Positions 1-64,000 of a stretch of 64,000 nucleotides of DNA are shown here, piece by piece. Every line of letters starts with the position of its first letter. Positions within the stretch are counted from its first letter, which is position 1. Under the pieces are notes generated by a model that was not told the DNA's origin, ran no database searches, and saw only the letters and a program-made list of their open reading frames with translations. The position numbers were made by a program, and so were the translations under genes. This DNA is from Actinomycetota bacterium (lineage in GTDB: Bacteria > Actinomycetota > UBA4738 > HRBIN12). The DNA is taken from assembly GCA_026003015.1 (NCBI GenBank), contig BPGL01000001.1:64922-128921 (forward strand). The letters are read 5' to 3'.

Positions 1-1059
1 GGGTCGACCGATCCGGCCTACGACTGGGTGACCGCCTTCGAGGAGGAAACCGGCTGCCAGGTGAACGTCAAGGTCGCCGGGACCTCCGACGAGATGGTCG
101 CCTTGATGCAGGGCGGGAGCGGCCAGTTCGACCTCGTCACGGCCTCCGGCGACGCGAGCCTGCGCCTGATCGAGGGCGGCACGGTGCAACCGGTCAACAT
201 CGACCTGATCGACAGCTGGGACACGGTCGACGACCGCCTGAAGGACGCGCCGTGGCACACGGTCGACACCGACGGCGACGGTACGGCCGAGCACTACGGC
301 ACGCCCTACCAGTGGGGGTCGAACGTCCTGCTCTACAACGAGGACGTGTTCGGGGACGAGCCGCCGACGAGCTGGAACGTCGTGTTCGAAGAGATGACCC
401 TGCCCGACGGGAAGTCGAACAAGGGCCGGATCCAGGCCTACGACGGCGCGATCTACGTGGCCGACGCGGCGCTGTACCTGCGCGCGCACCGGCCGGAGCT
501 CGGCATCGAGGACCCGTACGCGCTCACGCGCGAGCAGTTCAACGCCGCCATCGAGCTGCTCGTCCAACAGCGTGAGCTCGTGGGCCGCTACTGGCACGAC
601 GCGTTCGTGCAGATCGACGACTTCCAAAACGGCGAGGCCGTTGCGAGTTCGTCGTGGCCCTTCCAGGTGAACATCCTGGGCGAGGGGTTCGCGAGCGTCG
701 TTCCCGAAGAGGGGGCGACGGGGTGGGCGGACACGACGATGATGCACGTCGACGCCCCGCACCCGAACTGTGCGTACCTGTGGATGGAGCACTCGCTCGA
801 TCCGAAGGTCCAGGGCGACCTCGCTTCCTGGTTCGGGTCGGTGCCGGCGGTGCCCTCGGCCTGCGAGGGCAACGAGCTGCTCGGTCCCGACGGGTGCACG
901 ATCAACGGGATCGACAACTTCGACCAGATCGAGTTCTGGAAGACGCCTCAGGCCGACTGCTTCCGTGGCGACGGTTCGTCCGACTGCGTGCCCTACCACG
1001 AGTGGGTCACGAACTACGTCGCGGTGATCGGCGGGCGTGATCCGGTCGCCGGGACGTGA
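1..1059 (+). CDS. Polyamine-type (PotD/PotF-like) ABC transporter substrate-binding protein, 5' end truncated by the window edge
   Basis: The reading frame is open from base 1 (GSTDPAYDWVTAFEEETG...) and continues the listed ORF 28..1059. It has family-1 solute-binding protein motifs and is followed by two permease genes. Confidence 0.7.
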   Translation, partial: GSTDPAYDWVTAFEEETGCQVNVKVAGTSDEMVALMQGGSGQFDLVTASGDASLRLIEGGTVQPVNIDLIDSWDTVDDRLKDAPWHTVDTDGDGTAEHYGTPYQWGSNVLLYNEDVFGDEPPTSWNVVFEEMTLPDGKSNKGRIQAYDGAIYVADAALYLRAHRPELGIEDPYALTREQFNAAIELLVQQRELVGRYWHDAFVQIDDFQNGEAVASSSWPFQVNILGEGFASVVPEEGATGWADTTMMHVDAPHPNCAYLWMEHSLDPKVQGDLASWFGSVPAVPSACEGNELLGPDGCTINGIDNFDQIEFWKTPQADCFRGDGSSDCVPYHEWVTNYVAVIGGRDPVAGT

Positions 1060-1131
1060 GATCGAGCGTGCGCTCGCGGGCGCGCCGGAGCCCCGACGGG
1101 CTCTGGCGCGCCCGCGCCCACGGATGAGTCG

Positions 1132-2076
1132 ATGGTCGTGAGCGAGGCGCCGCCGCGGGCGGCGTCGGGTCCCGGGCGTCGGGTCGGGGCCGTCCTGTTC
1201 CGCCACCCGGCGCTGCGTCTCGCGCTCATGCTGCTCCCGGCGGTGCTGTGGCTGGGGGGCCTCTACATCGGCTCGCTGGGGATCCTGCTCACCTACAGCC
1301 TCTACCGGCTCCAGGAGTTCACCGGGCTCGTCGTCCGCGACGTGGGGCTCTCCACCTACGCGCTGCTGTGGCAGCCGGCGAACCGGGAGATCGTGGTGCG
1401 AACCGTCGCGATGGCGGCGTCCGTGACGGTCGCGTGCGCGGTGCTCGCGTTCCCCGTGGCCTACTACATGGCTCGCTACGCGACCCTGCGGATGCGCACG
1501 CTCCTGTACCTCGTCGTGATCATGCCGCTGTGGTCCAGCTACCTCGTGCGCTCGATCGCGTGGCGGGCGATCTTGGCGGGCGAGGGGCTGCTGCCGTGGG
1601 TCCTCGATCGGCTCGGGCTCGACGGCCTCCTCCGACTCGCGCTGCAGGCCCCGCTCGTGGGCGGGCCCTCGCTCGTGCAGTCGAAGCTCAGCCTGTTCAT
1701 CGTGTTCACCTACCTGTGGCTCCCGTTCATGATCCTGCCGGTCCACGCGGCCCTCGAGCGGGTCCCCGGGAGCCTGCTCGAGGCCTCGGCGGACATGGGC
1801 GCGCGACCGCGGACGACGTTCAGGCGGGTCGTTCTGCCGCTCGCCAAGCCCGGTGTCGTCGCCGGCTCGATCTTCACGTTCTCCCTCACCCTCGGCGACT
1901 TCATCCTCCCGCAGATCTTCGGGACCTCGGAGTTCTTCTTGGGGCAGATGGTCTACACGCAGGTCGGCGTGGCCGGGAACCTGCCCCTGGGCGCCGCCTT
2001 CACGTTCGTCGCGATGGCGATCATGCTCGTCTACCTCGGCGCGGCCAGGCGCGCGGGGGCGTTCGAGGCGCTGTGA
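1132..2076 (+). CDS. ABC transporter permease (PotB-like)
   Basis: 314 aa, multi-TM, with the EAA-loop region typical of PotB/PotH-type permeases. It lies directly downstream of the substrate-binding protein. Confidence 0.75.
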   Translation: MVVSEAPPRAASGPGRRVGAVLFRHPALRLALMLLPAVLWLGGLYIGSLGILLTYSLYRLQEFTGLVVRDVGLSTYALLWQPANREIVVRTVAMAASVTVACAVLAFPVAYYMARYATLRMRTLLYLVVIMPLWSSYLVRSIAWRAILAGEGLLPWVLDRLGLDGLLRLALQAPLVGGPSLVQSKLSLFIVFTYLWLPFMILPVHAALERVPGSLLEASADMGARPRTTFRRVVLPLAKPGVVAGSIFTFSLTLGDFILPQIFGTSEFFLGQMVYTQVGVAGNLPLGAAFTFVAMAIMLVYLGAARRAGAFEAL

Positions 2077-2879
2077 GGACGACCTCGACACCACGTGCCG
2101 GGCTCGGTCTTCGGATCGCCACGTTCCTCGTCGTCGCGTTCCTGTACGTGCCGCTGCTCGTGATGATCCTCTACGCCTTCACGACCCAAACGGCCGCGTT
2201 CACGTTCCCGCCTCCCGGCCTCACGACGCGGTGGTGGTCGATCGCGCTGGGCAACGAGCGCATGTGGGAGGCGCTGCGCCTGTCCCTCGTCGTAGCGGGG
2301 GTCTCGACGACGGCTTCGATCGTGATCGGTGGGCTGCTCGCCGCCGCCGTCTACCGCGCTCGGTTCGCGGGCCGCGACGCCCTCGCGTTCCTCGTGGTGC
2401 TGCCGATCGCGCTTCCGGGCATCGTCACCGGGATCGCGCTGCGGTCTACCTTCGCGCAGCTCGAGCTCGGCTTCAGCACGTGGTCGCTCGTCGTGGGGCA
2501 CACGACGTTTTGCATCGTGATCGTCTACAACAACGTCGTCGCGCGGCTCCGCCGGATGTCCCCGAGCCTGGCGGAGGCCTCAAGCGACCTCGGGGCGAGC
2601 GGATGGCAGACGTTCCGGCACGTCGTGATGCCGAACCTCGCGACCGCGGTCCTCGCGGGCGCGATCCTCGCGTTCGCCCTGTCGTTCGACGAGATCATCG
2701 TGACGACCTTCGTGGCCGGGCAGCAGCAGACGCTACCGATCTACATCTTCTCGATCCTGTTCCGGCCTCGGCAGAAGCCCGTCGTGAACGTCGTGGCGCT
2801 GGTGGCGATCGCGATCACGTTCGTCCCCGTCCTCGTGGCGCAGCTGCTCACGCGCGAGGAGGGCGGGCACGTCCGCTGA
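2073..2879 (+). CDS. ABC transporter permease (PotC-like)
   Basis: The GTG start at 2073 overlaps the stop of the upstream permease (GTGA). The C-terminal 268 aa of the long ORF 1248..2879 is a typical PotC/PotI permease. The upstream part of that ORF is a frame artefact. Confidence 0.7.
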   Translation: MRTTSTPRAGLGLRIATFLVVAFLYVPLLVMILYAFTTQTAAFTFPPPGLTTRWWSIALGNERMWEALRLSLVVAGVSTTASIVIGGLLAAAVYRARFAGRDALAFLVVLPIALPGIVTGIALRSTFAQLELGFSTWSLVVGHTTFCIVIVYNNVVARLRRMSPSLAEASSDLGASGWQTFRHVVMPNLATAVLAGAILAFALSFDEIIVTTFVAGQQQTLPIYIFSILFRPRQKPVVNVVALVAIAITFVPVLVAQLLTREEGGHVR

Positions 2880-2925
2880 GCTCGGCGTCGCCGGCCCGGC
2901 GGCGTTCGCGGGCGGAGGCAGGGTC

Positions 2926-3423
2926 TCAGAGGTACTGGCCGCCGCCGTCGCGGGAGGGCTGCATCGGCGGGTTCTGCGTGAGCAGGCCGCGGCGACGGAG
3001 CTCCTCGAACTGCGCGCGCGCGGCGGCCTGCTGTGCGAACATCGCCGCCTGGATCCCGTGGAACAGCCCCTCGAGCCACCCGACGAGCTGGGCCTGGGCG
3101 ATCCGGAGCTCCGATTCCGAGGGCGTCGCGCCCATCGGCGGCGCGAGCTCGGCGAGCTCCTCGCGCAGATCCTCGCTCAGCACGTCGCGGAGCTCTCCGA
3201 CCGCGCGGTCGTAGATCTGTGCGAGGCGCTTGCGACCCGCCTCGTCCGTGGAGGTCTGCCGCGTCTCCTCGAGCAGCTCGCGGACCATCGTCGCGATGCG
3301 GATCACCTTCGCCGGCTCGGTGATCGGCCCCTGGCGCTCGGTCCTGCCGTCGCTCGTGGCCTCGACCGGCACGGCGGGGAGCGCCTCGGCCGGCTCGGGT
3401 CCTCGATCCTCGACCTCGCTCAT
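2926..3423 (-). CDS. bpa: Bacterial proteasome activator Bpa/PafE-like protein (DUF2587)
   Basis: 165 aa, acidic and helical, ending in ...GGGQYL. A C-terminal GQYL is the hallmark 20S-docking motif of the mycobacterial Bpa (Rv3780) family. The upstream region has AGGTTGGGG as a ribosome-binding site. Confidence 0.65.
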   Translation of the reverse strand: MSEVEDRGPEPAEALPAVPVEATSDGRTERQGPITEPAKVIRIATMVRELLEETRQTSTDEAGRKRLAQIYDRAVGELRDVLSEDLREELAELAPPMGATPSESELRIAQAQLVGWLEGLFHGIQAAMFAQQAAARAQFEELRRRGLLTQNPPMQPSRDGGGQYL

Positions 3424-3448
3424 GGCCCCAACCTAGCACCGAGGCCGC

Positions 3449-4786
3449 TCAGGCGGGCTCGGCCAGGAACAGGGCCTCGGCCACGATCATCCGCTCGAGG
3501 TCCGCGAGGTCGACGCTCTCGTCGACGGAGTGCCAGTTCGAGCGGTGGTCGCCGGCGCCGACGATCAGCACCTGGATCCCGGGGAAGGTCTCGGCGAGCA
3601 CCGGGATCAGCGGAACCGATCCGCCGCTGCCCATCTCGAGGACCTCGGCGCCGTCGAAGGCCTGGGCCAGGGCGCGCCGCAGGGCCGCGAACGCCGGGGT
3701 GGTGCGGTCCACCAGGTAGCCGGCCCCCGCCTCAGCGCCCTCCACGCGCACGCGCACGCCCCAGGGGGCGGCCCGGCGGAGGTGCTCGGCGAGCAGATCG
3801 CGGGCCCGGGCGGGGTCGTCGCCCGGCGCGAGGCGAAGGCTGACGCGCGCCGCGGCCGTCGGGACGATCTGGTTCGACGACCCCTGGATCGAGGGGGCGT
3901 CGATGCCCAGCACGGCGAGGGCCGGCGAGGTGAACAGCCGGTCGGCGAGGCTCCCCGTGCCGATCAGCTCGACGCCCTCGAGCACGCCGGCCTCCTCGCG
4001 GAACCCCTGTTCCTCGACCGGGGCTCCCTCCCAGCGGAAGCGCCGAAGCCCCTCGATCGCCACGTCGCCCGCCTCGTCGTGCAGGCTCGCGAGGATCCGC
4101 GCGAGGGCCGTGATGGCGTCGGGGATCGGCCCGCCATAGGCGCCGCTGTGCTGGGCGATCGGGAGCACGTCCACGCGCACGACGCAGTCGGTCACGCCGC
4201 GCACGCTCGTGCCGATCGTGGGAACGCCGGTCCGGTGGTTGCCCCCGTCGGCGACGAGGGCGACGTCGGCCGCGAGCAGCTCCGCGTGCCCGCCGACGAG
4301 CTGCGGCAGGTGCTCGGTCGTGCACTCCTCCTCGCCCTCGACGAGGATCTTCACGCGGCAGCGGGCCCGCCCCCCCAGCGCGCGGATCGCGGCGGCGTGC
4401 ATCACGACGCCGGACTTGTCGTCGGCCGCGCCCCGCCCGTAGAGGCGGCCGTCGCGGACCTCGGGTTCGAACGGGGGCGACGTCCAGGCCGCGGGGTCGC
4501 CGGCGGGCTGGACGTCGTGGTGGGCGTAGAGCAGGACCGTCGGCGCCTGCGCCGGGCCGTCGAGCTCCGCGTACACGGCCGGGTGCCCGCCGTCGAGCTC
4601 GAGCAGCCGCGCGTCGGCCGCCCCGGCGGCCTCGAGGATCTCCCGCGTCGCCTCGGCGCTCGCGCGCACGTGCGCGGGGTCGTGGCCGGGGTGGCCGACC
4701 GAGGGGATCCGAACGAGCCGTTCGAGCTCGGCGACCGTGCGGGGGAAGTCCTCGCGGACCCGGGCCCGGAGCGCGGCGAGATCCAC
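3449..4786 (-). CDS. M20 family metallopeptidase (dipeptidase, ArgE/DapE-like)
   Basis: Within the 566-aa ORF the C-terminal ~445 aa carry M20 motifs (HHDVQP, GRGAADDKSG). Coding signal starts near the GTG at 4786, preceded by GGAG. The residues upstream are low-complexity R/P/G filler. Confidence 0.7.
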   Translation of the reverse strand: MDLAALRARVREDFPRTVAELERLVRIPSVGHPGHDPAHVRASAEATREILEAAGAADARLLELDGGHPAVYAELDGPAQAPTVLLYAHHDVQPAGDPAAWTSPPFEPEVRDGRLYGRGAADDKSGVVMHAAAIRALGGRARCRVKILVEGEEECTTEHLPQLVGGHAELLAADVALVADGGNHRTGVPTIGTSVRGVTDCVVRVDVLPIAQHSGAYGGPIPDAITALARILASLHDEAGDVAIEGLRRFRWEGAPVEEQGFREEAGVLEGVELIGTGSLADRLFTSPALAVLGIDAPSIQGSSNQIVPTAAARVSLRLAPGDDPARARDLLAEHLRRAAPWGVRVRVEGAEAGAGYLVDRTTPAFAALRRALAQAFDGAEVLEMGSGGSVPLIPVLAETFPGIQVLIVGAGDHRSNWHSVDESVDLADLERMIVAEALFLAEPA

Positions 4787-4806
4787 GGTCTCCAGCCTAG
4801 CGGTCC

Positions 4807-5451
4807 TCAGGGGGCGAGCCGCTCGATGCGCCACCCTTCGGCCGAACGCGCGTAGCGGAACCGATCGTGCAGCCGATCCTCGCGCCCCTGCCAGAACTCG
4901 AGCTCGTCGGGCACGAGGCGAAGGCCGCCCCAGTTCGGCGGCCGGGGGACCGCGTGGGGGAAGCGAGCGTCGACCTCGCGCACCCGCCGCTCGAGGTCCT
5001 CGCGGCTCGCGAGGACCTGGCTCTGGGGCGAGGCCCACGCCCCGAGCTGGGCCCCCCGCGGTCGATCGGCGAAGTACACGTCGGACTCCGCGTCGCTCAC
5101 GCGCTCGACCCGTCCGCGGACGGTCACCTGGCGGTCGAGGCGCTTCCACAGGAACACGAGGGCGGCGAAGGGGTTCTCCGCGAGCTCGCGGCCCTTGCGG
5201 CTGTCGAGGTTCGTGTAGAACGCGAACCCCCGGGCGTCCAGACCCCGGAGCAGGACGTGGCGGACGCTCGGGCGCGCGTCGGCTCCCGCCGTGGCGAGCG
5301 CCATCGCGTTGGGCAGCGGCACGCCGGCGCGCACGGCCTCCTCGAACCAGCGGCCGAACTGCGCGATCGGGTCGTCGTCGAGGTCTGCGCGCTCCAGCGG
5401 TGCTCGGGTGTGGGAGCCGGTCGGGGCTCGGATCGTGCGCGGGTCGATCAC
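4807..5451 (-). CDS. pdxH: Pyridoxamine 5'-phosphate oxidase
   Basis: The C-terminal 214 aa of ORF 4807..5853 match PdxH (FAFYTNLDSRKGREL, WGGLRLVPDELEFWQGR). A GTG at 5451 gives the canonical length. The N-terminal extension is an R/G-rich artefact. Confidence 0.75.
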   Translation of the reverse strand: MIDPRTIRAPTGSHTRAPLERADLDDDPIAQFGRWFEEAVRAGVPLPNAMALATAGADARPSVRHVLLRGLDARGFAFYTNLDSRKGRELAENPFAALVFLWKRLDRQVTVRGRVERVSDAESDVYFADRPRGAQLGAWASPQSQVLASREDLERRVREVDARFPHAVPRPPNWGGLRLVPDELEFWQGREDRLHDRFRYARSAEGWRIERLAP

Positions 5452-5549
5452 GGGTCCATCGTAGGGGGGCGGCGTCCCGATCGGGGACGCGGACCGGCCC
5501 CCGCGCCCGCGGGCGGCGCAGGGGCCGGATCGAGCGACGGCGCGACGCC

Positions 5550-5780
5550 TCAGGCGCGCGCCAGCTGGGCCCGGGCCGACACGAGCGCGGGGATCCGCGC
5601 GCCGACCCACAGCGCCGAGGCGCCGACCAGGCCGTAGACCACGCGGGTGATCGCGCTCGTCTCCCCGAAGTCGAGGCCGAACAGCGCCGCCACGAGGTCG
5701 AACTCCGCGACCGCCACGAGCCCCCAGTTCAGGGCACCGACCACCACGAGCACTAGCGCCAGGGTGTCGATCAGCTTCAT
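5550..5780 (-). CDS. DUF378 family small membrane protein
   Basis: The product is MKLIDTLALVLVVVGALNWGLVA...FDLVAALFG with two TM helices, typical of DUF378. GGGAGGGAG lies 7 nt upstream of the ATG at 5780. The longer ORF start at 5804 is not preferred. Confidence 0.65.
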   Translation of the reverse strand: MKLIDTLALVLVVVGALNWGLVAVAEFDLVAALFGLDFGETSAITRVVYGLVGASALWVGARIPALVSARAQLARA

Positions 5781-5876
5781 GAGCTGCTCCCTCCCTTCCT
5801 GCATCCCTGCGTCTAATATCTGTCGAGAGTGAGACTACGGCTTCACCGGCCAAGTGTCAAGAGTATGTAGAAGGTA

Positions 5877-6791
5877 GTGCCGAGATGTCGTAGAGTTGGG
5901 GGCGTGGGCGCGTCGAACGGATGGCTGCGGATCGGCGAGCTGGCTCGCCGCACCGGCTGTTCCCCCGCCCTGCTGCGGGCCTGGGAGCAGCGGTACGGGG
6001 TGCTGCAGCCGGCTCGCACGAAGGGGGGCTTCCGCCTGTACCGCGACAGCGACGTGGCCCGCGTCCGGCGCATGCGCGAGCTGATCGCGGGCGGCCTAGC
6101 GCCCGCGGAGGCCGCGCGCGTGGTGCTCGAGGAGCTGCAGCCCACCGGACCCGCGCTCGACGCGTCGCCCACCGCCGACGCAGCGATCGAGGGCGCGGCG
6201 GCCGCCGACCTCGTGGAGCGGCTCGAGGCCGCGCTCGAGCGCTTCGACGATCGCGAGGCCCAGGCGGTGCTCGACGAGGTGTTCGCCAGGCTCTCGGTGG
6301 AGTCGGCGATCCAGCGGGTCGTGCTCCCGTACCTGGAGCGACTGGGCACGCGCTGGTCGCAGGGCCTCGTGACGATCGCGCAGGAGCATTTCGCGTCGAA
6401 CGTGCTGCGCGCCCGGCTGCTCGGGCTCGCGCGGGGGTGGGGGAGCGGCGTCGGTCCGCTCGCCGTCCTCGCCTGCCCGCCGGGCGAGGAGCACGAGCTG
6501 GGGTTGATCGCGTTCGGGCTCGTGCTCTCGCGCCGGGGGTGGCGTGTCGCCTACCTGGGAGCCGACACGCCCCTGGAGACGCTCACCTCGACCGTCGATC
6601 TGCTCGAGCCCGCCGTCGTCGTGCTCGCGGCCTACGACCCCGAGCGCCTGCGGCCGCACCGAGAGGCCATCCGCCGGCTCGCGGCCTCGGTCCCCGTGGC
6701 GATCGGCGGCGCGCTCGGGGATCTCGACCCCGAGGAGCTCGGCGTCCGGGCGCTCGCGTCCGACGTCGTCGCGGCGGCCGCGGCCCTGTGA
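5877..6791 (+). CDS. MerR-family transcriptional regulator with C-terminal cobalamin-binding domain (CarH/LitR-type light sensor)
   Basis: The N-terminus has a MerR helix-turn-helix (LRIGELARRTG...GFRLY). The C-terminus has a B12-binding Rossmann domain with the His-on motif GEEHELG. The start is GTG at 5877, with an alternative GTG at 5904. Confidence 0.75.
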   Translation: MPRCRRVGGVGASNGWLRIGELARRTGCSPALLRAWEQRYGVLQPARTKGGFRLYRDSDVARVRRMRELIAGGLAPAEAARVVLEELQPTGPALDASPTADAAIEGAAAADLVERLEAALERFDDREAQAVLDEVFARLSVESAIQRVVLPYLERLGTRWSQGLVTIAQEHFASNVLRARLLGLARGWGSGVGPLAVLACPPGEEHELGLIAFGLVLSRRGWRVAYLGADTPLETLTSTVDLLEPAVVVLAAYDPERLRPHREAIRRLAASVPVAIGGALGDLDPEELGVRALASDVVAAAAAL

Positions 6792-6810
6792 GGAGCGGGC
6801 TCGGTCGGGC

Positions 6811-7773
6811 TCAAACGGTGACGACCACCTTGCCGAGGGCGTGACCCCGTTCGAGGTAGCGGACCGCCTCGGCGGCATCGACCAACGGGTAGGTCCGGCC
6901 GACCACCGGCGTAACGGCGCCCTGCTCGATCAGGCCGACGAGAGCCCGCAGGTCCTCGCCGGTCTCCTTCGCGATCACCGGGCGTAGCCGCTGCCTCGTC
7001 ACGAGCGAGAGGAGGGGGGCGCGCAGGATCTGGCGGAAGAACCCTCCCGTCCACTTCCCACCGCCGTCCCCGCCGACGATCGCGAGCGTGCCGGTCGGGG
7101 CGAGGAGGCGACGGAGCACGCGGAGCGGCCGCCGCCCCGCCGTGTCGACGATCGCGTCCCATCGGCCCGCGAGCGCTTCGCGCGTGTAGTCGATCACCTC
7201 GTCGGCGCCGAGCGAGCGCACGAGCGCCAGCTTCGACGTGCTCGCCACCCCGGTGACGTGGGCGCCGAAGGCCTTCGCCACCTGCACGGCCAGCGTGCCG
7301 ACGCCCCCGCCCGCGCCGATCACGAGCACGCGCATCCCCGGCTCCACGCGGACGACGTCGCGGATGGCCTGGAGGGCCGTGAGCCCCGAGATCGGCGCCG
7401 CGGCCGCCTCCTCGAAGGAGAGCCTCGCCGGCTTCGGCACCACGAGCGCGGCCCTGCCCACCGCGCGCTCGGCGAAGGAGCCCTCGACGATGCCGAGGAC
7501 CTCGTCGCCGGGCGCGACGTGGGTGACGTTCGCGCCGACGGCGTCGACGACCCCGGCGACGTCGCGCCCGCGAGGGTGCCGCCGCATCCTCTGAAACTCG
7601 GGCATCAGCCGTGCGAACCTCGGCAGCCCCGTCATCAGGTGCCAAACGTCCGGCCCGGCGCCGGCGGCCCGCACCTGGATCCGGACCTCGTCGTCGCCCG
7701 CGGTCGGCTCCGGAACCTCCTGGAGCTGGAGCACGTCAGCCGTCCCGTACCGGTCCTGCACGATCGCCTTCAT
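6811..7773 (-). CDS. NADPH:quinone oxidoreductase / zinc-type MDR family oxidoreductase
   Basis: 320 aa with an MDR fold (GAGGGVGTLAVQVAKAFGA nucleotide-binding motif). GGAGGGAG precedes the start. Confidence 0.75.
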   Translation of the reverse strand: MKAIVQDRYGTADVLQLQEVPEPTAGDDEVRIQVRAAGAGPDVWHLMTGLPRFARLMPEFQRMRRHPRGRDVAGVVDAVGANVTHVAPGDEVLGIVEGSFAERAVGRAALVVPKPARLSFEEAAAAPISGLTALQAIRDVVRVEPGMRVLVIGAGGGVGTLAVQVAKAFGAHVTGVASTSKLALVRSLGADEVIDYTREALAGRWDAIVDTAGRRPLRVLRRLLAPTGTLAIVGGDGGGKWTGGFFRQILRAPLLSLVTRQRLRPVIAKETGEDLRALVGLIEQGAVTPVVGRTYPLVDAAEAVRYLERGHALGKVVVTV

Positions 7774-7792
7774 CGGCTCCCTCCGCTCCGGG

Positions 7793-7807
7793 GTGTACGA
7801 TGTACAC
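7793..7807. promoter_or_regulatory. Palindromic operator GTGTAC-GAT-GTACAC in the qor/tetR divergent promoter
   Basis: Perfect 6-3-6 inverted repeat, 20 nt upstream of the qor start codon. A second copy lies 33 bp away. Confidence 0.6.
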
Positions 7808-7825
7808 CGACGCGCTCATCCTAGG

Positions 7826-7840
7826 GTGTACGTCGTACAC
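7826..7840. promoter_or_regulatory. Second palindromic operator GTGTAC-GTC-GTACAC
   Basis: Perfect 6-3-6 inverted repeat, 33 bp centre-to-centre from the first copy. It sits upstream of the tetR start. Confidence 0.6.
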
Positions 7841-7872
7841 TCGTCAACGTCCCGATCGCCGCGGGAGGGGGC

Positions 7873-8679
7873 ATGGGTGAGATCGCCGAGGCCAAGGCGG
7901 GTGCACGCGGTGCACGCGGTGCACGCGAGCCGCTGAGGCGCGACCGGATCCTGCGGACGGCGGTGGCCATCGCCGACGAGGGTGGTGTCGAGGCGATCAG
8001 CATGCGGCGGATCGCCCGTCGCCTCGGGGTCGTGCCCATGGCGCTCTACAAGCACGTGGAGAACAAGGACGATCTGCTGAACGGGATGATCGACGTCGTC
8101 GTCGGCGAGATCGACCCCGCGATCGAGGGCGCGGACTGGAAGACGGCGGTGCGTGAGCGGATCCTGTCCGCGCGCCGGACGTTGCTGCGCCACCCGTGGG
8201 CCGCCCGCGTGCTCGAATCGCGGACCGAGCCGACGCCGGCCATCATCGCCTACTTCGACTCGATGATGGGCATCTTCCTCGCGGGCGGCTTCTCGGTCGA
8301 CCTCATGCACCACGCCCTCCACGTGATGGGCAGCCGGATCCTCGGGTTCTCGCAGGAGCTGTTCGACGACGCCTCGAGCGCGCCCGACGAGGAGGCGATC
8401 GCGATGTGGTCGGAGATGGCCGAGCGCTATCCGAACATCGCCGCGCTCATCCGTGAGCTCGCCGCGGGCCAGATCTCCCACGAGCAGGCGACGGCCGTCG
8501 GTGGGGCATGCGACACGCAGGTCGAGTTCGAGTTCGCCCTCGATCTGATCCTCGACGGCCTCGAGCGCCTGCTCGCGTCGAGTCGAGATGGCTCCGACGT
8601 GGCACGGCCGAGTGCCTCCAAGGAGGCACGCACGACGGCCGATCCCGACGACGCGTCGGCCTCACCCGCCCCGATTTAG
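7873..8679 (+). CDS. TetR family transcriptional regulator
   Basis: N-terminal TetR helix-turn-helix (ISMRRIARRLGVVPMALYKHVENKDDLL). GGGAGGGGG precedes the start. It is divergent from the quinone oxidoreductase. Confidence 0.8.
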   Translation: MGEIAEAKAGARGARGAREPLRRDRILRTAVAIADEGGVEAISMRRIARRLGVVPMALYKHVENKDDLLNGMIDVVVGEIDPAIEGADWKTAVRERILSARRTLLRHPWAARVLESRTEPTPAIIAYFDSMMGIFLAGGFSVDLMHHALHVMGSRILGFSQELFDDASSAPDEEAIAMWSEMAERYPNIAALIRELAAGQISHEQATAVGGACDTQVEFEFALDLILDGLERLLASSRDGSDVARPSASKEARTTADPDDASASPAPI

Positions 8680-9440
8680 GCGGGACGAAGCGTCCCGGCG
8701 AACACCTGCCACGCGAGCAGCGACTTCGCGACGAGCGACAGGACGATGTAGGCGAGCTCGCCGAACGCGTAGTCGCGCCAAGGCCCAACCTTCCGGTACT
8801 GCAGCACCATGTTCAGCGCGAAGACGTTGAAGAACACGAAGATCGAGGCGAAGATCGCGTACACGAACCCAGGCGGTCCGCCGCCCTCGTCCCCCGCGCC
8901 GAACAGGTACAGGCCGATGGCGACCCACGGGATCGCTCCAGCGAAGGACCCGAACCAGAACGCCGTCCAGTTCGTCCGCTCCGTGGTCTGGTTGTGGAGC
9001 TCCATGAGCCAGCCGAAGAGGATCATCGTGGCGTTCAGGGCGAGGATGAGGATGAGCGACGCGACGTCGTAGATGCCCACGAGCATCGCGATCACGACGA
9101 TCATCAGCGAGGCGGAGACCGAGTACTCGATCCATCGCGCGGGGTTGATCCCCCGCTCGACGTTGGCCGCGTAGCGGCGGAAGCCGGCCGGTGAGGCGAC
9201 CGAGAGGTGGGCGAGCGCGGAGAGGAACAAGAAGGCGGCCACGAGCGGCCCGATCCTCACCTCGGCGAGCGTTTCGAGGCGTGGCGCCAGGCGACCGGTG
9301 CCCGGGTCCATCTGCAGGAAGGCGCTCGTGATGGGCAGGGCGAAATCGTTCGCCAACGCCAGGACGGCGGCTCCCTGGATCAGGTGCAGCAGGGCCGCCG
9401 CGAGGTTCCAGCTTCGCAGTCCGTTTTGGTCGATCATCAT
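8676..9440 (-). CDS. Heliorhodopsin (retinal-binding 7-TM protein, inverted topology family)
   Basis: 254 aa. Segments match the heliorhodopsin 48C12 family along the whole length: NDFALP, RWIEYSVSASLMIVVIA, NATMILFGWL, FWFGSFAGAIPWV, GFVYAI and ELAYIVLSLVAKSLLAWQVFAGTLRPA. The Schiff-base Lys (in SLVAKS), the counterion Glu (in RWIEYS) and both conserved His are present. AGGAGGG lies 9 nt upstream of the start. Confidence 0.88.
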   Translation of the reverse strand: MMIDQNGLRSWNLAAALLHLIQGAAVLALANDFALPITSAFLQMDPGTGRLAPRLETLAEVRIGPLVAAFLFLSALAHLSVASPAGFRRYAANVERGINPARWIEYSVSASLMIVVIAMLVGIYDVASLILILALNATMILFGWLMELHNQTTERTNWTAFWFGSFAGAIPWVAIGLYLFGAGDEGGGPPGFVYAIFASIFVFFNVFALNMVLQYRKVGPWRDYAFGELAYIVLSLVAKSLLAWQVFAGTLRPA

Positions 9441-9468
9441 CGTTTCCCGCCCTCCTGCCTGGCCGGCC

Positions 9469-10410
9469 TCATGCTCCCGCGAGCGCGCGCTCGATCGCCT
9501 GGTCGAAGGACATCGGACGGATCTGTGGGAAGAGCGTCGCCGCTCGCTCGTCTCGAACGACGGTCTCGTTGCGCATGCCGAGCACGAGCGGCCGGGCGAC
9601 GTCGACCGACACCGAGGTGGTGAGCCCGCACCACATCGCGGAGAGCCGTGGTGTGAGCACCGGCACGCCGAGGATCAGCGGGCGCCTCCCTTCCTTGCGC
9701 GCGAGCGTCAGCATCATCTCCCGGAAGGTCAGCACGTCCGGGCCTCCCACCTCGACGATGGTGTGGTGCTCGCTCGTGGCGACGTGCCGCGCCGCCGAGA
9801 GGTAGCGCACGACGTCCGCGATCGCGATGGGCTGCGTGCGGGTGTCGACCCAGCGCGGCACGATCATGACCGGCAGTCGTCGGACGAGGTCGTGGAGCAT
9901 GCGGAACGAGGCGCTCCGGGCGCCGATGACGATGCCGGCGCGGAGCTCGACGACCTCCGGGCCGTGCTCGGCGAGGATCCGCCCCGTCTCGTGACGGCTG
10001 CTGAGGTGCGCCGACAGGTCGTCGTCGTCTCGCCCGAGCCCTCCCAGGTACACGATCCGGCGGACGCCGGCCGACGCGGCCGCACGCGCGAAGTTCGTGG
10101 CGCCCTCGCGGTCGCGGGCTCGGAAGGCCGCCCCGGCGCCCATCGAGTGCACGAGGTAGTACGCGACGTCGACCGCTGCGAGCGGCTCGACGAGCGTTCC
10201 CGGGACGAGGACGTCGACGCGGGCGGGAGGAAGCCCGGGCCAGCGCTCGGCGAGCGCCTCGGGGTTGCGACCGGCGGGGGTCGGCCGCTCGCCCAGCGAG
10301 AGCAGGTGGTCCACCAGGGCCGAGCCGATGGCTCCGGAGGCTCCGACCACGAGGGGGCCGGCGCGGGTTCTTGCCCATGGATCGCCCGAACTTAGGCGTC
10401 GCCTCGTCAC
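9469..10410 (-). CDS. NAD(P)H-binding NmrA/YbjT-like atypical SDR family protein
   Basis: N-terminal Rossmann motif VVGASGAIGSALV. The rest resembles NAD-dependent epimerase/NmrA-like proteins. It starts at a GTG and lies 28 nt upstream of the heliorhodopsin on the same strand. Confidence 0.65.
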   Translation of the reverse strand: MTRRRLSSGDPWARTRAGPLVVGASGAIGSALVDHLLSLGERPTPAGRNPEALAERWPGLPPARVDVLVPGTLVEPLAAVDVAYYLVHSMGAGAAFRARDREGATNFARAAASAGVRRIVYLGGLGRDDDDLSAHLSSRHETGRILAEHGPEVVELRAGIVIGARSASFRMLHDLVRRLPVMIVPRWVDTRTQPIAIADVVRYLSAARHVATSEHHTIVEVGGPDVLTFREMMLTLARKEGRRPLILGVPVLTPRLSAMWCGLTTSVSVDVARPLVLGMRNETVVRDERAATLFPQIRPMSFDQAIERALAGA

Positions 10411-10498
10411 CCGGTCGCTGGTCGGGATGCGGCGGCGCGTGGTCGAACGCCGCCCCGATCAGAGCCGGGGGATCGGTCACGCGATCTGCTCGGCGACC

Positions 10499-11437
10499 TC
10501 ATCCTCGAGCTCTCCGGGGCTCTCCCGTTGATCTTTGCGTCGCAGGCTGGCGAAGAAGCGTCCCCGTCGTGCGCTGCTCGATGGAAACGCGGTCCCGGAA
10601 GGCCTCGGTGACCCGATCAAGGAAGATCGCAAGGATCACGACGCAAAGGCCGCTCTCGAACCCCAGACCGATCTCCAGCCGGGTGACCGACCGCACCACG
10701 AGCGCGCCGAGTCCCGGTGCGCCACCCAGGCCGGCGATCACGACCATCGACAGCGACAGCATGATCACTTGGTTCACACCGGCCATGATCGTGGGCATCG
10801 CCAATGGGATCTGTACCTGGCGAAGCGTCTGCCCGGTTCTCGAACCGAATGCGTCGGCCGCCTCGACCACCTCCCGGTCTACCTGCCGGATCCCCAGCTC
10901 GGTCAGGCGGACGGCCGGGGGGAGGGCGAAGATGACGCTCGCCACCACGCCGGGTACGACCCCGACGCGGAAGAAGATCACCGCCACGAGGAGGTAGATG
11001 AACGCAGGCATCGTCTGCATGAAGTCCAGGATCGGCCGCATCGTAGCGCTCACGGCGCGGCTGCGGGCTGCCAGGAGTCCGAACGGTACGCCCAGCGCGA
11101 TCGCGACGCCGGCGGCGATCAGCACAAGCGCAAGGGTCTGCATCGTCTCGCTCCAGAAGCCCATCTGATCGACCAGCAGGAAAGCCAGCGCGGTGAACAC
11201 CGCAAGGCTCCAGCCGCGGATCGTGAGTGCGAGCAGCGTGAAGAGTGCGATCAAGGCCGCGGCCGGCGGACCCGTCAGTACATCGGTCAAGGCTGTTACG
11301 AAGAACGATGTAGCGTCGGAGACCAAGTCGAAGACCGGGTCGAGGGTCGACGTGATCCATCGGACCAGGCTGTCAACCGGGCTCGCCAGGTCGACGTCGG
11401 CCAGGAGCTCACGTGGCATCGGCAGCCTCCTCCTCAC
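10499..11437 (-). CDS. proW: Glycine betaine/proline ABC transporter permease
   Basis: 312 aa, multi-TM, with OpuAB/ProW signature regions. Its start overlaps the end of the upstream ATPase gene. Confidence 0.8.
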   Translation of the reverse strand: MRRRLPMPRELLADVDLASPVDSLVRWITSTLDPVFDLVSDATSFFVTALTDVLTGPPAAALIALFTLLALTIRGWSLAVFTALAFLLVDQMGFWSETMQTLALVLIAAGVAIALGVPFGLLAARSRAVSATMRPILDFMQTMPAFIYLLVAVIFFRVGVVPGVVASVIFALPPAVRLTELGIRQVDREVVEAADAFGSRTGQTLRQVQIPLAMPTIMAGVNQVIMLSLSMVVIAGLGGAPGLGALVVRSVTRLEIGLGFESGLCVVILAIFLDRVTEAFRDRVSIEQRTTGTLLRQPATQRSTGEPRRARG

Positions 11438-12608
11438 CTGCGATCGCGGCCAGCAGCGTCGCCCGGGGTACCACTCCCAGCAGGCGGCGCTCGTCGTCGA
11501 CCACGGCGATGGGCACGCGATCCTGTGCGGCGAGCCGCGACAGGTTGATGAGCCGAGTGGAAGGATGAACCTCAGCGTGCTCGCGGATCAAGACATCCCT
11601 CACCCGGGTCTTTCCCTGCGAGATCGCCTGGGCGATCCGGTGGTCCTTGGCCACACCGAGGATCCTGCCGGCTGGATCGAGCACGTACAGGGCGTTCTGC
11701 TCCAGCTCGCTCAGCTTGTTGAGCAGGTCGCGGAGGTCGTCGTCGGGCGAGGCGGTGAGGAGCGGCTTCTTCATCACCTGCTCGGCGGTCAGGCATCGCG
11801 AACGGTCGACGTCGGAGATGAAGTCGGCGACGTACTCGTTGGCTGGCTCTGCGATGATCTCGCCTCCGGTGCCGACCTGTACGACGGCCCCGTCGCGCAT
11901 CACGGCGATGCGGTCCCCGACGCGCATCGCCTCGTTGAGATCGTGGGTGATGAAGACGATCGTCCGCTTAAGGTCCCGTTGCAGATCGAGCAGCAGGTTC
12001 TGCATGTCCCGACGGATGAGCGGGTCGAGGGCGCTGAACGGCTCGTCCATCAGCAGCACGTCGGCATCCGTTGCGAGCCCACGAGCGAGGCCGACGCGCT
12101 GCTTCATGCCGCCCGACAGCTCGTGGGGGAACGCGTCTGCGAAGTTCGTGAGCCCGACGATCTCGAGAGCTTCCATGGCGCGACGCCGACGTTCCGCTGC
12201 ATCGACACCCCGCACCTGAAGCCCATACGCGGCGTTTTCCCAGACCCTCCTATGAGGGAACAGTGCGAAGTGCTGGAAGACCATGCTGATCTTCGTCATC
12301 CTCAGCTCGCGCAGCTGCGAGGCAGACATCCTGGTGACATCCTCGCCATCGACCTCGACCGACCCCGAGGTGGGGTCATGGAGGCGGTTGATCATGCGGA
12401 CCAACGTGGACTTGCCCGAGCCGGAGAGCCCCATGACGACGAAGAGCTCGCCTTCCTCGATGTCGAAGCTGACATCGTGGACCGCGATGAGGAGCTTCTC
12501 TTTGCGGAGGATCTCGTCGCGGGTCATACCGCGGGCGAGCAGGTCGAGTGCCCGCTCCGGCTGCTTGCCGAACACCTTCGTGACGCCGCGCAGCGAGATC
12601 TTGTTCAT
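11409..12608 (-). CDS. proV: Glycine betaine/proline ABC transporter ATP-binding protein with tandem CBS domains
   Basis: Walker A GLSGSGKST, ABC signature LSGGMKQRV and a C-terminal CBS pair, which is the ProV/OpuAA architecture. Confidence 0.85.
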   Translation of the reverse strand: MNKISLRGVTKVFGKQPERALDLLARGMTRDEILRKEKLLIAVHDVSFDIEEGELFVVMGLSGSGKSTLVRMINRLHDPTSGSVEVDGEDVTRMSASQLRELRMTKISMVFQHFALFPHRRVWENAAYGLQVRGVDAAERRRRAMEALEIVGLTNFADAFPHELSGGMKQRVGLARGLATDADVLLMDEPFSALDPLIRRDMQNLLLDLQRDLKRTIVFITHDLNEAMRVGDRIAVMRDGAVVQVGTGGEIIAEPANEYVADFISDVDRSRCLTAEQVMKKPLLTASPDDDLRDLLNKLSELEQNALYVLDPAGRILGVAKDHRIAQAISQGKTRVRDVLIREHAEVHPSTRLINLSRLAAQDRVPIAVVDDERRLLGVVPRATLLAAIAGEEEAADAT

Positions 12609-12807
12609 CGTGTCGGCGCCATCCCCCTTCGCGGTCGACGCATCTCTTCAGATCACTGGATCCGCTTAGGCCGTATCGAACCCCATCGCGTGTCCGAGTG
12701 CCAACCGCTCTGCAGTGGCATCCCTGGTGCCCGCACGGCTTCGCGCTCGATGCCGACCCCGCCCACGACGGGTTCCACCTCGCGGGTGGGCCTCAAGTCT
12801 CGACGCG

Positions 12808-12834
12808 AGAGGGCCCCGATCGACGGGGCCCTCT
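12808..12834 (-). terminator. 11-bp perfect stem-loop just downstream of the proX stop (intra-operon attenuator/terminator candidate)
   Basis: AGAGGGCCCCG-atcga-CGGGGCCCTCT, about 30 nt after the proX stop on the minus strand. There is no U-tract. Confidence 0.4.
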
Positions 12835-12863
12835 TCGCCGGTCCTCGTGGTTCCGCGCTCGGA

Positions 12864-13775
12864 TCAGGACAGCCATGCCTCGACGACGGAGCGGTTCTCC
12901 TCCAGCCATGCCTTGGCCGACTCGAGCTCTTTGCCCTCGGGCCCGTCGACGAGGATCGCGACCTCCAGGTCTGCGAGCGTGGCTCCGTCGAGCTCGAAGT
13001 TCTGGAGCCATCCGGCCACCTCGGGGAAGTCCTCACGGAAGCCCTTGCGGGCGAGCACGTGGATCTCGTCAGGCTGGCCGAGCGCACCCTCGGGATCCTC
13101 GAGGTTCTTCAGGTCGTACTTGCCGTATGCCCAGTGCGGCTCCCACAGGGTCACGACGATCGGCTCCTGCGCCGAGTAGGCCTTGTCGAGCTCTGCGAGC
13201 ATCGCCGGGGTCGAGCTCTCGACCAGCGTGTACTCGTCCTCGAGGCCATAGGTGGGCATCACCTCCTCGCGGGAGATCCGCATCAGCCCAGAGCCGGCCT
13301 CGATCCCGACGATCCGGCCATCGAACATGTCGGCCTTGCCTTGTAGATCGGCGATCGAGTTCACGTCATCGACGTACGCCGGTACGACCCAGGTGAGTGG
13401 CGCTTGGTCGTACCAGACCTTCAAGTCGTCGATGTCCTGGCCGAACTGGGCCCAGTAGTCCGCGTGGGTGGCCGGGAGCCAACCATCGAAGAACAGGTCG
13501 ATGTCACCGTTGGCCAGACCGGAGTACAAGCCTCCGACCTCGAGCTGGGTCACCTCGACGGTGTACCCCCGCTCCTCGAGGATCGCCTGCCACAGGTTCG
13601 TGACCGCGATCGCCTCATCCCACGGGATCAGGCCGATCCTGATCGTGCCACCACCGGTGCCGGCATCGCCGCCGGCCGTGTCCCCCCCGTTCCCGCAGGC
13701 GGTCGCCACGATCGCCACCACGGCGAGCACGGCCAGCATCCGCAGAGAGAGACGTTGCTGCCTCCGTGCATCCAT
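12864..13775 (-). CDS. proX: Glycine betaine ABC transporter substrate-binding lipoprotein
   Basis: Coding starts at the ATG at 13775 (MDARRQQ...), behind a GGGGAGGAGGGG ribosome-binding site. It has a lipoprotein signal (LAVVAIVATAC) followed by an OpuAC-type binding domain. The longer ORF start at 13949 is an artefact. Confidence 0.8.
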   Translation of the reverse strand: MDARRQQRLSLRMLAVLAVVAIVATACGNGGDTAGGDAGTGGGTIRIGLIPWDEAIAVTNLWQAILEERGYTVEVTQLEVGGLYSGLANGDIDLFFDGWLPATHADYWAQFGQDIDDLKVWYDQAPLTWVVPAYVDDVNSIADLQGKADMFDGRIVGIEAGSGLMRISREEVMPTYGLEDEYTLVESSTPAMLAELDKAYSAQEPIVVTLWEPHWAYGKYDLKNLEDPEGALGQPDEIHVLARKGFREDFPEVAGWLQNFELDGATLADLEVAILVDGPEGKELESAKAWLEENRSVVEAWLS

Positions 13776-13810
13776 GCGGACCCCTCCTCCCCAGCGCCCG
13801 AACGACATTG

Positions 13811-13828
13811 ACACACACACACACACAC
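13811..13828. repeat. (AC)9/(TG)9 dinucleotide microsatellite in the proX 5' leader
   Basis: Perfect acacacacacacacacac, 36-53 nt upstream of the proX ATG on the transcribed strand. Confidence 0.9.
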
Positions 13829-14075
13829 CTAGATCGGCATTTGGTCGCGGAGCGGCAGGTTCGGACAAGGACTTCGTTGCGCAGCGTGCAACATGGCGCA
13901 TGTTTCTTGCTGGCTTCCGGGCCCTGGATCGCTTCCGGCTCACGCGCAAATCGCGCGAACGGAGATGAACCCGATGCGGGTAGATCTGGCCGTGTCCAGC
14001 GGGTTCGCCGGGGTTGTGCCGAGCGCTGAAGAGCCGGAGGGCACGGTTGCGGTCCTTCGGTGAGGTGCGGGGACC

Positions 14076-14101
14076 GGGACCGGCCGCGCCCGGCCGGTCC
14101 C
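14076..14101 (-). terminator. GC-rich perfect hairpin downstream of the hypothetical gene 14112..14681
   Basis: GGGACCGGCCG-cgcc-CGGCCGGTCCC, 10 nt after the stop codon. There is no U-tract, as is usual in high-GC genomes. Confidence 0.45.
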
Positions 14102-14111
14102 GGTTCAGCGG

Positions 14112-14681
14112 TCAGTCGATGAACAGTCCGTTGTAGATGCAGTCGGCGCCGCGCATGTGGACACCCGCGCTGACGCGGGCGATCAGAACGTCACCGCGCG
14201 GCGACTCGGCGATGACCTCCTGGTAGTAGTCGTAGCCGTAGTAGCGCGGCATGGTGTCCGACGGCTCATACCCCGACCACCGCCAGAGGCCGTCCGCCCT
14301 GTCCAGGCGGGTGTCGGTCTCGTTCGAGGCGTCTGTCGAGAACGCGAGCGCGTTGTCCACGAGCGCGCGGAGGCCATAGGCGGCCTCCACCTGCCCGCCG
14401 CCGAGGTCGAGGCATCGCGCGACGACCTTGAAGGCTGCGTTCCGGTAAAGGGTGACCTGCTCGCCGACCGACAGCTTCACCCGGTCCACGGTGTACACAC
14501 CGCTCCTGGCCGCGAGCCCCTGGCCTGGGGCGGCCGTCGCTCCCGGCGCGCTCCGAAGCACGGCGACGAGCGCGACGAGCGCGACGAGCGTGACGAGCGC
14601 CGCAACGACGCTCCACCGAGGGAGTCGCAGCACGACGGGGTCGTTCACCCCTTGCCCTCCTTTCCGCCGAGCCCCTTGCAC
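14112..14681 (-). CDS. Hypothetical membrane-anchored/secreted protein
   Basis: 189 aa with an N-terminal TM/signal segment (WSVVAALVTLVALVALVAVL) and a diverse, protein-like composition. No family was recognised. Confidence 0.5.
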   Translation of the reverse strand: MQGARRKGGQGVNDPVVLRLPRWSVVAALVTLVALVALVAVLRSAPGATAAPGQGLAARSGVYTVDRVKLSVGEQVTLYRNAAFKVVARCLDLGGGQVEAAYGLRALVDNALAFSTDASNETDTRLDRADGLWRWSGYEPSDTMPRYYGYDYYQEVIAESPRGDVLIARVSAGVHMRGADCIYNGLFID

Positions 14682-14878
14682 GAGGGGCCAGCTCCTGACC
14701 TGTCGCGCTGTCTATACCACGAGCAACGGCAGGACACGGGGAGCACGAGGCGGTGGCCCAGGTGGTCTCAGGGCCGAGGGAGTCGCTCCGTCACCTCGTT
14801 GTCGATCCCTCCGCGACGACCATCCCGGCTATGGCCGATCTCCCGGGTCCCGCGTCCACGTCCCGGGGAACCAGAGCG

Positions 14879-14951
<73 letters not shown>

Positions 14952-15012
14952 TCGTGCCCACCAGGCTACCGCCTCGCCCCGGCGGCCGGCAGGGCGCGGC
15001 TATGCTCGGTGC

Positions 15013-15386
15013 GTGTCCCCGCGCGTGCTCCTCGTCGACGACGACCCCGTGATCCTGCGCCTGCTCGAGGTGAACTTCCGACTCGAGGGCTTCGAGGTGG
15101 CGACGGCCTCGAGCGGCGAGCAGGGGCTCGAGGCGGCCCGGCGCGAGCCCCCCGACGCGGCGGTGCTCGACGTGATGATGCCGGGCCTCGACGGCTACGA
15201 GGTCGCCCGACGCCTTCGCGACGAGGGGACCGCTGCGCGACCCACCAGCTCGTCTTCCTGACCGCGCGCGGCGTCGAGGCCGACCCGCAGCCCGAGCTCG
15301 CTGGGATCGAGCGCGTCGCCAAGCCGTTCGACCCGGCGGCCCTCGTCCGCCTCGTGCGGTCCCGGATCGGGGAGCCGCAGGGGTGA
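15013..15386 (+). pseudogene. Single-domain CheY-like response regulator receiver, interrupted by a frameshift near 15238-15242
   Basis: The N-terminal 76 aa of the receiver (LLVDDDPVILRLL...LDVMMPGLDGYEVARRLRDEGTAA) are in frame 1 and end at a TGA at 15261. The receiver's C-terminus (THQLVFLTARG...KPFDPAALVRLV) continues in frame 0 up to a stop at 15386, which overlaps the argS start. Confidence 0.55.
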
Positions 15387-17056
15387 TCGAGGACGAGCTG
15401 AAGGAGCTGCTCCGCCGCGCCCTGCAGGCGGCCGCCCCGGGGCTCGGGCTGGATGGGGAGCTCCCCGAGCCGGAGCTGTTCACCCCGCGCCAGAAGGAGC
15501 ACGGCGACGTGGCGACGAACGTCGCCCTCGCGCTCGCCGCCCGTGCCGGTCGTCCACCGGTCGAGGTGGCGCGCGCGATCGTCGAGGCGCTGCCGCCGGC
15601 CCCGTTCGTCGAGCGCGTGGAGGTCGCCGGCCCCGGGTTCATCAACGTGTTCCTCGCCGAGCGTTGGCTCGTCGACGTCGTGCGGGCGGTGGCGGCGGCG
15701 GGGGAGCGCTTCGGGTGGGCGCCGCCCAGCGGTCGACGCGCCCAGGTCGAGTTCGTGAGCGCGAACCCCACGGGACCCCTGCACATCGGGCACGCGCGCA
15801 ACGCCGCCCTCGGGGACGCCCTCGCGCGCCTGCTCGAGGCCGCCGGGTGGCAGGTCGAGCGCGAGTACTACTTCAACGACGCCGGCGGACAGATGGACCG
15901 GTTCGGACGCTCGGTGGAGGCGCGCTACCTCGAGCTCGTGGGCCGCGAGGCCGAGGTGCCCGAGGACGGCTACCACGGCGAGTACGTGCGCGACCTCGCC
16001 CGCGACATCCTCGCGGCCGAGGGACCGGGGCTCGCCGACCTGCCCGCGGACGAACGGCTCGTTCGGCTGCGTTCCGAGGGCGTGCGCCGCGTCCTGGCTC
16101 AGATCGAGCGGACGCTCGAGCGGTTCGGCGTGCGCTTCGACTCGTTCGTCTCCGAGGCCTCGCTCGCCGAGCGCGGCGAGGTCGGCGCGGCGGTCGATCG
16201 CCTGCGCGCCGCCGGCTACGCCTACGAGGCCGACGGGGCGGTGTGGTTCCGCTCGACGGCGTTCGGGGACGACAAGGACCGCGTGCTCGTCCGGTCCAAC
16301 GGTGTTCACACGTACTTCGGCGCCGACTGCGCGTACCTCATCGACAAGTTCTCCCGGGGGTTCGACCGGTTGGTGTACGTGTGGGGGGCGGACCACCACG
16401 GCGACGTCGCCCGGCTGCGGGGGGCGGCGGCCGCTTTGGGCTACGACCCGGAGGCGGTGGAGATCGTGCTGTACCAGTGGGTGACGTTCCGCCGGGGTGG
16501 CGAGCCGGTCGCGATGAGCAAACGCGCCGGCACCTTCGTGACGCTCGATCAGTTGATCGACGAGGTGGGGGCCGACGCCGCGCGCTGGCACCTGCTCACG
16601 TTCAGCAACGACGCCGCGATGTCCTTCGACATCGACGAGGTGAAGCGACGCTCGATGGACAACCCCGTCTACTACGTGCAGTACGGGCACGCGCGCATCG
16701 CCTCGATCCTGCGCAAGGCGCGCGAGGCGGGGGTCGAGCTTCGGCCGATCGCCGAGGTCGACCTCGATCTGCTGGCTCATCCGAGCGAGCTCGACCTGCT
16801 GCGCGCGATCGCCGGGGTGCCGGGCCTGATCGCGACGGCGGCCTCGATGCGCGCGCCGCACCGGCTCACGCACGCCGCGCACGACCTCGCCGGTCGGTTC
16901 CATCGCTTCTACACCGAGTGCCGCGTGGTCTCCGACGACGAGGCGCTCACGCAGGCCCGCCTGTGGCTCGCGCGAGCCACCCAGCTCGTGCTCGCGGGCC
17001 TGTTGGGTCTGCTGGGGATCGGGGCCCCCGAGCGGATGGAGCGCCCCGATGCCTGA
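15383..17056 (+). CDS. argS: Arginine--tRNA ligase
   Basis: 557 aa with the class I HIGH motif (ANPTGPLHIGHARN) and argS-specific regions. The GTG start overlaps the upstream stop (GTGA). Confidence 0.9.
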   Translation: MIEDELKELLRRALQAAAPGLGLDGELPEPELFTPRQKEHGDVATNVALALAARAGRPPVEVARAIVEALPPAPFVERVEVAGPGFINVFLAERWLVDVVRAVAAAGERFGWAPPSGRRAQVEFVSANPTGPLHIGHARNAALGDALARLLEAAGWQVEREYYFNDAGGQMDRFGRSVEARYLELVGREAEVPEDGYHGEYVRDLARDILAAEGPGLADLPADERLVRLRSEGVRRVLAQIERTLERFGVRFDSFVSEASLAERGEVGAAVDRLRAAGYAYEADGAVWFRSTAFGDDKDRVLVRSNGVHTYFGADCAYLIDKFSRGFDRLVYVWGADHHGDVARLRGAAAALGYDPEAVEIVLYQWVTFRRGGEPVAMSKRAGTFVTLDQLIDEVGADAARWHLLTFSNDAAMSFDIDEVKRRSMDNPVYYVQYGHARIASILRKAREAGVELRPIAEVDLDLLAHPSELDLLRAIAGVPGLIATAASMRAPHRLTHAAHDLAGRFHRFYTECRVVSDDEALTQARLWLARATQLVLAGLLGLLGIGAPERMERPDA

Positions 17057-18920
17057 GGCGGTCCCCTCCGCCTCCGTCGCCGCGGCCGAGCCGGGGCTTC
17101 GCGCGGGTCCGTGGCCCGCGTCGGCCTCCTTCGCCGAGGGCCTTCGGGTCGGGGGGGTGGCGGTGGCGGCGCTGGTGGAACGGTTCGGCACCCCGCTCGT
17201 CGTCGTCGACGCCGACGAGGTCCGCGCCCGGATGCGCCGGGTGCGTCGGGCCTTTCCCCGGGCCGCCTACGCGGTGAAGGCGTTCACCGCCCACGCGGTC
17301 GTGCGCCTCGCGCTCGAGGAGGACCTGGACCTGTTGTGCGCGAGCGGGGGCGAGCTCGAAGCCTGTCTGCGCGCGGGCGCTCCGGGCGAGCGGCTGTTCC
17401 TGCACGGCAACGCGAAGACCGACGACGAGCTGCGCGCGGCGCTCGAGGCCGGGGTTCGCTGGGTCATCGTCGACCACGGGCAGGAGCTCGCCCGCCTCGC
17501 GGAGCTCGCGCGCGCGGCGGGCCGGGTGCAGCCCGTGCTCCTGCGGGTGATCCCCGAGGTGGAGGTCCGCACGCACGAGGCGATCGCCACCGGCCACGAG
17601 CGCTCGAAGTTCGGGACGCCCCTGGAGGAGGTGCCGGCGCTCGCGCGCCGTGCGATCGAGCTCTCCGGCGTGCGGATCGACGGCTACCACGCCCACGCGG
17701 GCTCGCAGCTGCTCCAGGTCGAGCCGTACGTGCGGGTGCTCGACGCGCTCCTCGGGATCGCCGGGCGCGTCCACGAGCAGCTGGGTCTGGCGCCGCGGGC
17801 CCTCGACGTCGGCGGCGGGTTCGGCGTCGCCTACACCCACGAGCCGGCGCTCGACCCGACGCAGGTCGGGGGCGAGCTCGCCGAGCGACTGGCCGCGCGC
17901 TGCGCCTGCCTCGGGCTCCCGACCCCTGAGCTGGTGGCCGAGCCCGGACGCTGGGTCGTCGCCAACGCGGCGCTCACCGTGTACCGGGTGGTGGCGCGCA
18001 AGCGCGTGGGGGATCGCGAGCTCGTCGCGGTCGACGGCGGGATGTCGGACAACCTCCGTCCGATGCTCTACGGGGCCGCCTACACCGTGGCGCCGGTCGT
18101 CCCCCGGCCGGGTCCGGCGCGCCGGGTCTCGCTCGTCGGCCGGCACTGCGAGTCCGGCGACGTGCTCGCCGACGACGTCGAGCTGCCCGACGCCCTGGGC
18201 CCCGGCGACCTCGTTGCCGTGGCTGCGACCGGCGCCTACGGCTACGCGCTCGCCTCGGCCTACAACCGCGTCGGGCGCCCCGCCGTGGTCGCCGTGGAGG
18301 GTGGTCGGGCGGTGCCGTGGCTGCGTCGCGAGGACGCCGCCGACCTCGACCGGCTCGAGGTGGCCCCACCGCGCTCGCTCCCCGCGCCCGCGCCCCCGTC
18401 CGGCGTCGCGATCCGCCCCGCGCGGCCGAGCGACGCGCGGTCGTTCCTCGAGTTGTGGCGCGGCGTGGTCGCCGAGGGGCGGTGGCTGCCCGACGAGCAG
18501 GTCCACGAGCGACCGCGCGCCGTGTTCCGCCGGTTCCGCCGCTCCTGGAGCGCCGAGGGCGCCGAGATCGTCGCGGTCGAGGCCGGCCGCGTCGTCGGCC
18601 ACCTCGCCCTCGACCGGGAGCGTCACCCGGCGCACCGCCACGTCGCCACGCTCGGCATGGTGGTGGCCGCCGAGCGGCGGGGACGGGGGATCGGCACGGC
18701 GATGCTCGCCGTGGCCCTCCGCTGGGCTCGCGAGGTCGGGGTCCGCAAGCTCGTGCTGTCGGTCTACCCCGACAACGTCCGCGCGATCGCCCTGTACCGG
18801 CGGTTCGGCTTCGTCGAGGAGGGGCGTCTCGCACGCCGCTCCCGGACGTCCTACGGTTACCGCGACGAGGTCGTGATGGCGCGCTGGGTGGACGAGGAGC
18901 CGACCGGGGGTCGGGCATGA
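17049..18920 (+). CDS. lysA: Diaminopimelate decarboxylase fused to a C-terminal GNAT N-acetyltransferase domain
   Basis: Residues 1-450 are a PLP fold-III decarboxylase (AYAVKAF, GGGFGV, EPGRW, CESGD). Residues ~455-623 are a GNAT fold (GHLAL...RRGRGIGTAMLAVALRWAREVGVRKLVLSVYPDNVRAIALYRRFGF). It is one uninterrupted 623-aa ORF. Confidence 0.8.
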   Translation: MPEAVPSASVAAAEPGLRAGPWPASASFAEGLRVGGVAVAALVERFGTPLVVVDADEVRARMRRVRRAFPRAAYAVKAFTAHAVVRLALEEDLDLLCASGGELEACLRAGAPGERLFLHGNAKTDDELRAALEAGVRWVIVDHGQELARLAELARAAGRVQPVLLRVIPEVEVRTHEAIATGHERSKFGTPLEEVPALARRAIELSGVRIDGYHAHAGSQLLQVEPYVRVLDALLGIAGRVHEQLGLAPRALDVGGGFGVAYTHEPALDPTQVGGELAERLAARCACLGLPTPELVAEPGRWVVANAALTVYRVVARKRVGDRELVAVDGGMSDNLRPMLYGAAYTVAPVVPRPGPARRVSLVGRHCESGDVLADDVELPDALGPGDLVAVAATGAYGYALASAYNRVGRPAVVAVEGGRAVPWLRREDAADLDRLEVAPPRSLPAPAPPSGVAIRPARPSDARSFLELWRGVVAEGRWLPDEQVHERPRAVFRRFRRSWSAEGAEIVAVEAGRVVGHLALDRERHPAHRHVATLGMVVAAERRGRGIGTAMLAVALRWAREVGVRKLVLSVYPDNVRAIALYRRFGFVEEGRLARRSRTSYGYRDEVVMARWVDEEPTGGRA

Positions 18921-20209
18921 GCGAGCGGACCGTGACGGTCGGGCTGCTCGGGGCCGGCACGGTCGGCTCGGCCGTGGTCCGGCTGCTGCACGAGCGCGCC
19001 GACGCGATCGCCCGCCGCGCAGGGGTGCGCCTGGAGGTCGCGCGCGTGGCCGTGCGCCACCCGGAGCGCCATGCGGATCTCCCCCTCGCCCGGGAGGCCC
19101 TCGTCGACGACGTCGGGCTCGTCGTCGACGACCCGGGCATCGACGTCGTGGTCGAGCTCATCGGCGGGATCGAGCCGGCGCGAACGGCGATCCTGTCGGC
19201 CTTCGCGAACGGCAAGCCCGTGGTCACCGCCAACAAGGAGCTGCTCGCCACCGGCGGTCAGGAGCTGTTCGAGGCCGCCGACGCGGCGGGGCTGGACCTG
19301 GCCTTCGAGGCCGCGGTGGCCGGCGGGATCCCCCTGATCCGTCCCCTGAAGGAGGCGCTCGGGGGGGAGCGGATCGACCGGCTGCTCGGGATCGTGAACG
19401 GCACGACGAACTACGTGCTCACGCAGATGGCGGATCGGGGCTGGTCGTTCGAGGAGGCGCTCGCCGAGGCCCAGCGGCTCGGCTACGCCGAGGCCGATCC
19501 CTCGGCCGACGTCGACGGCGCGGACGCGGCCGCCAAGTGCGCGATCCTCGCCTCGATCGCGTTCGGATCCCGCGTCACCCTCGACGACGTGTACCGCGAG
19601 GGGATCCGGCGCGTCACCGCCCAGGACATCGCCGACGCCCGGCGCCTGGGCTACGTCGTGAAGCTCCTCGCGATCGCCGAGCTCGACGACGACGAGATCT
19701 CCGCACGGGTCCATCCGGCGATGATCCCCGCGTCGCATCCGCTGGCCCATGTGCGTGACGCGTTCAACGCCGTGTTCGTCGAGGGCCCCCGGATCGGGCA
19801 GGTGATGTTCTTCGGGCCGGGCGCCGGCGGCGACCCCACGGCCACGGCCGTCGTCGGCGACCTCGTCACCGTCGCTCGCCACCGCGTGTTCGGCGGGCGC
19901 GGGGTCGGCTGTACCTGTGTGTTCGACCGGCGGCTGCGCCCGATGGGCGACACCCACGGGCAGTTCTACCTGAACCTCCACGTCGAGGACCGGCCGGGCG
20001 TGCTCGCCGAGATCGCCGAGCGGTTCGGGCACAACGGCGTCTCGATCGAGCGCGTGTGGCAGGAAGGCGCGGGGCACGACGCCGCGCTGCTGTTCGTCAC
20101 GCATCGGGCGCAGGAGGGCGCCTTCCAGAAGACCGTCGCGGAGCTGCGCGATCTCGACGTCGTGCACGAGGTACGGAGCCTGCTCCGCGTCGAGGGCGAG
20201 GAGGGATGA
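18917..20209 (+). CDS. hom: Homoserine dehydrogenase (with C-terminal ACT domain)
   Basis: The ATG at 18917 overlaps the lysA stop (ATGA). It has an NAD-binding N-terminus ([13 protein letters not shown]), a Hom catalytic core and an ACT tail. The longer ORF N-terminus is an artefact. Confidence 0.85.
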
Positions 20210-21285
20210 GCGCCGAGCCCCCGATCCTCGGTCGCGCGGCACCCTGGCGCGGGATCCTCGAGGAGTACCGCGACCGTCTCCCGATCTCGGAGGCGACCCC
20301 CGTGGTGACGCTCGGGGAGGGCGGCACGCCGCTCGTGCGCAGCGCCTCGCTGTCGGCCGCGACCGGCGCGGAGGTGTGGCTGAAGTACGACGGCGCGAAC
20401 CCGACCGGCTCGTTCAAGGACCGGGGGATGACGCTTGCGATCTCCAAGGCCGTGGAGGAGGGGGCCAAGGCGGTCGTGTGCGCCTCGACGGGGAACACGA
20501 GCGCCTCGGCCGCCGCCTACGCGGCGCGCGCGGGCCTCGCCTGCGCGGTGCTCGTGCCGAAGGGCAAGGTGGCGCTCGGCAAGATGGCCCAGACCCTCGT
20601 GCACGGGGCGCGGGTGCTCGAGGTCGAGGGGAACTTCGACGCGTCGCTCGAGCTCGCCCGCGACCTCGCGGGGCGGTTCCCGGTGACCCTGGTGAACAGC
20701 GTGAACCCGTTCCGGCTCGAGGGGCAGAAGACGTGCGCCTTCGAGATCGTCGACGCGCTCGGCGGACCGCCGGACGTGCACTGCGTGCCGGTCGGCAACG
20801 CCGGCAACATCGCGAGCCACTGGCTCGGGTACGCCGAGTACCTGCGCGACGGGGTGATCCACGAGCCGCCGCGCCTGTTCGGGTTCCAGGCGGCCGGCGC
20901 GGCGCCGCTGGTGCGCGGCGAGCCCGTGGCCGAGCCGCGGACGATCGCCACGGCGATCCGGATCGGGAACCCGGCGTCCTGGTCGAAGGCGGTCGAGGCC
21001 GCGACCGCCTCCGAGGGCGGGATCCGGGCCGTGACCGACCGCGAGATCCTCCACGCCTATCGGCGCCTGGCGCGCGAGGGGCTGTTCTGCGAGCCGGCGA
21101 GCGCGGCGAGCGTCGCCGGGTGCCTGCAGCTCGCGGCCGAGGGCGTCCTCGGGCCCAAACAGACGGTCGTGTGCGTGCTCACCGGCCACGGTCTGAAGGA
21201 CCCGGAGTGGGCGATCGCCGGCGCTGCTCAGCCCGCGAGCGTGCCGGCCGACGCGGACGCGGTGGCCGCCGAGCTCGGGCTGTGA
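20206..21285 (+). CDS. thrC: Threonine synthase
   Basis: The ATG at 20206 overlaps the hom stop. It has a PLP-lysine region ([13 protein letters not shown]) and a ThrC fold. Confidence 0.85.
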
Positions 21286-21306
21286 ACCGGTAGGCTCGCC
21301 GCCACG

Positions 21307-22173
21307 ATGCGCGTCGCGGTCCGCGTCCCGGCGACCTCCGCCAACCTCGGCCCCGGGTTCGACTGCCTCGGGCTCGCGCTCGACCTGTGCAACGAGGTGG
21401 TGGTCGACACCGAGGCGCCGCCCGGCGTCGTGTGGCGCGGCGAGGGGGCGCAGGAGCTCCCCACGGACGGATCGGATCTCGTCTCGCGCACGATGGCCGC
21501 CGTCGGGGAGCGCTTCGGCGTGCCGCTCGCGCCGCTGCGCCTCGAGGCCGACAACCGCATCCCGCTCGAGCGCGGGCTCGGCTCCTCGTGCGCGGCGGTC
21601 GTGGCGGGGATCGCGCTCGCCTCGCGCGTGTGCGACCTCGGCCTGCACGCCGATCCGACCTCCGTCTTCGCGCTCGCGGCCGAGCTCGAGGGGCACCCCG
21701 ACAACGCCGCGCCCGCCTGCTTCGGCGGGCTCGTCGTCGTCGCCGACGGCGCCGCTCGGCGCCTCGAGCCGCACCCGTCGCTGCGCCCCGTGCTGCTCGT
21801 GCCGCCGACGCGCCTGCCGACCGAGCAGGCCCGTCGCGCCCTCCCCGCGCAGGTCCCCTTCGCCGACGCGGCGGCCAACGCGGCCGGCGCCGCGATGGCC
21901 GTGGTCGCGCTCACCCAGGACCCCTCCGTGCTGCCGATCGCCCTCCGCGACCGGCTCCACCAGCCGACGCGCCTGGCCCTCGTGCCCGAGGTCGCGGAGG
22001 TCTTCGCCGACCTCGAGGCACGCCGCGTGCCGGTGTGCTTGTCCGGGGCGGGCCCGACGCTGCTCGCCTTCGAGCGGCCGGGTGCGCCGGAGGTCCCCGC
22101 GGAGCTCGTCACGGCGGGCTGGAGGATCCTCAGACCTGGCGTGCGGGCGAGCGGGTACGAGCTGGTCGGCTGA
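21307..22173 (+). CDS. thrB: Homoserine kinase
   Basis: GHMP kinase motif PLERGLGSSCAAVVAG and an N-terminus ATSANLGPGFDCLG. Confidence 0.85.
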   Translation: MRVAVRVPATSANLGPGFDCLGLALDLCNEVVVDTEAPPGVVWRGEGAQELPTDGSDLVSRTMAAVGERFGVPLAPLRLEADNRIPLERGLGSSCAAVVAGIALASRVCDLGLHADPTSVFALAAELEGHPDNAAPACFGGLVVVADGAARRLEPHPSLRPVLLVPPTRLPTEQARRALPAQVPFADAAANAAGAAMAVVALTQDPSVLPIALRDRLHQPTRLALVPEVAEVFADLEARRVPVCLSGAGPTLLAFERPGAPEVPAELVTAGWRILRPGVRASGYELVG

Positions 22174-22182
22174 GCTGGCCGC

Positions 22183-23358
22183 TCAGTCGACGCACGCCCC
22201 GAGCCCGACCGGCGCGCTTCGCCCCAGGGCGGGCTCGACGAACCGCGCGACCTGGGAGGCCGCGATCGCGTAGGCGATGCGGTCGTCGAGGACCGAGTTC
22301 GCGAACACGACGCCGGCCACCCGGCCGTCGGGCAGGGCGAAGGGGCCGCCGCTGTTGCCCCCTCGGACGCGGGCCTGCAGCTCGTAGACGCGGCGGCGAA
22401 CGAGCTCGCCGCCGTAGATGTCGCGGCCCAGGGGCTCGAACAGCCGGCGAACGGCGGCCGGCCCGCTCGTGGGGCCGCCGCCGGCGGGGAACCCGAGCAC
22501 CGCCCCGCCGGTCCCTCGGGGCAGCGGCTCGGTGGCCAGGTCGAGCGGGGGGGCGGCCAGCTCGGGGACGCGCAGCAGCGCGAGATCCAGCCCGGGATCG
22601 AAGGCGACGACCGTCGCGTCGAGGGCGTCCCCGGCGCCCCCCGGGCGCGCCCACACGTCGTCGGCGCCCGCGACGACGTGGCCGCTCGTCACGACGTAGC
22701 CGGCCGCCACCGCGAAGCCGGAGCCCTCGTTCCAGTACCCGGGACGGCAGCCGTCGGCCAGGACCTGGACGAGGCTCGGCGAGGCGGCCCGCACCGCGGC
22801 GGCGACGGTCGGGTCTGCCGGGGGCGGAACGGGTTGCGCCGTGGAGGGGACCCCGACGAACACGTCGGGGAACCCCAGCGCGTCGACGACGCGCTCGAGC
22901 TGCGGGACGAGCGGGGGCGGAGCCGGGAGCACGGCGGCGACGGCGTCGACGACGCGGGAGTCGCGAACGGCGCGCGCGACGCTCGGGAACGGCCCGGCTG
23001 CCAGGTTCAGCGCGCAGAACCAGATCGCGAGGATCCCGGCCAGCACCGAGACGCCGGCGCCGAGGACGCGGTCGACGATCGAGGCGCCGCGCCCGATGCG
23101 GCGCACGAGCCGGTCGGCGAGCGCCGCGGCGACGGCGCTGCCGAGCACGGCGAGCCCCAGGACGATGAACAGCACGAGGACGATCGAGGCGCCGGGCTCA
23201 TCGGGGCGGCTCGCGAGCCCGCGGGCGACCCCGATCCCCGCCGCGCCCCCGGCGGCCAGCCCGACGAGGCCGGCTCCCTGGGCGAGCGCGCCGCGGCGGT
23301 AGCCGCCGAAGGCGCTGCCGGCGAGCATCAGCAGCAGCAGCAGGTCCAGCGCCGTCAC
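22183..23358 (-). CDS. CvpA-family membrane domain fused to trypsin-like serine protease (MarP/Rv3671c-like)
   Basis: A GTG at 23358 gives 391 aa. There are four N-terminal TM helices (LDLLLLLMLAGSAFGGYRRG...) followed by a chymotrypsin-fold domain (TSGHVV, GNSGGP). The longer ORF N-terminus is an artefact. Confidence 0.7.
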   Translation of the reverse strand: MTALDLLLLLMLAGSAFGGYRRGALAQGAGLVGLAAGGAAGIGVARGLASRPDEPGASIVLVLFIVLGLAVLGSAVAAALADRLVRRIGRGASIVDRVLGAGVSVLAGILAIWFCALNLAAGPFPSVARAVRDSRVVDAVAAVLPAPPPLVPQLERVVDALGFPDVFVGVPSTAQPVPPPADPTVAAAVRAASPSLVQVLADGCRPGYWNEGSGFAVAAGYVVTSGHVVAGADDVWARPGGAGDALDATVVAFDPGLDLALLRVPELAAPPLDLATEPLPRGTGGAVLGFPAGGGPTSGPAAVRRLFEPLGRDIYGGELVRRRVYELQARVRGGNSGGPFALPDGRVAGVVFANSVLDDRIAYAIAASQVARFVEPALGRSAPVGLGACVD

Positions 23359-23404
23359 GGTCCCGGTATCGTCCCACGCGCTAGGACCTCGGGGGGGTGG
23401 ATGG

Positions 23405-24190
23405 ATGACAGGCGGGATCCTCCACGGGCGGGCGGCGCTCGTGACCGGCGGCACGACCGGCATCGGTCGCGCGATCGCACGTCGGTTCCTCGACGAGGGC
23501 GCCGCGGTCGTGATCACCGGCCGCGACGAGGCGCTCGGCGCGGCCGCGCGAGACGAGCTGGCCGCGCTCGGGCCGGTGCGGTTCGTGCGCGCCGACGCCG
23601 CCGATCCGGAGGCGGTCGCCGCCAGCGTCGAGGAGGCGGTGGGGTTCCTCGGAGGCCTCGACGTCCTCGTGAACAACGCCGGGGTGGGCGTCGTCGCGGG
23701 CGTCCTCGACACCCCGTTGGAGGCCTTCGACCTCGTGATGGACGTGAACGTGCGCGGGGCCTTCTGCTACGCGAAGGCCGCCTTCCCGCACCTGGAGGCG
23801 CGCCGGGGCTGCATGCTCCACATCGCGTCGGACGCCGGCGTGCTCGGCGAGGTCGAGATCGCCGTGTACTCCGTGTCGAAGGCGGCGCTCATCATGCTCT
23901 CGAACATGCTCGCCATCGAGGGCGGACGCCGTGGGGTCCGCTCGAACGCCATCTGCCCGGGCGACACTGAGCCCGGCATGCGCCACATGCTCGAGCCCGG
24001 CGCCGAGGAGCGCCCGGAGGACGTCGAGACCTGGCCGCTTCCGCCCGTCGGGCGCGTCGGGCGCGCCACCGACGTCGCGGAGGCGGCCCTGTTCCTCGCG
24101 AGCGACCGGGCGGCGTTCGTCAACGGCGTCGCGCTCCTGGTCGACGGCGGGATGCGGGCCGGGATGCGCGCGGGCATGCCCCGCGCCTGA
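23405..24190 (+). CDS. SDR family oxidoreductase
   Basis: TGGTTGIGRAIA cofactor motif, the NNAG motif and a YxxxK active site (YSVSK). Confidence 0.8.
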   Translation: MTGGILHGRAALVTGGTTGIGRAIARRFLDEGAAVVITGRDEALGAAARDELAALGPVRFVRADAADPEAVAASVEEAVGFLGGLDVLVNNAGVGVVAGVLDTPLEAFDLVMDVNVRGAFCYAKAAFPHLEARRGCMLHIASDAGVLGEVEIAVYSVSKAALIMLSNMLAIEGGRRGVRSNAICPGDTEPGMRHMLEPGAEERPEDVETWPLPPVGRVGRATDVAEAALFLASDRAAFVNGVALLVDGGMRAGMRAGMPRA

Positions 24191-24225
24191 GCGCCGGGCG
24201 CCTCGGCGGCAACTACACTGCAGAC

Positions 24226-25014
24226 GTGGTCACGATCGCGCACATCTCTGACCCCCACGTTGGCTCCCCCTACTTCGTGCCGAACCTGATGAACCGCGTC
24301 ATCAAGGAGCTGAACGAGCTCGGCCCCGACGCGGTCGTCGTGTCCGGGGACCTCACCGCCGAGGGGTTCCGTCAGGAGTACAAGAACTGGCTCGCCTACG
24401 CCGAGCGGATCGAGGCGCCCGTCCACACCGTGCCGGGCAACCATGACTCCCGCAACGTCGGCTACCTCCACTTCGAAGACCTGATCGGGCCCCGCCAGTG
24501 GGTCGTGGACGTGGGCGACGTGCGTCTCGTCGGGGTCGACTCGAGCGAGCCCGACCTGAACGAAGGCAAGGTGGGCCGCGTGCACTACCCGTGGATCGCC
24601 GAGCAGTTCTCCCACCCCGCGGCGCTCAAGATCTTCGTGATCCACCACCACCTGCTGCCGATCCCCGGTACCGGGCGCGAGCGCAGCACCGTGATGGATG
24701 CGGGGGACCTGCTCGAGGTCTTGATCCACGCCGGCGTGAACGTCGTGCTGTCGGGGCACAAGCACGTGCCCTACGTGTGGCAGCTTGAGGACATGTACAT
24801 CGCCAACGCCGGAACCGTCTCGTCGCTGCGCGTGCGCGGCTACACGAAGCCGTGTTACAACATCTTGTCGTTCGACGGCGACTCGGTTGAGATCCGCCGG
24901 AAGTTCCCGTTCGGCGACGAACACCTGATGGCGCGGTTCTCCCTGTTCGAGACCACCCGGCGGCATCGCGAGGCCCCGGTGCAGGAGGCGGCCGGGGTCG
25001 CCGAAGCCCGCTAG
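24226..25014 (+). CDS. Metallophosphoesterase (calcineurin-like)
   Basis: SDPHVG, GDLT, GNHD and GHKH metal-binding motifs. Confidence 0.75.
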   Translation: MVTIAHISDPHVGSPYFVPNLMNRVIKELNELGPDAVVVSGDLTAEGFRQEYKNWLAYAERIEAPVHTVPGNHDSRNVGYLHFEDLIGPRQWVVDVGDVRLVGVDSSEPDLNEGKVGRVHYPWIAEQFSHPAALKIFVIHHHLLPIPGTGRERSTVMDAGDLLEVLIHAGVNVVLSGHKHVPYVWQLEDMYIANAGTVSSLRVRGYTKPCYNILSFDGDSVEIRRKFPFGDEHLMARFSLFETTRRHREAPVQEAAGVAEAR

Positions 25015-25075
25015 GGGCGCCTCGTCCGCCCGCCCGACCAAGCGAGCCCGCCCGACCGAGCGAGAAGGACACCAC

Positions 25076-26407
25076 ATGCGCACCGTCGTCCTCGTCGACG
25101 GCGAGCACTACCCCCCCGTCACCCGCTGGGCGATCGCGGCCGCGCGCGAACGCGGCTACGAGGTCGTGCTCGCGCTCGTCGTCGGGGGCGGGGAGAAGGT
25201 GGGGTCGGCGCCCCTGGAGCTCGGGGTGCCGACGCGCTCGAGCGGACCGGACCGAGCCGAGGCGCTCGCGGCCGTCATCCGGGAGCTGCGTCCCGAGGTC
25301 GTGCTCGACGTGTCCGACGAGCCCGTGCTGGGGTACCGAGAGCGGCTGGCGCTGGCCTCGACGGCGCTGCGGCTCGGCGTCGCCTACGCGGGTGCGGACT
25401 TCCGCCTCGAGCCGCCGGCCGCCGAGCCCGCCCCCGCCGGGGTGCCGACGCTCGCGGTGATCGGCACCGGCAAGCGCACCGGAAAGACCGCGATCGCCGG
25501 GGAGCTCGCGCGGGCGGCATCCCGGCGAGGGCTCGACCCGATCGTCGTGGCGATGGGGCGTGGCGGGCCGCCGGAGCCACAGGTCGCCGAGGCGGGCGCG
25601 GTCACGCTCCCCGCGCTGCTCGAGCTCGTGCGCCGCGGGGAGCACGCGGCCTCCGACTACCTGGAGGACGCCCTCACCACCGGGGTGACGACGATCGGTG
25701 CGCGACGGGCCGGCGGCGGGCTGGCGGGGGCGCCGTTCGCCACGAACGTTCCCGAGGCCGTCGCGATCGCGGCGGCGCGCCGACCCGGGGTCGTCATCCT
25801 CGAGGGGAGCGGCTCGGCGATCCCGCCGGTCGCCTGGGACGCGGGGATCCTCGTCGTCCCGGCGACCTGCCCCGTGGAGTACGTGAGGGGCTACCTCGGC
25901 CCCTATCGGCTGTTGCGCTCCGACCTGGCGGTTGTTACGATGGCAGCTAACCCGGCCTCCGGGTCCCGGCACCTCTCCGATCTCACCTCTTACCTGCGAC
26001 GTTCCCTCGGGGACGACGGGGTCATCCTCACGGAGTTCCACCCGGTGCCGCTGGCGGACGTGAGGGGGAAGGATGCGTTCTTCGCGACGACGGCTCCCGA
26101 CGACGTGGCAGCTCGGCAGGTGGAGCGACTCCAGGCCGAGCACGGCTGCCGGGTCGTCGGCTGGAGCGCCCGCCTCGCCGACCGGTCGGGCCTGGAGGCG
26201 GACCTCGCGCGGGCGGAGGGCTTCGACGTGCTGTTGACCGAGCTGAAGGCCGCCGCGGTGGACGTCGCCGCGGAGCGCGCGATCGCGCGCGGCGCCGACG
26301 TCGTCTTCGTGGACAACCGCGCCGAGGTGATCGAGGGGCCTGCTGAGCTCGGCGGCGTGCTCGAGGCGACGCTCGAGCTCGCCGCGACCCGGGCCCGCGG
26401 ACGGTGA
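25076..26407 (+). CDS. Cyclic 2,3-diphosphoglycerate synthetase-like protein
   Basis: 443 aa with a P-loop-like GTGKRTGKT and the overall architecture recalled for archaeal cDPG synthetase. It is translationally coupled to a downstream 2-phosphoglycerate kinase homologue. GAGAAGGA serves as ribosome-binding site. Confidence 0.55.
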   Translation: MRTVVLVDGEHYPPVTRWAIAAARERGYEVVLALVVGGGEKVGSAPLELGVPTRSSGPDRAEALAAVIRELRPEVVLDVSDEPVLGYRERLALASTALRLGVAYAGADFRLEPPAAEPAPAGVPTLAVIGTGKRTGKTAIAGELARAASRRGLDPIVVAMGRGGPPEPQVAEAGAVTLPALLELVRRGEHAASDYLEDALTTGVTTIGARRAGGGLAGAPFATNVPEAVAIAAARRPGVVILEGSGSAIPPVAWDAGILVVPATCPVEYVRGYLGPYRLLRSDLAVVTMAANPASGSRHLSDLTSYLRRSLGDDGVILTEFHPVPLADVRGKDAFFATTAPDDVAARQVERLQAEHGCRVVGWSARLADRSGLEADLARAEGFDVLLTELKAAAVDVAAERAIARGADVVFVDNRAEVIEGPAELGGVLEATLELAATRARGR

Positions 26408-27393
26408 GGACCGTGATCAAGGAGACGAAGACCCCCCAGATCGTGATCTCCGACGTCGAGGCGGGCCTGCCCTTCTCCAAGGGGTTGCTCGCCTCGCAGG
26501 TCATGGTCACCGGGCTGTCCCCACGCCGCGCCTACGAGGTCGCCGACCGCGTCGAGGATCGGCTGGTGGGCTCGGGGCGCCTCACGCTCACGAGCGAGGA
26601 GCTGGCGAGCGTCGCCGTCGCCGTCCTCTCAGAGGTGGCGGGCGACCGCTACGCGAAGAACTACCAGCGCTGGCGGGAGGTCGAGCGGCTCGACGTGCCG
26701 CTCGTGATCCTGATCGGTGGGGCCACCGGGGTCGGCAAGTCGACGATCGCCACGCAGCTCGCCGCCCGCCTGGGCATCGTTCGGGTCGTGGCGACCGACG
26801 CGATCCGCGAGGTGATGCGCGCGATGCTGTCCGAGCAGCTCCTGCCGACCCTGCACGTGTCCTCGTTCCAGGCCGACGAGGCGCTGCGCGAGCCGCCGAC
26901 CCGCTCGGCCGACGCGGTGATCATCGGGTTCCGCGAGCAGACCGCCGCCGTGTGCGTCGGCGTGAACGCGCTGATCGAGCGCGCGGCCGACGAGGGCACG
27001 AGCATCGTGATCGAGGGCGCCCACATCGTCCCAGGGTTCTTCGATGTGGAAACCCACGCCGACCGCATCCTCGCGGTACCCTTCATCGTGGGGGTCGACG
27101 ACGAGGAGCGCCACCGCTCCCATTTCGCGGCCCGCGAGGGCGCCGTCGCAGCCCGCCCGGCTCAGCGCTACGAGGTCGGATTCGAGAACATCCGGAAGCT
27201 CCAGCGGTGGGTCAAGAGCCAGGCGCTGTCCCACGGGGTGCCGGTGATCCCGAACTACAGCTTCGACCAGTCGATCGCGGCGGTGATCGACCTCGTGATG
27301 GAGCGAGCCACCGCCCGGGCCGCCGAGCTCGGGCGCCGTGAGCAGGGGCGAGCCGAGCCCCCCGAAGGCCGGCGAGAAGGGAAGACCGCGTGA
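26404..27393 (+). CDS. 2-phosphoglycerate kinase-like P-loop kinase
   Basis: 329 aa with Walker A GGATGVGKST, resembling the 2PGK family of Methanothermus-type cDPG pathways. Its start overlaps the cDPG synthetase stop. Confidence 0.55.
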   Translation: MRTVIKETKTPQIVISDVEAGLPFSKGLLASQVMVTGLSPRRAYEVADRVEDRLVGSGRLTLTSEELASVAVAVLSEVAGDRYAKNYQRWREVERLDVPLVILIGGATGVGKSTIATQLAARLGIVRVVATDAIREVMRAMLSEQLLPTLHVSSFQADEALREPPTRSADAVIIGFREQTAAVCVGVNALIERAADEGTSIVIEGAHIVPGFFDVETHADRILAVPFIVGVDDEERHRSHFAAREGAVAARPAQRYEVGFENIRKLQRWVKSQALSHGVPVIPNYSFDQSIAAVIDLVMERATARAAELGRREQGRAEPPEGRREGKTA

Positions 27394-28061
27394 AGCTGTT
27401 CCTGGATACCGCGAGCATCGAGGAGATCCGCGCGATCAAGCGCTGGGGGGTCCTCGGCGGCGTGACGACGAACCCGACCTTGGTCGGGCGCGAGCGGCAG
27501 GATCCCGAGCACGTGTGGAAGCGGATCCTCGACGAGGTCGACGGCGACGTCTCGCTCGAGACGACCGCGGTCGAGGCGGAGGCGATGGTCGAGGAGGGGC
27601 GGGCGCTCGCGGCCATGGGCCGCAACGCCGTCGTCAAGGTGCCGATGACCCCGGCCGGGCTCGAGGCGGGGCGACGCCTGACCGACGAGGGGATCCGGAT
27701 CAACGTGACGCTCGTGTTCTCCCCGGCACAGGCGCTGCTGGCCGCCGAGATCGGCGCCTACGTCGTGTCGCCGTTCCTCGGCAGGATCGACGACGTCGCC
27801 GGCGATGGGATGCACGCCCTGCGCCAGATCGTCGAGATCTATCGCGCCCAGGGGTACCCCACGAAGGTCCTCGCGGCCTCGCTCCGCCACCCGATGCACG
27901 TCGTTGAGGCGGCGCGCGCCGGTGCCGATATCGCGACGATGCCCTACGAGGTGTTCACGAAGCTGGTGAGCCACCCGCTCACCGATCTCGGCCTGGAGCG
28001 GTTCCTGGCCGACTGGCAGCAGCTCCGGCGCGAGCTGGAGGGAGAGGCACGGTCCTCATGA
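27390..28061 (+). CDS. tal: Transaldolase (Fsa/TalC-type, subfamily 3B)
   Basis: 223 aa with MKLFLDTA, TTNPTL and the Schiff-base Lys region (VVKVP). The GTG start overlaps the upstream stop. Confidence 0.85.
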   Translation: MKLFLDTASIEEIRAIKRWGVLGGVTTNPTLVGRERQDPEHVWKRILDEVDGDVSLETTAVEAEAMVEEGRALAAMGRNAVVKVPMTPAGLEAGRRLTDEGIRINVTLVFSPAQALLAAEIGAYVVSPFLGRIDDVAGDGMHALRQIVEIYRAQGYPTKVLAASLRHPMHVVEAARAGADIATMPYEVFTKLVSHPLTDLGLERFLADWQQLRRELEGEARSS

Positions 28062-29677
28062 CTGACATCACCACCGATCGAGCGGTCCTCGGCACGAAGC
28101 TCGTGCCCGAGCTCCAGGCGATCGCGCAGCGCCTGGGCGTCGAGGGCGCACAGAGGCTCCGGAAGGCCGGTCTGATCGACGCGATCGTCGAGCGCGCGAG
28201 CGCGGCCGACGGCAACGGGCGCGCGGGCCAAGGGCGACCCCGCGCCGCCCGGCAGGGGCCCGAGACGCCGTCGCGCGGCGACGAGCCGACGGCCGCGGGA
28301 ACGTCGACGCTCGTGGAGGACCGCCCGGCGCCCCCGACGGCACCGGGCGGGGCCGGCCGCGGCGGCGACGGCGGTGGTCGGGCCGACCGCGGCGGCGACG
28401 GCGGCGGCGAGGGCGGACGCGAGGATCGGCCGGAGCCGCGCGACCAGGGTGGCGAGCCCCAGGGGCGGCGCCGTCGGCCCTCGCGCGAGGAGCGTCGCCG
28501 GGCCCGCGAGGAGCGCCGGGCCCGCGAGGAGGCCGAGCGGGCCGAAGAGCTCGCCAACGCCCCCACGCGGGAGGGGATCCTCGACATCCTGCCCGAGGGG
28601 TACGGGTTCCTGCGCACGACCGGGTACCTGCCCGGCCCCGAGGACATCTACGTATCGGTCGGCCAGGTCCGGCGCTACGCGCTGCGCAAGGGCGACGTCG
28701 TCGCCGGGAAGGCCCGCCGCGCGCGGGACAACGAGAAGTACCCCGCGCTGCTCACGGTCGAGGCGGTGAACGAGCTCGACCCCGAGGAGGCCGCGAGGCG
28801 GCCCCTGTTCGACAAGCTGACCCCCCTGTTCCCTGAGGAGCGGTTCCGGCTCGAGAGCGGTCCCGAGGCGATCAGCGAGCGGATCATCGACATGATCGCG
28901 CCGATCGGTAAGGGCCAGCGGGGGATGGTCGTCTCACCGCCCAAGGCCGGCAAGACGACGATCCTCAAGCAGATCGCGAACGGGATCATCCACTCGGATC
29001 CGAAGACCCACGTGATGGTGCTGCTCGTCGACGAGCGGCCCGAGGAGGTCACCGACTGGCAGCGCACGGTCCGAGCGGCCGAGGTCGTGTACTCGACCTT
29101 CGACAAGCCGACCGACCAGCACATCCAGGTGACCGAGCTCGTGCTCGAGCGAGCCAAGCGCCTGGCGGAGCTCGGTCAGGACGTCGCGATCATCCTCGAC
29201 TCGCTGACGCGCCTGGCCCGCGCCTACAACCTCGCGATGCCGGCCTCGGGGAAGATCCTTACCGGCGGGATCGACGCCTCCGCCCTGTACCCTCCCCGTC
29301 GGTTCTTCGGCGCTGCGCGCAACATCGAGGAGGGCGGTTCGCTCACGATCATCGCGAGCGCGCTCGTCGAGACCGGCTCGCGTATGGACGACGGGATCTT
29401 CGAGGAGTTCAAGGGCACCGGGAACATGGAGCTGCGGCTCGACCGCCAGCTCGCCGAGAAGCGGCTGTTCCCCGCGATCAACGTCGACGCGTCGGGGACC
29501 CGCAAGGAGGAGCTGCTGCTGCCGGCCGAGGAGCTCGCGCTCGTGATCAAGCTGCGTCGCGTGCTGCACGCCCTCGAGCCGGGCGCGGCGCTCGAGCTGC
29601 TGATCGACAAGCTCCGCTCGACCCGTTCGAACGAGCAGTTCCTCCGGGAGATCGCGAAGGCGCCCGCCGGAGGATGA
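28058..29677 (+). CDS. rho: Transcription termination factor Rho (with actinobacterial RG-rich insertion)
   Basis: N-terminal domain, an R/G/D-rich insert, an OB fold and a RecA-like ATPase (PPKAGKTT). The ATG overlaps the tal stop. Confidence 0.9.
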
Positions 29678-29709
29678 ACCGACCCCGGCGCGGGGTGACA
29701 GGAGGAGGC

Positions 29710-29934
29710 ATGAAGCAGGGCATCCATCCCGAGTACCAGATCGCGAGCGTGCACTGCTCGTGCGGCGCGACGTTCCAGACGCGCTCGACCGTCGCGGAGA
29801 TCCGTGCGGAGATCTGCTCCCAGTGCCACCCCTTCTACACGGGGACCCAGAAGCTTGTGGACACCGGCGGTCGGGTCGAGCGGTTCCAGCGCCGGTACGC
29901 GAAGACCAGGCGCGTCGCCGAACCGCAGGACTGA
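29710..29934 (+). CDS. rpmE: 50S ribosomal protein L31 (zinc-ribbon type)
   Basis: MKQGIHPEY...CSCG...[18 protein letters not shown] lies 6 nt upstream of the ATG at 29710. Confidence 0.85.
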
Positions 29935-29939
29935 GCGAG

Positions 29940-30842
29940 GTGGGTGAGGCCCGCGGCGCCCCCGCGCCGCTGTACGGCGGCCAGGCGGTCGTCGAGGGCG
30001 TCATGATGCGCGGGGCCGACCACTGGGCGGTGGCCGTGCGCCGCCCCGACGGACGGATCCACGTCGAGTCGCACGAGATCCGCTCGATCCAGCAGCGGCA
30101 TCCGATCTGGCGCCGCCCGGGCCTTCGGGGGATGGTGGTGCTCGGGCAGTCCCTCGTGATCGGCGTGCGCGCGCTCATGATCGCGGCCAACGTCGCCGCT
30201 CCGGAGGAGGAGCGCCTGACGAGCCGCCAGGCCGCCGCCTCGCTCGTCCTCGCGCTCGTGCTGTTCCTCGGCGTCTTCATCCTCGGCCCCGCGACCCTGT
30301 TCGCGTGGTTCGAGCGCCGCGTCGGCGGTGGCCTGTGGGTGAACGTGGTGGAGGGGCTCTTCCGCGTGCTGCTGCTCGTCGCCTACCTGTGGCTGATCGG
30401 GCGCGCCGGGGAGATCCGGCGGGTCTTCGCCTACCACGGCGCGGAGCACAAGACGATCGCGGCTCACGAGCATGGGGAGCCCCTCGTCGTGGAGCGGATC
30501 GACCGGTTCCCCAAGGAGCACGTGCGCTGCGGAACGAACTTCCTGCTGATCGTGATGATCACGACGATCTTCGTCTTCGCGCTGTTCGGAACCCCGCCGC
30601 TGCCGTGGCGGCTCGTCTCGCGGATCGTGGCCATCCCGCTGATCGCCGCGATCGCCTACGAGGCGCTGCGCTTGGGCGCCCGCTACTCGACGTCCCCGCT
30701 GATGCGCGCGCTGATGGCCCCGGGGCTGTGGCTGCAGCGGATCACGACCCGTGAGCCGGACGCCGATCAGATCGAGGTGGCGGTCGCCGCGTTCCGTGAG
30801 GTCCAGCGGCGCGAGGCCGAGGCGGCGGCCGACCGCGGCTGA
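29940..30842 (+). CDS. DUF1385 (YqhQ-like) membrane protein
   Basis: A GTG at 29940 gives an N-terminus ...LYGGQAVVEGVMMRG, like B. subtilis YqhQ, followed by multi-TM helices. It holds the conserved position between rpmE and prfA. Confidence 0.65.
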   Translation: MGEARGAPAPLYGGQAVVEGVMMRGADHWAVAVRRPDGRIHVESHEIRSIQQRHPIWRRPGLRGMVVLGQSLVIGVRALMIAANVAAPEEERLTSRQAAASLVLALVLFLGVFILGPATLFAWFERRVGGGLWVNVVEGLFRVLLLVAYLWLIGRAGEIRRVFAYHGAEHKTIAAHEHGEPLVVERIDRFPKEHVRCGTNFLLIVMITTIFVFALFGTPPLPWRLVSRIVAIPLIAAIAYEALRLGARYSTSPLMRALMAPGLWLQRITTREPDADQIEVAVAAFREVQRREAEAAADRG

Positions 30843-30922
30843 TCCCGAGCGACGCGGTCGTTGCATCCGCGGTCTTCGGGGTCGAAGATGATGCGATCCG
30901 CGAACGACCCGGAGGTCCCGCC

Positions 30923-31693
30923 ATGACCGAGCTCGACCTGCCGCTGCTGCCGAGCGCCGAGCAGATCCGTCGACGCGAGTTCGCGACCGTACGGCGCGGC
31001 TACGACCCCGACCAGGTCCGAGACTACCTCCGCCAGGTCGCCGAGCAGGTGGAGCGGCTCGAGCGCGAGCTGCGCGAGGCGAAGCTCCGCGGTGCCGCCT
31101 CGGCCGAGCCCGCGGCCGAACGGATCGAGGACGCGTCGACCGAGCGGGCCGACGCGGCCGCGGCGGCAGATCCGTACGACGCGCTCGCGAAGCGGATGTC
31201 GAACCTGATCGCCGCCGCCGACCGCGAGGCGGCGACGCTTCGTCGCGACGCCGAACGCGAGGCCGAGCGTCTGCTCGAACAGGCGCGCGCGGAGGCCGAC
31301 CGGATCCGCGTCGACGCCCAGGCGCGGGCCGAGGCGGCCCGCCAGGAGGGCGCCGAGGCGCTCGCCAGCGCGCGCGAGGAGGCCGATCGGCTCCTGTCGA
31401 CGCTGTCGGAGCGCCGCGCGGCGCTCGTCGAGCAGATGCGCGTGATGCGCGAGCGGCTGCTCTCGGTCGCCCAGGAGCTCGGCGCCGAGCTCGACGAGGC
31501 CGAGGAGCAGGGGGAGGCCGAAAAGCGGCGGCCGACCGGCGGGGGGTCCGCCGGCGGGCGATCCGAGGAGCTCCTGGACCCCCGTTACGAGGACCTGTGG
31601 GTCTCGCGGTCCGACGAGCCGCCCGGCGGCGTCGACATCCCCGACCTCGCCACGATCGACCTCGACCTCGACGACGACCCCGGATCCGGCTGA
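30923..31693 (+). CDS. DivIVA domain-containing protein
   Basis: N-terminal DivIVA motif EFATVRRGYDPDQVRDYL followed by a long coiled-coil. Confidence 0.7.
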   Translation: MTELDLPLLPSAEQIRRREFATVRRGYDPDQVRDYLRQVAEQVERLERELREAKLRGAASAEPAAERIEDASTERADAAAAADPYDALAKRMSNLIAAADREAATLRRDAEREAERLLEQARAEADRIRVDAQARAEAARQEGAEALASAREEADRLLSTLSERRAALVEQMRVMRERLLSVAQELGAELDEAEEQGEAEKRRPTGGGSAGGRSEELLDPRYEDLWVSRSDEPPGGVDIPDLATIDLDLDDDPGSG

Positions 31694-31777
31694 GCCGTCC
31701 TCCCACCGGGCCGGCGATCGGGCTGGCGGGCGGGGGCCCGCCCTCGGGCGGGTCCGCGCTGGGAGAATCCGGACGGG

Positions 31778-32866
31778 ATGACGACCGGGATCGACGACGC
31801 CCTCGCCGAGATCGAGCAGGCCTACGAGCGGGTCGAGGCCGAGCTCGCCGAGCCCGAGGTCGCGCGCGATCCCGATCGGCTCCGCGAGCTGGGACGACGC
31901 CTGGCCGAGCTCGAGGCGATCGTTCGACCGCTGCGCGCCTGGCGGGCCGCCGAGGCCGCCGCCGCCGACGCCCGCGAGCTCGCCGCCGCGGAGGCCGACC
32001 CCGCGATGGCCACCTACTTCGAGGAGGAGGCGCGAGCGGCCGAGGCTCGAGCGGCGGAGCTGCGCGCCGAGCTCGAGCGGGCGCTCGTGCCGCGGGACCC
32101 GAACGAGGGACGCGATGTGATCGTGGAGATCCGCGCCGGGGCCGGGGGACAGGAGGCGGCGCTGTGGGCCGGCGACCTCCTGGAGATGTACCGGCGTCTG
32201 GCCGAGCGCCACCGCTGGCGCGCCGAGGTGCTCGCGTCCTCCCCCTCGGAGCTCGGGGGCTTCAAGGAGGTCTCGCTCGAGGTCCGGGGCGCCGACGCGT
32301 GGTCGCGTCTCAAGCACGAGGCGGGGGTCCACCGGGTGCAGCGCGTGCCCGCGACCGAGTCGCAGGGGCGGATCCACACGTCGACAGCGACCGTCGCCGT
32401 GATGCCGGCTGCGGAGGAGGTCGAGGTGGAGCTCCGACCCGAAGATCTGCAGATCGACGTGTTCCGATCGAGCGGTCCGGGCGGCCAGTCGGTCAACACC
32501 ACCGACTCGGCGGTGCGCATCGTCCACCGCCCCACGGGGATCAAGGTCGAGGTCCAGGAGGAGCGCTCGCAGCTGCAGAACCGCGAGAAGGCGATGCGGT
32601 ACCTGCGGGCCCGGCTGCTGCGGATCGCTCAGGAGGAGGCCCGGGCCCAGGAGGCGGCGACGCGTCGAGCCCAGCTCGGCACCGGCGAGCGGGCGGAGAA
32701 GATCCGCACCTACAACTTCCCGGAGGGGCGCGTGACCGATCACCGGATCAAGCTCACGACCCACCGGCTGCCCGAGGTCCTGGCCGGGGGCGAGGAGCTC
32801 GACCGGATCGTGGACGCCCTGCTCGTGGCCGAACGCGCCGCGGAGCTCGGGGAGGTGCGGGCGTGA
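31778..32866 (+). CDS. prfA: Peptide chain release factor 1
   Basis: PAT-like region, the GGQ motif (SGPGGQSVN) and a typical length. Confidence 0.9.
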
Positions 32867-33699
32867 CGCCGGCCCCTGCGGAGGTCCTCCGACGCGCCGT
32901 CGGCTACCTCGAGCGCCACGGCGTCGACCAGCCGCGCTCGACCGCGGAGCTCCTGCTGATGCGCGTGCTCGGGGTCGACCGCGCGGGGCTGTACGCGCGA
33001 CGAACGCCGCTGGCGCCCGAGGAGGCGCGGGCGTTCGGGCGGCTGCTGTGCCGGCGCTGTGCCGGCGACCCGACCCAGCACCTCACCGGCGAGGCCGGCT
33101 TCCGTCGGCTCGTGCTCGAGGTGGGGCCTGGCGTGTTCGTCCCGCGGCCGGAGACGGAGGTGCTCGTCGACGCGGCGATCGACCGGATCGACGCGGCCGG
33201 TCTCGAGGGGCCGGTCGTCGACGTGGGCACCGGCTCGGGCGCGATCGCGCTCGCCATCGCCGACGAGCGGCCCGGCCGACGCGTCCTCGCGACGGAGCGA
33301 TCGCCGATCGCCGCCGCCGTGGCCCGACGCAACGCCGCGCGTCTCGGGCTGGCCGTGGAGGTCCTGGAGGGAGACCTCCTCGATCCGCTGCCGGACGAGC
33401 TCCGCGGCCGCGTGGCGCTCGTCGTCAGCAACCCCCCCTACCTGGACCCCAGCGAGGACCTGCCGCGGGAGGTCCGCGCCGACCCGCCCGAGGCGCTGTT
33501 CGGTGGCCTCGGCGGCTACGAGCGGCTGTTCCGCCAGGCGCGCCGATGGCTCGGCCCGGGCGGCGGCGTCGCCGTCGAGCTCGATCCGCGATCGACCTCG
33601 GCGATCCGCGTCGCCGCCGTGCAGGCCGGCCTCGAGCCCCTCGAGGTCCGCCGCGACCTGGCCGGTCGCGAGCGGGTCCTCGTCGCCCGCGTCCCATGA
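32863..33699 (+). CDS. prmC: Release factor glutamine N5-methyltransferase
   Basis: The GTG at 32863 overlaps the prfA stop. It has a SAM motif ([11 protein letters not shown]) and NPPY. Confidence 0.85.
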
Positions 33700-34328
33700 C
33701 GGACCCGGTCGCCGAGGCGGCCGCGGCGCTCGAGCGTGGCGAGCTCGTGGTGCTGCCCACCGACACGGTCTACGGACTCGCCGCTCGGCCCGACGACCCG
33801 GCCGCGACCGAGGCGATCTTCCGCGCGAAGGGACGTCCGAAGGACCTCACGCTGCCGGTGCTCGTCGCCTCCCTCGAGGACGCCCGGCGGGTCGGGGTCC
33901 TCGATCCGAGGGCGGAACGGCTCGCCCGCGCGTTGTGGCCGGGGCCCGCCACCCTCGTCGTGCCCCGCACCGAGGCGAGCCGCCCGTGGTCCCTCGGCGG
34001 GCAGGGCGAGACGGTCGGGCTGCGCATCCCGGATCATCGGCTGGCACGAGCGCTCCTCGTGCGAACCGGCCCCCTCGCGGTGACGAGCGCCAACCGTTCG
34101 GGGGAGCCGCCGGCCGCGACCTGTGAGGAGCTCGTCGGGATCTTCGGCGACCGCGTCGCGGTCTACCTGTGCGACGAGGCCGAGCCGCTCGCCGGCCGTC
34201 CCTCGACGGTCGTCGACCTCGCCGACGAGCGCCCGCGGGTGCTGCGGGCCGGTGCCCTGGACCCCGCGACGATCGATCGCCTCCTGGCCGGCGAGGACCC
34301 GCTGCTAGACTCCGGCCCTCGCGGATGA
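33696..34328 (+). CDS. tsaC: L-threonylcarbamoyladenylate synthase (YrdC/Sua5/TsaC family)
   Basis: The ATG overlaps the prmC stop. It has a YrdC fold (VVLPTDTVYGLAA, TSANRSGEPP). Confidence 0.8.
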   Translation: MTDPVAEAAAALERGELVVLPTDTVYGLAARPDDPAATEAIFRAKGRPKDLTLPVLVASLEDARRVGVLDPRAERLARALWPGPATLVVPRTEASRPWSLGGQGETVGLRIPDHRLARALLVRTGPLAVTSANRSGEPPAATCEELVGIFGDRVAVYLCDEAEPLAGRPSTVVDLADERPRVLRAGALDPATIDRLLAGEDPLLDSGPRG

Positions 34329-34918
34329 GCTCGATCCTCGTCGTGTGCACCGGCAACGTCTGCCGATCCCCGATCGCGGAGGGGCTGTTGCGGCGCGCGC
34401 TCGGGCGCCGGCTCGGCGACGAGGCGCCGCAGGTCACGTCGGCGGGCACGGACGGCTGGGCGGGCTCCGGCGCGACCGATCTCGCGATCCGGGCCGCGGC
34501 CGAGCGCGGGGTTGACATCGCGTCTCACGTCGCGCGGCGGCTCGAGCCCGGCGACGTGGAGGAGGCCGACCTCGTCGTGGCGATGGCCCGCGAGCATCGC
34601 GAGCACGTCGTCGCGCTCGTGCCGTCGGCGGCCGATCGGACGTTCACGCTGAAGGAGCTCGTTCGTCTCCTCGACGGCCTAGACCTTGCGCCGGGGGCCG
34701 ACCTCGCGGCTCAGGTCGGCGCCGCCGCGGCCGCGAGGAGGGCGAGGGCCGGCGCCGCGGCCGACGAGGACGTGGCCGACCCGCTCGGGGAGCCCCTCGA
34801 GACCTACCGGGCCATCGCCTGGGAGCTCGAGGGATGGATCGAGCGGCTGGCCGAGGCCCTCGCGCCGTCGGCGCGCACCGACCCCGCCGATGGCGCCGCC
34901 CGCGGGGGGACCGGCTAG
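34325..34918 (+). CDS. Low-molecular-weight protein-tyrosine phosphatase
   Basis: P-loop CTGNVCRSP near the N-terminus and a DP motif. The ATG overlaps the upstream stop. Confidence 0.8.
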
Positions 34919-35368
34919 GTGCGGATCGCGATCGGCTCCGACCACGCGGGCTTCGCGCTCAAGCAGGAGCTCGCGGCGTTCCTGCGGGAAGAGGGCCACG
35001 AGGTCGTGGACGTGGGCACGGACTCCAGCGAGCCGATCGACTACCCCGTCTACTGCTTGCTCGTCGCCCGGGCCGTTGCCGATGGGGCGGTCGAGCGCGG
35101 TATCGTCCTGGGCGGATCGGGCCAGGGAGAGCAGATCGCCGCGAACAAGGTCCGCGGGATCCGCGCGGCGCTGTGCCACGATCTGTGGATGGCCCAGATG
35201 GCCCGACGGCACAACGACGCGAACGTGCTGAGCATGGGTGGACGGGTGGTCGCGCCCGACTACGCGAAGGAGATCGTCCGCGCGTGGCTCGCCACCCCGT
35301 TCGACGGGGGACGCCACGCGCGGCGGATCGAGCAGATCGCCCGCATCGAGCGAGGGGAGCAGCCATGA
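34919..35368 (+). CDS. rpiB: Ribose-5-phosphate isomerase B
   Basis: 149 aa of the RpiB/LacAB family ([23 protein letters not shown]). Confidence 0.85.
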
Positions 35369-36630
35369 AGGGGTACGTGGCGGACTGGGAGGCGCTGCAG
35401 CGCACGGATCCCGAGGTCGCGGAGGCGATCGCCGGGGAGCTGGAGCGGGAGCGGACCACGCTGCGGCTCATCGCCTCGGAGAACTACGCGAGCCCGGCGG
35501 TGCTCGCCGCCCTCGGCTCGACGATGACGAACAAGTACGCGGAGGGCTACCCGGGCCGGCGCTACTACGGCGGCTGCGGGTTCGTCGACGTGACCGAGCA
35601 GCTCGCGATCGACCGGGCCAAGCAGCTGTTCGGTGCCGACCACGCGAACGTGCAGCCCCACGCCGGCGCGCAGGCGAACCTGGCGGTCTTCGGCGCCTTC
35701 CTGCAGCCGCGGGACCCCAGCGAGAAGGTGCTGGGGATGGTGCTCGCCCACGGCGGGCACCTCACCCACGGCTCACCGGTCAACGTCTCGGGGATGTGGT
35801 TCCACTTCGTCGGCTACGAGGTCGACCGGGAGACCGAGCGGCTCGACATGGATCGCGTGCGCGACCTCGCCCACGAGCACCGCCCGAAGATCATCCTGGC
35901 CGGGTACACGGCCTACCCGCGGGAGATCGACTTCGGGGCGTTCCGACAGATCGCCGACGAGGTCGGGGCGCTCTTGTGGGTCGATGCGTCGCACTTCATG
36001 GGGCTCGTCGCCGGGGGGGTCTACCCGAGCCCGGTGCCCTACGCCGACGTCGTCACCTTCACCACGCACAAGACCCTACGGGGTCCGCGCGGGGCGATGA
36101 TCCTGTGCCGCGAGGAGCACGCCCAGGCGATCGACAAGGCCGTGTTCCCGATGATGCAGGGGGGTCCGCTGGAGCACTGCATCGCGGCGAAGGCCGTGTG
36201 CCTCAAGGAGGCGATGAGCGAAGGGTTCCGCGCCTACGCGGAACGCACCGTCCGCGACGCGCGCGCGATCGCCGCCGCGCTGGCCGACGAGGGGCTGCGG
36301 ATCGTCTCGGGGGGAACGGATTCCCACCTGCTGCTGGCCGACGTTCGCCCGCTCGGCCTGGACGGGAAGCGGTCCGAGGCGGTGCTGGACGAGGTGGGGA
36401 TCGCGCTGAACAAGAACCAGATCCCCTACGACCCCAACCCGCCCTCGACGCCGAGCGGGATCCGCATCGGCACCCCGGCCGTGGCCACGCTCGGGATGGA
36501 CGAGCCCGAGATGCGCGAGGTCGCTTCGATCGTCGGCGAGGTCCTGCGCAGCCCCGACGACGCGGGCGTGAAGGACAAGGCTCGGGCCCGGGTCCGCGAT
36601 CTGATGCAGCGCTACCCCGTCTACCCGTAG
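35365..36630 (+). CDS. glyA: Serine hydroxymethyltransferase
   Basis: The ATG at 35365 overlaps the rpiB stop. It has a PLP region ([11 protein letters not shown]) and a full-length SHMT. Confidence 0.9.
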
Positions 36631-36638
36631 CCGGCCCC

Positions 36639-37772
36639 GTGTCGGCGTACCTGGTCGTCGCCCTCGTCGCCGGCGTGACGACCTTCTCGCTCACGCCGCT
36701 CGTCCGGCTGCTGTCCCTGCGCACGGGTGTGATCGACCGACCGGGCGATCGCAAGGTGCACCCGCGGCCCACGCCCACGCTCGGCGGGCTGGCGATGTAC
36801 GGGGGGCTGCTCGCCGGGATGGGGGCGTCGTTCGCCCTGCCGTTCTTCGACGAGGTGCACGCCGCCAGCCCGGAGCCGCTCGCGGTCGTCGTGACGGCCA
36901 CCCTGATCGTGGCGCTCGGCGTCGTCGACGACGCGCGGGGCCTGCGCGCGGTCACGAAGGCCACGGCGCAGGTCTTCGTCGCCGGTGTGCTCGCGCTGCT
37001 CGGCGTCGTGCTCGCCTACGTGTGGGTCCCGCTGCTGTCGGGCCCGGAGGGCTCGGTCGGGCAGGTCCTCGTCGTTTCGGCGGACCTCGCCGTGCCCCTG
37101 ACGATCCTGTGGGTGGTCGCGGTGGTCAACGCGGTGAACCTGATCGACGGCCTGGACGGCCTGGCGGCCGGCATGGTGGCGATCGCGAGCCTCGCCTTCT
37201 TCGTCTACCTCGAGCGCAGCGGCGGCCTGTTCGGCCAAGCCTCGGAGGCGGCCCTCCTGTCCGCGATCATCACCGGCGTGTGCGTGGGGTTCCTTCCCTG
37301 GAACTTCCACCCGGCCCGGATCTTCATGGGCGACGCCGGGTCGATGCTGCTCGGGTTGCTGATGGCGATCGCCACGATCTCCGGGATCGGGCGCAACCCC
37401 TACCCGCCTTCGGCGGGGGACTTCGCGGCGATCGCGGGACCCCTGCTCGTGCCGCTCCTCGTCTTGCTGATCCCCCTCCTCGACGTGCTGGCGGCGGTGG
37501 TCCGGCGCACCCGCCGCGGGCAGCGGATCGGGCATCCCGACAAGGAGCACCTGCACCACCGGCTCCTGGACATCGGCCACAGCCACCGGCGGGCCGTCCT
37601 GCTGATGTACCTGTGGAGCGCCCTGATCTCGGGCAGCACCCTCGCGGTGGGCCTGATCGACGGCCGGCTCACGGTGGGGCTGATCCTCGCCGGCGCGCTG
37701 GTCCTGTTCGTGGCGACGGCGCTTCCGCGCCTGGCCGAGCGACGCCGGGGAGGGGCCGCGCCGGCCGGGTAG
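36639..37772 (+). CDS. wecA: UDP-GlcNAc:undecaprenyl-phosphate GlcNAc-1-phosphate transferase (WecA/Rfe, GT4 MraY-like)
   Basis: GTG start, multi-TM, with the motifs DDxxG-like (VVDDARG) and NAVNLIDGLDGLA. It holds the syntenic position before the atp operon, as in mycobacteria. Confidence 0.75.
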   Translation: MSAYLVVALVAGVTTFSLTPLVRLLSLRTGVIDRPGDRKVHPRPTPTLGGLAMYGGLLAGMGASFALPFFDEVHAASPEPLAVVVTATLIVALGVVDDARGLRAVTKATAQVFVAGVLALLGVVLAYVWVPLLSGPEGSVGQVLVVSADLAVPLTILWVVAVVNAVNLIDGLDGLAAGMVAIASLAFFVYLERSGGLFGQASEAALLSAIITGVCVGFLPWNFHPARIFMGDAGSMLLGLLMAIATISGIGRNPYPPSAGDFAAIAGPLLVPLLVLLIPLLDVLAAVVRRTRRGQRIGHPDKEHLHHRLLDIGHSHRRAVLLMYLWSALISGSTLAVGLIDGRLTVGLILAGALVLFVATALPRLAERRRGGAAPAG

Positions 37773-37914
37773 AACCGCCCGCTTGGACGTTCCGTACAAC
37801 GTGATGTGATGGGTACGTCGCCGGCGGCGGTTCCGTGAGGGCGGCAACGCTGGTGATGATGCCGCGCCCGTGGCATCATGCCCCGGCATCGGGTCCGTTC
37901 CGAGGGGGTGATAC

Positions 37915-39042
37915 GTGCCGGAGGTCGACGTACGGCTCGAGCGCGTGACGAAGCGCTTCGGCGAGGTCGTGGCGGTCGACGACCTGTCGCTGGACATCGC
38001 CGAGGGTGAGTTCTTCAGCCTCCTCGGGCCGTCGGGGTGCGGCAAGACGACGACCCTGCGGATGATCGGGGGGTTCGAGGACCCAACGATGGGGACGGTC
38101 TACCTCGGTGGACGCGACGTCACCGACCTGCCCCCCTACCGCCGGGACGTCAACACGGTGTTCCAGTCCTACGCGCTGTTCCCGCACCTCAACGTCTTCG
38201 AGAACGTCGCGTTCGGGTTGCGCCGACGCAAGGTGCCCAAGGACGAGATCGCGACGCGGGTCCGCGAGGCGATGCGGCTCGTCGACCTCGAGGGCTTCGA
38301 GGAGCGCCGGCCCGCCCAGATGTCGGGCGGGCAGCAGCAGCGGGTCGCGCTGGCCCGTGCCCTGGTGAACCGGCCCAAGGTGCTCTTGCTCGACGAGCCG
38401 CTGGGGGCCCTCGACCTGAAGCTCCGCAAGCAGATGCAGCTCGAGCTCAAGCGGATCCAGCAGGAGGTTGGCATCACGTTCATCTACGTGACGCACGACC
38501 AGGAAGAGGCCATGACGATGTCGAACCGGATCGCGGTCATGCGTCACGGGCGGATCGAGCAGCTCGGGGAGCCGGAGGCCGTCTACGAGAACCCCGCGAC
38601 CGAGTTCGTCGCGGGGTTCCTCGGCGCTTCGAACCTGCTCGAAGGGGAGGTCAAGGAGACGAACGGATCGGGGTTGGCGACCGTGCTGCTGACCGCGGGG
38701 CCGTCGGTGCGCCTGCCGGTGGACCGTCTCCCCGCCGGCGCCACGGGCCGCGTGAAGGTCGGTGTGCGGCCCGAGAAGGTGTCGATCGCCCCCGAGGGCG
38801 AGGCCGGGCCGGCCGACCGCAACACCGTGACGGGCCGGGTCACGATGTCCACGTACATCGGCGTGAGCCACCAGTTCAAGGTCCAGACGGCCGGCGGGGC
38901 GGAGCTCACCGTCTACGTACAGAACCTCGGGGCCGAGCGCTCCCCCGCGCAGGGGGAGAGCGTGGTCCTGACCTGGAAGCCGGAGCACACGTTCGCCGTG
39001 GAGCCGCAGGAGGACCTAACGAGCGAGGAGGATGAGGGATGA
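37915..39042 (+). CDS. potA: Spermidine/putrescine ABC transporter ATP-binding protein
   Basis: Walker [10 protein letters not shown], signature LSGGQQQRV and a C-terminal TOBE domain. GAGGGGG serves as ribosome-binding site. Confidence 0.85.
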
Positions 39043-40340
39043 GCGACGCGCGGAGCGTGCCGGCGGGCGACCCGGCCTGGCTGCGGGGGATGACGATGCG
39101 GCGGATGTCCCGCCGGCAGATGATGCGCTACGCCGGGATGTCGGTCGGCACCCTGAGCCTTGCCTCGATCCTGGCGGCGTGTGGGGGCGACGGCGGTACC
39201 GGCGGCGGGACGCCGACGGAGCCCGGCGGCTCCACGATGCCCGACTACACCGCCGAGCCGGGCCCGGTGATCCGCTTCTCGAACTGGCCGCTGTACATCG
39301 ACAAGGCGCGGGACAAGGAGACGGGCGAGCGCTACTCCCCGTCGCTGCGGCTGTTCGAGGAGGAGACCGGGATCAAGGTCGAGTACACGACCGAGATCAA
39401 CGACAACGCGGCGTTCTTCGGCGAGCTGCTGCCGCTCCTGCAGGCGGGGCAGGACCCCGGGCGCGACATCATCGTGATCACGAACGGTCGCGAGTTCGCC
39501 GCGCTGACCCAGAACGGCTGGGTCTACGAGCTCGACCCGAACCTGCGACCGAACTTCGACGCGAACGCCGCCGCGTGGGCCAAGGACCCGAACTTCGACC
39601 CCGGCAACCGCTTCTCGATGGCCTGGCAGTCGGGGCTCACGGGGATCGGGTACAACACCGAGAAGGTCAAGCGGCCGCTCACGACCGCCGACGACCTCAT
39701 GAACCCCGACGTCGTGCCCCCGAGCTCGGTCGGCGTCCTGAAGGCCGACGCGCCGGACTTCGCGATGATCCAGCTCGGGATCGATCCCACGACCTCGGGC
39801 CCGGAGGAGTGGAAGGCGGCCGCGGACTGGCTCCGCAAGCTCCGCGACGCCCCGACGTTCCGCACCGCCTACGACCAGGCCTACGTCGACGACCTGACGG
39901 CGGGCAACCTCGCGGCGACGATGGGCTGGTCCGGGGACGTCCTCTACTACGCGCTGTGGGAGGACTACCCGTTCGAGTTCATCGTTCCGGAAGCCGGTGC
40001 GCTGATCTGGATCGACAACATGATGATCCCGGTGAACGCGCCGAACCCGCAGGGCGCCTACCAGCTGATGGACTTCTACTACCGGCCCGAGGTCGCCCAG
40101 ATGGTGACCGAATGGGTGCTGTACATGTCGCCCGTGCCGGCCGTCCAGCAGCTGATCGCCGAGCACGCCGAGCAGGAGAAGGGGGCCTACGCGGAGGCGC
40201 TCCGCCGGACCGCGGAGAACCCGTTCCTGTGGCCCGACGAGGAGCTCCTCGCGAAGGTCAAGTTCGGACGGCCGCTCACGACCGACGAGGAGGCCGCCGA
40301 GTGGGACTCGATCTTCCTGCCGGTCTGGGAGGGGCTGTGA
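39039..40340 (+). CDS. Polyamine ABC transporter substrate-binding lipoprotein (PotD/PotF family)
   Basis: Lipoprotein signal ([10 protein letters not shown]) followed by a PotD-like binding domain. The ATG overlaps the potA stop. Confidence 0.8.
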
Positions 40341-40350
40341 GCCTCCTGCC

Positions 40351-41313
40351 GTGGCCGGGCCCGTGAGCGACGAACGCACCGCGGTCGTTCTTCCGGCCGA
40401 GGGTCCGCTCGCCCCGCCCGCCCGGCAGGGTGAGCGGACCCTCGAGCGCCGGCGTCGCGCCGTCGCGTACCTGCTGCTTACACCCGGGACCCTATACCTG
40501 GCGCTGTTCTTCGCGCTCCCGCTGATCCTGATCATCTACACGTCGCTCAAAAGCGGCGGTCTGCTGTCCGGGGGCGGGTTCCGGTTCACGTGGCAGTGGG
40601 AGAACTACACCGACGGTCTGGCCACCTACGGGTCGTTCTACGTCCGCTCGGTCGTCTACGCGGGGATCGCGACGGTCGCCTGCATCCTGCTCGCATACCC
40701 GATGGCCTACTGGATCGCCTTCTACGGCGGTCGGTGGAAGTCGGCACTGTTCTTCATGATCCTCGTGCCGTTCTTCGTCTCGTTCGTGATCCGGACGGTG
40801 CAGTGGCGTTTCCTCCTCGGCGACTTCGGGCTGATCTTCGGGCCGCTGAAGGACCTCGGGCTGCTGCCGCAGGACTTCCGCGTGCTGGCGACCCCGCTCG
40901 CGGTCATCGCCGGGATCACGTACAACTTCCTCCCGTTCACCGCGTTGCCGCTGTACGTGGCCCTTGACCGGATCGACCGCAGCCTGATCGAGGCTGCCAA
41001 GGATCTGTACGCGACGAAGACCGAGGCGTTCCGCAAGGTCGTCCTCCCGCTGTCGTTCCCGGGCCTGTTCGCGGCCGTGATCCTCACGTTCGTGCCGGCC
41101 ACCGGCGACTACGTGAACTCCTCGGTCCTCGGGGGGCCCAACACGACGATGATCGGGCAGATCATCCAGACGAAGTTCCTGGTCGAGCTCCGCTACCCCG
41201 AGGCGGCGGCCCTGTCGGTCGTGCTGATGGTGGGGATGCTGCTGATCGCGCTGCTCTACGCGAAGGCGCTCGGAACCGAGGACGAGACCCTCGCGGCGGG
41301 GGCGGGGGCGTGA
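40351..41313 (+). CDS. Polyamine ABC transporter permease (PotB-like)
   Basis: Multi-TM permease with an EAA region. The start is GTG at 40351 or 40363. Confidence 0.75.
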   Translation: MAGPVSDERTAVVLPAEGPLAPPARQGERTLERRRRAVAYLLLTPGTLYLALFFALPLILIIYTSLKSGGLLSGGGFRFTWQWENYTDGLATYGSFYVRSVVYAGIATVACILLAYPMAYWIAFYGGRWKSALFFMILVPFFVSFVIRTVQWRFLLGDFGLIFGPLKDLGLLPQDFRVLATPLAVIAGITYNFLPFTALPLYVALDRIDRSLIEAAKDLYATKTEAFRKVVLPLSFPGLFAAVILTFVPATGDYVNSSVLGGPNTTMIGQIIQTKFLVELRYPEAAALSVVLMVGMLLIALLYAKALGTEDETLAAGAGA

Positions 41314-42179
41314 GCGCGGTCGCGACCGCGGCGCCGCCCCCCGTCGAACGGGTCCGTCGCCGGCGGTGGACGTCGTTCATCCTGCCGGTGTTCACCGGTG
41401 CGATGATCTTCTACCTCGCGAGCCCGGTCTTCCTCATGGTGCTCTACGGGTTCAACGACCTCGCGGGGGAGCGCCAGGTGGCGCGCTTCACCTGCTGCAC
41501 GCTCGTGTGGTGGCGCCAGATGTTCGAGCTGCCGGACCTGAACCGCGCCCTTCGCACGTCGCTCACGGTGGCGTTCCCGTCGGCGATCGCGGCGACCGCG
41601 CTCGGCACGTTCATCGGGCTCGTCCTCGGGCGGTACCGGTTCAGCGGTCGCGCGGTCCTGAACTTCGTGATCTTCCTCGCGATCGCGATCCCCGAGATCG
41701 TCCTCGGATCGGCGCTGCTGTCGATGTACGTCCAGGTGAACGAGATGCGACCCTTCGGCGCCACGGTCCCGCTCGGCTACACCTCGATCCTGCTGTCCCA
41801 CATCTCCTTCTCGATCGCCTTCGTCGCGATCACGGTCCGCGCCCGCGTCCAAGGCCTCGACCGGACCCTGGAGAACGCGGCCCAGGACCTGTTCGCCACG
41901 CCGGCGGTCGCCTTCTGGCGCGTGACGCTTCCGCTGATCCTGCCCGGCGTGGTCGCCGGGTTCCTGCTCGCCTTCGTGCTGTCGCTCGACGACTTCGTGA
42001 TCACGAACTTCGTGAACGGCCAGACCGACACCTTCCCCACGTGGGTGTTCGGGACCTCGAAGATCGGGGTGCCGCCACAGGTGAACGTCTGGGGCACCGT
42101 GCTGTTCCTCGCGGGGGTGCTCACGGCCGGCGTGAGCCTCGCGCAGGCCTACCGCCGACGGACCGGCCGGGCCGCGTGA
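41310..42179 (+). CDS. Polyamine ABC transporter permease (PotC-like)
   Basis: The GTG start overlaps the upstream stop. It is a multi-TM permease. Confidence 0.75.
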   Translation: MSAVATAAPPPVERVRRRRWTSFILPVFTGAMIFYLASPVFLMVLYGFNDLAGERQVARFTCCTLVWWRQMFELPDLNRALRTSLTVAFPSAIAATALGTFIGLVLGRYRFSGRAVLNFVIFLAIAIPEIVLGSALLSMYVQVNEMRPFGATVPLGYTSILLSHISFSIAFVAITVRARVQGLDRTLENAAQDLFATPAVAFWRVTLPLILPGVVAGFLLAFVLSLDDFVITNFVNGQTDTFPTWVFGTSKIGVPPQVNVWGTVLFLAGVLTAGVSLAQAYRRRTGRAA

Positions 42180-42188
42180 GGCGGTCCA

Positions 42189-42214
42189 GCGCTCGTGAAC
42201 GGATTCACGAGCGC
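42189..42214 (+). terminator. Perfect 11-bp hairpin after potC (operon terminator candidate)
   Basis: GCGCTCGTGAA-cgga-TTCACGAGCGC, 10 nt after the potC stop. No U-tract. Confidence 0.45.
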
Positions 42215-42246
42215 CTGGACGAGGGCTCTGACCTGCGGAAACGCCT

Positions 42247-42275
42247 TTGACGCGGCGCGGGACCGCCCCTATACT
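42247..42275 (+). promoter_or_regulatory. Sigma-70/SigA-type promoter of the atp operon (TTGACG-17 nt-TATACT)
   Basis: Near-consensus -35 at 42247-42252 and -10 at 42270-42275 with a 17-nt spacer. The predicted transcription start is about 3-4 nt before the atpZ-like ATG at 42286. Confidence 0.6.
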
Positions 42276-42285
42276 CCCTGCGCCC

Positions 42286-42507
42286 ATGCAGGGACGCCAC
42301 CGCGGGGACGCCTGGAGGTCGGCGAACCAGGCCTGGGACGTGATCGGCACCCTCCTCGCCGGGATCCTCGTCTGGGGAGGGGTCGGCCACGTCCTGGACC
42401 GCTGGTTCGGCTTCGGCCAGGGCGTCCTGCTGCCGGCCGGGATGGTCCTCGGCGTGGGCGTGGCGGTCTACCTGATCTCCAGGCGGTACGGCGCTGACGA
42501 TCGCTGA
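42286..42507 (+). CDS. AtpZ/AtpI-family small membrane protein (ATP synthase-associated)
   Basis: 73 aa with two TM helices (WDVIGTLLAGILVWGGVGHVLDRWFG...). It opens the atp operon. The TTG 'start' at 42247 in the ORF track is actually the -35 box. Confidence 0.6.
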   Translation: MQGRHRGDAWRSANQAWDVIGTLLAGILVWGGVGHVLDRWFGFGQGVLLPAGMVLGVGVAVYLISRRYGADDR

Positions 42508-42517
42508 TCGACCCGAG

Positions 42518-42943
42518 GTGGTGCTGGTGCGGCGGGCGATGCTGCCCGCCGCCGCCGGCGTGGCGCTCGCCCTCGTGCTCGGCGCCGTCCTCGGGGGTCG
42601 CGAGGCGGCCTGGTCCGCGGCGCTGGGCGTGGCGATCGTCGCCGCGAACTTCGCCGCTCACGGCCTGTCCTTGGCGTGGGCCTCGACCGTGTCGATCGCC
42701 GCGGTGGTCGGCGTCGCGCTCGGCGGGGTCGTCGTTCGGCTGGGCGCGATCGTCGCCGCGATCGCCGCGCTCGACCGGCTCGAGCCCTTCTCGGCCCACG
42801 CGTTCGCCGCCGCCGTCGTGCCGGCGACCGTCGCGCTGCTGGCCGTCGAGGCCCGGCTGGTCGCGCGCGGCATCGGCGGCGACCTGGATCTGCCCCCCGA
42901 CGAACCGGTCGTCCGGCTGTCGCTGGCGCGGAGGCCGCGGTGA
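42518..42943 (+). CDS. Hydrophobic membrane protein preceding atpB (Rv1303/AtpI-like)
   Basis: 141 aa, four predicted TM helices, in the conserved position upstream of atpB. Confidence 0.5.
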   Translation: MVLVRRAMLPAAAGVALALVLGAVLGGREAAWSAALGVAIVAANFAAHGLSLAWASTVSIAAVVGVALGGVVVRLGAIVAAIAALDRLEPFSAHAFAAAVVPATVALLAVEARLVARGIGGDLDLPPDEPVVRLSLARRPR

Positions 42944-43764
42944 CCGGGTTGCTCGCCGTGCTGTCGACCCCGCCCGAGGGTTTCCACGCGCCCGGCACCG
43001 AGATCTTCCAGTACGCCGGGAACCCCGAGCTGTGCCTGATCGGTTCCGGGCCGTTGTGCATCCAGAAGGTCACGCTGCTGATGCTGCTGTCGGCGGTGGC
43101 GATCTCGGCCTTCTTCCTCATGGCGTTCCGGGCGCCCCGCCTCGTGCCGCGGGGCGTGCAGGGGGTGGCCGAGGGGCTCGTCGACATCGTGCGTCGGGGG
43201 GTCGTGCTTGAGGTGATGGGGCCCGACGGCCTCCCGTTCCTGCCCCTGCTCACGACCCTGTTCGTGTTCATCTGGGTGAACAACAGCCTCGGGATCATCC
43301 CCTTGATCCAGTTCCCGACGACCTCGCGGATGGCGATCCCGGCGGTGCTGGCCGGGCTCGTGTGGCTCGTGTTCAACGTCGTGGGGATCGTGAAGCAGGG
43401 GGGCCTCGGCTACCTCAAGAACGTGCTGTTCCCTCCCGGGGTGCCCGCGCCGATCTACGTCCTCGTGACCCCCATCGAGTTCGTCTCCACGTTCCTGGTG
43501 CGGCCGCTCACGCTGGCCGTCCGTCTCGGGGCCAACATGATCGCGGGGCACCTGATCCTGACGATCTTCGCCGTCGGCTGTTGGTACCTGTTCTCGCATC
43601 TGTGGACGCCGGGAGCCGACTGGGTCGCCGGGTTCGGGGTCTTCTCCTTCGCGCTGCTCGTCTTCATGACGGGCTTCGAGGTCCTCGTGGCGTTCCTGCA
43701 GGCGTACATCTTCACGATGCTTACCGCGGTCTACATCGCCGGGGCGATGCACCCCGAGCACTGA
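42940..43764 (+). CDS. atpB: F0F1 ATP synthase subunit a
   Basis: The GTG overlaps the upstream stop. It carries the conserved Arg region (LAVRLGANMIAGHL). Confidence 0.85.
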   Translation: MTGLLAVLSTPPEGFHAPGTEIFQYAGNPELCLIGSGPLCIQKVTLLMLLSAVAISAFFLMAFRAPRLVPRGVQGVAEGLVDIVRRGVVLEVMGPDGLPFLPLLTTLFVFIWVNNSLGIIPLIQFPTTSRMAIPAVLAGLVWLVFNVVGIVKQGGLGYLKNVLFPPGVPAPIYVLVTPIEFVSTFLVRPLTLAVRLGANMIAGHLILTIFAVGCWYLFSHLWTPGADWVAGFGVFSFALLVFMTGFEVLVAFLQAYIFTMLTAVYIAGAMHPEH

Positions 43765-44031
<267 letters not shown>

Positions 44032-44038
44032 GGACCGT

Positions 44039-44614
44039 GTGATGCTGGGAGCGATCGCGTCGATCGGGCTGCTCGCCGCCGAGGCGGCGGAGGAGGCAGC
44101 GGCCGGGCCGGAGAACCCGATCCTGCCCGACCTGGCGGAGATGATCTTCGGCACCCTTGCCTTCCTCATCGTCTTCGGGGTCCTCGCGCGCTACGCGTTC
44201 CCCGCTTTGAATCGGATCCTCGCCGAGCGGGCCGCCAGGATCCAGGGGGAGATGGAGCGCGCCGAGGCCGCGAGGACCGAGGCCGACCGGGTGCTCGCCG
44301 AGTACCGCGAGCAGCTCGCCGGGGCTCGAGAGGAGGCCAACCGCATCATCGAGGAGGCGCGCAGGACCGCGGAGCAGCTCCGGCGGGACCTGCAGGCCAA
44401 GGCCGAGCAGGAGGCGCAGGCCACGGTCGCCCGGGCGCAGGAGGAGATCCGCGCCGAGCGCGATCGGGTCTTCGACGAGCTGCGGGCGCAGGTCGCCGAC
44501 ATCGCCGTCGAGCTCGCCGGGCGCGTGGTCGGTCAGGCCCTCGACCGGGCCGCCCACGAGCGGCTCATCGAGGAGTACATCGACCAGGTCGCCGGCTCGA
44601 ACGGGAGCCGCTGA
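44039..44614 (+). CDS. atpF: F0F1 ATP synthase subunit b
   Basis: N-terminal TM segment followed by a long charged helix. Confidence 0.85.
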   Translation: MMLGAIASIGLLAAEAAEEAAAGPENPILPDLAEMIFGTLAFLIVFGVLARYAFPALNRILAERAARIQGEMERAEAARTEADRVLAEYREQLAGAREEANRIIEEARRTAEQLRRDLQAKAEQEAQATVARAQEEIRAERDRVFDELRAQVADIAVELAGRVVGQALDRAAHERLIEEYIDQVAGSNGSR

Positions 44615-45177
44615 TGGTCGAGGCCCCCGCCGAGCGGCGCCCGAGCGGTGACGAACGCGTGCGCGGCTACGCGAGCGCGCTCGTCACCATCGCGGAGGCG
44701 GAGGGCGCGCTGGGCCGGGTCGAGGACGAGCTGTTCGCGTTCGCGAAGGCGGCGGAGCAGCACCCCCGCCTGCGCGACGCGCTCGCCGATCGGGCCCTGC
44801 CCGTCGACAACCGCGTCGCCCTGGTCCGCGACGTCCTCGGCGACCGGGTGCACCCGGTGACGCTCACCCTCCTGTCGTTGCTGGTGGAGGCCGGTCGCGC
44901 TCGGGAGCTGGTGCCGATCGCCGAGGCCGTGGCCTCGATCGCGGCCCAGCGGCGCTCGCGGGTGGTCGCGGAGGTTCGGACGGCGGTGCCGCTCACCGAG
45001 GCCCAGCGCGAGCGCCTCGAGCATGCGCTGTCGCGCGCGACCGGGCGGACGGTGGAGGCGAAGGTCGTGATCGATCCGACCGTGGTCGGTGGCGTGGTCG
45101 CCAAGGTCGGGGACGAGGTGTTCGACGGCTCGATCGCGAGCCGTCTGCGCGAAGCCAAGCACGTACTCGGGGGTTGA
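44614..45177 (+). CDS. atpH: F0F1 ATP synthase subunit delta
   Basis: OSCP/delta fold. The ATG overlaps the atpF stop. Confidence 0.8.
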   Translation: MVEAPAERRPSGDERVRGYASALVTIAEAEGALGRVEDELFAFAKAAEQHPRLRDALADRALPVDNRVALVRDVLGDRVHPVTLTLLSLLVEAGRARELVPIAEAVASIAAQRRSRVVAEVRTAVPLTEAQRERLEHALSRATGRTVEAKVVIDPTVVGGVVAKVGDEVFDGSIASRLREAKHVLGG

Positions 45178-45180
45178 GCG

Positions 45181-46827
45181 ATGGCACTGAACCTGGATCC
45201 CGCGAGCATCGCCGAGGCGCTCCGGCGCAACGTCGAGAGCTGGACGCCGTCGGTCGAGCGCGAGGAGATCGGGCGGGTGGTCGAGTCGGGCGACGGGATC
45301 GCCCGCGTCTCGGGGCTGCCGCGCACGATGGCCAACGAGCTCCTCGAGTTCCCCAACGGGCTTTTGGGCGTCGCCTTCAACCTCGATGAGGACGAGATCG
45401 GCTGCATCATCTTCGGGGACGCCGCCGCGATCGAGGAGGGCGATCCCGTCAAACAGACGGGTCAGATCCTCTCGATCCCGGTGGGGGACGGCTTCCTGGG
45501 TCGCGTCGTCGACGCGCTCGGGCGCCCGATCGACGACCGCGGGCCGATCCCGGCCACCGAGCGACGCGCCCTCGAGGTCCAGGCGCCCTCCGTGGTCTCG
45601 CGCCAGCCGGTGAAGGAGCCGCTGCAGACCGGCATCACGGCGATCGACGCGATGACCCCGATCGGCCGTGGGCAGCGGGAGCTCATCATCGGCGATCGCC
45701 AGACCGGCAAGACCGCGATCGCCATCGACACGATCATCGCCCAGCGCGAGCACTGGGGGACCGAGCGGGCGGTGAAGTGCATCTACGTCGCCGTCGGGCA
45801 GAAGGCCTCCACCGTCGCGGAGGTCGTCGAGACCCTCCGCGAGCACGGCGCCCTGGACTACACGGTCGTGGTGAACGCGCCGGCGGCCGACCCCGCGCCG
45901 TTCCAGTACATCGCCCCCTACGCTGGCGCCGCCTTGGGCGCGCACTGGATGTGGAACGGCGACCACGCCCTGATCGTCTACGACGACCTGTCCAAGCAGG
46001 CGGTCGCCTATCGCGAGATCTCGCTGCTGCTGCGGCGCCCGCCCGGCCGCGAGGCCTATCCCGGGGATGTCTTCTACCTGCATTCCCGTCTGCTCGAGCG
46101 CGCGGCCAAGCTTTCCGACGAGCTCGGCGGCGGATCCCTCACGGCGCTTCCGATCATCGAGACGAAGGGCGGCGACGTGTCCGCCTACATCCCGACGAAC
46201 GTGATCTCGATCACCGACGGGCAGATCTACTTGGAGCCGGAGCTGTTCTTCTCCGGCGTGCGTCCCGCGATCAACGTGGGCATCTCGGTCTCCCGGGTCG
46301 GGGGCAACGCGCAGATCAAGGCGATGAAGAAGGTCGCCGGCCGCCTGAGGATCGACCTCGCCCAGTACCGGGCGCTCGAGGCCTTCGCGCAGTTCGGCTC
46401 CGAGCTCGACCGCGCCTCGCAACAACAGCTCGCCCGCGGCGCGCGCGTGATCGAGGTGCTGAAGCAGCCTCAGTACGCGCCGATCCCCGTGGAGCAGCAG
46501 GTCGTGCAGATCCTCGTCGTGACCGGGGGGCACGCCGACGCCTACCCGGTCCAGGACGCGAAGCGCTTCGTCGAAGGCTTCGTGGCCTACCTCGACGCCC
46601 GGCACCCGGAGGTCCTCACGTCGATCCGCGAGACGGGGGACCTCAGCGAGCAGACCGAGGCCACGATCGAGCAGGCCCTCGCCGCGTACCGCGAGACGTT
46701 CGTGCCCAGCGGCCAGCCGGAGGGCTCCGAGGCCGCGATCGGCGAGACGACCCCGCCCGACGAGGTCCGCCCCGACGTCGGGTGGGACCGGATGAGCTCG
46801 GTCGACGAGGAGGAGGCGGGCGCGTAG
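45181..46827 (+). CDS. atpA: F0F1 ATP synthase subunit alpha
   Basis: Walker A GDRQTGKT and a full-length alpha subunit. Confidence 0.95.
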
Positions 46828-46830
46828 CCG

Positions 46831-47727
46831 ATGGGCGCGAAGCTCCGCGTCGTCCGCCGGCGGATCCGATCGGTCCAGTCGACGAAGAAGATCACCCGGG
46901 CGATGGAGCTGATCGCCTCCTCCAGGATCGTCAAGGCCCAGCAGCGCGTCGAGGGCTCCCGGCCCTACGCGGTGCAGCTCACCCGGGCGATGGAGGACGT
47001 CGCGCGCTACGCGGGGGGATCGCTTCGCCACCCGCTGCTCGAGGAGCGCTCGCCGGCCAGGCGCGGCGGGGTCCTCGTCATCACCTCCGACCGCGGCCTG
47101 GCCGGCTCCTACAACGCGAACGTGCTGAAGATCGCCGAGGACCTGCGCGAGGGTCTCGCTCGTCGGGGGCTCGAGCCGGTCGTGTACGTGATCGGCAAGA
47201 AGGGGGCCGGGTACTTCCGGTTCCGTCGGGTGCCCGTCGCGGCGGCCTGGCAGGGGTTCAGCGAGGTCCCCCCCTACGAGAAGGCCGAGGAGGTCGGGGA
47301 GCGGCTGATCGCCGACTTCGCGGAGCAGGCGATCGACGAGCTCCACTGCGCCTACACCGACTTCCGCTCGGCGTTCACGCTGCGAGCGACCGCCAAGCGG
47401 TTCTTGCCGATCGCTCCCGAGGAGGTCACGGGCACCGGGCCTCGGCCGATCCACGCGGAGTACCTCTTCGAGCCGTCGCCGGCCGAGATCCTCGACCACC
47501 TCCTGCCGCGCTACCTGATCACGAAGGTCTACGCGGCGCTGCTCGAGTCGGCGGCCTCGGAGAACGCCGCACGGCGCCGCGCGATGAAGGCGGCCACCGA
47601 CAACGCGGAGGAGCTGATCAAGGTCCTCACGCGCCAGGCGAACCGAGCGCGGCAGGACGAGATCACGACGGAGATCATGGAGATCGTGGGCGGGGCCGAG
47701 GCGCTGGCCGCCGCCTCGGAGGAATAG
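46831..47727 (+). CDS. atpG: F0F1 ATP synthase subunit gamma
   Basis: Gamma-subunit N- and C-terminal coiled-coil helices. Confidence 0.9.
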   Translation: MGAKLRVVRRRIRSVQSTKKITRAMELIASSRIVKAQQRVEGSRPYAVQLTRAMEDVARYAGGSLRHPLLEERSPARRGGVLVITSDRGLAGSYNANVLKIAEDLREGLARRGLEPVVYVIGKKGAGYFRFRRVPVAAAWQGFSEVPPYEKAEEVGERLIADFAEQAIDELHCAYTDFRSAFTLRATAKRFLPIAPEEVTGTGPRPIHAEYLFEPSPAEILDHLLPRYLITKVYAALLESAASENAARRRAMKAATDNAEELIKVLTRQANRARQDEITTEIMEIVGGAEALAAASEE

Positions 47728-49568
<1,841 letters not shown>

Positions 49569-49603
49569 GGACCGCTCGGCCGCGAGCGCGTAGCATCCTG
49601 GCC

Positions 49604-50893
49604 GTGGAGCGCCTCCTCGTGACCGGCGGCGGCACCCTGCGGGGGGACGTGCGGGTGTCCGGCGCGAAGAACGCCGCGCTCAAGCTCATGGCCGCGGCGC
49701 TGCTCGCGCCCGGCGAGAGCCGGGTGGACAACGTCCCCCGGATCCTCGACTGCCGGCTGATGGGCGAGGTTCTCGCGCGTCTCGGCGTGGGGGTGTCCTG
49801 GGAGGGCGCGAGCGTGCGGATCGACGCGTCGGAGCTGTCGGCGATCGAGGCTCCCTACGACCTCGTGCGGCGGATGCGAGCGTCGATCGTCGTGCTCGGC
49901 CCGCTGCTCGCTCGTTGCGGGCGGGCTCGCGTCGCGATGCCGGGTGGGGACGAGATCGGCTCGCGCCCGATCGATCTGCACCTCGGCGGCCTGTCGAGGA
50001 TGGGGGCGGAGATCACGCTCGAGCACGGGTTCGTGGACGCGCGGGCGCCGCACGGTCTGCGGGGCGCACAGCTCACGCTCGACTACCCGAGCGTCGGGGC
50101 GACGGAGAACCTCATGATGGCCGCGGTCGCCGCGCGCGGACGGACCGTGATCGACAACGCCGCGCGCGAGCCCGAGATCGCCGACCTCGCGTCGTTCCTC
50201 TCGGCGATGGGCGCGCGCATCGACGGCGCGGGGTCGAGCTCGATCGAGATCGAGGGGGTGGACGGGTTCCACCCCACCGCGCACGTCACCATCCCCGACC
50301 GGATCGAGGCGGGGACCTGGGCGATCGCGGCCGTCGCGAGCCGTGGCGACGTGACCGTCCACGACGCCCGCCCCGACCACATGGAGCTGTTGCTCAGCAA
50401 GCTCCACGACGCGGGGGCCGAGATCGAGGCGACGCCGGGGCGCGTCCGGGTGCGCCAGCCCCTGCGGCCGCGCGCCGTCGACTTCGTCACGCTTCCGTAT
50501 CCGGGCCTCGCGACGGACTTCCAGCCGATCCTGCTCGCGATGCTCGCCGTGGCCGAGGGAACGTCGATCGCGACGGAGAACGTCTTCGAACGACGCTTCC
50601 TGTACGTCGACGAGCTCCGGCGGATGGGCGCGGACATCCGCACCGAGGGGCACCACGCGGTCGTGCGAGGGGTTCCGCGCCTGTCGGCCGCCCCGGTGCG
50701 GGCGCTGGACATCCGGGCCGGCGCGGCCATGGTGATCGCCGCGCTCGTCGCCGACGGCGTGACCGAGATCAGCGAGGTGCACCACATCGACCGCGGCTAC
50801 GAGCACCTCGAGGAGAAGCTCCGCGCGCTCGGCGTCGAGGCACGCCGCAGGGGCGACCGTCGGTTCGTGGCCGATCCCGCGGAGGCGCGATGA
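49604..50893 (+). CDS. murA: UDP-N-acetylglucosamine 1-carboxyvinyltransferase
   Basis: 429 aa with the catalytic Cys region and an EPSP-synthase fold. Confidence 0.9.
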
Positions 50894-51729
50894 ACGCGCT
50901 CCCGCCATCGCTCCCGCTCCCGCCGTCACCAGCACCTCCCCCGCCGGTGCCGCCGCCCCCTGCCTCGGAGCTGGGCGCGGCGCGCGAGCGCCCGCGCGCG
51001 AGCTGGAGCGTGGTCGAGGCCATCGGTCTGTACCTCGTGGGCAACGTCGGCGTCGGGCAGCTCCTCGTCGCGGGGATCGCCCTGGCGCTGCTCGGGATCC
51101 GGGAGCTTCCGGCCGGGGGCGCGACCCTCGAGACGCTCGCCGTGTCCGCGCTGGTCGCGCTGGCGTTCGTCGCGGTCGTCGTCGCGTGGATGCGCCGACG
51201 CCACCCGGGGTGGGAGCAGGCGGTGGGGCTGCGGACGCAGCGCGGCCTGCGTCGCGACGCGCTGTGGGGCGCGGTCGCGGGGATCGCTCTGTACCCGGCC
51301 GTCTCGCTCGTCGCCGGCTCGATCGTGCTCGTGGTGCTGCGGGCGCTCACCGGGCACGACGTCCAGGTTCCCGATCAGCTGGCGCCCGGCCTCGGCCTGG
51401 GAGGCCGGGTCGTCGCGGCCGTCTACGCGCTCGGTATCGCCCCCGTGGCCGAGGAGCTGTACTTCCGCGGCGTGCTGTTCCGTAGCCTGCGCGACCGACA
51501 CGGGTTCGTGCTCGCGGCCGCCGCCAGCTCGCTGCTGTTCGGCCTCGTGCACTGGCCGGCGGGAACCCCGGCGGCCGATGCGGTGGTGCTGCCGCTCGTG
51601 ATGAGCGTGACCGGGGTCGGCCTGGCCTGGATCTACGAGCGGGGCGGGAACCTCGTCGTTCCGATCGTCGCGCACGTCGTGTTCAACGCGATCGGGCTCG
51701 CGATCATCTTCTCCGGCGTGGGGAGCTGA
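50890..51729 (+). CDS. CPBP family intramembrane metalloprotease (CAAX protease-like)
   Basis: The ATG at 50890 overlaps the murA stop. The motifs EELYFRG, FGLVH and HVVFN are present. The long upstream ORF frame is an artefact. Confidence 0.75.
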
Positions 51730-51733
51730 TGCG

Positions 51734-52153
51734 GTGGCGCGGTTCTTGAGCGACGCCTGGTTCCGGGAGCTCGTCGAGCGGATCGAGGCCTCCGAGGCGT
51801 ACCGGGAGGCAGCCGCCGACTGGGAGGGCGACGTCGCCTTCTGGATCGAGGCCGAGCCCGACCGCGGTCTGGAGGAGGACGTGTTCGCGGTGCTCGACCT
51901 CTGGCACGGCCGATGCCTGGGCGGCGGGCTCGTCGAGCGCTCTCGGGCGGAGGCCGCCCGCTACCTGATCGCGGCGCCGTACTCCCGGTGGAAGGACGTC
52001 GTCACCGGCCACCTCGACCCCGTCCGCGGGATGATGCAGGGCAAGCTCCGCGTACGGGGGGATCTGCCGACGATCGTGCGCCAGGTTCGCGCGGCCAACG
52101 AGCTCGTGCGCCTCACCGGGGAGATCCCCACCGAGTTCCCCGACGAGGGCTGA
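51734..52153 (+). CDS. SCP2 sterol-carrier-like domain protein
   Basis: 139 aa with the SCP2 signature ...GKLRVRGDL... Confidence 0.6.
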   Translation: MARFLSDAWFRELVERIEASEAYREAAADWEGDVAFWIEAEPDRGLEEDVFAVLDLWHGRCLGGGLVERSRAEAARYLIAAPYSRWKDVVTGHLDPVRGMMQGKLRVRGDLPTIVRQVRAANELVRLTGEIPTEFPDEG

Positions 52154-52156
52154 GCC

Positions 52157-53194
52157 GTGCGGGCGGTCGTGTTCGACGGCGTGGGGCGGGTTCGGGTGGA
52201 CGAGGTGCCCGACCCGCGGCCGGTGCACCCCGACGACGCCGTCGTGCGCGTGCACCTCGCCGGGATCTGCGGCTCCGACCTGCACTTCCTGTCCGGCAAG
52301 GCGCCGCTCGCGCCCGGCGAGGGGATCGGCCACGAGGCCGTCGGGACCGTCGAGGCGGTCGGGCCGGCCGTCGAGACCGTGGAGGTCGGCGACCGGGTCG
52401 TGGTGTCGTTCGCGGTCGCCTGCGGGCGGTGCTGGTTCTGTCGACGGGCGGAGACGGGGCTGTGCGACCAGGCCGCCGTCTTCGGGGCGGGCGCGTTCGG
52501 CGGGGGTCTGCCCGGCGCTCAGGCCGAGCGCCTGCTCGTTCCGCACGCCGACCACAACCTCCTGCGGGTGCCGGCGGACGTGGACGACGAGCGAGCGCTG
52601 TTCGTGGGCGACGCCGCGACCACGGCCTGGTACGCGGCGACGCTCGCCGAGCCGGCCGGGCGCACCGTCGCCGTCGTCGGCGCCGGGCCCGTGGGCGTGC
52701 TCCTCGTGCAGGCGCTCGTCGCCCTCGGGGCGGAGCGGGTCGTGGCGCTCGATCGTGAGCCGTCGCGCCTGGCGGCGGCCGCCGCCGCGGGCGCCGAGAT
52801 CGTCGCGGTGGGGGAGCGCAACCCGCATATGGCGCTGGCCCGCCTCACCGAGGACCGGGGAGCCGACGTCGCGATCGACGCGGTCGGTCACCCCGAGGCG
52901 TTCGAGACCGCTCGCTCCGTGGTGCGGCGCGGAGGTGTGGTGATCGTCGTCGGGATGTACGCGGGTGAGTCGGTGGAGCTGCAGCTCGGACCGTCGTGGG
53001 CGCAGGCGGTCACGCTGCGGTTCACGGGTCCCTGCCCGGTGCACGCGTGCTGGGACGCCGCGATGGCCGAGGTCCGCGCCGGTCGGATCGACCCGCTGCC
53101 CCTCGTGAGCGACCGGCTGCCGCTGGAGGACGCGCAGCTGGGATACGAGCGGTTCGCGGCGCGCGCCGCGACCAAGGTCCTGCTCGTGCCGTAG
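52157..53194 (+). CDS. Zinc-dependent alcohol dehydrogenase family protein (MDR)
   Basis: GHE catalytic-Zn motif, structural-Zn cysteines (CGRCWFCRRAETGLC) and a GxGxxG (VGAGPVGV). Confidence 0.8.
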   Translation: MRAVVFDGVGRVRVDEVPDPRPVHPDDAVVRVHLAGICGSDLHFLSGKAPLAPGEGIGHEAVGTVEAVGPAVETVEVGDRVVVSFAVACGRCWFCRRAETGLCDQAAVFGAGAFGGGLPGAQAERLLVPHADHNLLRVPADVDDERALFVGDAATTAWYAATLAEPAGRTVAVVGAGPVGVLLVQALVALGAERVVALDREPSRLAAAAAAGAEIVAVGERNPHMALARLTEDRGADVAIDAVGHPEAFETARSVVRRGGVVIVVGMYAGESVELQLGPSWAQAVTLRFTGPCPVHACWDAAMAEVRAGRIDPLPLVSDRLPLEDAQLGYERFAARAATKVLLVP

Positions 53195-53584
53195 ATGTCT
53201 CCGCAGGCCGGTCTCGCCGGGATCGTCGAGGAGCTCGTGCGCCAGAACCTCGAGCGCGACCCCTCGCGTCGCCGTCTCCTGCGCCCGACGATCGTCGTGT
53301 TGGAGGCGCCCGACGCGGGCGTCGTCGCCACCGTGCGGGTCACGAAGGCGGGGGTGACCGCCCGCGACGGCGACGATCCGCGCGCGGCGGTCCGGGTGCG
53401 CGCCGACGCCGCCCGCCTGCTCGACCTCGCCATCGTCCCGCTCGTGCTCGGCCTTCCCGATCCGCGGAGCCCCGAGGGCCGGGCGGTCGTCGCCGACCTG
53501 CTCGCCGGCCGCTACCGGATCGACGGCCTCGCGCGCCACCCCCTGCAGGCGCTGCGGTTCCTGCGGCTGCTGTCGGCCCGCTGA
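53195..53584 (+). CDS. SCP2-like domain protein
   Basis: 129 aa, similar to the upstream SCP2 protein (...LLAGRYRIDGL...). The call is weak. Confidence 0.45.
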   Translation: MSPQAGLAGIVEELVRQNLERDPSRRRLLRPTIVVLEAPDAGVVATVRVTKAGVTARDGDDPRAAVRVRADAARLLDLAIVPLVLGLPDPRSPEGRAVVADLLAGRYRIDGLARHPLQALRFLRLLSAR

Positions 53585-53613
53585 GGGCGTCAGGCCGGTA
53601 GGCTGGCGCGGCC

Positions 53614-54564
53614 GTGGAGATGGCGGCGCTGATCCGGGGGGTCCTCGAGGGCGACGCGCGGGCGGTCGCGCGGGCGATCTCGCTCGTCGAGGACGACCGC
53701 CCCGAGCTCGAGGCGCTCGCCGCGGGCCTCGTGGAGCACACGGGAGGCTCGTGCACGATCGGCCTCACGGGCGCGCCGGGCGTCGGGAAGTCGACGATCG
53801 CGGCCGGCCTCGTCGGGGCCCTACGGGCCCGTGATCTGCGCGTGGCCGTCCTGGCGGTCGACCCGACCTCGCCGGCCACGGGCGGGGCGCTGCTCGGCGA
53901 CCGGGTCCGGATGCAGGCGCACGCGACCGACCCCGGCGTGTTCATCCGTTCGATGGCGACCCGGGGACACCTGGGGGGGATGGCCCTGGCCACCCCCGAA
54001 GCGGTCCGCGTGCTCGAGGCCGCCGGCTACGCGCAGATCATCGTCGAGACGGTCGGCGTCGGTCAGGCCGAGGTCGACGTCGCGGCGGCGACCGACACGG
54101 CCGTCGTGGTCCTCGCCCCCGGGCTGGGAGACGCCGTCCAGATCGCGAAGGCGGGGATCTTGGAGATCGCCGACGTGTTCGTCGTGAACAAGGCCGACCG
54201 CGAGGGCGCCGACGTGCTCGTGCGCGAGCTGCGCCAGATGCTCGAACTGGGCACGCCTCGCGAGTGGTCGCCTCCGGTCCTGGCGGTGACGGCGACGACC
54301 GGGGCGGGGCTGGACGCGCTGCTCGACGCCGTCGAGGCCCACGTCGCGTGGGCCCGGGGCTCCGGCGCCCTCGAGGCGAAACGGCGCGCCCGGCTCCTGC
54401 AGGAGGTCGCGGCGCTCGCGGCCGCGCGCCTTCGCGTGGAGCTCGAGCGAGCCCTGCACGCCGACGACGCGCTCGTCGCCGACCTCCTCGCGCGTCGGCT
54501 CGACCCCCGGGGGGCGGCGGCGCGCCTGCTGCACCGGCTGGACGGCGCGCACCGCCGGGGTTGA
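53614..54564 (+). CDS. meaB: Methylmalonyl-CoA mutase-associated GTPase MeaB/ArgK
   Basis: G1 GAPGVGKST, NKAD and a typical length. No mutase gene is adjacent. Confidence 0.8.
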   Translation: MEMAALIRGVLEGDARAVARAISLVEDDRPELEALAAGLVEHTGGSCTIGLTGAPGVGKSTIAAGLVGALRARDLRVAVLAVDPTSPATGGALLGDRVRMQAHATDPGVFIRSMATRGHLGGMALATPEAVRVLEAAGYAQIIVETVGVGQAEVDVAAATDTAVVVLAPGLGDAVQIAKAGILEIADVFVVNKADREGADVLVRELRQMLELGTPREWSPPVLAVTATTGAGLDALLDAVEAHVAWARGSGALEAKRRARLLQEVAALAAARLRVELERALHADDALVADLLARRLDPRGAAARLLHRLDGAHRRG

Positions 54565-54672
54565 CGATGCGCGCGGCGCGGTCGTATACACGGGGCAGGA
54601 GAAGCTGCAGCGCGTTGCAGCTGCATGCCATTGCCGGATCCGACCCGGTCCGGTGTGGGGAGGGCGAGGACC

Positions 54673-55365
54673 GTGCACATCCCGGACGGCTTCATCAACG
54701 CCCCGGTCTCGATCGCCGCCGGTGCCGCGTCCCTTGGGGCGCTCGCCGCGTCGGCGCGCCGGGTGAGCGAGGAGCTCGCCGAGCGCGCGGCGCCGCTGGC
54801 GGGCCTGGTCGCCGCGTTCGTGTTCGCGGCTCAGATGCTGAACTTCCCGGTGGCTGCCGGGACGAGCGGCCACCTGCTCGGCGGCGTGCTCGCAGCGGTG
54901 CTCGTCGGGCCGTGGACCGGTGCGATCTGCATCGCCCTCGTCCTGTTCGTCCAGGCGCTCGTGTTCGCCGACGGAGGGTTGAGCGCCCTGGGCCTCAACG
55001 TGGTGAACATGGCGGTGATCGGCGCCCTCGGCGGGTACGTCGTCTTCCGGGCGCTGCGGGGCGCTCTGCCCCGCACGCGGTCCGGGGTCGTGGTCGCCTC
55101 GGGCGTGGCCGCGGGGATCTCGGTCGTGCTGGCCGCGATCGGGTTCTGGGTCGAGTACGCCCTCGGTGGCACGGTGGGCGTCGATCTCGGGACCGTGTTC
55201 GGCGCGATGGTGGGGGTGCACCTGCTGATCGGGATCGGCGAGGGCGTGATCACCGCGCTCACGGTCGGCGCGGTGATGTCCGTACGCCCGGACCTCGTCC
55301 ACGGCGCGCGCGACCTCGTTCCGAGCGCGGCGCCCGCCCGCAGCGGCGCGCCGTCGGGAGGCTGA
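54673..55365 (+). CDS. cbiM: Cobalt/nickel ECF transporter substrate-specific component CbiM
   Basis: A GTG at 54673 gives the N-terminus (M)HIPDGFI..., the metal-binding Met-His start typical of CbiM. GGGAGGG lies 10 nt upstream. It is a multi-TM protein. Confidence 0.75.
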   Translation: MHIPDGFINAPVSIAAGAASLGALAASARRVSEELAERAAPLAGLVAAFVFAAQMLNFPVAAGTSGHLLGGVLAAVLVGPWTGAICIALVLFVQALVFADGGLSALGLNVVNMAVIGALGGYVVFRALRGALPRTRSGVVVASGVAAGISVVLAAIGFWVEYALGGTVGVDLGTVFGAMVGVHLLIGIGEGVITALTVGAVMSVRPDLVHGARDLVPSAAPARSGAPSGG

Positions 55366-55369
55366 TCGC

Positions 55370-55747
55370 ATGCGCACGAGCCGCTCCACGGTCGGGATGT
55401 TCGTGATCGGCGGGCTGCTCGTCGCGTTGGGCCTCGCGGTGTTCGCGAGCCCGTACGCGAGCAGCTCGCCCGACGGGCTCGAGCGGGTCGCGATCGACCG
55501 GGGGTTCGCCGAGGCGGCGTCCGACCACGCGCTCGCCGACTCGCCGCTCGCGGACTACGGCGTCCGCGGGATCGACGACCCCCGGCTGTCGACCGGCCTG
55601 TCCGGCCTCGTCGGGGTGCTCATCACGTTCGGGATCGGGCTGGTCCTCTTCGGGCTGCTCCGGCGCAGCCGCGAGCTCGGCCGCGGTGGTCCGTCGTCGC
55701 GGGACGGCGCGTCGGCATCCGCGCCGGGCGCGTCGGCGCCCGCATGA
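55370..55747 (+). CDS. PDGLE domain-containing protein (CbiN-like partner of CbiM)
   Basis: It has a TM segment and a literal SSPDGLE motif, with a second TM at the C-terminus. Confidence 0.7.
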   Translation: MRTSRSTVGMFVIGGLLVALGLAVFASPYASSSPDGLERVAIDRGFAEAASDHALADSPLADYGVRGIDDPRLSTGLSGLVGVLITFGIGLVLFGLLRRSRELGRGGPSSRDGASASAPGASAPA

Positions 55748-56511
55748 GCGGTGCGCACGCGCACGCCCTCTACTACCACGAGCACAGCCCCGTCCACCGT
55801 GCGCCGGCCGCCTGCAAGCTCGCGGCGCACCTCGCCTTCGTCCTGATCGTCGTCGCGACCCCGCGCGAGGCCGTCTGGGCGTTCGGCGCCTACGCGGTGC
55901 TCCTCGTCCTCGTCGGCTCGCTCGCGCGCCTCCCGCTGGGGTTCGCGCTGCCGCGTCTGGCCGTCGAGCTGCCCTTCGTCGCCTTCGCCCTGATCTTGCC
56001 CTTCATCGCCTCCGGGGAACGCATCGAGGTCGGCGGCCTCGCGCTGTCGCGCGACGGTCTGTGGGGCGCCTGGAACATCCTCGCGAAAGGGACCCTGGGC
56101 GTGGGCGCCAGCGTGATCGTGGCGGCGACGACGACGCTGCCCGAGCTCGTGCACGGGCTCGAACGCCTGCGCCTGCCTCGGGTCTTCACCCAGATGGCCG
56201 CCTTCATGGTGCGCTACCTCGACGTGATCGCCGACGAGCTCAGGCGGATGCGCCTGGCCAGGACCGCCCGCGCCTACGATCCCCGCTGGCTGTGGCAGGC
56301 GCGAGCGATCGCGGCCTCGGCGGGGGCGCTGTTCATCCGCTCGTTCGAGCGCGGCGAGCGGGTGTGGCTCGCCATGGTGAGCCGCGGCTACGAGGGGTCG
56401 ATGCCCGCCGTCGGGCCCGGCGCGATCGAGGCCCGCTGGTGGGTCGCGAGCCTCGCGGTCCCGGGGGCGGCGGGCGTCGTGTGCGTCCTCGCCTGGATCG
56501 GGCTGCGATGA
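55744..56511 (+). CDS. cbiQ: Cobalt ECF transporter transmembrane (T) component CbiQ
   Basis: Multi-TM EcfT/CbiQ fold. Its start overlaps the upstream stop. Confidence 0.75.
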   Translation: MSGAHAHALYYHEHSPVHRAPAACKLAAHLAFVLIVVATPREAVWAFGAYAVLLVLVGSLARLPLGFALPRLAVELPFVAFALILPFIASGERIEVGGLALSRDGLWGAWNILAKGTLGVGASVIVAATTTLPELVHGLERLRLPRVFTQMAAFMVRYLDVIADELRRMRLARTARAYDPRWLWQARAIAASAGALFIRSFERGERVWLAMVSRGYEGSMPAVGPGAIEARWWVASLAVPGAAGVVCVLAWIGLR

Positions 56512-57296
56512 GCGCCGCACCCCCGGCCTTGGAGATCCGCGAGCTCGCGTTCGCCTACCCGGACGCGACGCCCGCCCTGCGGGGCATCGACCTCCTCGTG
56601 CGGCCGGGTGAGCGCGTCGCGGTGCTCGGCCCGAACGGAGCCGGCAAGACGACCTTGGTCCTGCACCTGAACGGGATCCTGCGTCCCCAGCAGGGATGGA
56701 TCCGCGTCGGCGGGCTCCCGGTCGAGGGCGAGCATCTGCGGGAGATCCGCCGCCGGGTCGGGCTCGTCTTCCAGGATCCCGACGACCAGCTCTTCATGCC
56801 GACCGTGGAGGACGACGTCGCCTTCGGGCCTCGCAACCTCGGCGTGGAGGGCGAGGAGCTCGAGCGGCGGGTGGAGAGCGCGCTGGCCGCCGTCGGGATG
56901 CTCGACCACCGCGATCGGCCGCCCCACCACCTGTCGTTCGGCCAGCGCCGGCGCGTCGCGATCGCCACGGTGCTCGCGATGGACCCCGAGGTCCTCGTGC
57001 TCGACGAGCCGTCCTCGAACCTCGATCCGGCGGGGCGGCGCGAGCTCGCCGAGGTCCTACGTCCGCTCGACGTCACCATCCTCATGGTGACCCACGACCT
57101 CCCGTACGCCCTGGAGCTGTGCCCCAGGGCGGTGGTGATGAACGAGGGCAGGATCGTCGCCGACGGCCCGACCCGGGAGCTGCTCGCCGACGCCGCGCTG
57201 ATGGCCGCGAACCGGCTCGAGCTCCCCTACGGGTTCATCCTCGCGCCGGAGCCGTCGCCGTCCGGTCGCGCGCGCACCTCCGACACAGGCCGGTGA
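56508..57296 (+). CDS. cbiO: Cobalt ECF transporter ATP-binding protein CbiO
   Basis: The ATG at 56508 overlaps the cbiQ stop. It has Walker A GPNGAGKTT and the signature LSFGQRRRVA. The upstream part of ORF 55686..57296 is an artefact. Confidence 0.85.
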   Translation: MSAAPPALEIRELAFAYPDATPALRGIDLLVRPGERVAVLGPNGAGKTTLVLHLNGILRPQQGWIRVGGLPVEGEHLREIRRRVGLVFQDPDDQLFMPTVEDDVAFGPRNLGVEGEELERRVESALAAVGMLDHRDRPPHHLSFGQRRRVAIATVLAMDPEVLVLDEPSSNLDPAGRRELAEVLRPLDVTILMVTHDLPYALELCPRAVVMNEGRIVADGPTRELLADAALMAANRLELPYGFILAPEPSPSGRARTSDTGR

Positions 57297-57633
57297 TCGC
57301 GAAATGGGTCAGGTCCGCCTCGAACCCGTTGTGGTGGCGGAGCAGCCCGGCGAGCTCGGCGACCTCGTCGACGGTGAGCTCCTCGTTGCGCTCGCACCGC
57401 TGGCAGATCAGGTGGACGTGGCGGGCCTCGTCGGCTCGGTGGTACTCGGCGCCCGCCTCCAGGTGGGCGTGGCGTAGGACGCCCACCTCCTCGAGGAGCG
57501 CCAGCGTCCGGTAGACCGTCGAGGCGTTCACCCCGGGCATCTCGCCTTGGACCCGACGCGCGATCTGCGTGGGGGCGATGTGGCCGGGGGTGCGGAGGAC
57601 CTCCGCGACGATCGCCCTGCGCTGCGGGGTCAT
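57235..57633 (-). CDS. Fur family transcriptional regulator (Zur/Fur-like)
   Basis: About 132 aa with a DNA-binding N-terminus (TPQRRAIVAEVL), HxH and CxxC...CxxC metal sites. An alternative GTG start lies at 57696. Its 3' end overlaps cbiO convergently. Confidence 0.75.
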   Translation of the reverse strand: MTPQRRAIVAEVLRTPGHIAPTQIARRVQGEMPGVNASTVYRTLALLEEVGVLRHAHLEAGAEYHRADEARHVHLICQRCERNEELTVDEVAELAGLLRHHNGFEADLTHFAITGLCRRCARDRTATAPARG

Positions 57634-57784
57634 GCGCAGGCCCCGCGCGCGCAGCAGCTCCAGCACCCGCCCGAGGTCGTCGGCCGATCGCTCCACGCGG
57701 CCATCGTAGCAGCGACCTTGCAGGTGCAAGCGCAGGATGCAGGTGCCACCCCCGGCGTGGCGATCGGCGGCTACGCTCGGAGCC

Positions 57785-58672
57785 GTGACCGTGCTCGTGA
57801 CGGGCGCGAGCGGCCTCGTGGGGGAGGCGACGGTGCGGGCCTTCCTCGGCCGCGACGAGGTCCGCGCCACCGTGCGCCGCCCGGAGACGGCCGAGCCGCT
57901 GCGCGCCCTGGGCGCGAAGGTGAGCGTTCGAGCGGCCGACCGGGTCGAGGTGCTCGCCGAGGTCCTGGGCGGTGTGCACACGGTCGTTCACCTGATCGGG
58001 GGTCCGAACGAGCCCGACGCGGACGCCGTGTCGGCCGCGAACCACGGCACGACGCTCGCCGCGCTCGAGGCCGCCCGTCTCACCGGCGTCCGGCGGTTCC
58101 TGTTCGTCTCGGTCCCCGACGCCGACCCGCGGTCGGCCGACCCGTTCCTGCGCGCCAAGGGGCTCGCGGAGCAGGCGATCGCCGCGAGCGGGCTGGAACA
58201 CGCGATCGTCAGGGCGGCGCCGGTCTACGGGCTGGGCGGCCTGTGGTTCGCCGCGCTCGTCGAAGGAGCCCTCGCCGAGCCCCCCTTCGTCGTGGGCGAC
58301 CCGGACCGCGAGGTCGCGCCGCTGTTCGTCGACGATCTCGCCGAGGCGCTCGCGCTGCTGGACGACCTCGAGGGGCCCCTGGAGGGGACCTACGCGCTCG
58401 AGGGCCCGGAGGTCCTGCCGCTCGCGGAGGTCGTCGGGTGGCTCCGGGGGGATGACCGCGCGCCGGCGCCGCTGCCGGAGCCGGTCGCCGAGGCCCTCGG
58501 CCGCCGGCTCGCGACGGCGGTGTGGCCGACGGCCGCGGCGTTCCTGGCCCGGGCCGGTCGCGCGCAGGGCTCCACGTCGCTTCCGGCGATGCTGGGCTCG
58601 GCGCTGCCCCGTACCGGCCTCGCCGAAGGGCTCGACCGCACGCTCGTCCGCGCCGGGCTCCGACCGGGCTAG
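57785..58672 (+). CDS. NAD-dependent epimerase/dehydratase (NmrA-like) family protein
   Basis: A GTG at 57785 gives an N-terminus VTVLVTGASGLVG. GGAG lies 4 nt upstream. The product is about 295 aa. Confidence 0.65.
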   Translation: MTVLVTGASGLVGEATVRAFLGRDEVRATVRRPETAEPLRALGAKVSVRAADRVEVLAEVLGGVHTVVHLIGGPNEPDADAVSAANHGTTLAALEAARLTGVRRFLFVSVPDADPRSADPFLRAKGLAEQAIAASGLEHAIVRAAPVYGLGGLWFAALVEGALAEPPFVVGDPDREVAPLFVDDLAEALALLDDLEGPLEGTYALEGPEVLPLAEVVGWLRGDDRAPAPLPEPVAEALGRRLATAVWPTAAAFLARAGRAQGSTSLPAMLGSALPRTGLAEGLDRTLVRAGLRPG

Positions 58673-58831
58673 GCTGCGGGCTCAGTGTCAAGCGACGATC
58701 GTCCGCTTCGAGGGCTCGGGACCCGGTGCTCTCGCGGTCGCCTGCCGACCCGGGCAGCTCGGTGGGTACCTGATCGGCTCGGGGAGCGCCCCTCCTTCGA
58801 TGGCGGACGGCGTTGGTCGATCAGGCCAGGG

Positions 58832-59095
58832 CTACACCGACGGCTCCACCCACTCGGCCTGCGACACGTCGAACGCGAACCGTTCCCTATCCGGCCCCTC
58901 GAGCGTGAGGACCAGATCGCGCTCCGCGACGATCGTGAGTGGGCCGACCCTCTTCGGTGGCTCGTAGAAGCGCATCCGCGGGGTGATCTCCGACGGCGGG
59001 GTGCCGCTCTGCGCCAGGGTCTCGACCAGGGTCTCGACGAGCAGGCCCCACCTGCGCTCCAGGGTCAGCCCACCGTCGATCTCGATCGTCTGCAT
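58832..59095 (-). CDS. Hypothetical protein (possible C-terminal part of a frameshifted secreted protein)
   Basis: The 87-aa segment MQTIEIDGG...AEWVEPSV has strong GC3 codon bias. It is in the +1 frame relative to the upstream gene fragment. Confidence 0.45.
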   Translation of the reverse strand: MQTIEIDGGLTLERRWGLLVETLVETLAQSGTPPSEITPRMRFYEPPKRVGPLTIVAERDLVLTLEGPDRERFAFDVSQAEWVEPSV

Positions 59096-59106
59096 GACCG
59101 AGCGTA

Positions 59107-59552
59107 CGAGACCGGTCGCCGCCCACGTAGCCCAACCACCGGTTGACGACCTTGCAGCCGCCGGGGAGTCCCTCCCCCAGTCCGGGCGGGGCCGGAGAGG
59201 TGATCCCGGGCGGATCGTGCTTGACCTCGGCGTCCTCGGGGCCGAGGGGCGGCTCCGGCTCCATCCCCTTCGGCCGCTCGCAGAGCTCCCCGAGGGCCAT
59301 CCACTCCTTCTCGAACTGCTGGCTCCGCTGGTACTGCTCTTCCGCGCTGGTCGGCTCGGGCATGGCCTCGTACTTCGCCTCCAGCGCCTCCGTCCGTTCC
59401 CGCATCGAGGCGGGGTCACACGCGGGCCCGCTCGCAACCGCGATCCCCACACCGACCGCGCTCACCGCGCCCAGCGCGAGGACCAGTGCCACCTTCGTCC
59501 GCCACGTGGCGTGGCGCACCCGTTCCACGAGGCCCCGCATCGCTCGGCTCAT
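59107..59552 (-). CDS. Hypothetical secreted/membrane-anchored protein, N-terminal part; no in-frame stop until 58887
   Basis: ATG at 59552 preceded by GAAGGGGGAGAG. It has a signal/TM segment and a diverse composition with strong GC3 bias, which collapses about 15 nt before the downstream ORF. The exact 3' end is unresolved. Confidence 0.45.
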
Positions 59553-59674
59553 CTCTCCCCCTTCGGTCAAGGCTCTCTATGGGCAACCCCAGAGGGGCTC
59601 TCACCCTGGGCCCCCGATCCTCATGGCCTTGGCGTCCCCGGCCGGGCCTGGGACAGTGGGGCCGGGAGGTGTGC

Positions 59675-60083
59675 CATGGCCGAGGTCATCTCGACCGACC
59701 GGCTCACGACGTGCTACGGGGCCCGCGGGGGGGTGATCGAGTTCCTGCGCCGGACCCAGGGGTTCGGGGCCCGCCGGCGGTGGGCGGTGAAGGAATGCCG
59801 ACACCGGTCTCGGCACCTGGAGGTCGACCTGCTCGCCGCCGGCGCGGACGTGGTGCGGGAGCGGACCGGCAACCGCCGGCTGAACGCGGCGATCCACCGG
59901 ATCGCCGTGACCCAGATCCGGGTCCACGATGGCGCGAGGGCCTGCCTCGAGCGGAGGATGGCGATGGGCAACACGAAGGCGGAGGCGATCCGGGCGCTCA
60001 AGCGCAGGCTGTCCGACGTCGTCTACCGGAGGCGGCTCGCCCATGCGGGGAGCATCTCGGTTCCCCTCGGCGAGGCGGCCTGA
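59675..60083 (+). mobile_element. IS110-family transposase C-terminal fragment (remnant)
   Basis: 136 aa resembling the C-terminal region of IS110/IS116/IS902 transposases (GNRRLNAAIHRIAVTQIR...RRMAMGNTKAEAIRALKRRLSDVVYRRRL). The DEDD catalytic N-terminal domain is absent. Confidence 0.5.
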
Positions 60084-60097
60084 CAGAGGAGACAGGC

Positions 60098-60901
60098 GTG
60101 AGCGCGCCCGTGCACGTCGAGGTCGACGGGGCGGTCGGGGTGATCCGGCTCGACCGGCCGCCGGCCAACGCGATCGACCTGGCGACCGGGCTCGCGCTGC
60201 AGGAGGCGATCCGCGAGGTCGGCGCCCGCCCCGAGGTGGGGGCCGTCGTGGTCTGGGGGGGGCCGCGCCTGTTCGCGGCGGGGGCCGACATCCGGGCGAT
60301 GGCCGAGTGGGGGCCCGAGGAGGTCCGGCCGTCGGTGGACGCGCTGGGAGCGGCCTGCGACCTGCTCGAGGAGCTGCCCAAGCCGGTGATCGCCGCGGTC
60401 ACCGGCTACGCGCTCGGCGGCGGGCTCGAGCTCGCGCTCGCCTGCGATCTCCGCTACCTCGCCCACGACGCGCTGCTCGGTCAGCCGGAGATCCGGATCG
60501 GCGTGATCCCGGGCGCCGGAGGGACCCAGCGCCTCGTTCCCCTGATCGGGCCGGGGCGCACCCGCGAGCTCGTGTACACGGGGCGGACGGTCGACGCCGA
60601 GGAGGCGCTGCGGATCGGCCTGGCCGAGCGGGTGGTGCCGGCGGCGGAGGTGTTCGAGACCGCGGTGGCCGACGCCCGCTCGCTCGCCGACGGTCCGCGG
60701 GGGGCGCTCGCCGCGGCCAAGCGGGCGATCCGGGCGGCGCTCACCGAGCCCGGCGCCCGGGGGATCCGGCGTGAGCGCGAGCTGTTCCTCGGGCTGTTCG
60801 GGACGCCCGATCAGCGGGAGGGGATGCGCGCGTTCCTGGACAAGCGTCAGCCTCGTTTCGGCGCGTCCGTGGATCGTCCCGGCGCGGCTCGTGGGGACTG
60901 A
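60098..60901 (+). CDS. Enoyl-CoA hydratase/isomerase family protein
   Basis: A GTG at 60098 follows AGAGGAGA. It has a crotonase fold (AAVTGYALGGGLELALACDLRY). The upstream part of ORF 59486..60901 is an artefact. Confidence 0.8.
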   Translation: MSAPVHVEVDGAVGVIRLDRPPANAIDLATGLALQEAIREVGARPEVGAVVVWGGPRLFAAGADIRAMAEWGPEEVRPSVDALGAACDLLEELPKPVIAAVTGYALGGGLELALACDLRYLAHDALLGQPEIRIGVIPGAGGTQRLVPLIGPGRTRELVYTGRTVDAEEALRIGLAERVVPAAEVFETAVADARSLADGPRGALAAAKRAIRAALTEPGARGIRRERELFLGLFGTPDQREGMRAFLDKRQPRFGASVDRPGAARGD

Positions 60902-61047
60902 CCCGGCCTCCGCGGGCCCAGGGCGGGTCCGCGCCGGCGGGGGTGGACCGGTGCCGCGGGGGAATGAACCGCACAGGCGGCGGGTTCGAATCAGGTGACG
61001 AGGGGCCCGCACCTCGTCCGCCGTCGGGGCCTCTCGTGGGAAGGGAC

Positions 61048-61260
61048 GTGACCGACGTGGCAGAGGAGAGGTTCCGAGGGGCCCCCGTTCGCTCGCTGCC
61101 TCGGCCGAACCGGCAGTACGAGCCGGGTCGGGTGTGCGCGCAGCCCGGCTGCGGGACGCGCCTGTCCCGCTACAACAAGTGGCGGTTCTGCTGGCAGCAC
61201 GAGCCCGTGCACGCCTACGTGCCGCGGGGCAAGCGGCGCAGCAAGCGCGCGGCCGCCTGA
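61048..61260 (+). CDS. Small hypothetical zinc-ribbon protein
   Basis: High GC3 bias. The C-x4-C...C-x2-H cluster (VCAQPGCGTRLSRYNKWRFCWQHEP) is followed by a basic tail. The start codon is uncertain (GTG 61048 or 61057). Confidence 0.4.
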   Translation: MTDVAEERFRGAPVRSLPRPNRQYEPGRVCAQPGCGTRLSRYNKWRFCWQHEPVHAYVPRGKRRSKRAAA

Positions 61261-61367
61261 GGACCGTCGGCGCCGCCGCGGCGGGGACCGCGGCCTCGCT
61301 CAAGCGCGGGGCTCGCCCGACCGATGCTCGTGTCGGGACCGCTCCCCCCCGAGGCGCGGCGCCGAGC

Positions 61368-61550
61368 ATGGCCAACGACACCACCGAGCACCCACCCATG
61401 CGCACGGGCGATTGCCCGTACTGCGAGCGAACCGTGCTCGTCTACGAGGACCCGCCCCGCTGCCCGCTGTGCGCATGCCCCCTCGACGAGGCGACGATGC
61501 AGCCGTTCGTCCTGCCCACCGAGGGCGAGCCCCGCGGGGACGATCGGTAG
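61368..61550 (+). CDS. Small hypothetical zinc-ribbon protein
   Basis: 60 aa with high GC3 bias and CPYC...CPLCAC cysteine pairs. Confidence 0.4.
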   Translation: MANDTTEHPPMRTGDCPYCERTVLVYEDPPRCPLCACPLDEATMQPFVLPTEGEPRGDDR

Positions 61551-61586
61551 CTCGTCGGGGCTTGCCGTCGCCCCGGCGAGGCGGGC

Positions 61587-63353
61587 TCACCCCAGGCGGG
61601 CGTCGCGCCAGCCGCGGACCGAGTTGATGACCGCGAGGGCCTCGGCGTCCTCGAGCTCGGCGAGCGTGATCGGGCGCTCGGCGATCCGTCCCGCGTCGAG
61701 CAGGGCGGCCCGCTCGATGCCCGGCAGCAGCCCCGCGTCGAGGGGGGGTGTCCACCACCGCCCGTCGAGGCGCACGACGAGGTTGCCGATCGTCGTCTCC
61801 GTGACCTCGCCGTGGACGTTCACGAGCACGACGTCGTCGGCGTCGGGATGGCGTCCCCGAGCCTCGTCGTAGCGGCCACGCAGCGACGTCTTGTGGTAGA
61901 GGAGCTCGTCGCGGGGGTCGACCGGGTGGTCGCGGTCGATCGCGAGCCGTACCGGCCCGGGCGCCTGTGCGAGCGGCGCGATCCCGGTACGGACGCGACC
62001 GCGGCGATCGAGCAGGACCCGAACGCGCGCGGGCCGATCGGGGACGCGGCGCACGGCGCGCTCCATCGCCTCGACCACTCGTTCGCGCTCGAACACGTAG
62101 CCGAAGTACCCCGCGGAGTCGCGCAGGCGGCGGAGGTGGCGCTCGAGGTGGCGGAACCCCACGCCGGGGTCGTGCCGCACGGTCTCGAGCAGCTCGAAGG
62201 CCGGGCGACGAGCGACGAGGACCCGGGCCTTGGCCACGATCTCCTCGTACTCGGACTCGGCGCGGGAATCCCAGGTGATCCCGCCCCCAACCCCGTACTC
62301 CGCGATGCCGGTCGCCGCCTCGATCACCACGGTGCGGATCGCCACGCTGAAGCGGGCGCGCGGGTCGCCGGCGTCGGGGGGCGCGAGATAGCCGACCGCC
62401 CCGCAGTACACGCCGCGCGGGGCGTCCTCGAGCTCGGCGATGATCCCCATCGTCGAGGCCTTCGGCGCGCCGGTGACCGACCCGCTGGGGAACAGCGCGC
62501 GCATCACCGCCACGAGGTCGGTCCCCGGCTCGAGGTCAGCGGCGACGGTCGAGGTCAGCTGCCACACGGTCTCGTAGCGCTCCGGCTCGAACACGTCGTT
62601 CCAGCGGACCGATCCGGGCCGCGCGATGCGCCCGAGGTCGTTGCGGAGCAGGTCCACGATCATCGCGTTCTCGGCGCGGTCCTTGACCGAGGTCGTGAGG
62701 CGCGCCCGGACCCGCTCGTCCTCCGCAAGGAGCCGTCCGCGGGGAGCCGTCCCCTTCATCGGGCGGGTGGTGATCGTGGGGCCGTCGATCCGGAAGAACA
62801 GCTCCGGGGAGGCCGAGCAGATGCGGAACGCGCCGGTGTCGAGGTAGGCGGCGTAGGCGCATCGCTGGGCGTAGCACAGGTCCCGGTACAGTCCGCGCGG
62901 GTCGCCGGCGAGGCGGGCCCGCAGCCGGATCGTGTGGTTCACCTGGTAGGTGTCGCCGGCCGCGATGCGCTCGCGGATCGCCGCGACGGCGGCCTCGTAG
63001 CGCTCGCGGCCCACCGTGGCGCGCCACGCGAGCAAGGCGGGCGCGGCGGCGCTCGACGGCTCGGGCAGCACGGTCTCCTCCCGGCGGGCGAAGATCGCGA
63101 ACCAGGCGAGCGGGAGTGCCGCGAACGGGTCGTCGGGCGCGGGCGTTCGCACCCGCAGGGTCGCGTCGAACCCGGGGGCGGCCTCATAGGCGAGGAACCC
63201 CGCGACCCAGGCGCCCCGGGCCGCGGCCGCTTCGGCCGCCGCGACGACCTCGGGGACCTCAGACGGCCGCGTGGCGGCGAGCACGCCGATCGGCTCGGCG
63301 AGGCGGAAGCTCGCCTGCCCGCCGGTCAGGTCGTCGAAGCGCGCCAGGACCAC
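61587..63353 (-). CDS. pabB: Aminodeoxychorismate synthase component I fused to aminodeoxychorismate lyase (PabB-PabC)
   Basis: 588 aa. The N-terminal ~430 aa form a chorismate-binding enzyme (SPELFF, PKAS-like) and the C-terminal ~150 aa form a class IV aminotransferase fold. This fusion is known in actinobacteria. Confidence 0.8.
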   Translation of the reverse strand: MVLARFDDLTGGQASFRLAEPIGVLAATRPSEVPEVVAAAEAAAARGAWVAGFLAYEAAPGFDATLRVRTPAPDDPFAALPLAWFAIFARREETVLPEPSSAAAPALLAWRATVGRERYEAAVAAIRERIAAGDTYQVNHTIRLRARLAGDPRGLYRDLCYAQRCAYAAYLDTGAFRICSASPELFFRIDGPTITTRPMKGTAPRGRLLAEDERVRARLTTSVKDRAENAMIVDLLRNDLGRIARPGSVRWNDVFEPERYETVWQLTSTVAADLEPGTDLVAVMRALFPSGSVTGAPKASTMGIIAELEDAPRGVYCGAVGYLAPPDAGDPRARFSVAIRTVVIEAATGIAEYGVGGGITWDSRAESEYEEIVAKARVLVARRPAFELLETVRHDPGVGFRHLERHLRRLRDSAGYFGYVFERERVVEAMERAVRRVPDRPARVRVLLDRRGRVRTGIAPLAQAPGPVRLAIDRDHPVDPRDELLYHKTSLRGRYDEARGRHPDADDVVLVNVHGEVTETTIGNLVVRLDGRWWTPPLDAGLLPGIERAALLDAGRIAERPITLAELEDAEALAVINSVRGWRDARLG

Positions 63354-63408
63354 GCGCTCACGATACGTGGAGCCGCGCGACGGCTCGGGTCCGGGTAGCC
63401 TGGTCGGC

Positions 63409-64000
63409 GTGCGAACGCGCGGTTCGGTCCTCGTCGCGATGTCGGGTGGCGTCGACTCCGCGGTGGCCGCGTGCCTGCTCGCGCGCGGCGGCTACGCGGT
63501 GACCGGCGTGCACCTCGAGCTCGTCCCTCCCGGCGGGGAGGTCGACCACGGGTGCTGCGGCCCGACGGCCCGGGCCGACGCCGAACGCTCGGCGCGGGCG
63601 GCCGGGATCCCCTTCGAGGTGGTCGACGTCTCGGAGGTCTTCGAGCGCACGGTGCTGGCCGACTTCGTCGCCGAGCACCGTGCCGGCAGGACCCCGAACC
63701 CGTGCATCGGCTGCAACGCCTCGATCAAGTTCGGCGTCTTCGTGACCCTCGCCGATGCGCGCGGTGTGGAGCACGTCGCGACCGGACACCATGCGCGGCG
63801 CGTCCGGGCTGCCGACGGCACCTGGCGTCTGTTGCGGGCGGTCGATCGGCGCAAGGATCAGAGCTACCTCCTGCACGTCCTCGGCCAGGCGGAGCTCGCC
63901 CGTTCGCTGTTCCCGATCGGGGAGCGCACGAAGGCCGAGGTACGGGAGCTGGCGGCCGCCTTCGGGCTCCCGGTCGCGGCGAAGCCCGACTCGCAGGAGC
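63409..64000 (+). CDS. mnmA: tRNA-specific 2-thiouridylase MnmA (3' end truncated by the window edge)
   Basis: The frame from the GTG at 63409 is open to the window end. It has a PP-loop SGGVDSAV and the NPCIGCN motif. It is absent from the ORF track because there is no stop in the window. Confidence 0.8.
   Translation, partial: MRTRGSVLVAMSGGVDSAVAACLLARGGYAVTGVHLELVPPGGEVDHGCCGPTARADAERSARAAGIPFEVVDVSEVFERTVLADFVAEHRAGRTPNPCIGCNASIKFGVFVTLADARGVEHVATGHHARRVRAADGTWRLLRAVDRRKDQSYLLHVLGQAELARSLFPIGERTKAEVRELAAAFGLPVAAKPDSQE

Follow-up and report, generated by a model that had tools for sequence, protein, structure and literature searches.

Organization of the heliorhodopsin locus

We analyzed a 64,000-nt stretch of actinobacterial DNA (the window), in which an earlier note had described a heliorhodopsin (HeR) gene as the last member of a glycine-betaine transporter operon flanked by light and redox regulators. 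The genes and sites that bear on this description are collected in Table 1. Several elements of the arrangement stand as described: the HeR gene lies 28 nt downstream of an NAD(P)H-binding gene that ends at 9469, its 3′ end overlaps the convergent TetR gene by 4 nt, and a CarH/LitR-type regulator is found 1.9 kb from that end. The genes proX, proV, proW, the NAD(P)H-binding gene and HeR also share one strand, with HeR last, but the short gaps ascribed to the whole run do not extend to proX and proV, which are 255 nt apart.

Table 1. Features of the HeR locus; positions are counted from the first nucleotide of the window
Feature	Position	Strand	Basis or remark
DUF378 small membrane protein, behind LitR-operated promoter	5550..5804	-	PF04070, E=2.4e-20
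CarH-type operator and promoter facing DUF378	5832..5893	-	ACA repeats spaced by ~11 nt at 5855-5893
CarH/LitR class I B12-dependent photoreceptor repressor	5904..6791	+	MerR_1, B12-binding_2, B12-binding
Zn-ADH-superfamily NAD(P)H:quinone oxidoreductase (PIG3-like), divergent from TetR	6811..7773	-	Profile matches
Two palindromic operators, TGTACGATGTACA and TGTACGTCGTACA	7794..7839		TetR/quinone-oxidoreductase divergent region
TetR-family regulator, convergent with HeR	7873..8679	+	TetR_N, TetR_C_1
Heliorhodopsin (254 aa; H19, H78, E105, K239)	8676..9440	-	Pfam, NCBIfam and PDB matches
28-nt spacer with GGAGG ribosome-binding site	9441..9468	-	Sequence read
YbjT-like atypical SDR/NAD(P)H-binding gene	9469..10377	-	PF13460; homologs named YbjT
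Extra C in C-run; shifts 5′ end of NAD(P)H-binding gene	10367..10367		Absent from L081, L082, L083 and L084
proW-type permease (betaine/choline/proline ABC family)	10499..11419	-	PF00528; start from L081 gene call
Extra G in G-run; alters proW C-terminus and stop	10565..10565		Versus aligned independent assemblies
proV-type ATPase, two C-terminal CBS domains	11409..12608	-	ABC_tran, CBS x2; TIGR01186
GC-rich hairpin, 11-bp perfect core stem, no U-tract	12801..12840	-	24 nt past proX stop
proX/OpuAC-type substrate-binding lipoprotein; signal peptide ends ...ATAC	12864..13775	-	PF04069, E=1.1e-72; ATG 13775
tRNA-Arg(CCG)	14880..14951	-	Borders lower-GC3 block g14112-proX-proV-proW

The heliorhodopsin and its NAD(P)H-binding neighbour

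The open reading frame is a genuine heliorhodopsin that keeps all of the signature residues, as had been proposed. It matches the Pfam Heliorhodopsin profile PF18761 at positions 1-242 of 242 (E = 1.2e-106, 355.9 bits, cutoff 26.7) and the NCBIfam HeR equivalog NF038020 at 350.7 bits (cutoff 100), and its residues 7-254 align with the solved structures of TaHeR (6is6, E = 1.4e-73) and 48C12 (6su3, E = 1.5e-68), all of these matches being full-length or nearly so. In the alignment to the two structures, K239 (SLVAKS) occupies the position of the TM7 Schiff-base lysine in the SLVAKS motif of 48C12 (K241) and TaHeR, E105 (RWIEYS) that of the counterion glutamate in RWVEYS or RWFEYS (E107 in 48C12), and H19 (LLHLIQ) and H78 (LAHLSV) those of 48C12 H23 and H80; the lysine, glutamate and two histidines named in the earlier note are all confirmed. 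Loops 84-106 and 213-228 contain four and three lysines plus arginines, while the acidic loop 180-192 contains none, a distribution that, by the positive-inside rule and by homology, fits the inverted topology of the solved homologs, with a cytoplasmic N-terminus. We infer that the protein binds retinal; genes for retinal synthesis (phytoene synthase/desaturase, lycopene cyclase, Blh) are absent from the ~45 window ORFs scanned, in agreement with the earlier reading. The identical protein is on record as GIU96274.1, ‘hypothetical protein KatS3mg013_0077’, and the closest non-identical homolog is 75% identical. The statement in the earlier note that no biochemical function is established for the family is out of date, as regulatory roles have been published for individual HeRs (PMC11109279 and references therein).

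The HeR start codon is an ATG with GGAGG just 5′ of it, and no hairpin, promoter or terminator site is reported in the 28-nt spacer (9441..9468) that joins HeR and the NAD(P)H-binding gene as one unit, a tight pair whose members are presumably co-transcribed. The label ‘NmrA-like NAD(P)H-binding’ holds in its second part: the protein passes NAD_binding_10 (PF13460, E = 5.8e-12, 46.3 bits, cutoff 27.2), but reaches only 16.4 bits against Pfam NmrA, below the cutoff of 27, a profile that a long-form homolog at locus L013 passes at 44.5 bits. Its best PDB relatives are NDUFA9-like chains (9g83_P, 1.5e-17), and its nearest homologs, 297-305 aa long and 59-64% identical, are named YbjT (DUF2867 family) or NAD(P)H-binding; it is best named a YbjT-like NAD(P)H-binding protein. 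The Rossmann GxxGxxG motif is present, and at the position that we equate with YxxxK in our reading of the alignment the protein has HLSSR and 13 of 13 aligned homologs have HLxSR. Replacement of the catalytic YxxxK by HLxSR suggests a non-canonical or non-catalytic nucleotide-binding role.

The closest kin of this protein (59-64%) form a short, stand-alone subfamily whose members, in the four genomic contexts retrieved, lie divergently to an ECF sigma factor gene and not beside HeR, whereas the HeR-adjacent homologs have a long, DUF2867-fused form and are 43-50% identical to it. Because the closest kin sit away from HeR and the HeR-adjacent kin are this distant, the pairing seen here may have arisen independently rather than reflect conserved synteny.

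The proX-proV-proW transporter and its junction with the pair

All parts of a ProU/OpuA-type quaternary-amine importer are present: a ProV with tandem CBS domains (419.4 bits against TIGR01186, cutoff 326.6), a ProW of the BPD_transp_1 family and an OpuAC binding protein. Betaine, choline and proline are candidate substrates, and the substrate-specific models ChoX, ChoW and ProX all score below their cutoffs (proW, 307.6 bits against TIGR03416 ChoW and 252 bits against ProW; proX, 133.6 bits against choline-binding TIGR03414). The first 11 nt of proW overlap the end of proV. The hairpin that had been noted after proX is a strong one; the segment 12790-12870 folds at -42 kcal/mol (z = -2.8), and 0 of 200 shuffles fold as well.

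The 88-nt gap that had been described between proW and the NAD(P)H-binding gene is peculiar to the window and rests on two homopolymer insertions, a G at 10565 and a C at 10367. We compared the window with four aligned contigs of the same organism (L081-L084); two further contigs (L085 and L086) give the same 336-aa call for the NAD(P)H-binding gene as L081, so that four to six independent assemblies are free of the insertions. The proW stop lies at 10499 in the window and at 10477 in the consensus without the extra G. With the insertions in place, the NAD(P)H-binding gene of the window has its in-frame start at GTG 10410; without them the start is either GTG 10480, in a GTGA overlap with the proW stop, or ATG 10377. 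The latter, which gives 302 aa and a 99-nt spacer after proW, is the more plausible start because it matches the homolog lengths of 297-305 aa. On its coding strand the spacer shows nothing resembling a promoter or a terminator, and it has neither ACA repeats nor TTGACA; its GC content is 0.73, compared with 0.54 for the LitR promoter region, and it is not AT-rich. Co-transcription of the HeR pair with proVW is possible.

In composition the transporter genes are distinct. Their GC3 is 0.85-0.88, whereas host genes reach 0.93-0.97, HeR 0.93 and the NAD(P)H-binding gene 0.91. The lower-GC3 block is bordered by a tRNA-Arg(CCG) gene; no att-like repeat was found.

The CarH/LitR regulator and the TetR module

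The LitR protein has intact Wx9EH (W-SQGLVTIAQ-EH) and ExHxxG (EEHELG) motifs and scores 160.8 bits against the NCBIfam CarH model, below the equivalog cutoff of 400. The CarH operator has the consensus nAnnTnnACAn. When the 64-kb window was scanned with an operator position weight matrix, 5855-5893 was the sole scoring region; it aligns with the operator at locus L174 and with the pattern at 10 litR 5′ ends in related loci. It overlaps the -35 element (TTGACA, 5860-5855) of a promoter whose -10 element is TAGTCT (5837-5832), and its predicted target is DUF378/litR, not HeR. The searches brought up no CarH-type operator in front of the NAD(P)H-binding gene, HeR, proV or proX in the window, and nothing supports regulation of HeR by LitR in this organism. 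The cobalt uptake genes cbiMNQ and MeaB also lie within the window.

The TetR gene flanks HeR, but no evidence makes it a regulator of HeR. The region that it shares with the divergent quinone oxidoreductase gene holds two TGTAC-N3-GTACA palindromes (0.04 expected; 0 of 100 shuffles), and a TetR homolog occurs near HeR in 0 of 160 related loci. By these signs TetR belongs to a separate TetR/quinone-oxidoreductase module.

Recurrent neighbours across related loci

To place this gene order in context, we compared 160 related HeR loci, limiting the LitR count to the 50 genome loci whose flanks extend for 4 kb or more. A LitR homolog lies within 5 kb of HeR in 19 of these 50, and a YbjT/DUF2867 family member does so at 17 of the 160. 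At four loci (L144, L146, L148 and L150) the YbjT/DUF2867 member immediately follows HeR in the same orientation with gaps of 15-45 nt, and at four others (L013, L014, L015 and L018) a litR-NAD(P)H-binding operon is divergent from HeR. DUF378 adjoins HeR in eight loci, and fasciclin and DUF1295 genes also recur. Genes of the window that are unrelated to this set are rare: TetR occurs near HeR 0 times, the ADH once and proW or proX 0 times in the retrieved flanks of the 160 loci, where all proV-like matches are below 40% identity and are generic ABC ATPases.

A search of HeR loci totalling 1.63 Mb for the pattern ACA-N8-ACA-N5-TTGAC gives 12 matches; 10 of them are at a litR 5′ end and point toward HeR, and four of the 10 loci were not used in defining the pattern. 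At L014 and L117 the pattern stands ~110 nt upstream of the HeR match, and at L014 the CarH-type promoter reads straight into the HeR start. Locus L174, which has no HeR, is arranged as DUF378 divergent from litR-Pyr_excise-NAD(P)H-binding, the last being 61% identical to the window protein; the window, like L174, has LitR and its operator clustered with DUF378 and the NAD(P)H-binding gene.

Across the related loci, what truly recurs near HeR is CarH/LitR and an NAD(P)H-binding protein of the YbjT/DUF2867 type, not a betaine transporter. The earlier note named both, but as flanking elements and not as the core. Its picture of HeR as the terminal gene of a transporter operon is borne out for the same-strand run; operon membership is no more than a possibility, and the link is weakened by the 0 of 160 loci and the distinct composition of proXVW. 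By comparison with the 160 loci, the position behind a betaine/choline uptake operon appears peculiar to this one hot-spring actinobacterium, and coupling of HeR to betaine transport, of which there is no sign as a functional link, is speculative. The published groups of helR neighbours include ‘SDR family’ and ‘MerR family’ (PMC11109279); SDR-fold genes are abundant in Actinomycetota, and some adjacency to HeR is expected by chance.

A proposed explanation and its competitors

We favor, with a confidence only a little above even, the explanation that a sensor-type HeR and its YbjT-like partner represent a rearranged light-response neighbourhood to which the transporter is a secondary addition. 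The HeR would be a retinal-binding, non-pumping, inverted seven-transmembrane sensor that forms a two-gene unit with a catalytically atypical SDR-fold protein. Together with CarH/LitR and DUF378, 2-4 kb away, this pair would be a rearranged copy of a gene neighbourhood that is found repeatedly among Actinomycetota and Chloroflexota. Its place directly downstream of proV-proW would be a development of this lineage, with some read-through transcription from proVW probable. The juxtaposition is probably lineage-specific and secondary because proW and proX occur at none of the 160 loci, GC3 differs between the two gene groups and a tRNA-Arg gene stands at the block border. By analogy with OcHeR, the HeR would most likely act by signaling to a bound partner, a light-driven change in shape being passed on through the K/R-rich cytoplasmic loops. 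The partner that we infer is the YbjT-like protein, a conserved neighbour, rather than the ABC importer.

A different reading places HeR last in a co-transcribed proVW(-X) operon and ties its function to that of the ProU/OpuA-type importer, whose uptake of compatible solutes it would tune by light, as OcHeR modulates the ABC exporter OmrDE. The shared strand, the proV/proW overlap, the GC-rich spacer free of promoter-like or terminator-like sites and the GTGA overlap of the longest consensus frame with the proW stop are consistent with it, as are a catalogued parallel in Thermococcus sp. 2319x1, the experimental case of one HeR that regulates an ABC transporter (PMC11109279) and the greater frequency of HeR in saltwater Aquiluna than in freshwater relatives (PMC12422013). 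We nevertheless consider it unlikely: proW and proX are missing from all 160 related loci, and about two cases among ~600 surveyed HeR loci is, by a rough estimate, close to what random placement of a four-gene operon in a ~3000-gene genome would give. The composition of proXVW is unlike that of HeR and its partner, homolog lengths favor the 99-nt spacer over the overlap, proX is set apart from proV by the hairpin and the 255-nt gap, and ProVWX is an importer dependent on a substrate-binding protein (SBP), which OmrDE is not. Still more improbable is a combined reading in which a HeR of ancestral CarH/LitR light-stress neighbourhoods was rewired behind the importer and, with or without the YbjT-like partner, gates ProVWX activity or expression, coupling light or redox state to compatible-solute uptake, with Thermococcus sp. 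2319x1 as an independent second instance.

The transporter would be irrelevant if HeR and the NAD(P)H-binding gene were still light-induced by CarH/LitR, through a diverged operator or a LitR-dependent intermediate regulator. That the sole operator-like site in 64 kb faces DUF378, that the spacer upstream of the pair lacks ACA repeats and TTGACA, and that the ADH/TetR module separates litR from a HeR on the opposite strand leave us doubtful of this, despite the intact LitR motifs 1.9 kb from HeR, the relatives whose HeR operons and NAD(P)H-binding genes lie behind CarH-type operators or within litR operons, and the cobalt uptake genes and MeaB. Nor do we give much weight to a purely accidental gene order, in which HeR would act alone or with a partner encoded elsewhere, such as the glutamine synthetase or photolyase of other HeRs. 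The spacing of 28 nt, filled by a ribosome-binding site alone, and the enrichment of YbjT/DUF2867, LitR and DUF378 around HeR well above TetR, ADH and proW/proX argue against it; on its side are the prediction of co-transcription with a neighbour for just 38.6% of 448 helR genes (Cho et al.), nearest orthologs of the NAD(P)H-binding gene that are mostly away from HeR and the lack of a HeR relative above 75% identity for comparing local synteny.

Relation to known systems

The window HeR resembles 48C12 and TaHeR along its full length, in its Schiff-base lysine, counterion glutamate and both histidines, in its long TM1-TM2 loop and in its K/R-rich cytoplasmic loops; it does not share the context of 48C12, which adjoins glutamine synthetase (PMC11109279, Supplementary Data 2). 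OcHeR of Ornithinimicrobium cerasi binds OmrDE through ICL1/ICL2 residues and up-regulates drug transport in the light (PMC11109279). Like OcHeR, the window HeR is actinobacterial, lies on the same strand as ABC-transporter genes and has positive residues in ICL1 and ICL3. However, the OmrDE genes, 37 nt from helR, encode a heterodimeric multidrug-resistance ABC transporter of subfamily B, whereas the window transporter is an SBP-dependent ProU/OpuA-type importer. A spacer of 88-99 nt and the intervening NAD(P)H-binding gene set it apart from HeR, and the adjacency is not conserved.

The Thermococcus sp. 2319x1 cluster, helR-SDR-proX-permease-permease-ATPase-glycine/betaine SBP, is listed in a published catalogue (PMC11109279, Supplementary Data 1 and 6). 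Compared by catalogue entry, it has a HeR, an SDR-type NAD(P) protein and a betaine-type ABC system in the same relative order with short gaps, but it belongs to an archaeon and has two permeases and two binding proteins. In Rhodococcus (GntP-SDR-helR with TetR), HeR is likewise tightly paired with an SDR-fold gene and adjacent to a TetR-family gene, and a MerR-family gene nearby is a further shared trait of such neighbourhoods (PMC11109279). There, however, helR comes first with a 4-nt overlap with the SDR gene and TetR is on the opposite strand beside helR, whereas in the window the SDR-like gene comes first and TetR is convergent, with its own operators and target. The same study counts MerR among the neighbours that HeR may modulate and does not treat it as a B12 photoreceptor with the helR promoter as its target (PMC11109279).

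The regulator shares with the CarH/LitR proteins of Thermus, Myxococcus, Streptomyces and Bacillus the MerR helix-turn-helix, the Wx9EH and ExHxxG motifs, and ~11-nt ACA repeats over a TTGACA -35 element in a divergent promoter. Carotenoid genes are the targets in the classical systems; in the window and in relatives their place is taken by DUF378, fasciclin-domain proteins, HeR, YbjT/DUF2867, DUF1295 and Pyr_excise, and the window HeR itself is not behind a recognizable operator.

Implications

By itself the window HeR is one more entry in the catalogued ‘SDR’, ‘MerR’ and ‘ABC transporter’ neighbour classes, and is incremental. The link to a betaine transporter is not conserved and should not be generalized. 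The partners demonstrated for HeRs are few, namely glutamine synthetase, photolyase, viral proton transport and one ABC exporter. The comparison across loci may be the more useful by-product. Many HeR operons of Actinomycetota and Chloroflexota lie directly behind a CarH/LitR-type operator-promoter, in the company of DUF378, fasciclin, DUF1295, YbjT/DUF2867 and, once, a pyrimidine-dimer glycosylase; in the literature searched, we found no paper that treats heliorhodopsin together with CarH. If this is true, a photo-damage response under a second, B12-based photoreceptor would include HeR among its light-induced components, and the linkage of HeR to CarH/LitR would narrow the search for HeR partners.

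Heliorhodopsin gene and local gene order

The 254-aa reading frame HeR, which starts at ATGATG 10 nt past a GGAGG, is a heliorhodopsin gene, as the earlier note had proposed. It matches the Pfam Heliorhodopsin family end to end (E = 1.2e-106), scores 350.7 bits against the NCBIfam HeR equivalog (cutoff 100), and through residues 7-254 matches two heliorhodopsins of solved structure, TaHeR (6is6, E = 1.4e-73) and 48C12 (6su3, E = 1.5e-68). The retinylidene lysine, K239 (SLVAKS), takes the position of 48C12 K241, and E105 (RWIEYS), H19 and H78 are aligned with E107, H23 and H80. Loops 84-106 and 213-228 are rich in K and R while 180-192 is acidic, charges that fit the inverted topology the protein would share with its family. 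An identical protein from an Actinomycetota MAG is deposited as GIU96274.1 ('hypothetical protein KatS3mg013_0077'), and nine metagenome contigs carry it with gene order unchanged. HeR is real, though deposited as a 'hypothetical protein', and falls in known HeR neighbourhood classes.

Features around the heliorhodopsin gene (window positions)
Feature	Position	Strand	Remarks
tRNA-Arg(CCG)	14880-14951	-	upstream end of the local minus-strand run
Unknown ORF	14112-14681	-	no family match
proX	12864-13775	-	OpuAC lipoprotein
Hairpin	12801-12840	-	11-bp GC core; -42 kcal/mol, z = -2.8
proX-proV intergenic gap	12609-12863	-	255 nt
proV	11409-12608	-	ABC ATPase, two CBS domains; passes TIGR01186
proW	10499-11419	-	overlaps the proV end
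NADbd	9469-10377	-	start hinges on the indel at 10367; window as given: in-frame GTG 10410
HeR	8676-9440	-	28 nt after NADbd
TetR	7873-8679	+	converges on HeR, 4-nt overlap
TGTAC-N3-GTACA palindromes	7794-7806, 7827-7839		perfect; between TetR and ADH
ADH	6811-7773		PIG3-type quinone oxidoreductase
litR	5904-6791	+	CarH/LitR; MerR HTH, Wx9EH and ExHxxG motifs
litR-side operator-promoter	-35 5860-5855, -10 5837-5832		faces DUF378

The short gaps claimed along the proX-proV-proW run, which encodes a betaine/choline-type ABC importer, do not extend to proX and proV, whose interval is long and holds a strong hairpin. In a window of high GC (about 72%), GC3 is 0.85-0.88 in proXVW, 0.91 in NADbd (the YbjT-like NAD(P)H-binding gene directly upstream of HeR), 0.93 in HeR and 0.93-0.97 in housekeeping genes. 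The low GC3 and the tRNA neighbour of the proXVW block are compatible with horizontal acquisition. A search for att-like copies of the tRNA-Arg 3' end gave none above 13 nt; we therefore rejected a tRNA-bounded island around proXVW, and GC3 is left as the sole basis for such an acquisition. Regional G+C falls to 0.655-0.686 over 8001-14000, against 0.72-0.76 elsewhere in the window, and the unknown ORF adjoining tRNA-Arg shares the GC3 of proX, proV and proW. An Rfam scan of 5000-15500 returned tRNA only, with no riboswitch or known cis-element. A (GT)9 repeat at 13811-13828 (minus strand), some 35-50 nt ahead of where proX starts (ATG), is length-polymorphic among assemblies of this one organism, the window having three more GT units than the contigs L081 and L083; lying in the proX promoter/leader region, it could alter proX expression or be merely an assembly-prone repeat.

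Possible co-transcription with proVW

In an alignment with four independent assemblies from this organism, at 99.87% identity, the window carries a surplus G at 10565 and a surplus C at 10367, each in a homopolymer run. Without both bases proW ends at 10477, and the longest NADbd frame begins at GTG 10480 with a GTGA overlap with proW; this is the gene callers' 336-aa version, the same on L081 and on the further contigs L085 and L086. The consensus also offers an in-frame ATG at 10377, from which a 302-aa protein begins MGKNRAGPLVVGASG... Because NADbd homologs are mostly 297-305 aa long (best 120 homologs), we place the start at ATG 10377, giving a proW-NADbd spacer of 99 nt, and judge the 336-aa version less likely; the extra 34 codons of that version are of low complexity and have a GC3 of about 0.79 (hand count). 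The 88-nt gap of the earlier note is a peculiarity of the window. Surplus homopolymer bases also occur at 14657 and 14886, and, relative to the L081 gene calls, several window genes appear broken or fused, including those at 2076-2926 and about 3449-5450: no clean ORF is left for a PNPOx gene of 214 aa, an M20 peptidase has 566 aa instead of 445, and a second permease expected after 2076 is absent. The homopolymer insertions suggest long-read errors, and other ORF boundaries in the window need caution.

A promoter and terminator scan of 5400-14300, which relied on a sigma-70 consensus and could overlook promoters of actinobacterial type, found no coding-strand site at the proW-NADbd or NADbd-HeR junctions; its sole promoter-like match lies in the ADH/TetR region. 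The proW-NADbd spacer has a GC of 0.73 and is not AT-rich, and neither this spacer nor the HeR 3' region has a distinctive RNA fold (z about -1.7 to -1.8). Given such a spacer, co-transcription of proVW with the NADbd-HeR pair is neither contradicted nor demonstrated by its sequence. The pair itself, whose short gap holds an RBS only, is almost certainly one unit.

The transporter and TetR across related loci

We compared 80 HeR loci from species-representative genomes and 80 from metagenomes, none with more than 74% identity to the query, by searching their flanks with the window proteins. Neither a proW nor a proX homolog was found in the flanks of any of the 160 loci, and the proV matches, below 40% identity, are generic ABC ATPases. 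Because of this absence, the lower GC3 of proXVW and the adjoining tRNA gene, the HeR-transporter linkage looks lineage-specific and possibly recent.

The TetR gene had been read as a redox regulator flanking HeR, a role that we rejected. TetR and the quinone oxidoreductase have a common divergent intergenic region containing both palindromes (0.04 expected), which are probable TetR operators, and TetR is consequently placed in a module of its own; in the flanks of the 160 loci TetR has no match and the quinone oxidoreductase one.

Neighbours of helR genes have been sorted into ten groups by Cho et al. 2024 (PMC11109279), who also showed OcHeR to bind the ABC transporter OmrDE and to raise its drug transport under light. 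Their Supplementary Data (PMC11109279) include a Thermococcus sp. 2319x1 cluster, helR-56-SDR-18-proX-permease-permease-ATPase-glycine/betaine SBP, with the same trio as the window (HeR, SDR and a betaine-type ABC transporter), and Rhodococcus helR/SDR pairs with an adjoining TetR. The window arrangement falls in catalogued classes, and its exact trio has one catalogued precedent; by rough estimate, two trio cases in about 600 surveyed loci approximate chance placement. As circumstantial background, HeR is commoner in saltwater Aquiluna than in their freshwater relatives (PMC12422013).

The LitR neighbourhood

The CarH/LitR-type B12-dependent photoreceptor repressor reported near HeR is borne out by its helix-turn-helix and motifs. 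Of the 160 loci, 29 have a LitR homolog no more than 5 kb from HeR, including 19 of the 50 genome loci whose flanks reach at least 4 kb on each side; 17 loci have a member of the NADbd family within the same distance. Pfam-confirmed fasciclin-domain proteins (21 loci), DUF1295 (11) and DUF378 (8) also occur in the flanks. A promoter divergent from litR points to HeR in loci of Thermoleophilia, Gaiellales, Solirubrobacteraceae and Dehalococcoidia, either directly (L014, L117) or via DUF378, small membrane proteins and fasciclin genes (L001, L013, L016, L018, L023); in Chloroflexia (L062, L072) litR follows HeR on one strand. ACA repeats at a spacing of about 11 nt overlap the TTGACA -35 of this promoter, an architecture known from CarH operators. 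Across the HeR loci, 1.63 Mb in all, the pattern ACA-N8-ACA-N5-TTGAC has 12 matches, and 10 of the 12 sites lie at a litR 5' end facing HeR, four of these in loci outside the pattern's definition. Many Thermoleophilia/Gaiellales-type loci have one to three tandem secreted fasciclin-domain genes (PF02469) between the LitR-operated promoter and HeR, noted immediately upstream of HeR in L001, L013, L016, L018, L023 and L091-L118; these genes would form a light-regulated fasciclin-HeR operon.

NADbd has family-wide HLxSR in place of the SDR YxxxK, and its closest solved relatives are NDUFA9-like subunits. A long, DUF2867-fused form lies downstream of litR in L013, L014, L015 and L018. The window's short subfamily (59-64% identity) is found in two contexts: opposite a divergently transcribed ECF sigma factor (L170-L173), or, on L174 (3331-5987), as DUF378 divergent from litR-Pyr_excise-NADbd, where Pyr_excise is a pyrimidine-dimer DNA glycosylase and the actinobacterial contig has no HeR. 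L174 ties the window's subfamily to what its gene content suggests is a UV/light-damage operon. On L170-L173 the closest NADbd homologs are also divergently paired with a 460-480-aa protein without a Pfam match, presumably an anti-sigma factor; further downstream are genes for P-II and glutamate dehydrogenase.

DUF378, LitR, the YbjT-like protein and HeR, the four recurrent neighbourhood members, all lie within 5 kb in the window. Over 5855-5893 the window's operator aligns with that of L174 base for base. None of the patterns nAnnTnnACAn x3, ACA-N8-ACA-N8-ACA and the window's litR-promoter pattern has a match in the window outside 5855-5876, and a PWM built from seven related operators scores, across the 64 kb, only in the litR-DUF378 intergenic region, with no second site. 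The window neighbourhood is rearranged, with HeR no longer behind a recognisable LitR operator. The window also holds MeaB and cobalt-uptake genes (cbiM, a cbiN-like PDGLE gene and cbiQ; 53614-56511 and 57235-58672), which are relevant to LitR's B12 supply, and a second NAD_binding_10/NmrA-family gene (57737-58672) overlapping an opposite-strand Fur-family regulator ORF.

Competing readings and significance

The reading that we favour, by a small measure over its being wrong, is a composite one. HeR would bind retinal and act via its cytoplasmic loops in light-dependent protein-protein regulation, as characterised non-viral HeRs do; its most probable partner would be the YbjT-like protein encoded alongside it, which may use NAD(P)H or report on it, with ProVWX a less probable one, and HeR expression may derive partly from proVW read-through. 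A functional coupling of HeR to the transporter has the gene order and the OmrDE example beside it, but no conservation, and we hold it unlikely; the narrower idea of light-coupled betaine uptake, to which conservation likewise lends nothing, is a still less probable speculation. Cryptic control by LitR would agree with the arrangement in relatives, but the PWM finds its only scoring region between litR and DUF378; we rejected such control in the window as unsupported and rate it as improbable as transporter coupling. That HeR has no local coupling at all is just as doubtful.

Beyond the composite reading, the more valuable lead is that CarH-type operators widely precede HeR operons, mostly outside this window; a literature search found no paper joining 'heliorhodopsin' with 'CarH'. 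In L014 (7888-7950) and L117 (2664-2780), a CarH/LitR-type operator overlies a TTGACA-N17-TAGAGT promoter that runs straight into HeR, an arrangement that predicts B12/light-dependent induction of the rhodopsin by a second photoreceptor.

Follow-up and report, generated by a model that had tools for sequence, protein, structure and literature searches.

The route to cyclic 2,3-diphosphoglycerate (cDPG) through 2-phosphoglycerate kinase (2PGK) and cDPG synthetase (cDPGS) is established in Methanothermus fervidus, from which the 2PGK enzyme was first characterised. The 2PGK family also includes kinases for other substrates, such as mevalonate-3-phosphate 5-kinase. Both M. fervidus and M. kandleri use cDPG as a thermoprotectant, roles in energy, carbon and phosphate storage have been proposed for it in methanogens, and the M. 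fervidus cDPGS was reported as reversible. In this enzyme, 2,3-DPG is contacted by K145 and R146 together with E45 and K46 of the partner subunit, T150 and D208 are the Mg2+ ligands, K149 and K406 shield charge, and T353 and E404 contact the nucleotide (PMC10690619). An adjacent synthetase-kinase pair has been described in Thermococcales (P. yayanosii PYCH_14390-400; PMC4890121). ArcE of T. kodakarensis (TK2200), once annotated as a "predicted GTPase", catalyses arginine + ADP + Pi <-> citrulline + NH3 + ATP; it is a distant cDPGS homologue widespread in bacteria, and its authors called the similarity low and used cDPGS as the outgroup (PMC11032458). ArcE belongs to the same fold superfamily and carries out another reaction, so the cDPGS fold supports other chemistry. 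The literature searched still confines cDPG and cDPGS to methanogens, as the original prediction had said of cDPG biochemistry, and it contained no report of bacterial cDPG, 2PGK or cDPGS activity.

The window is the whole stretch of 64,000 nucleotides that was analysed, and coordinates are counted from its first letter. This high-GC actinobacterial genome carried intact copies of both cDPG-making enzymes of methanogens, as 2PGK and cDPGS homologues. The features of the locus were as follows:

21307..22173, plus strand: homoserine kinase gene thrB (Pfam GHMP_kinases_N; argS, lysA and thrC nearby)
24226..25014, plus strand: metallophosphoesterase, 262 aa (Pfam Metallophos, E 1e-18)
25076..26407, plus strand: ORF1, cDPG synthetase homologue, 443 aa (PDB 8ork/8oru match, E 9e-89)
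25463..25489, plus strand: Walker A / P-loop GTGKRTGKT of ORF1, G130-T138 (alignment to 8ork, residue mapping)
26404..27393, alternative start 26413, plus strand: ORF2, 2PGK homologue, 329 aa (PRK04220, E 4.7e-89)
26716..26745, plus strand: Walker A GGATGVGKST of ORF2, G105-T114 (sequence; Pfam P-loop kinase matches from residue ~100)
27390..28061, plus strand: short Fsa/TalC-type transaldolase, 223 aa (TIGR00875, 268.6 bits)
28058..29677, plus strand: Rho, 539 aa (TIGR00767, 596.2 bits)

The four ORFs from ORF1 to rho were present at the predicted coordinates, all on the plus strand. Their GC3 was 0.93-0.94 against a GC2 of 0.44-0.55, with equal values in the neighbouring genes; this contrast and the strong homologues of each ORF showed that they were real genes and not high-GC ORF noise. 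The genes were under coding constraint, and their composition agreed with the host genome. Start and stop codons overlapped by 4 nt, as predicted, but the first junction was GTGA rather than ATGA, so that the series reads GTGA (ORF1/ORF2), GTGA (ORF2 stop and GTG start of transaldolase) and ATGA (transaldolase stop and ATG of rho). The start of ORF2 was ambiguous: one public gene call placed it at GTG 26404, with the 4-nt overlap, while the JGI call placed it at GTG 26413, giving 326 aa and a 5-nt gap after ORF1. An apparent ATGA overlap between rho and the next ORF was rejected as a true junction, L31 beginning at 29710 behind the Shine-Dalgarno sequence GGAGGAGG.

Comparison of ORF1 with M. 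fervidus cDPGS (PDB 8ork/8oru) gave a match of E 8.7e-89 (query 3-434 against chain 6-446) with 40% identity over 427 aligned positions; PDB 9sxb matched at E 4e-88. The 2,3-DPG-binding residues K145/R146 (K133/R134 in ORF1), the N-terminal-domain residues E45/K46 (E40/K41), and T150, D208, K149, K406, T353 and E404 (T138, D194, K137, K391, T339 and E389) were invariant in 80/80 bacterial orthologues, and every published 2,3-DPG, Mg2+ and phosphate contact was kept in ORF1. The adenosine contact E305 was not kept, being Ala291 in ORF1. This position was A/G/S/T across the bacterial orthologues and Asp in 9sxb, so that even the two solved enzymes differ there. NCBIfam models gave no match to ORF1, and in a Pfam copy without PF27272 the only Pfam match was a weak one to the DUF1611 P-loop family. 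The exact sequence had been deposited as [quoted passage not shown], with Pfam PF27272 (CpgS_N). The matches to the solved enzymes and the full set of 2,3-DPG contacts upheld the identification of ORF1 as cDPG synthetase-like. A CobW/MobB-like identity was rejected, as ORF1 grouped with cDPG synthetase instead.

ORF2 matched the NCBIfam model PRK04220, "2-phosphoglycerate kinase", at E 4.7e-89 (residues 11-310, model 4-300 of 306) and PRK12337 at E 4e-87 (292.8 bits), while related-kinase models scored 144 and 73 bits, far under both. Both scores lay below the curated equivalog cut-offs (298.8 bits against 343 for PRK04220; 292.8 against 603 for PRK12337); ORF2 is thus a member of the 2PGK family, but these models do not license automatic naming by same function. 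No solved 2PGK structure defines the substrate residues. Besides the P-loop, ORF2 gave a weak ATP-cone signal under threshold (E 0.0043, 18 bits), and an ATP-cone was found in its Thermococcus, L089 and L094 homologues. The full-length matches to 2PGK models, together with the JGI name of the exact protein (2-phosphoglycerate kinase), confirmed a 2PGK homologue and not a generic AAA protein.

The cDPGS and 2PGK genes were adjacent in 80/80 close contexts and in 8/11 distant ones (Streptomyces, Acidimicrobiia, L086, Thermococcus, Asgard, L089, Cloacimonadota and L094), the 2PGK neighbour being a full-length ORF2 homologue of 36-50% identity. In the proven cDPG-making methanogens (M. fervidus and Methanothermobacter) the two genes were unlinked, so the linkage itself is not validated by any characterised system. 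Two other lineages (L089 and L093) had phosphoglycerate mutase genes beside cDPGS, as would suit an enzyme acting on a phosphoglycerate. Homologues of ORF1 numbered more than 7,800 relatives and occurred in at least 415 species-level genomes, with cultured Streptomyces, Acidimicrobiia, Cloacimonadota, Bipolaricaulota, Asgard archaea and Thermococcus among the carriers. The pair is common in uncultured Actinomycetota, which makes the window a typical case from a group of bacteria that has been little studied. The operon had been expected to be notable for a bacterium; this did not hold, since NCBI/JGI already gives the exact proteins the names cDPG synthetase and 2PGK, Pfam CpgS_N exists, and the carriers are that many.

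Across the lineage the block had the order phosphoesterase-cDPGS-2PGK-transaldolase between thrB and rho, with median gaps of -4 nt for both cDPGS-2PGK and 2PGK-tal. The backbone argS-lysA-(hom)-thrC-thrB ... rho-rpmE-prfA-prmC was conserved, with the block inserted within it and thrB as the upstream edge in most related loci. Transaldolase scored above its cut-off (TIGR00875, 268.6 bits against 245.95), its best PDB matches were the bona fide transaldolases 1vpx/1wx0 (E ~1e-73), and it followed 2PGK in 80/80 close loci and also in L085, L086 and L096. Rho also scored above its cut-off (TIGR00767, 596.2 bits against 509.45), with Pfam Rho_N at 11-50, Rho_RNA_bind at 172-243 and the ATPase domain. 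An insert of ~120 aa rich in Arg/Gly/Glu/Asp separated its N-terminal and RNA-binding domains. The 4-nt overlap with rho was not conserved across the lineage, and neither tal nor rho was found near the pair in the Streptomyces, Thermococcus, Asgard and Cloacimonadota loci; the link to rho is therefore an insertion site and not a functional tie. Of the translational coupling originally proposed through transaldolase into rho, the transaldolase part was conserved in the lineage and the rho part was not.

The metallophosphoesterase ended 62 nt upstream of ORF1, with the DxH / GD / GNHD / HHH / GHxH motifs all intact; its nearest solved relatives were Rv0805 and GpdQ-type phosphodiesterases (E 1e-11). 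It lay directly upstream of cDPGS in all 78 related loci with sufficient flank (of 80), and relatives adjoined the pair in L086 (56% identity), L096, Asgard L088 and Cloacimonadota L090, those of the last two being tandem fusions of 26-35% identity. In the reverse test other relatives were unlinked to the pair, which weakens the specificity of the association. Hydrolysis of cDPG or 2,3-DPG is a candidate function for this recurrent neighbour.

Taken from sequence, ORF2 and ORF1 are probably a bacterial 2PGK and cDPGS that would make cDPG, in a block vertically inherited in the lineage, with a solute or reserve role. ORF2 would convert glycolytic 2-phosphoglycerate to 2,3-diphosphoglycerate (ATP to ADP), and ORF1 would convert 2,3-DPG and ATP to the cyclic pyrophosphate cDPG, ADP and Pi. 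The pair lies at the centre of a compact block of metallophosphoesterase, cDPGS, 2PGK and transaldolase, all on one strand, and these four genes are probably co-transcribed. The analysis shows homology, a conserved active site, linked genes and their distribution, while actual cDPG production in these bacteria is an inference. In line with the roles proposed for methanogens, cDPG would be an anionic compatible solute, a reserve of phosphate, carbon and energy that can be mobilised, or both, and would not be a marker of hyperthermophily.

It is unlikely that the pair serves thermoprotection, was acquired from hyperthermophilic archaea and betrays, as the original prediction had hinted, a host that is thermophilic or under osmotic stress. 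The thermoprotective role of cDPG in the two methanogens speaks for it, and so does composition: the IVYWREL fraction of 45 window genes was 0.443, nominally equivalent to ~80 C, and their charged-minus-polar bias was 0.114, which resembles the Thermococcus and Methanothermobacter loci and differs from the Streptomyces locus (0.386). However, the same four genes across 80 related MAGs, a gene set unmatched with the 45-gene figure, gave 0.415-0.455, so the index is high in the whole lineage. The carriers, moreover, are hundreds of MAGs, many of whose names presumably reflect soil surveys, and Streptomyces, taken as a mesophilic genus; the pair does not imply such a host. As for import from archaea, the ORF1 lineage was not nested within an archaeal clade in a tree whose deep nodes had <20% bootstrap. 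The block had host-like GC and GC3 and synteny conserved at 61-73% identity, so any transfer was ancient; it is vertically inherited within the lineage and not a recent import.

It is more doubtful still that, with the specificities as predicted, the physiological product is 2,3-DPG (for example as a mutase cofactor or regulator), or that the synthetase works mainly in reverse, regenerating ATP, so that no solute pool of cDPG builds up. The reversibility of the M. fervidus enzyme and the storage roles proposed in methanogens would suit this, as would a block that contains a phosphoesterase and sits among central-carbon genes, but a dedicated synthetase was kept with the kinase in 88/91 contexts, which argues that the cyclic product matters. 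It is very improbable that ORF1 is a cDPGS-fold enzyme for another substrate (for example an ArcE-like arginine synthetase or another ATP-dependent ligase/cyclase) and ORF2 a kinase for another acid, with names over-propagated: the arginine/citrulline chemistry of ArcE, the ORF2 scores under the equivalog cut-off and the missing NCBIfam match of ORF1 would allow it, but ORF1 is 40% identical over its full length to an assayed cDPGS, with all 2,3-DPG contacts including the N-terminal E-K pair, and the neighbours are a 2PGK homologue and, elsewhere, phosphoglycerate mutases, with no arcB or arcC.

The favoured reading, a 2PGK-cDPGS pair, can be set beside the known systems. ArcE associates with arcB/arcC and ORF1 with 2PGK, and the low similarity of ArcE to cDPGS in its published description contrasts with the 40% identity of ORF1 to cDPGS; arcB (OTC) and arcC (carbamate kinase) were not among the ORF1 neighbours, which were phosphoesterase, 2PGK, transaldolase and rho instead. 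The upstream gene has the fold and metal-binding motifs of the class III metallophosphoesterases Rv0805 / GpdQ / CpdA, at a similarity of just E ~1e-11. M. fervidus cDPGS (PDB 8ORK, apo; 8ORU, with ADP/Mg/2,3-DPG; PMC10690619) is of the same length class as ORF1 and shares its two-domain layout (N-terminal CpgS_N and P-loop core) and an identical Walker A, GTGKRxGKT. ORF1 differs in its bacterial high-GC host, in Ala for E305 and in its operon with 2PGK; in M. fervidus and Methanothermobacter the cDPGS gene lies apart from 2PGK, unlike the ORF1-ORF2 operon. PDB 9SXB, "cyclic 2,3-diphosphoglycerate synthetase" of 436 aa, had 40% identity to ORF1, and its closest cluster was Thermococcus paralvinellae. 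The Thermococcales pair is unlike ORF1-ORF2 in belonging to archaeal hyperthermophiles and in a cluster without phosphoesterase, transaldolase and rho, its neighbour in Thermococcus being a mannosylglycerate-synthase-type gene. In both Thermococcus and the window, the synthetase is followed directly by the 2PGK homologue, with stop and start overlapping, and ORF2 matched archaeal 2PGK (PRK04220 / PRK12337) over the full length, the part that precedes the P-loop kinase domain included.

The four genes of the original prediction were confirmed in the sequence where it had placed them, all on the + strand:

25076-26407, +: ORF1, homologue of cyclic 2,3-diphosphoglycerate (cDPG) synthetase (cDPGS), 443 aa
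26404-27393, +: ORF2, homologue of 2-phosphoglycerate kinase (2PGK), 329 aa
27390-28061, +: short transaldolase gene (tal)
28058-29677, +: rho

The GC content of the window was 65-77% throughout, so that long spurious ORFs were plentiful on both strands. In coding signature, ORF1, ORF2, tal, and rho resembled the adjacent genes (GC3 0.93-0.94, GC2 0.44-0.55), and strong homologues were found for each. The predicted 4-nt overlaps were present; the first had been misquoted, and the junctions read GTGA, GTGA, and ATGA, not ATGA, GTGA, and ATGA. The start of ORF2 was ambiguous between GTG 26404 (overlap) and GTG 26413 (5-nt gap), both of which were used by public gene calls. An overlap of rho with a long L31 ORF was rejected, as the L31 start was at 29710, behind GGAGGAGG. 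When 21-31 kb was scanned for promoters and terminators, no signal exceeded the level expected from shuffled sequence, and a tRNA was the sole match of the Rfam scan. Between its N-terminal and RNA-binding domains, the product of rho (28058-29677) carried an insertion of about 120 aa rich in Arg, Gly, Glu, Asp, and Pro (residues ~51-171); such inserts are described for high-GC actinobacterial Rho proteins.

ORF1 matched three entries among all PDB sequences, each named cyclic 2,3-diphosphoglycerate synthetase: 8ORK/8ORU of Methanothermus fervidus (E 9e-89, residues 3-434) and 9SXB (E 4e-88). The identity to the M. fervidus enzyme was 40% over 427 positions. In that enzyme, 2,3-DPG is contacted by E45 and K46 of the partner subunit, K145, and R146, Mg2+ by T150 and D208, phosphate or nucleotide by K149, K406, T353, and E404, and adenosine by E305 (PMC10690619). 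Alignment mapping showed identical equivalents in ORF1 (E40, K41, K133, R134, K137, T138, D194, T339, E389, and K391), and these ten contact residues were invariant in all 80 bacterial orthologues collected. The position of E305 was Ala in ORF1 and Asp in 9SXB; therefore, it is not conserved even between solved enzymes.

The fold should not be equated with the function, mainly because TK2200, a distant cDPGS homologue once called a GTPase, is the arginine synthetase ArcE, which is widespread in bacteria (PNAS 2024, PMC11032458). ORF1 could on this ground be an ArcE-type enzyme instead of a cDPGS. However, the similarity between ArcE and cDPGS is described as low, and cDPGS served as an outgroup (PMC11032458), whereas ORF1 and cDPGS share 40% identity, ArcE being compared here by description only; moreover, the 2,3-DPG-binding E-K pair was kept in ORF1, and its flanking gene was that of 2PGK, not arcB or arcC. 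A CobW- or MobB-like or other generic P-loop protein was excluded, because the PDB relatives were cDPGS entries only and the next-best matches of a 25-sequence family profile were HypB and BioD (E > 0.007), so that ORF1 grouped with cDPGS as had been predicted.

ORF2 matched the NCBIfam model PRK04220 (2-phosphoglycerate kinase) with E 4.7e-89 over positions 4-300 of 306, and PRK12337 with E 4e-87 over nearly the whole model length. The matches to PRK12338 (hypothetical protein, 144 bits) and mevalonate-3-phosphate 5-kinase (73 bits) were weaker. These full-length matches reject a generic AAA/NTPase and uphold the predicted family; by its model matches, membership of ORF2 in the 2PGK family is secure. 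The score of 298.8 bits was below the curated equivalog cut-off of 343 for PRK04220, and ORF2 was also under the cut-off of PRK12337; therefore, the models alone do not license the same function. A search for a solved 2PGK structure in which substrate residues could be checked found none. One relative of ORF2 (P0505, 427 aa), which appeared in Pfam as a 2PGK-transaldolase fusion, was rejected as a Rosetta-stone fusion: it consisted of a full 2PGK and the first 74 Tal residues followed by out-of-frame sequence, and is a frameshift or assembly error read through the overlapping 2PGK-tal junction. Judged from the alignments, the annotation as a cDPG pair is correct and has good mechanistic support.

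The exact ORF1 protein is already deposited under the name 2,3-diphosphoglycerate synthetase and carries Pfam PF27272 (CpgS_N), and the exact ORF2 protein is named 2-phosphoglycerate kinase in JGI. A word-indexed search found at least 7,871 relatives of ORF1 at E <= 1e-10 among 8,000 scored candidates, and 235 clusters with E <= 1e-30 were recovered when representatives at 50% identity were searched exhaustively. In a species-level genome collection, at least 415 genomes had a relative, the best 80 of which were all uncultured Actinomycetota (61-73% identity). By the names of the representative clusters, the family came from cultured Streptomyces (WAC 01529, S. anatolicus, and NRRL S-920), Acidimicrobiia, Cloacimonadota, and Bipolaricaulota, and among archaea from Asgard ('Ca. 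Borrarchaeum'), Thermococcus, and Methanobacteriales. A putative, intact cDPGS with a preserved active site, usually paired with 2PGK, is common in uncultured Actinomycetota and present in culturable Streptomyces. To call the bacterial operon notable overlooks this annotation record, in which it is already labelled and common; the pair of the window is an ordinary representative of its group, correctly labelled in public annotation.

The gene order of the window was argS, lysA(-GNAT), (hom), thrC, thrB, a reverse CvpA-protease gene, SDR, MPE, cDPGS, 2PGK, tal, rho, rpmE, DUF1385, a DivIVA-like gene, prfA, and prmC. The genes between thrB and ORF1 were as follows:

22183-23712, -: CvpA-trypsin-like protease gene
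23405-24190, +: SDR, glucose-1-dehydrogenase-like
24226-25014, +: metallophosphoesterase gene (MPE)

The order argS-lysA-hom-thrC-thrB-rho-rpmE-prfA-prmC is the backbone conserved in actinobacteria, M. tuberculosis among them, and the cDPG block has therefore been inserted between its thrB and rho genes. The SDR was present in only about one quarter of the related loci, so that the insertion varies at this edge. Within the backbone, a single ORF (17049-18920, +) encoded a LysA-type PLP decarboxylase (residues 56-395) and a C-terminal GNAT acetyltransferase (455-590), apparently two genes fused within the argS-lysA-thrC-thrB array.

Among the 80 best-matching loci, cDPGS-2PGK-tal-rho-rpmE was found in 80/80 wherever the contig extended, and MPE was directly upstream of cDPGS in all 78 whose flank reached it. 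With crude start calling, the median gap was -4 nt from cDPGS to 2PGK (overlap in 38/70), -4 nt from 2PGK to tal (66/78), 0 from tal to rho (4- or 1-nt overlap in only 2/39), and +42 nt from MPE to cDPGS. The predicted translational coupling of kinase and synthetase to tal is therefore a feature of the lineage; the rho overlap is specific to the present genome.

Homology in 11 distant contexts was checked by tblastn:

L084, Streptomyces sp. WAC 01529: cDPGS-2PGK only
L085, Acidimicrobiia: thrC, alternative thrB, cDPGS-2PGK-tal-rho
L086, bacterium of 44% GC: MPE-cDPGS-2PGK-tal-rho
L087, Thermococcus paralvinellae: mannosylglycerate-synthase-type GT, then cDPGS-2PGK
L088, Asgard: GDPD-cDPGS-2PGK-tandem MPE
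L089: 2PGK-cDPGS-ApgM-type mutase-CBS
L090, Cloacimonadota: 5'-nucleotidase-cDPGS-2PGK-CBS-tandem MPE
L091, Methanothermobacter: cDPGS alone
L092, M. fervidus: cDPGS alone
L093, Bipolaricaulota: cDPGS-iPGM, no 2PGK homologue within 8 kb
L094: 2PGK-cDPGS

The pair was present in 8 of the 11; therefore, kinase and synthetase form the conserved core, and the presence of tal and rho is incidental to the lineage. Phosphoglycerate mutases adjoined cDPGS in two lineages, which fits a phosphoglycerate substrate. These mutases (ApgM in L089, iPGM in L093) and small CBS-domain genes (L089 and L090) recurred beside cDPGS in unrelated lineages (L089 2854-4586; L090 10304-10729; L093 9352-10908), a pattern suggestive of substrate supply and of regulation by nucleotide sensing. 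In T. paralvinellae, the glycosyltransferase gene (L087 6467-7609, PF21969 MGS_GT) was just upstream of the pair, placing two compatible-solute routes side by side.

The metal-binding motifs of the window MPE were intact, and its similarity to Rv0805/GpdQ-type enzymes was weak. Specific relatives adjoined the pair in four independent settings: this lineage, L086 together with a further locus (L096), Asgard, and Cloacimonadota. Other metallophosphoesterases in the distant loci (the Thermococcus 214-aa gene and the Cloacimonadota 5'-nucleotidase) had no match to it. The Asgard and Cloacimonadota relatives were tandem-domain fusions (L088 6550-8067 and L090 10733-12232), duplications of the window type whose second half had GINSS instead of GNH[DE], pointing to a degenerate domain, perhaps with a regulatory role. 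A reverse search from them found about 10 clear relatives in metagenome contigs (34-51% identity to the window MPE), of which only one (L096) was beside cDPGS, others being by PhoU or unrelated genes; the association with the pair is therefore recurrent, not exclusive. That one unlinked relative (L099 5221-6729, 38% identity) immediately followed a PhoU gene suggests a possibly broader function of the subfamily in phosphate metabolism.

Enzymes of the superfamily, such as LpxH and ApaH, can cleave phosphoanhydrides, and to our knowledge no gene is assigned to cDPG hydrolysis. A cDPG-hydrolysing activity has been described in Methanothermobacter. The superfamily chemistry and this orphan activity make the product of MPE a candidate for the cDPG hydrolase or for a 2,3-DPG phosphatase; as the linkage is recurrent without being exclusive, such a role is rather unlikely. 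It is a speculative and equally unlikely extension that a complete cDPG cycle operates in many non-methanogens, with the conserved upstream MPE in this role and cDPG as a widespread, mobilisable reserve of phosphate, energy, and osmotic capacity. The carriers would then be abundant Actinomycetota, cultured Streptomyces, Cloacimonadota, and Asgard archaea, and cDPG would not be a methanogen-only thermoprotectant.

The composition of the cDPG block was that of the genome, and this, with synteny kept at 61-73% identity, rejected a recent horizontal acquisition; any inter-domain transfer of the block is ancient. A phylogeny had been proposed as a check on archaeal-to-bacterial transfer; in an NJ tree with 200 bootstraps, only the lineage of ORF1 (192/200) and Methanobacteriales (200/200) were supported, and every deeper node was below 20%, leaving the direction without support. 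The placement of a bacterial sequence beside M. fervidus in an unbootstrapped tree had no support in the bootstrapped one.

The pair had been taken to hint at a thermophilic or osmotically stressed host. Streptomyces carries it, and the cDPG pathway is therefore not a thermophily marker. The IVYWREL fraction of 45 GC3-selected window ORFs was 0.443 (nominally ~80 C), with a charged-minus-polar bias of 0.114; this index equalled those of the Thermococcus and Methanothermobacter loci and was far above that of the similar-GC Streptomyces locus (0.386). The controls were sensible (Streptomyces 27 C, Methanothermobacter 71 C, Thermococcus 79 C), on unmatched gene sets. The same four genes in the 80 related MAGs, many of which bear names that point to soil catalogues, scored 0.415-0.455. 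Since these relatives score similarly, the thermophile-like composition can neither prove nor rule out a warm habitat.

Recent structural and biotechnological papers state that cDPG and cDPGS are confined to hyperthermophilic methanogens. In genome papers, the synthetase is mentioned for ancestors of thermophilic Thaumarchaeota and for Pyrococcus yayanosii, where the synthetase and kinase genes are adjacent (PMC4890121). The literature search for bacterial cDPG found no paper, and the statement that cDPG biochemistry is limited to methanogens was fair. The sequence record contradicts the methanogen-only view of the synthetase. New against the published literature are how widely the genes occur in bacteria, how their operon is organised, and a candidate degradative enzyme that can be tested, none of which is specific to the window. 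If the bacterial enzymes are active, cDPG in non-thermophilic bacteria would be a candidate for a compatible solute or a store of phosphate, mesophilic and easily expressed enzymes would be available for extremolyte production, and the phosphoesterase of the operon would be a testable candidate for the degradative step.

In both proven cDPG producers, a RimB-like gene (PF05618; L091 11405-11935 and L092 5914-6492) directly followed cpgS in place of 2PGK and is its conserved neighbour. Notably, cDPGS and 2PGK are unlinked in Methanothermobacter and M. fervidus, whereas they are linked in the window.
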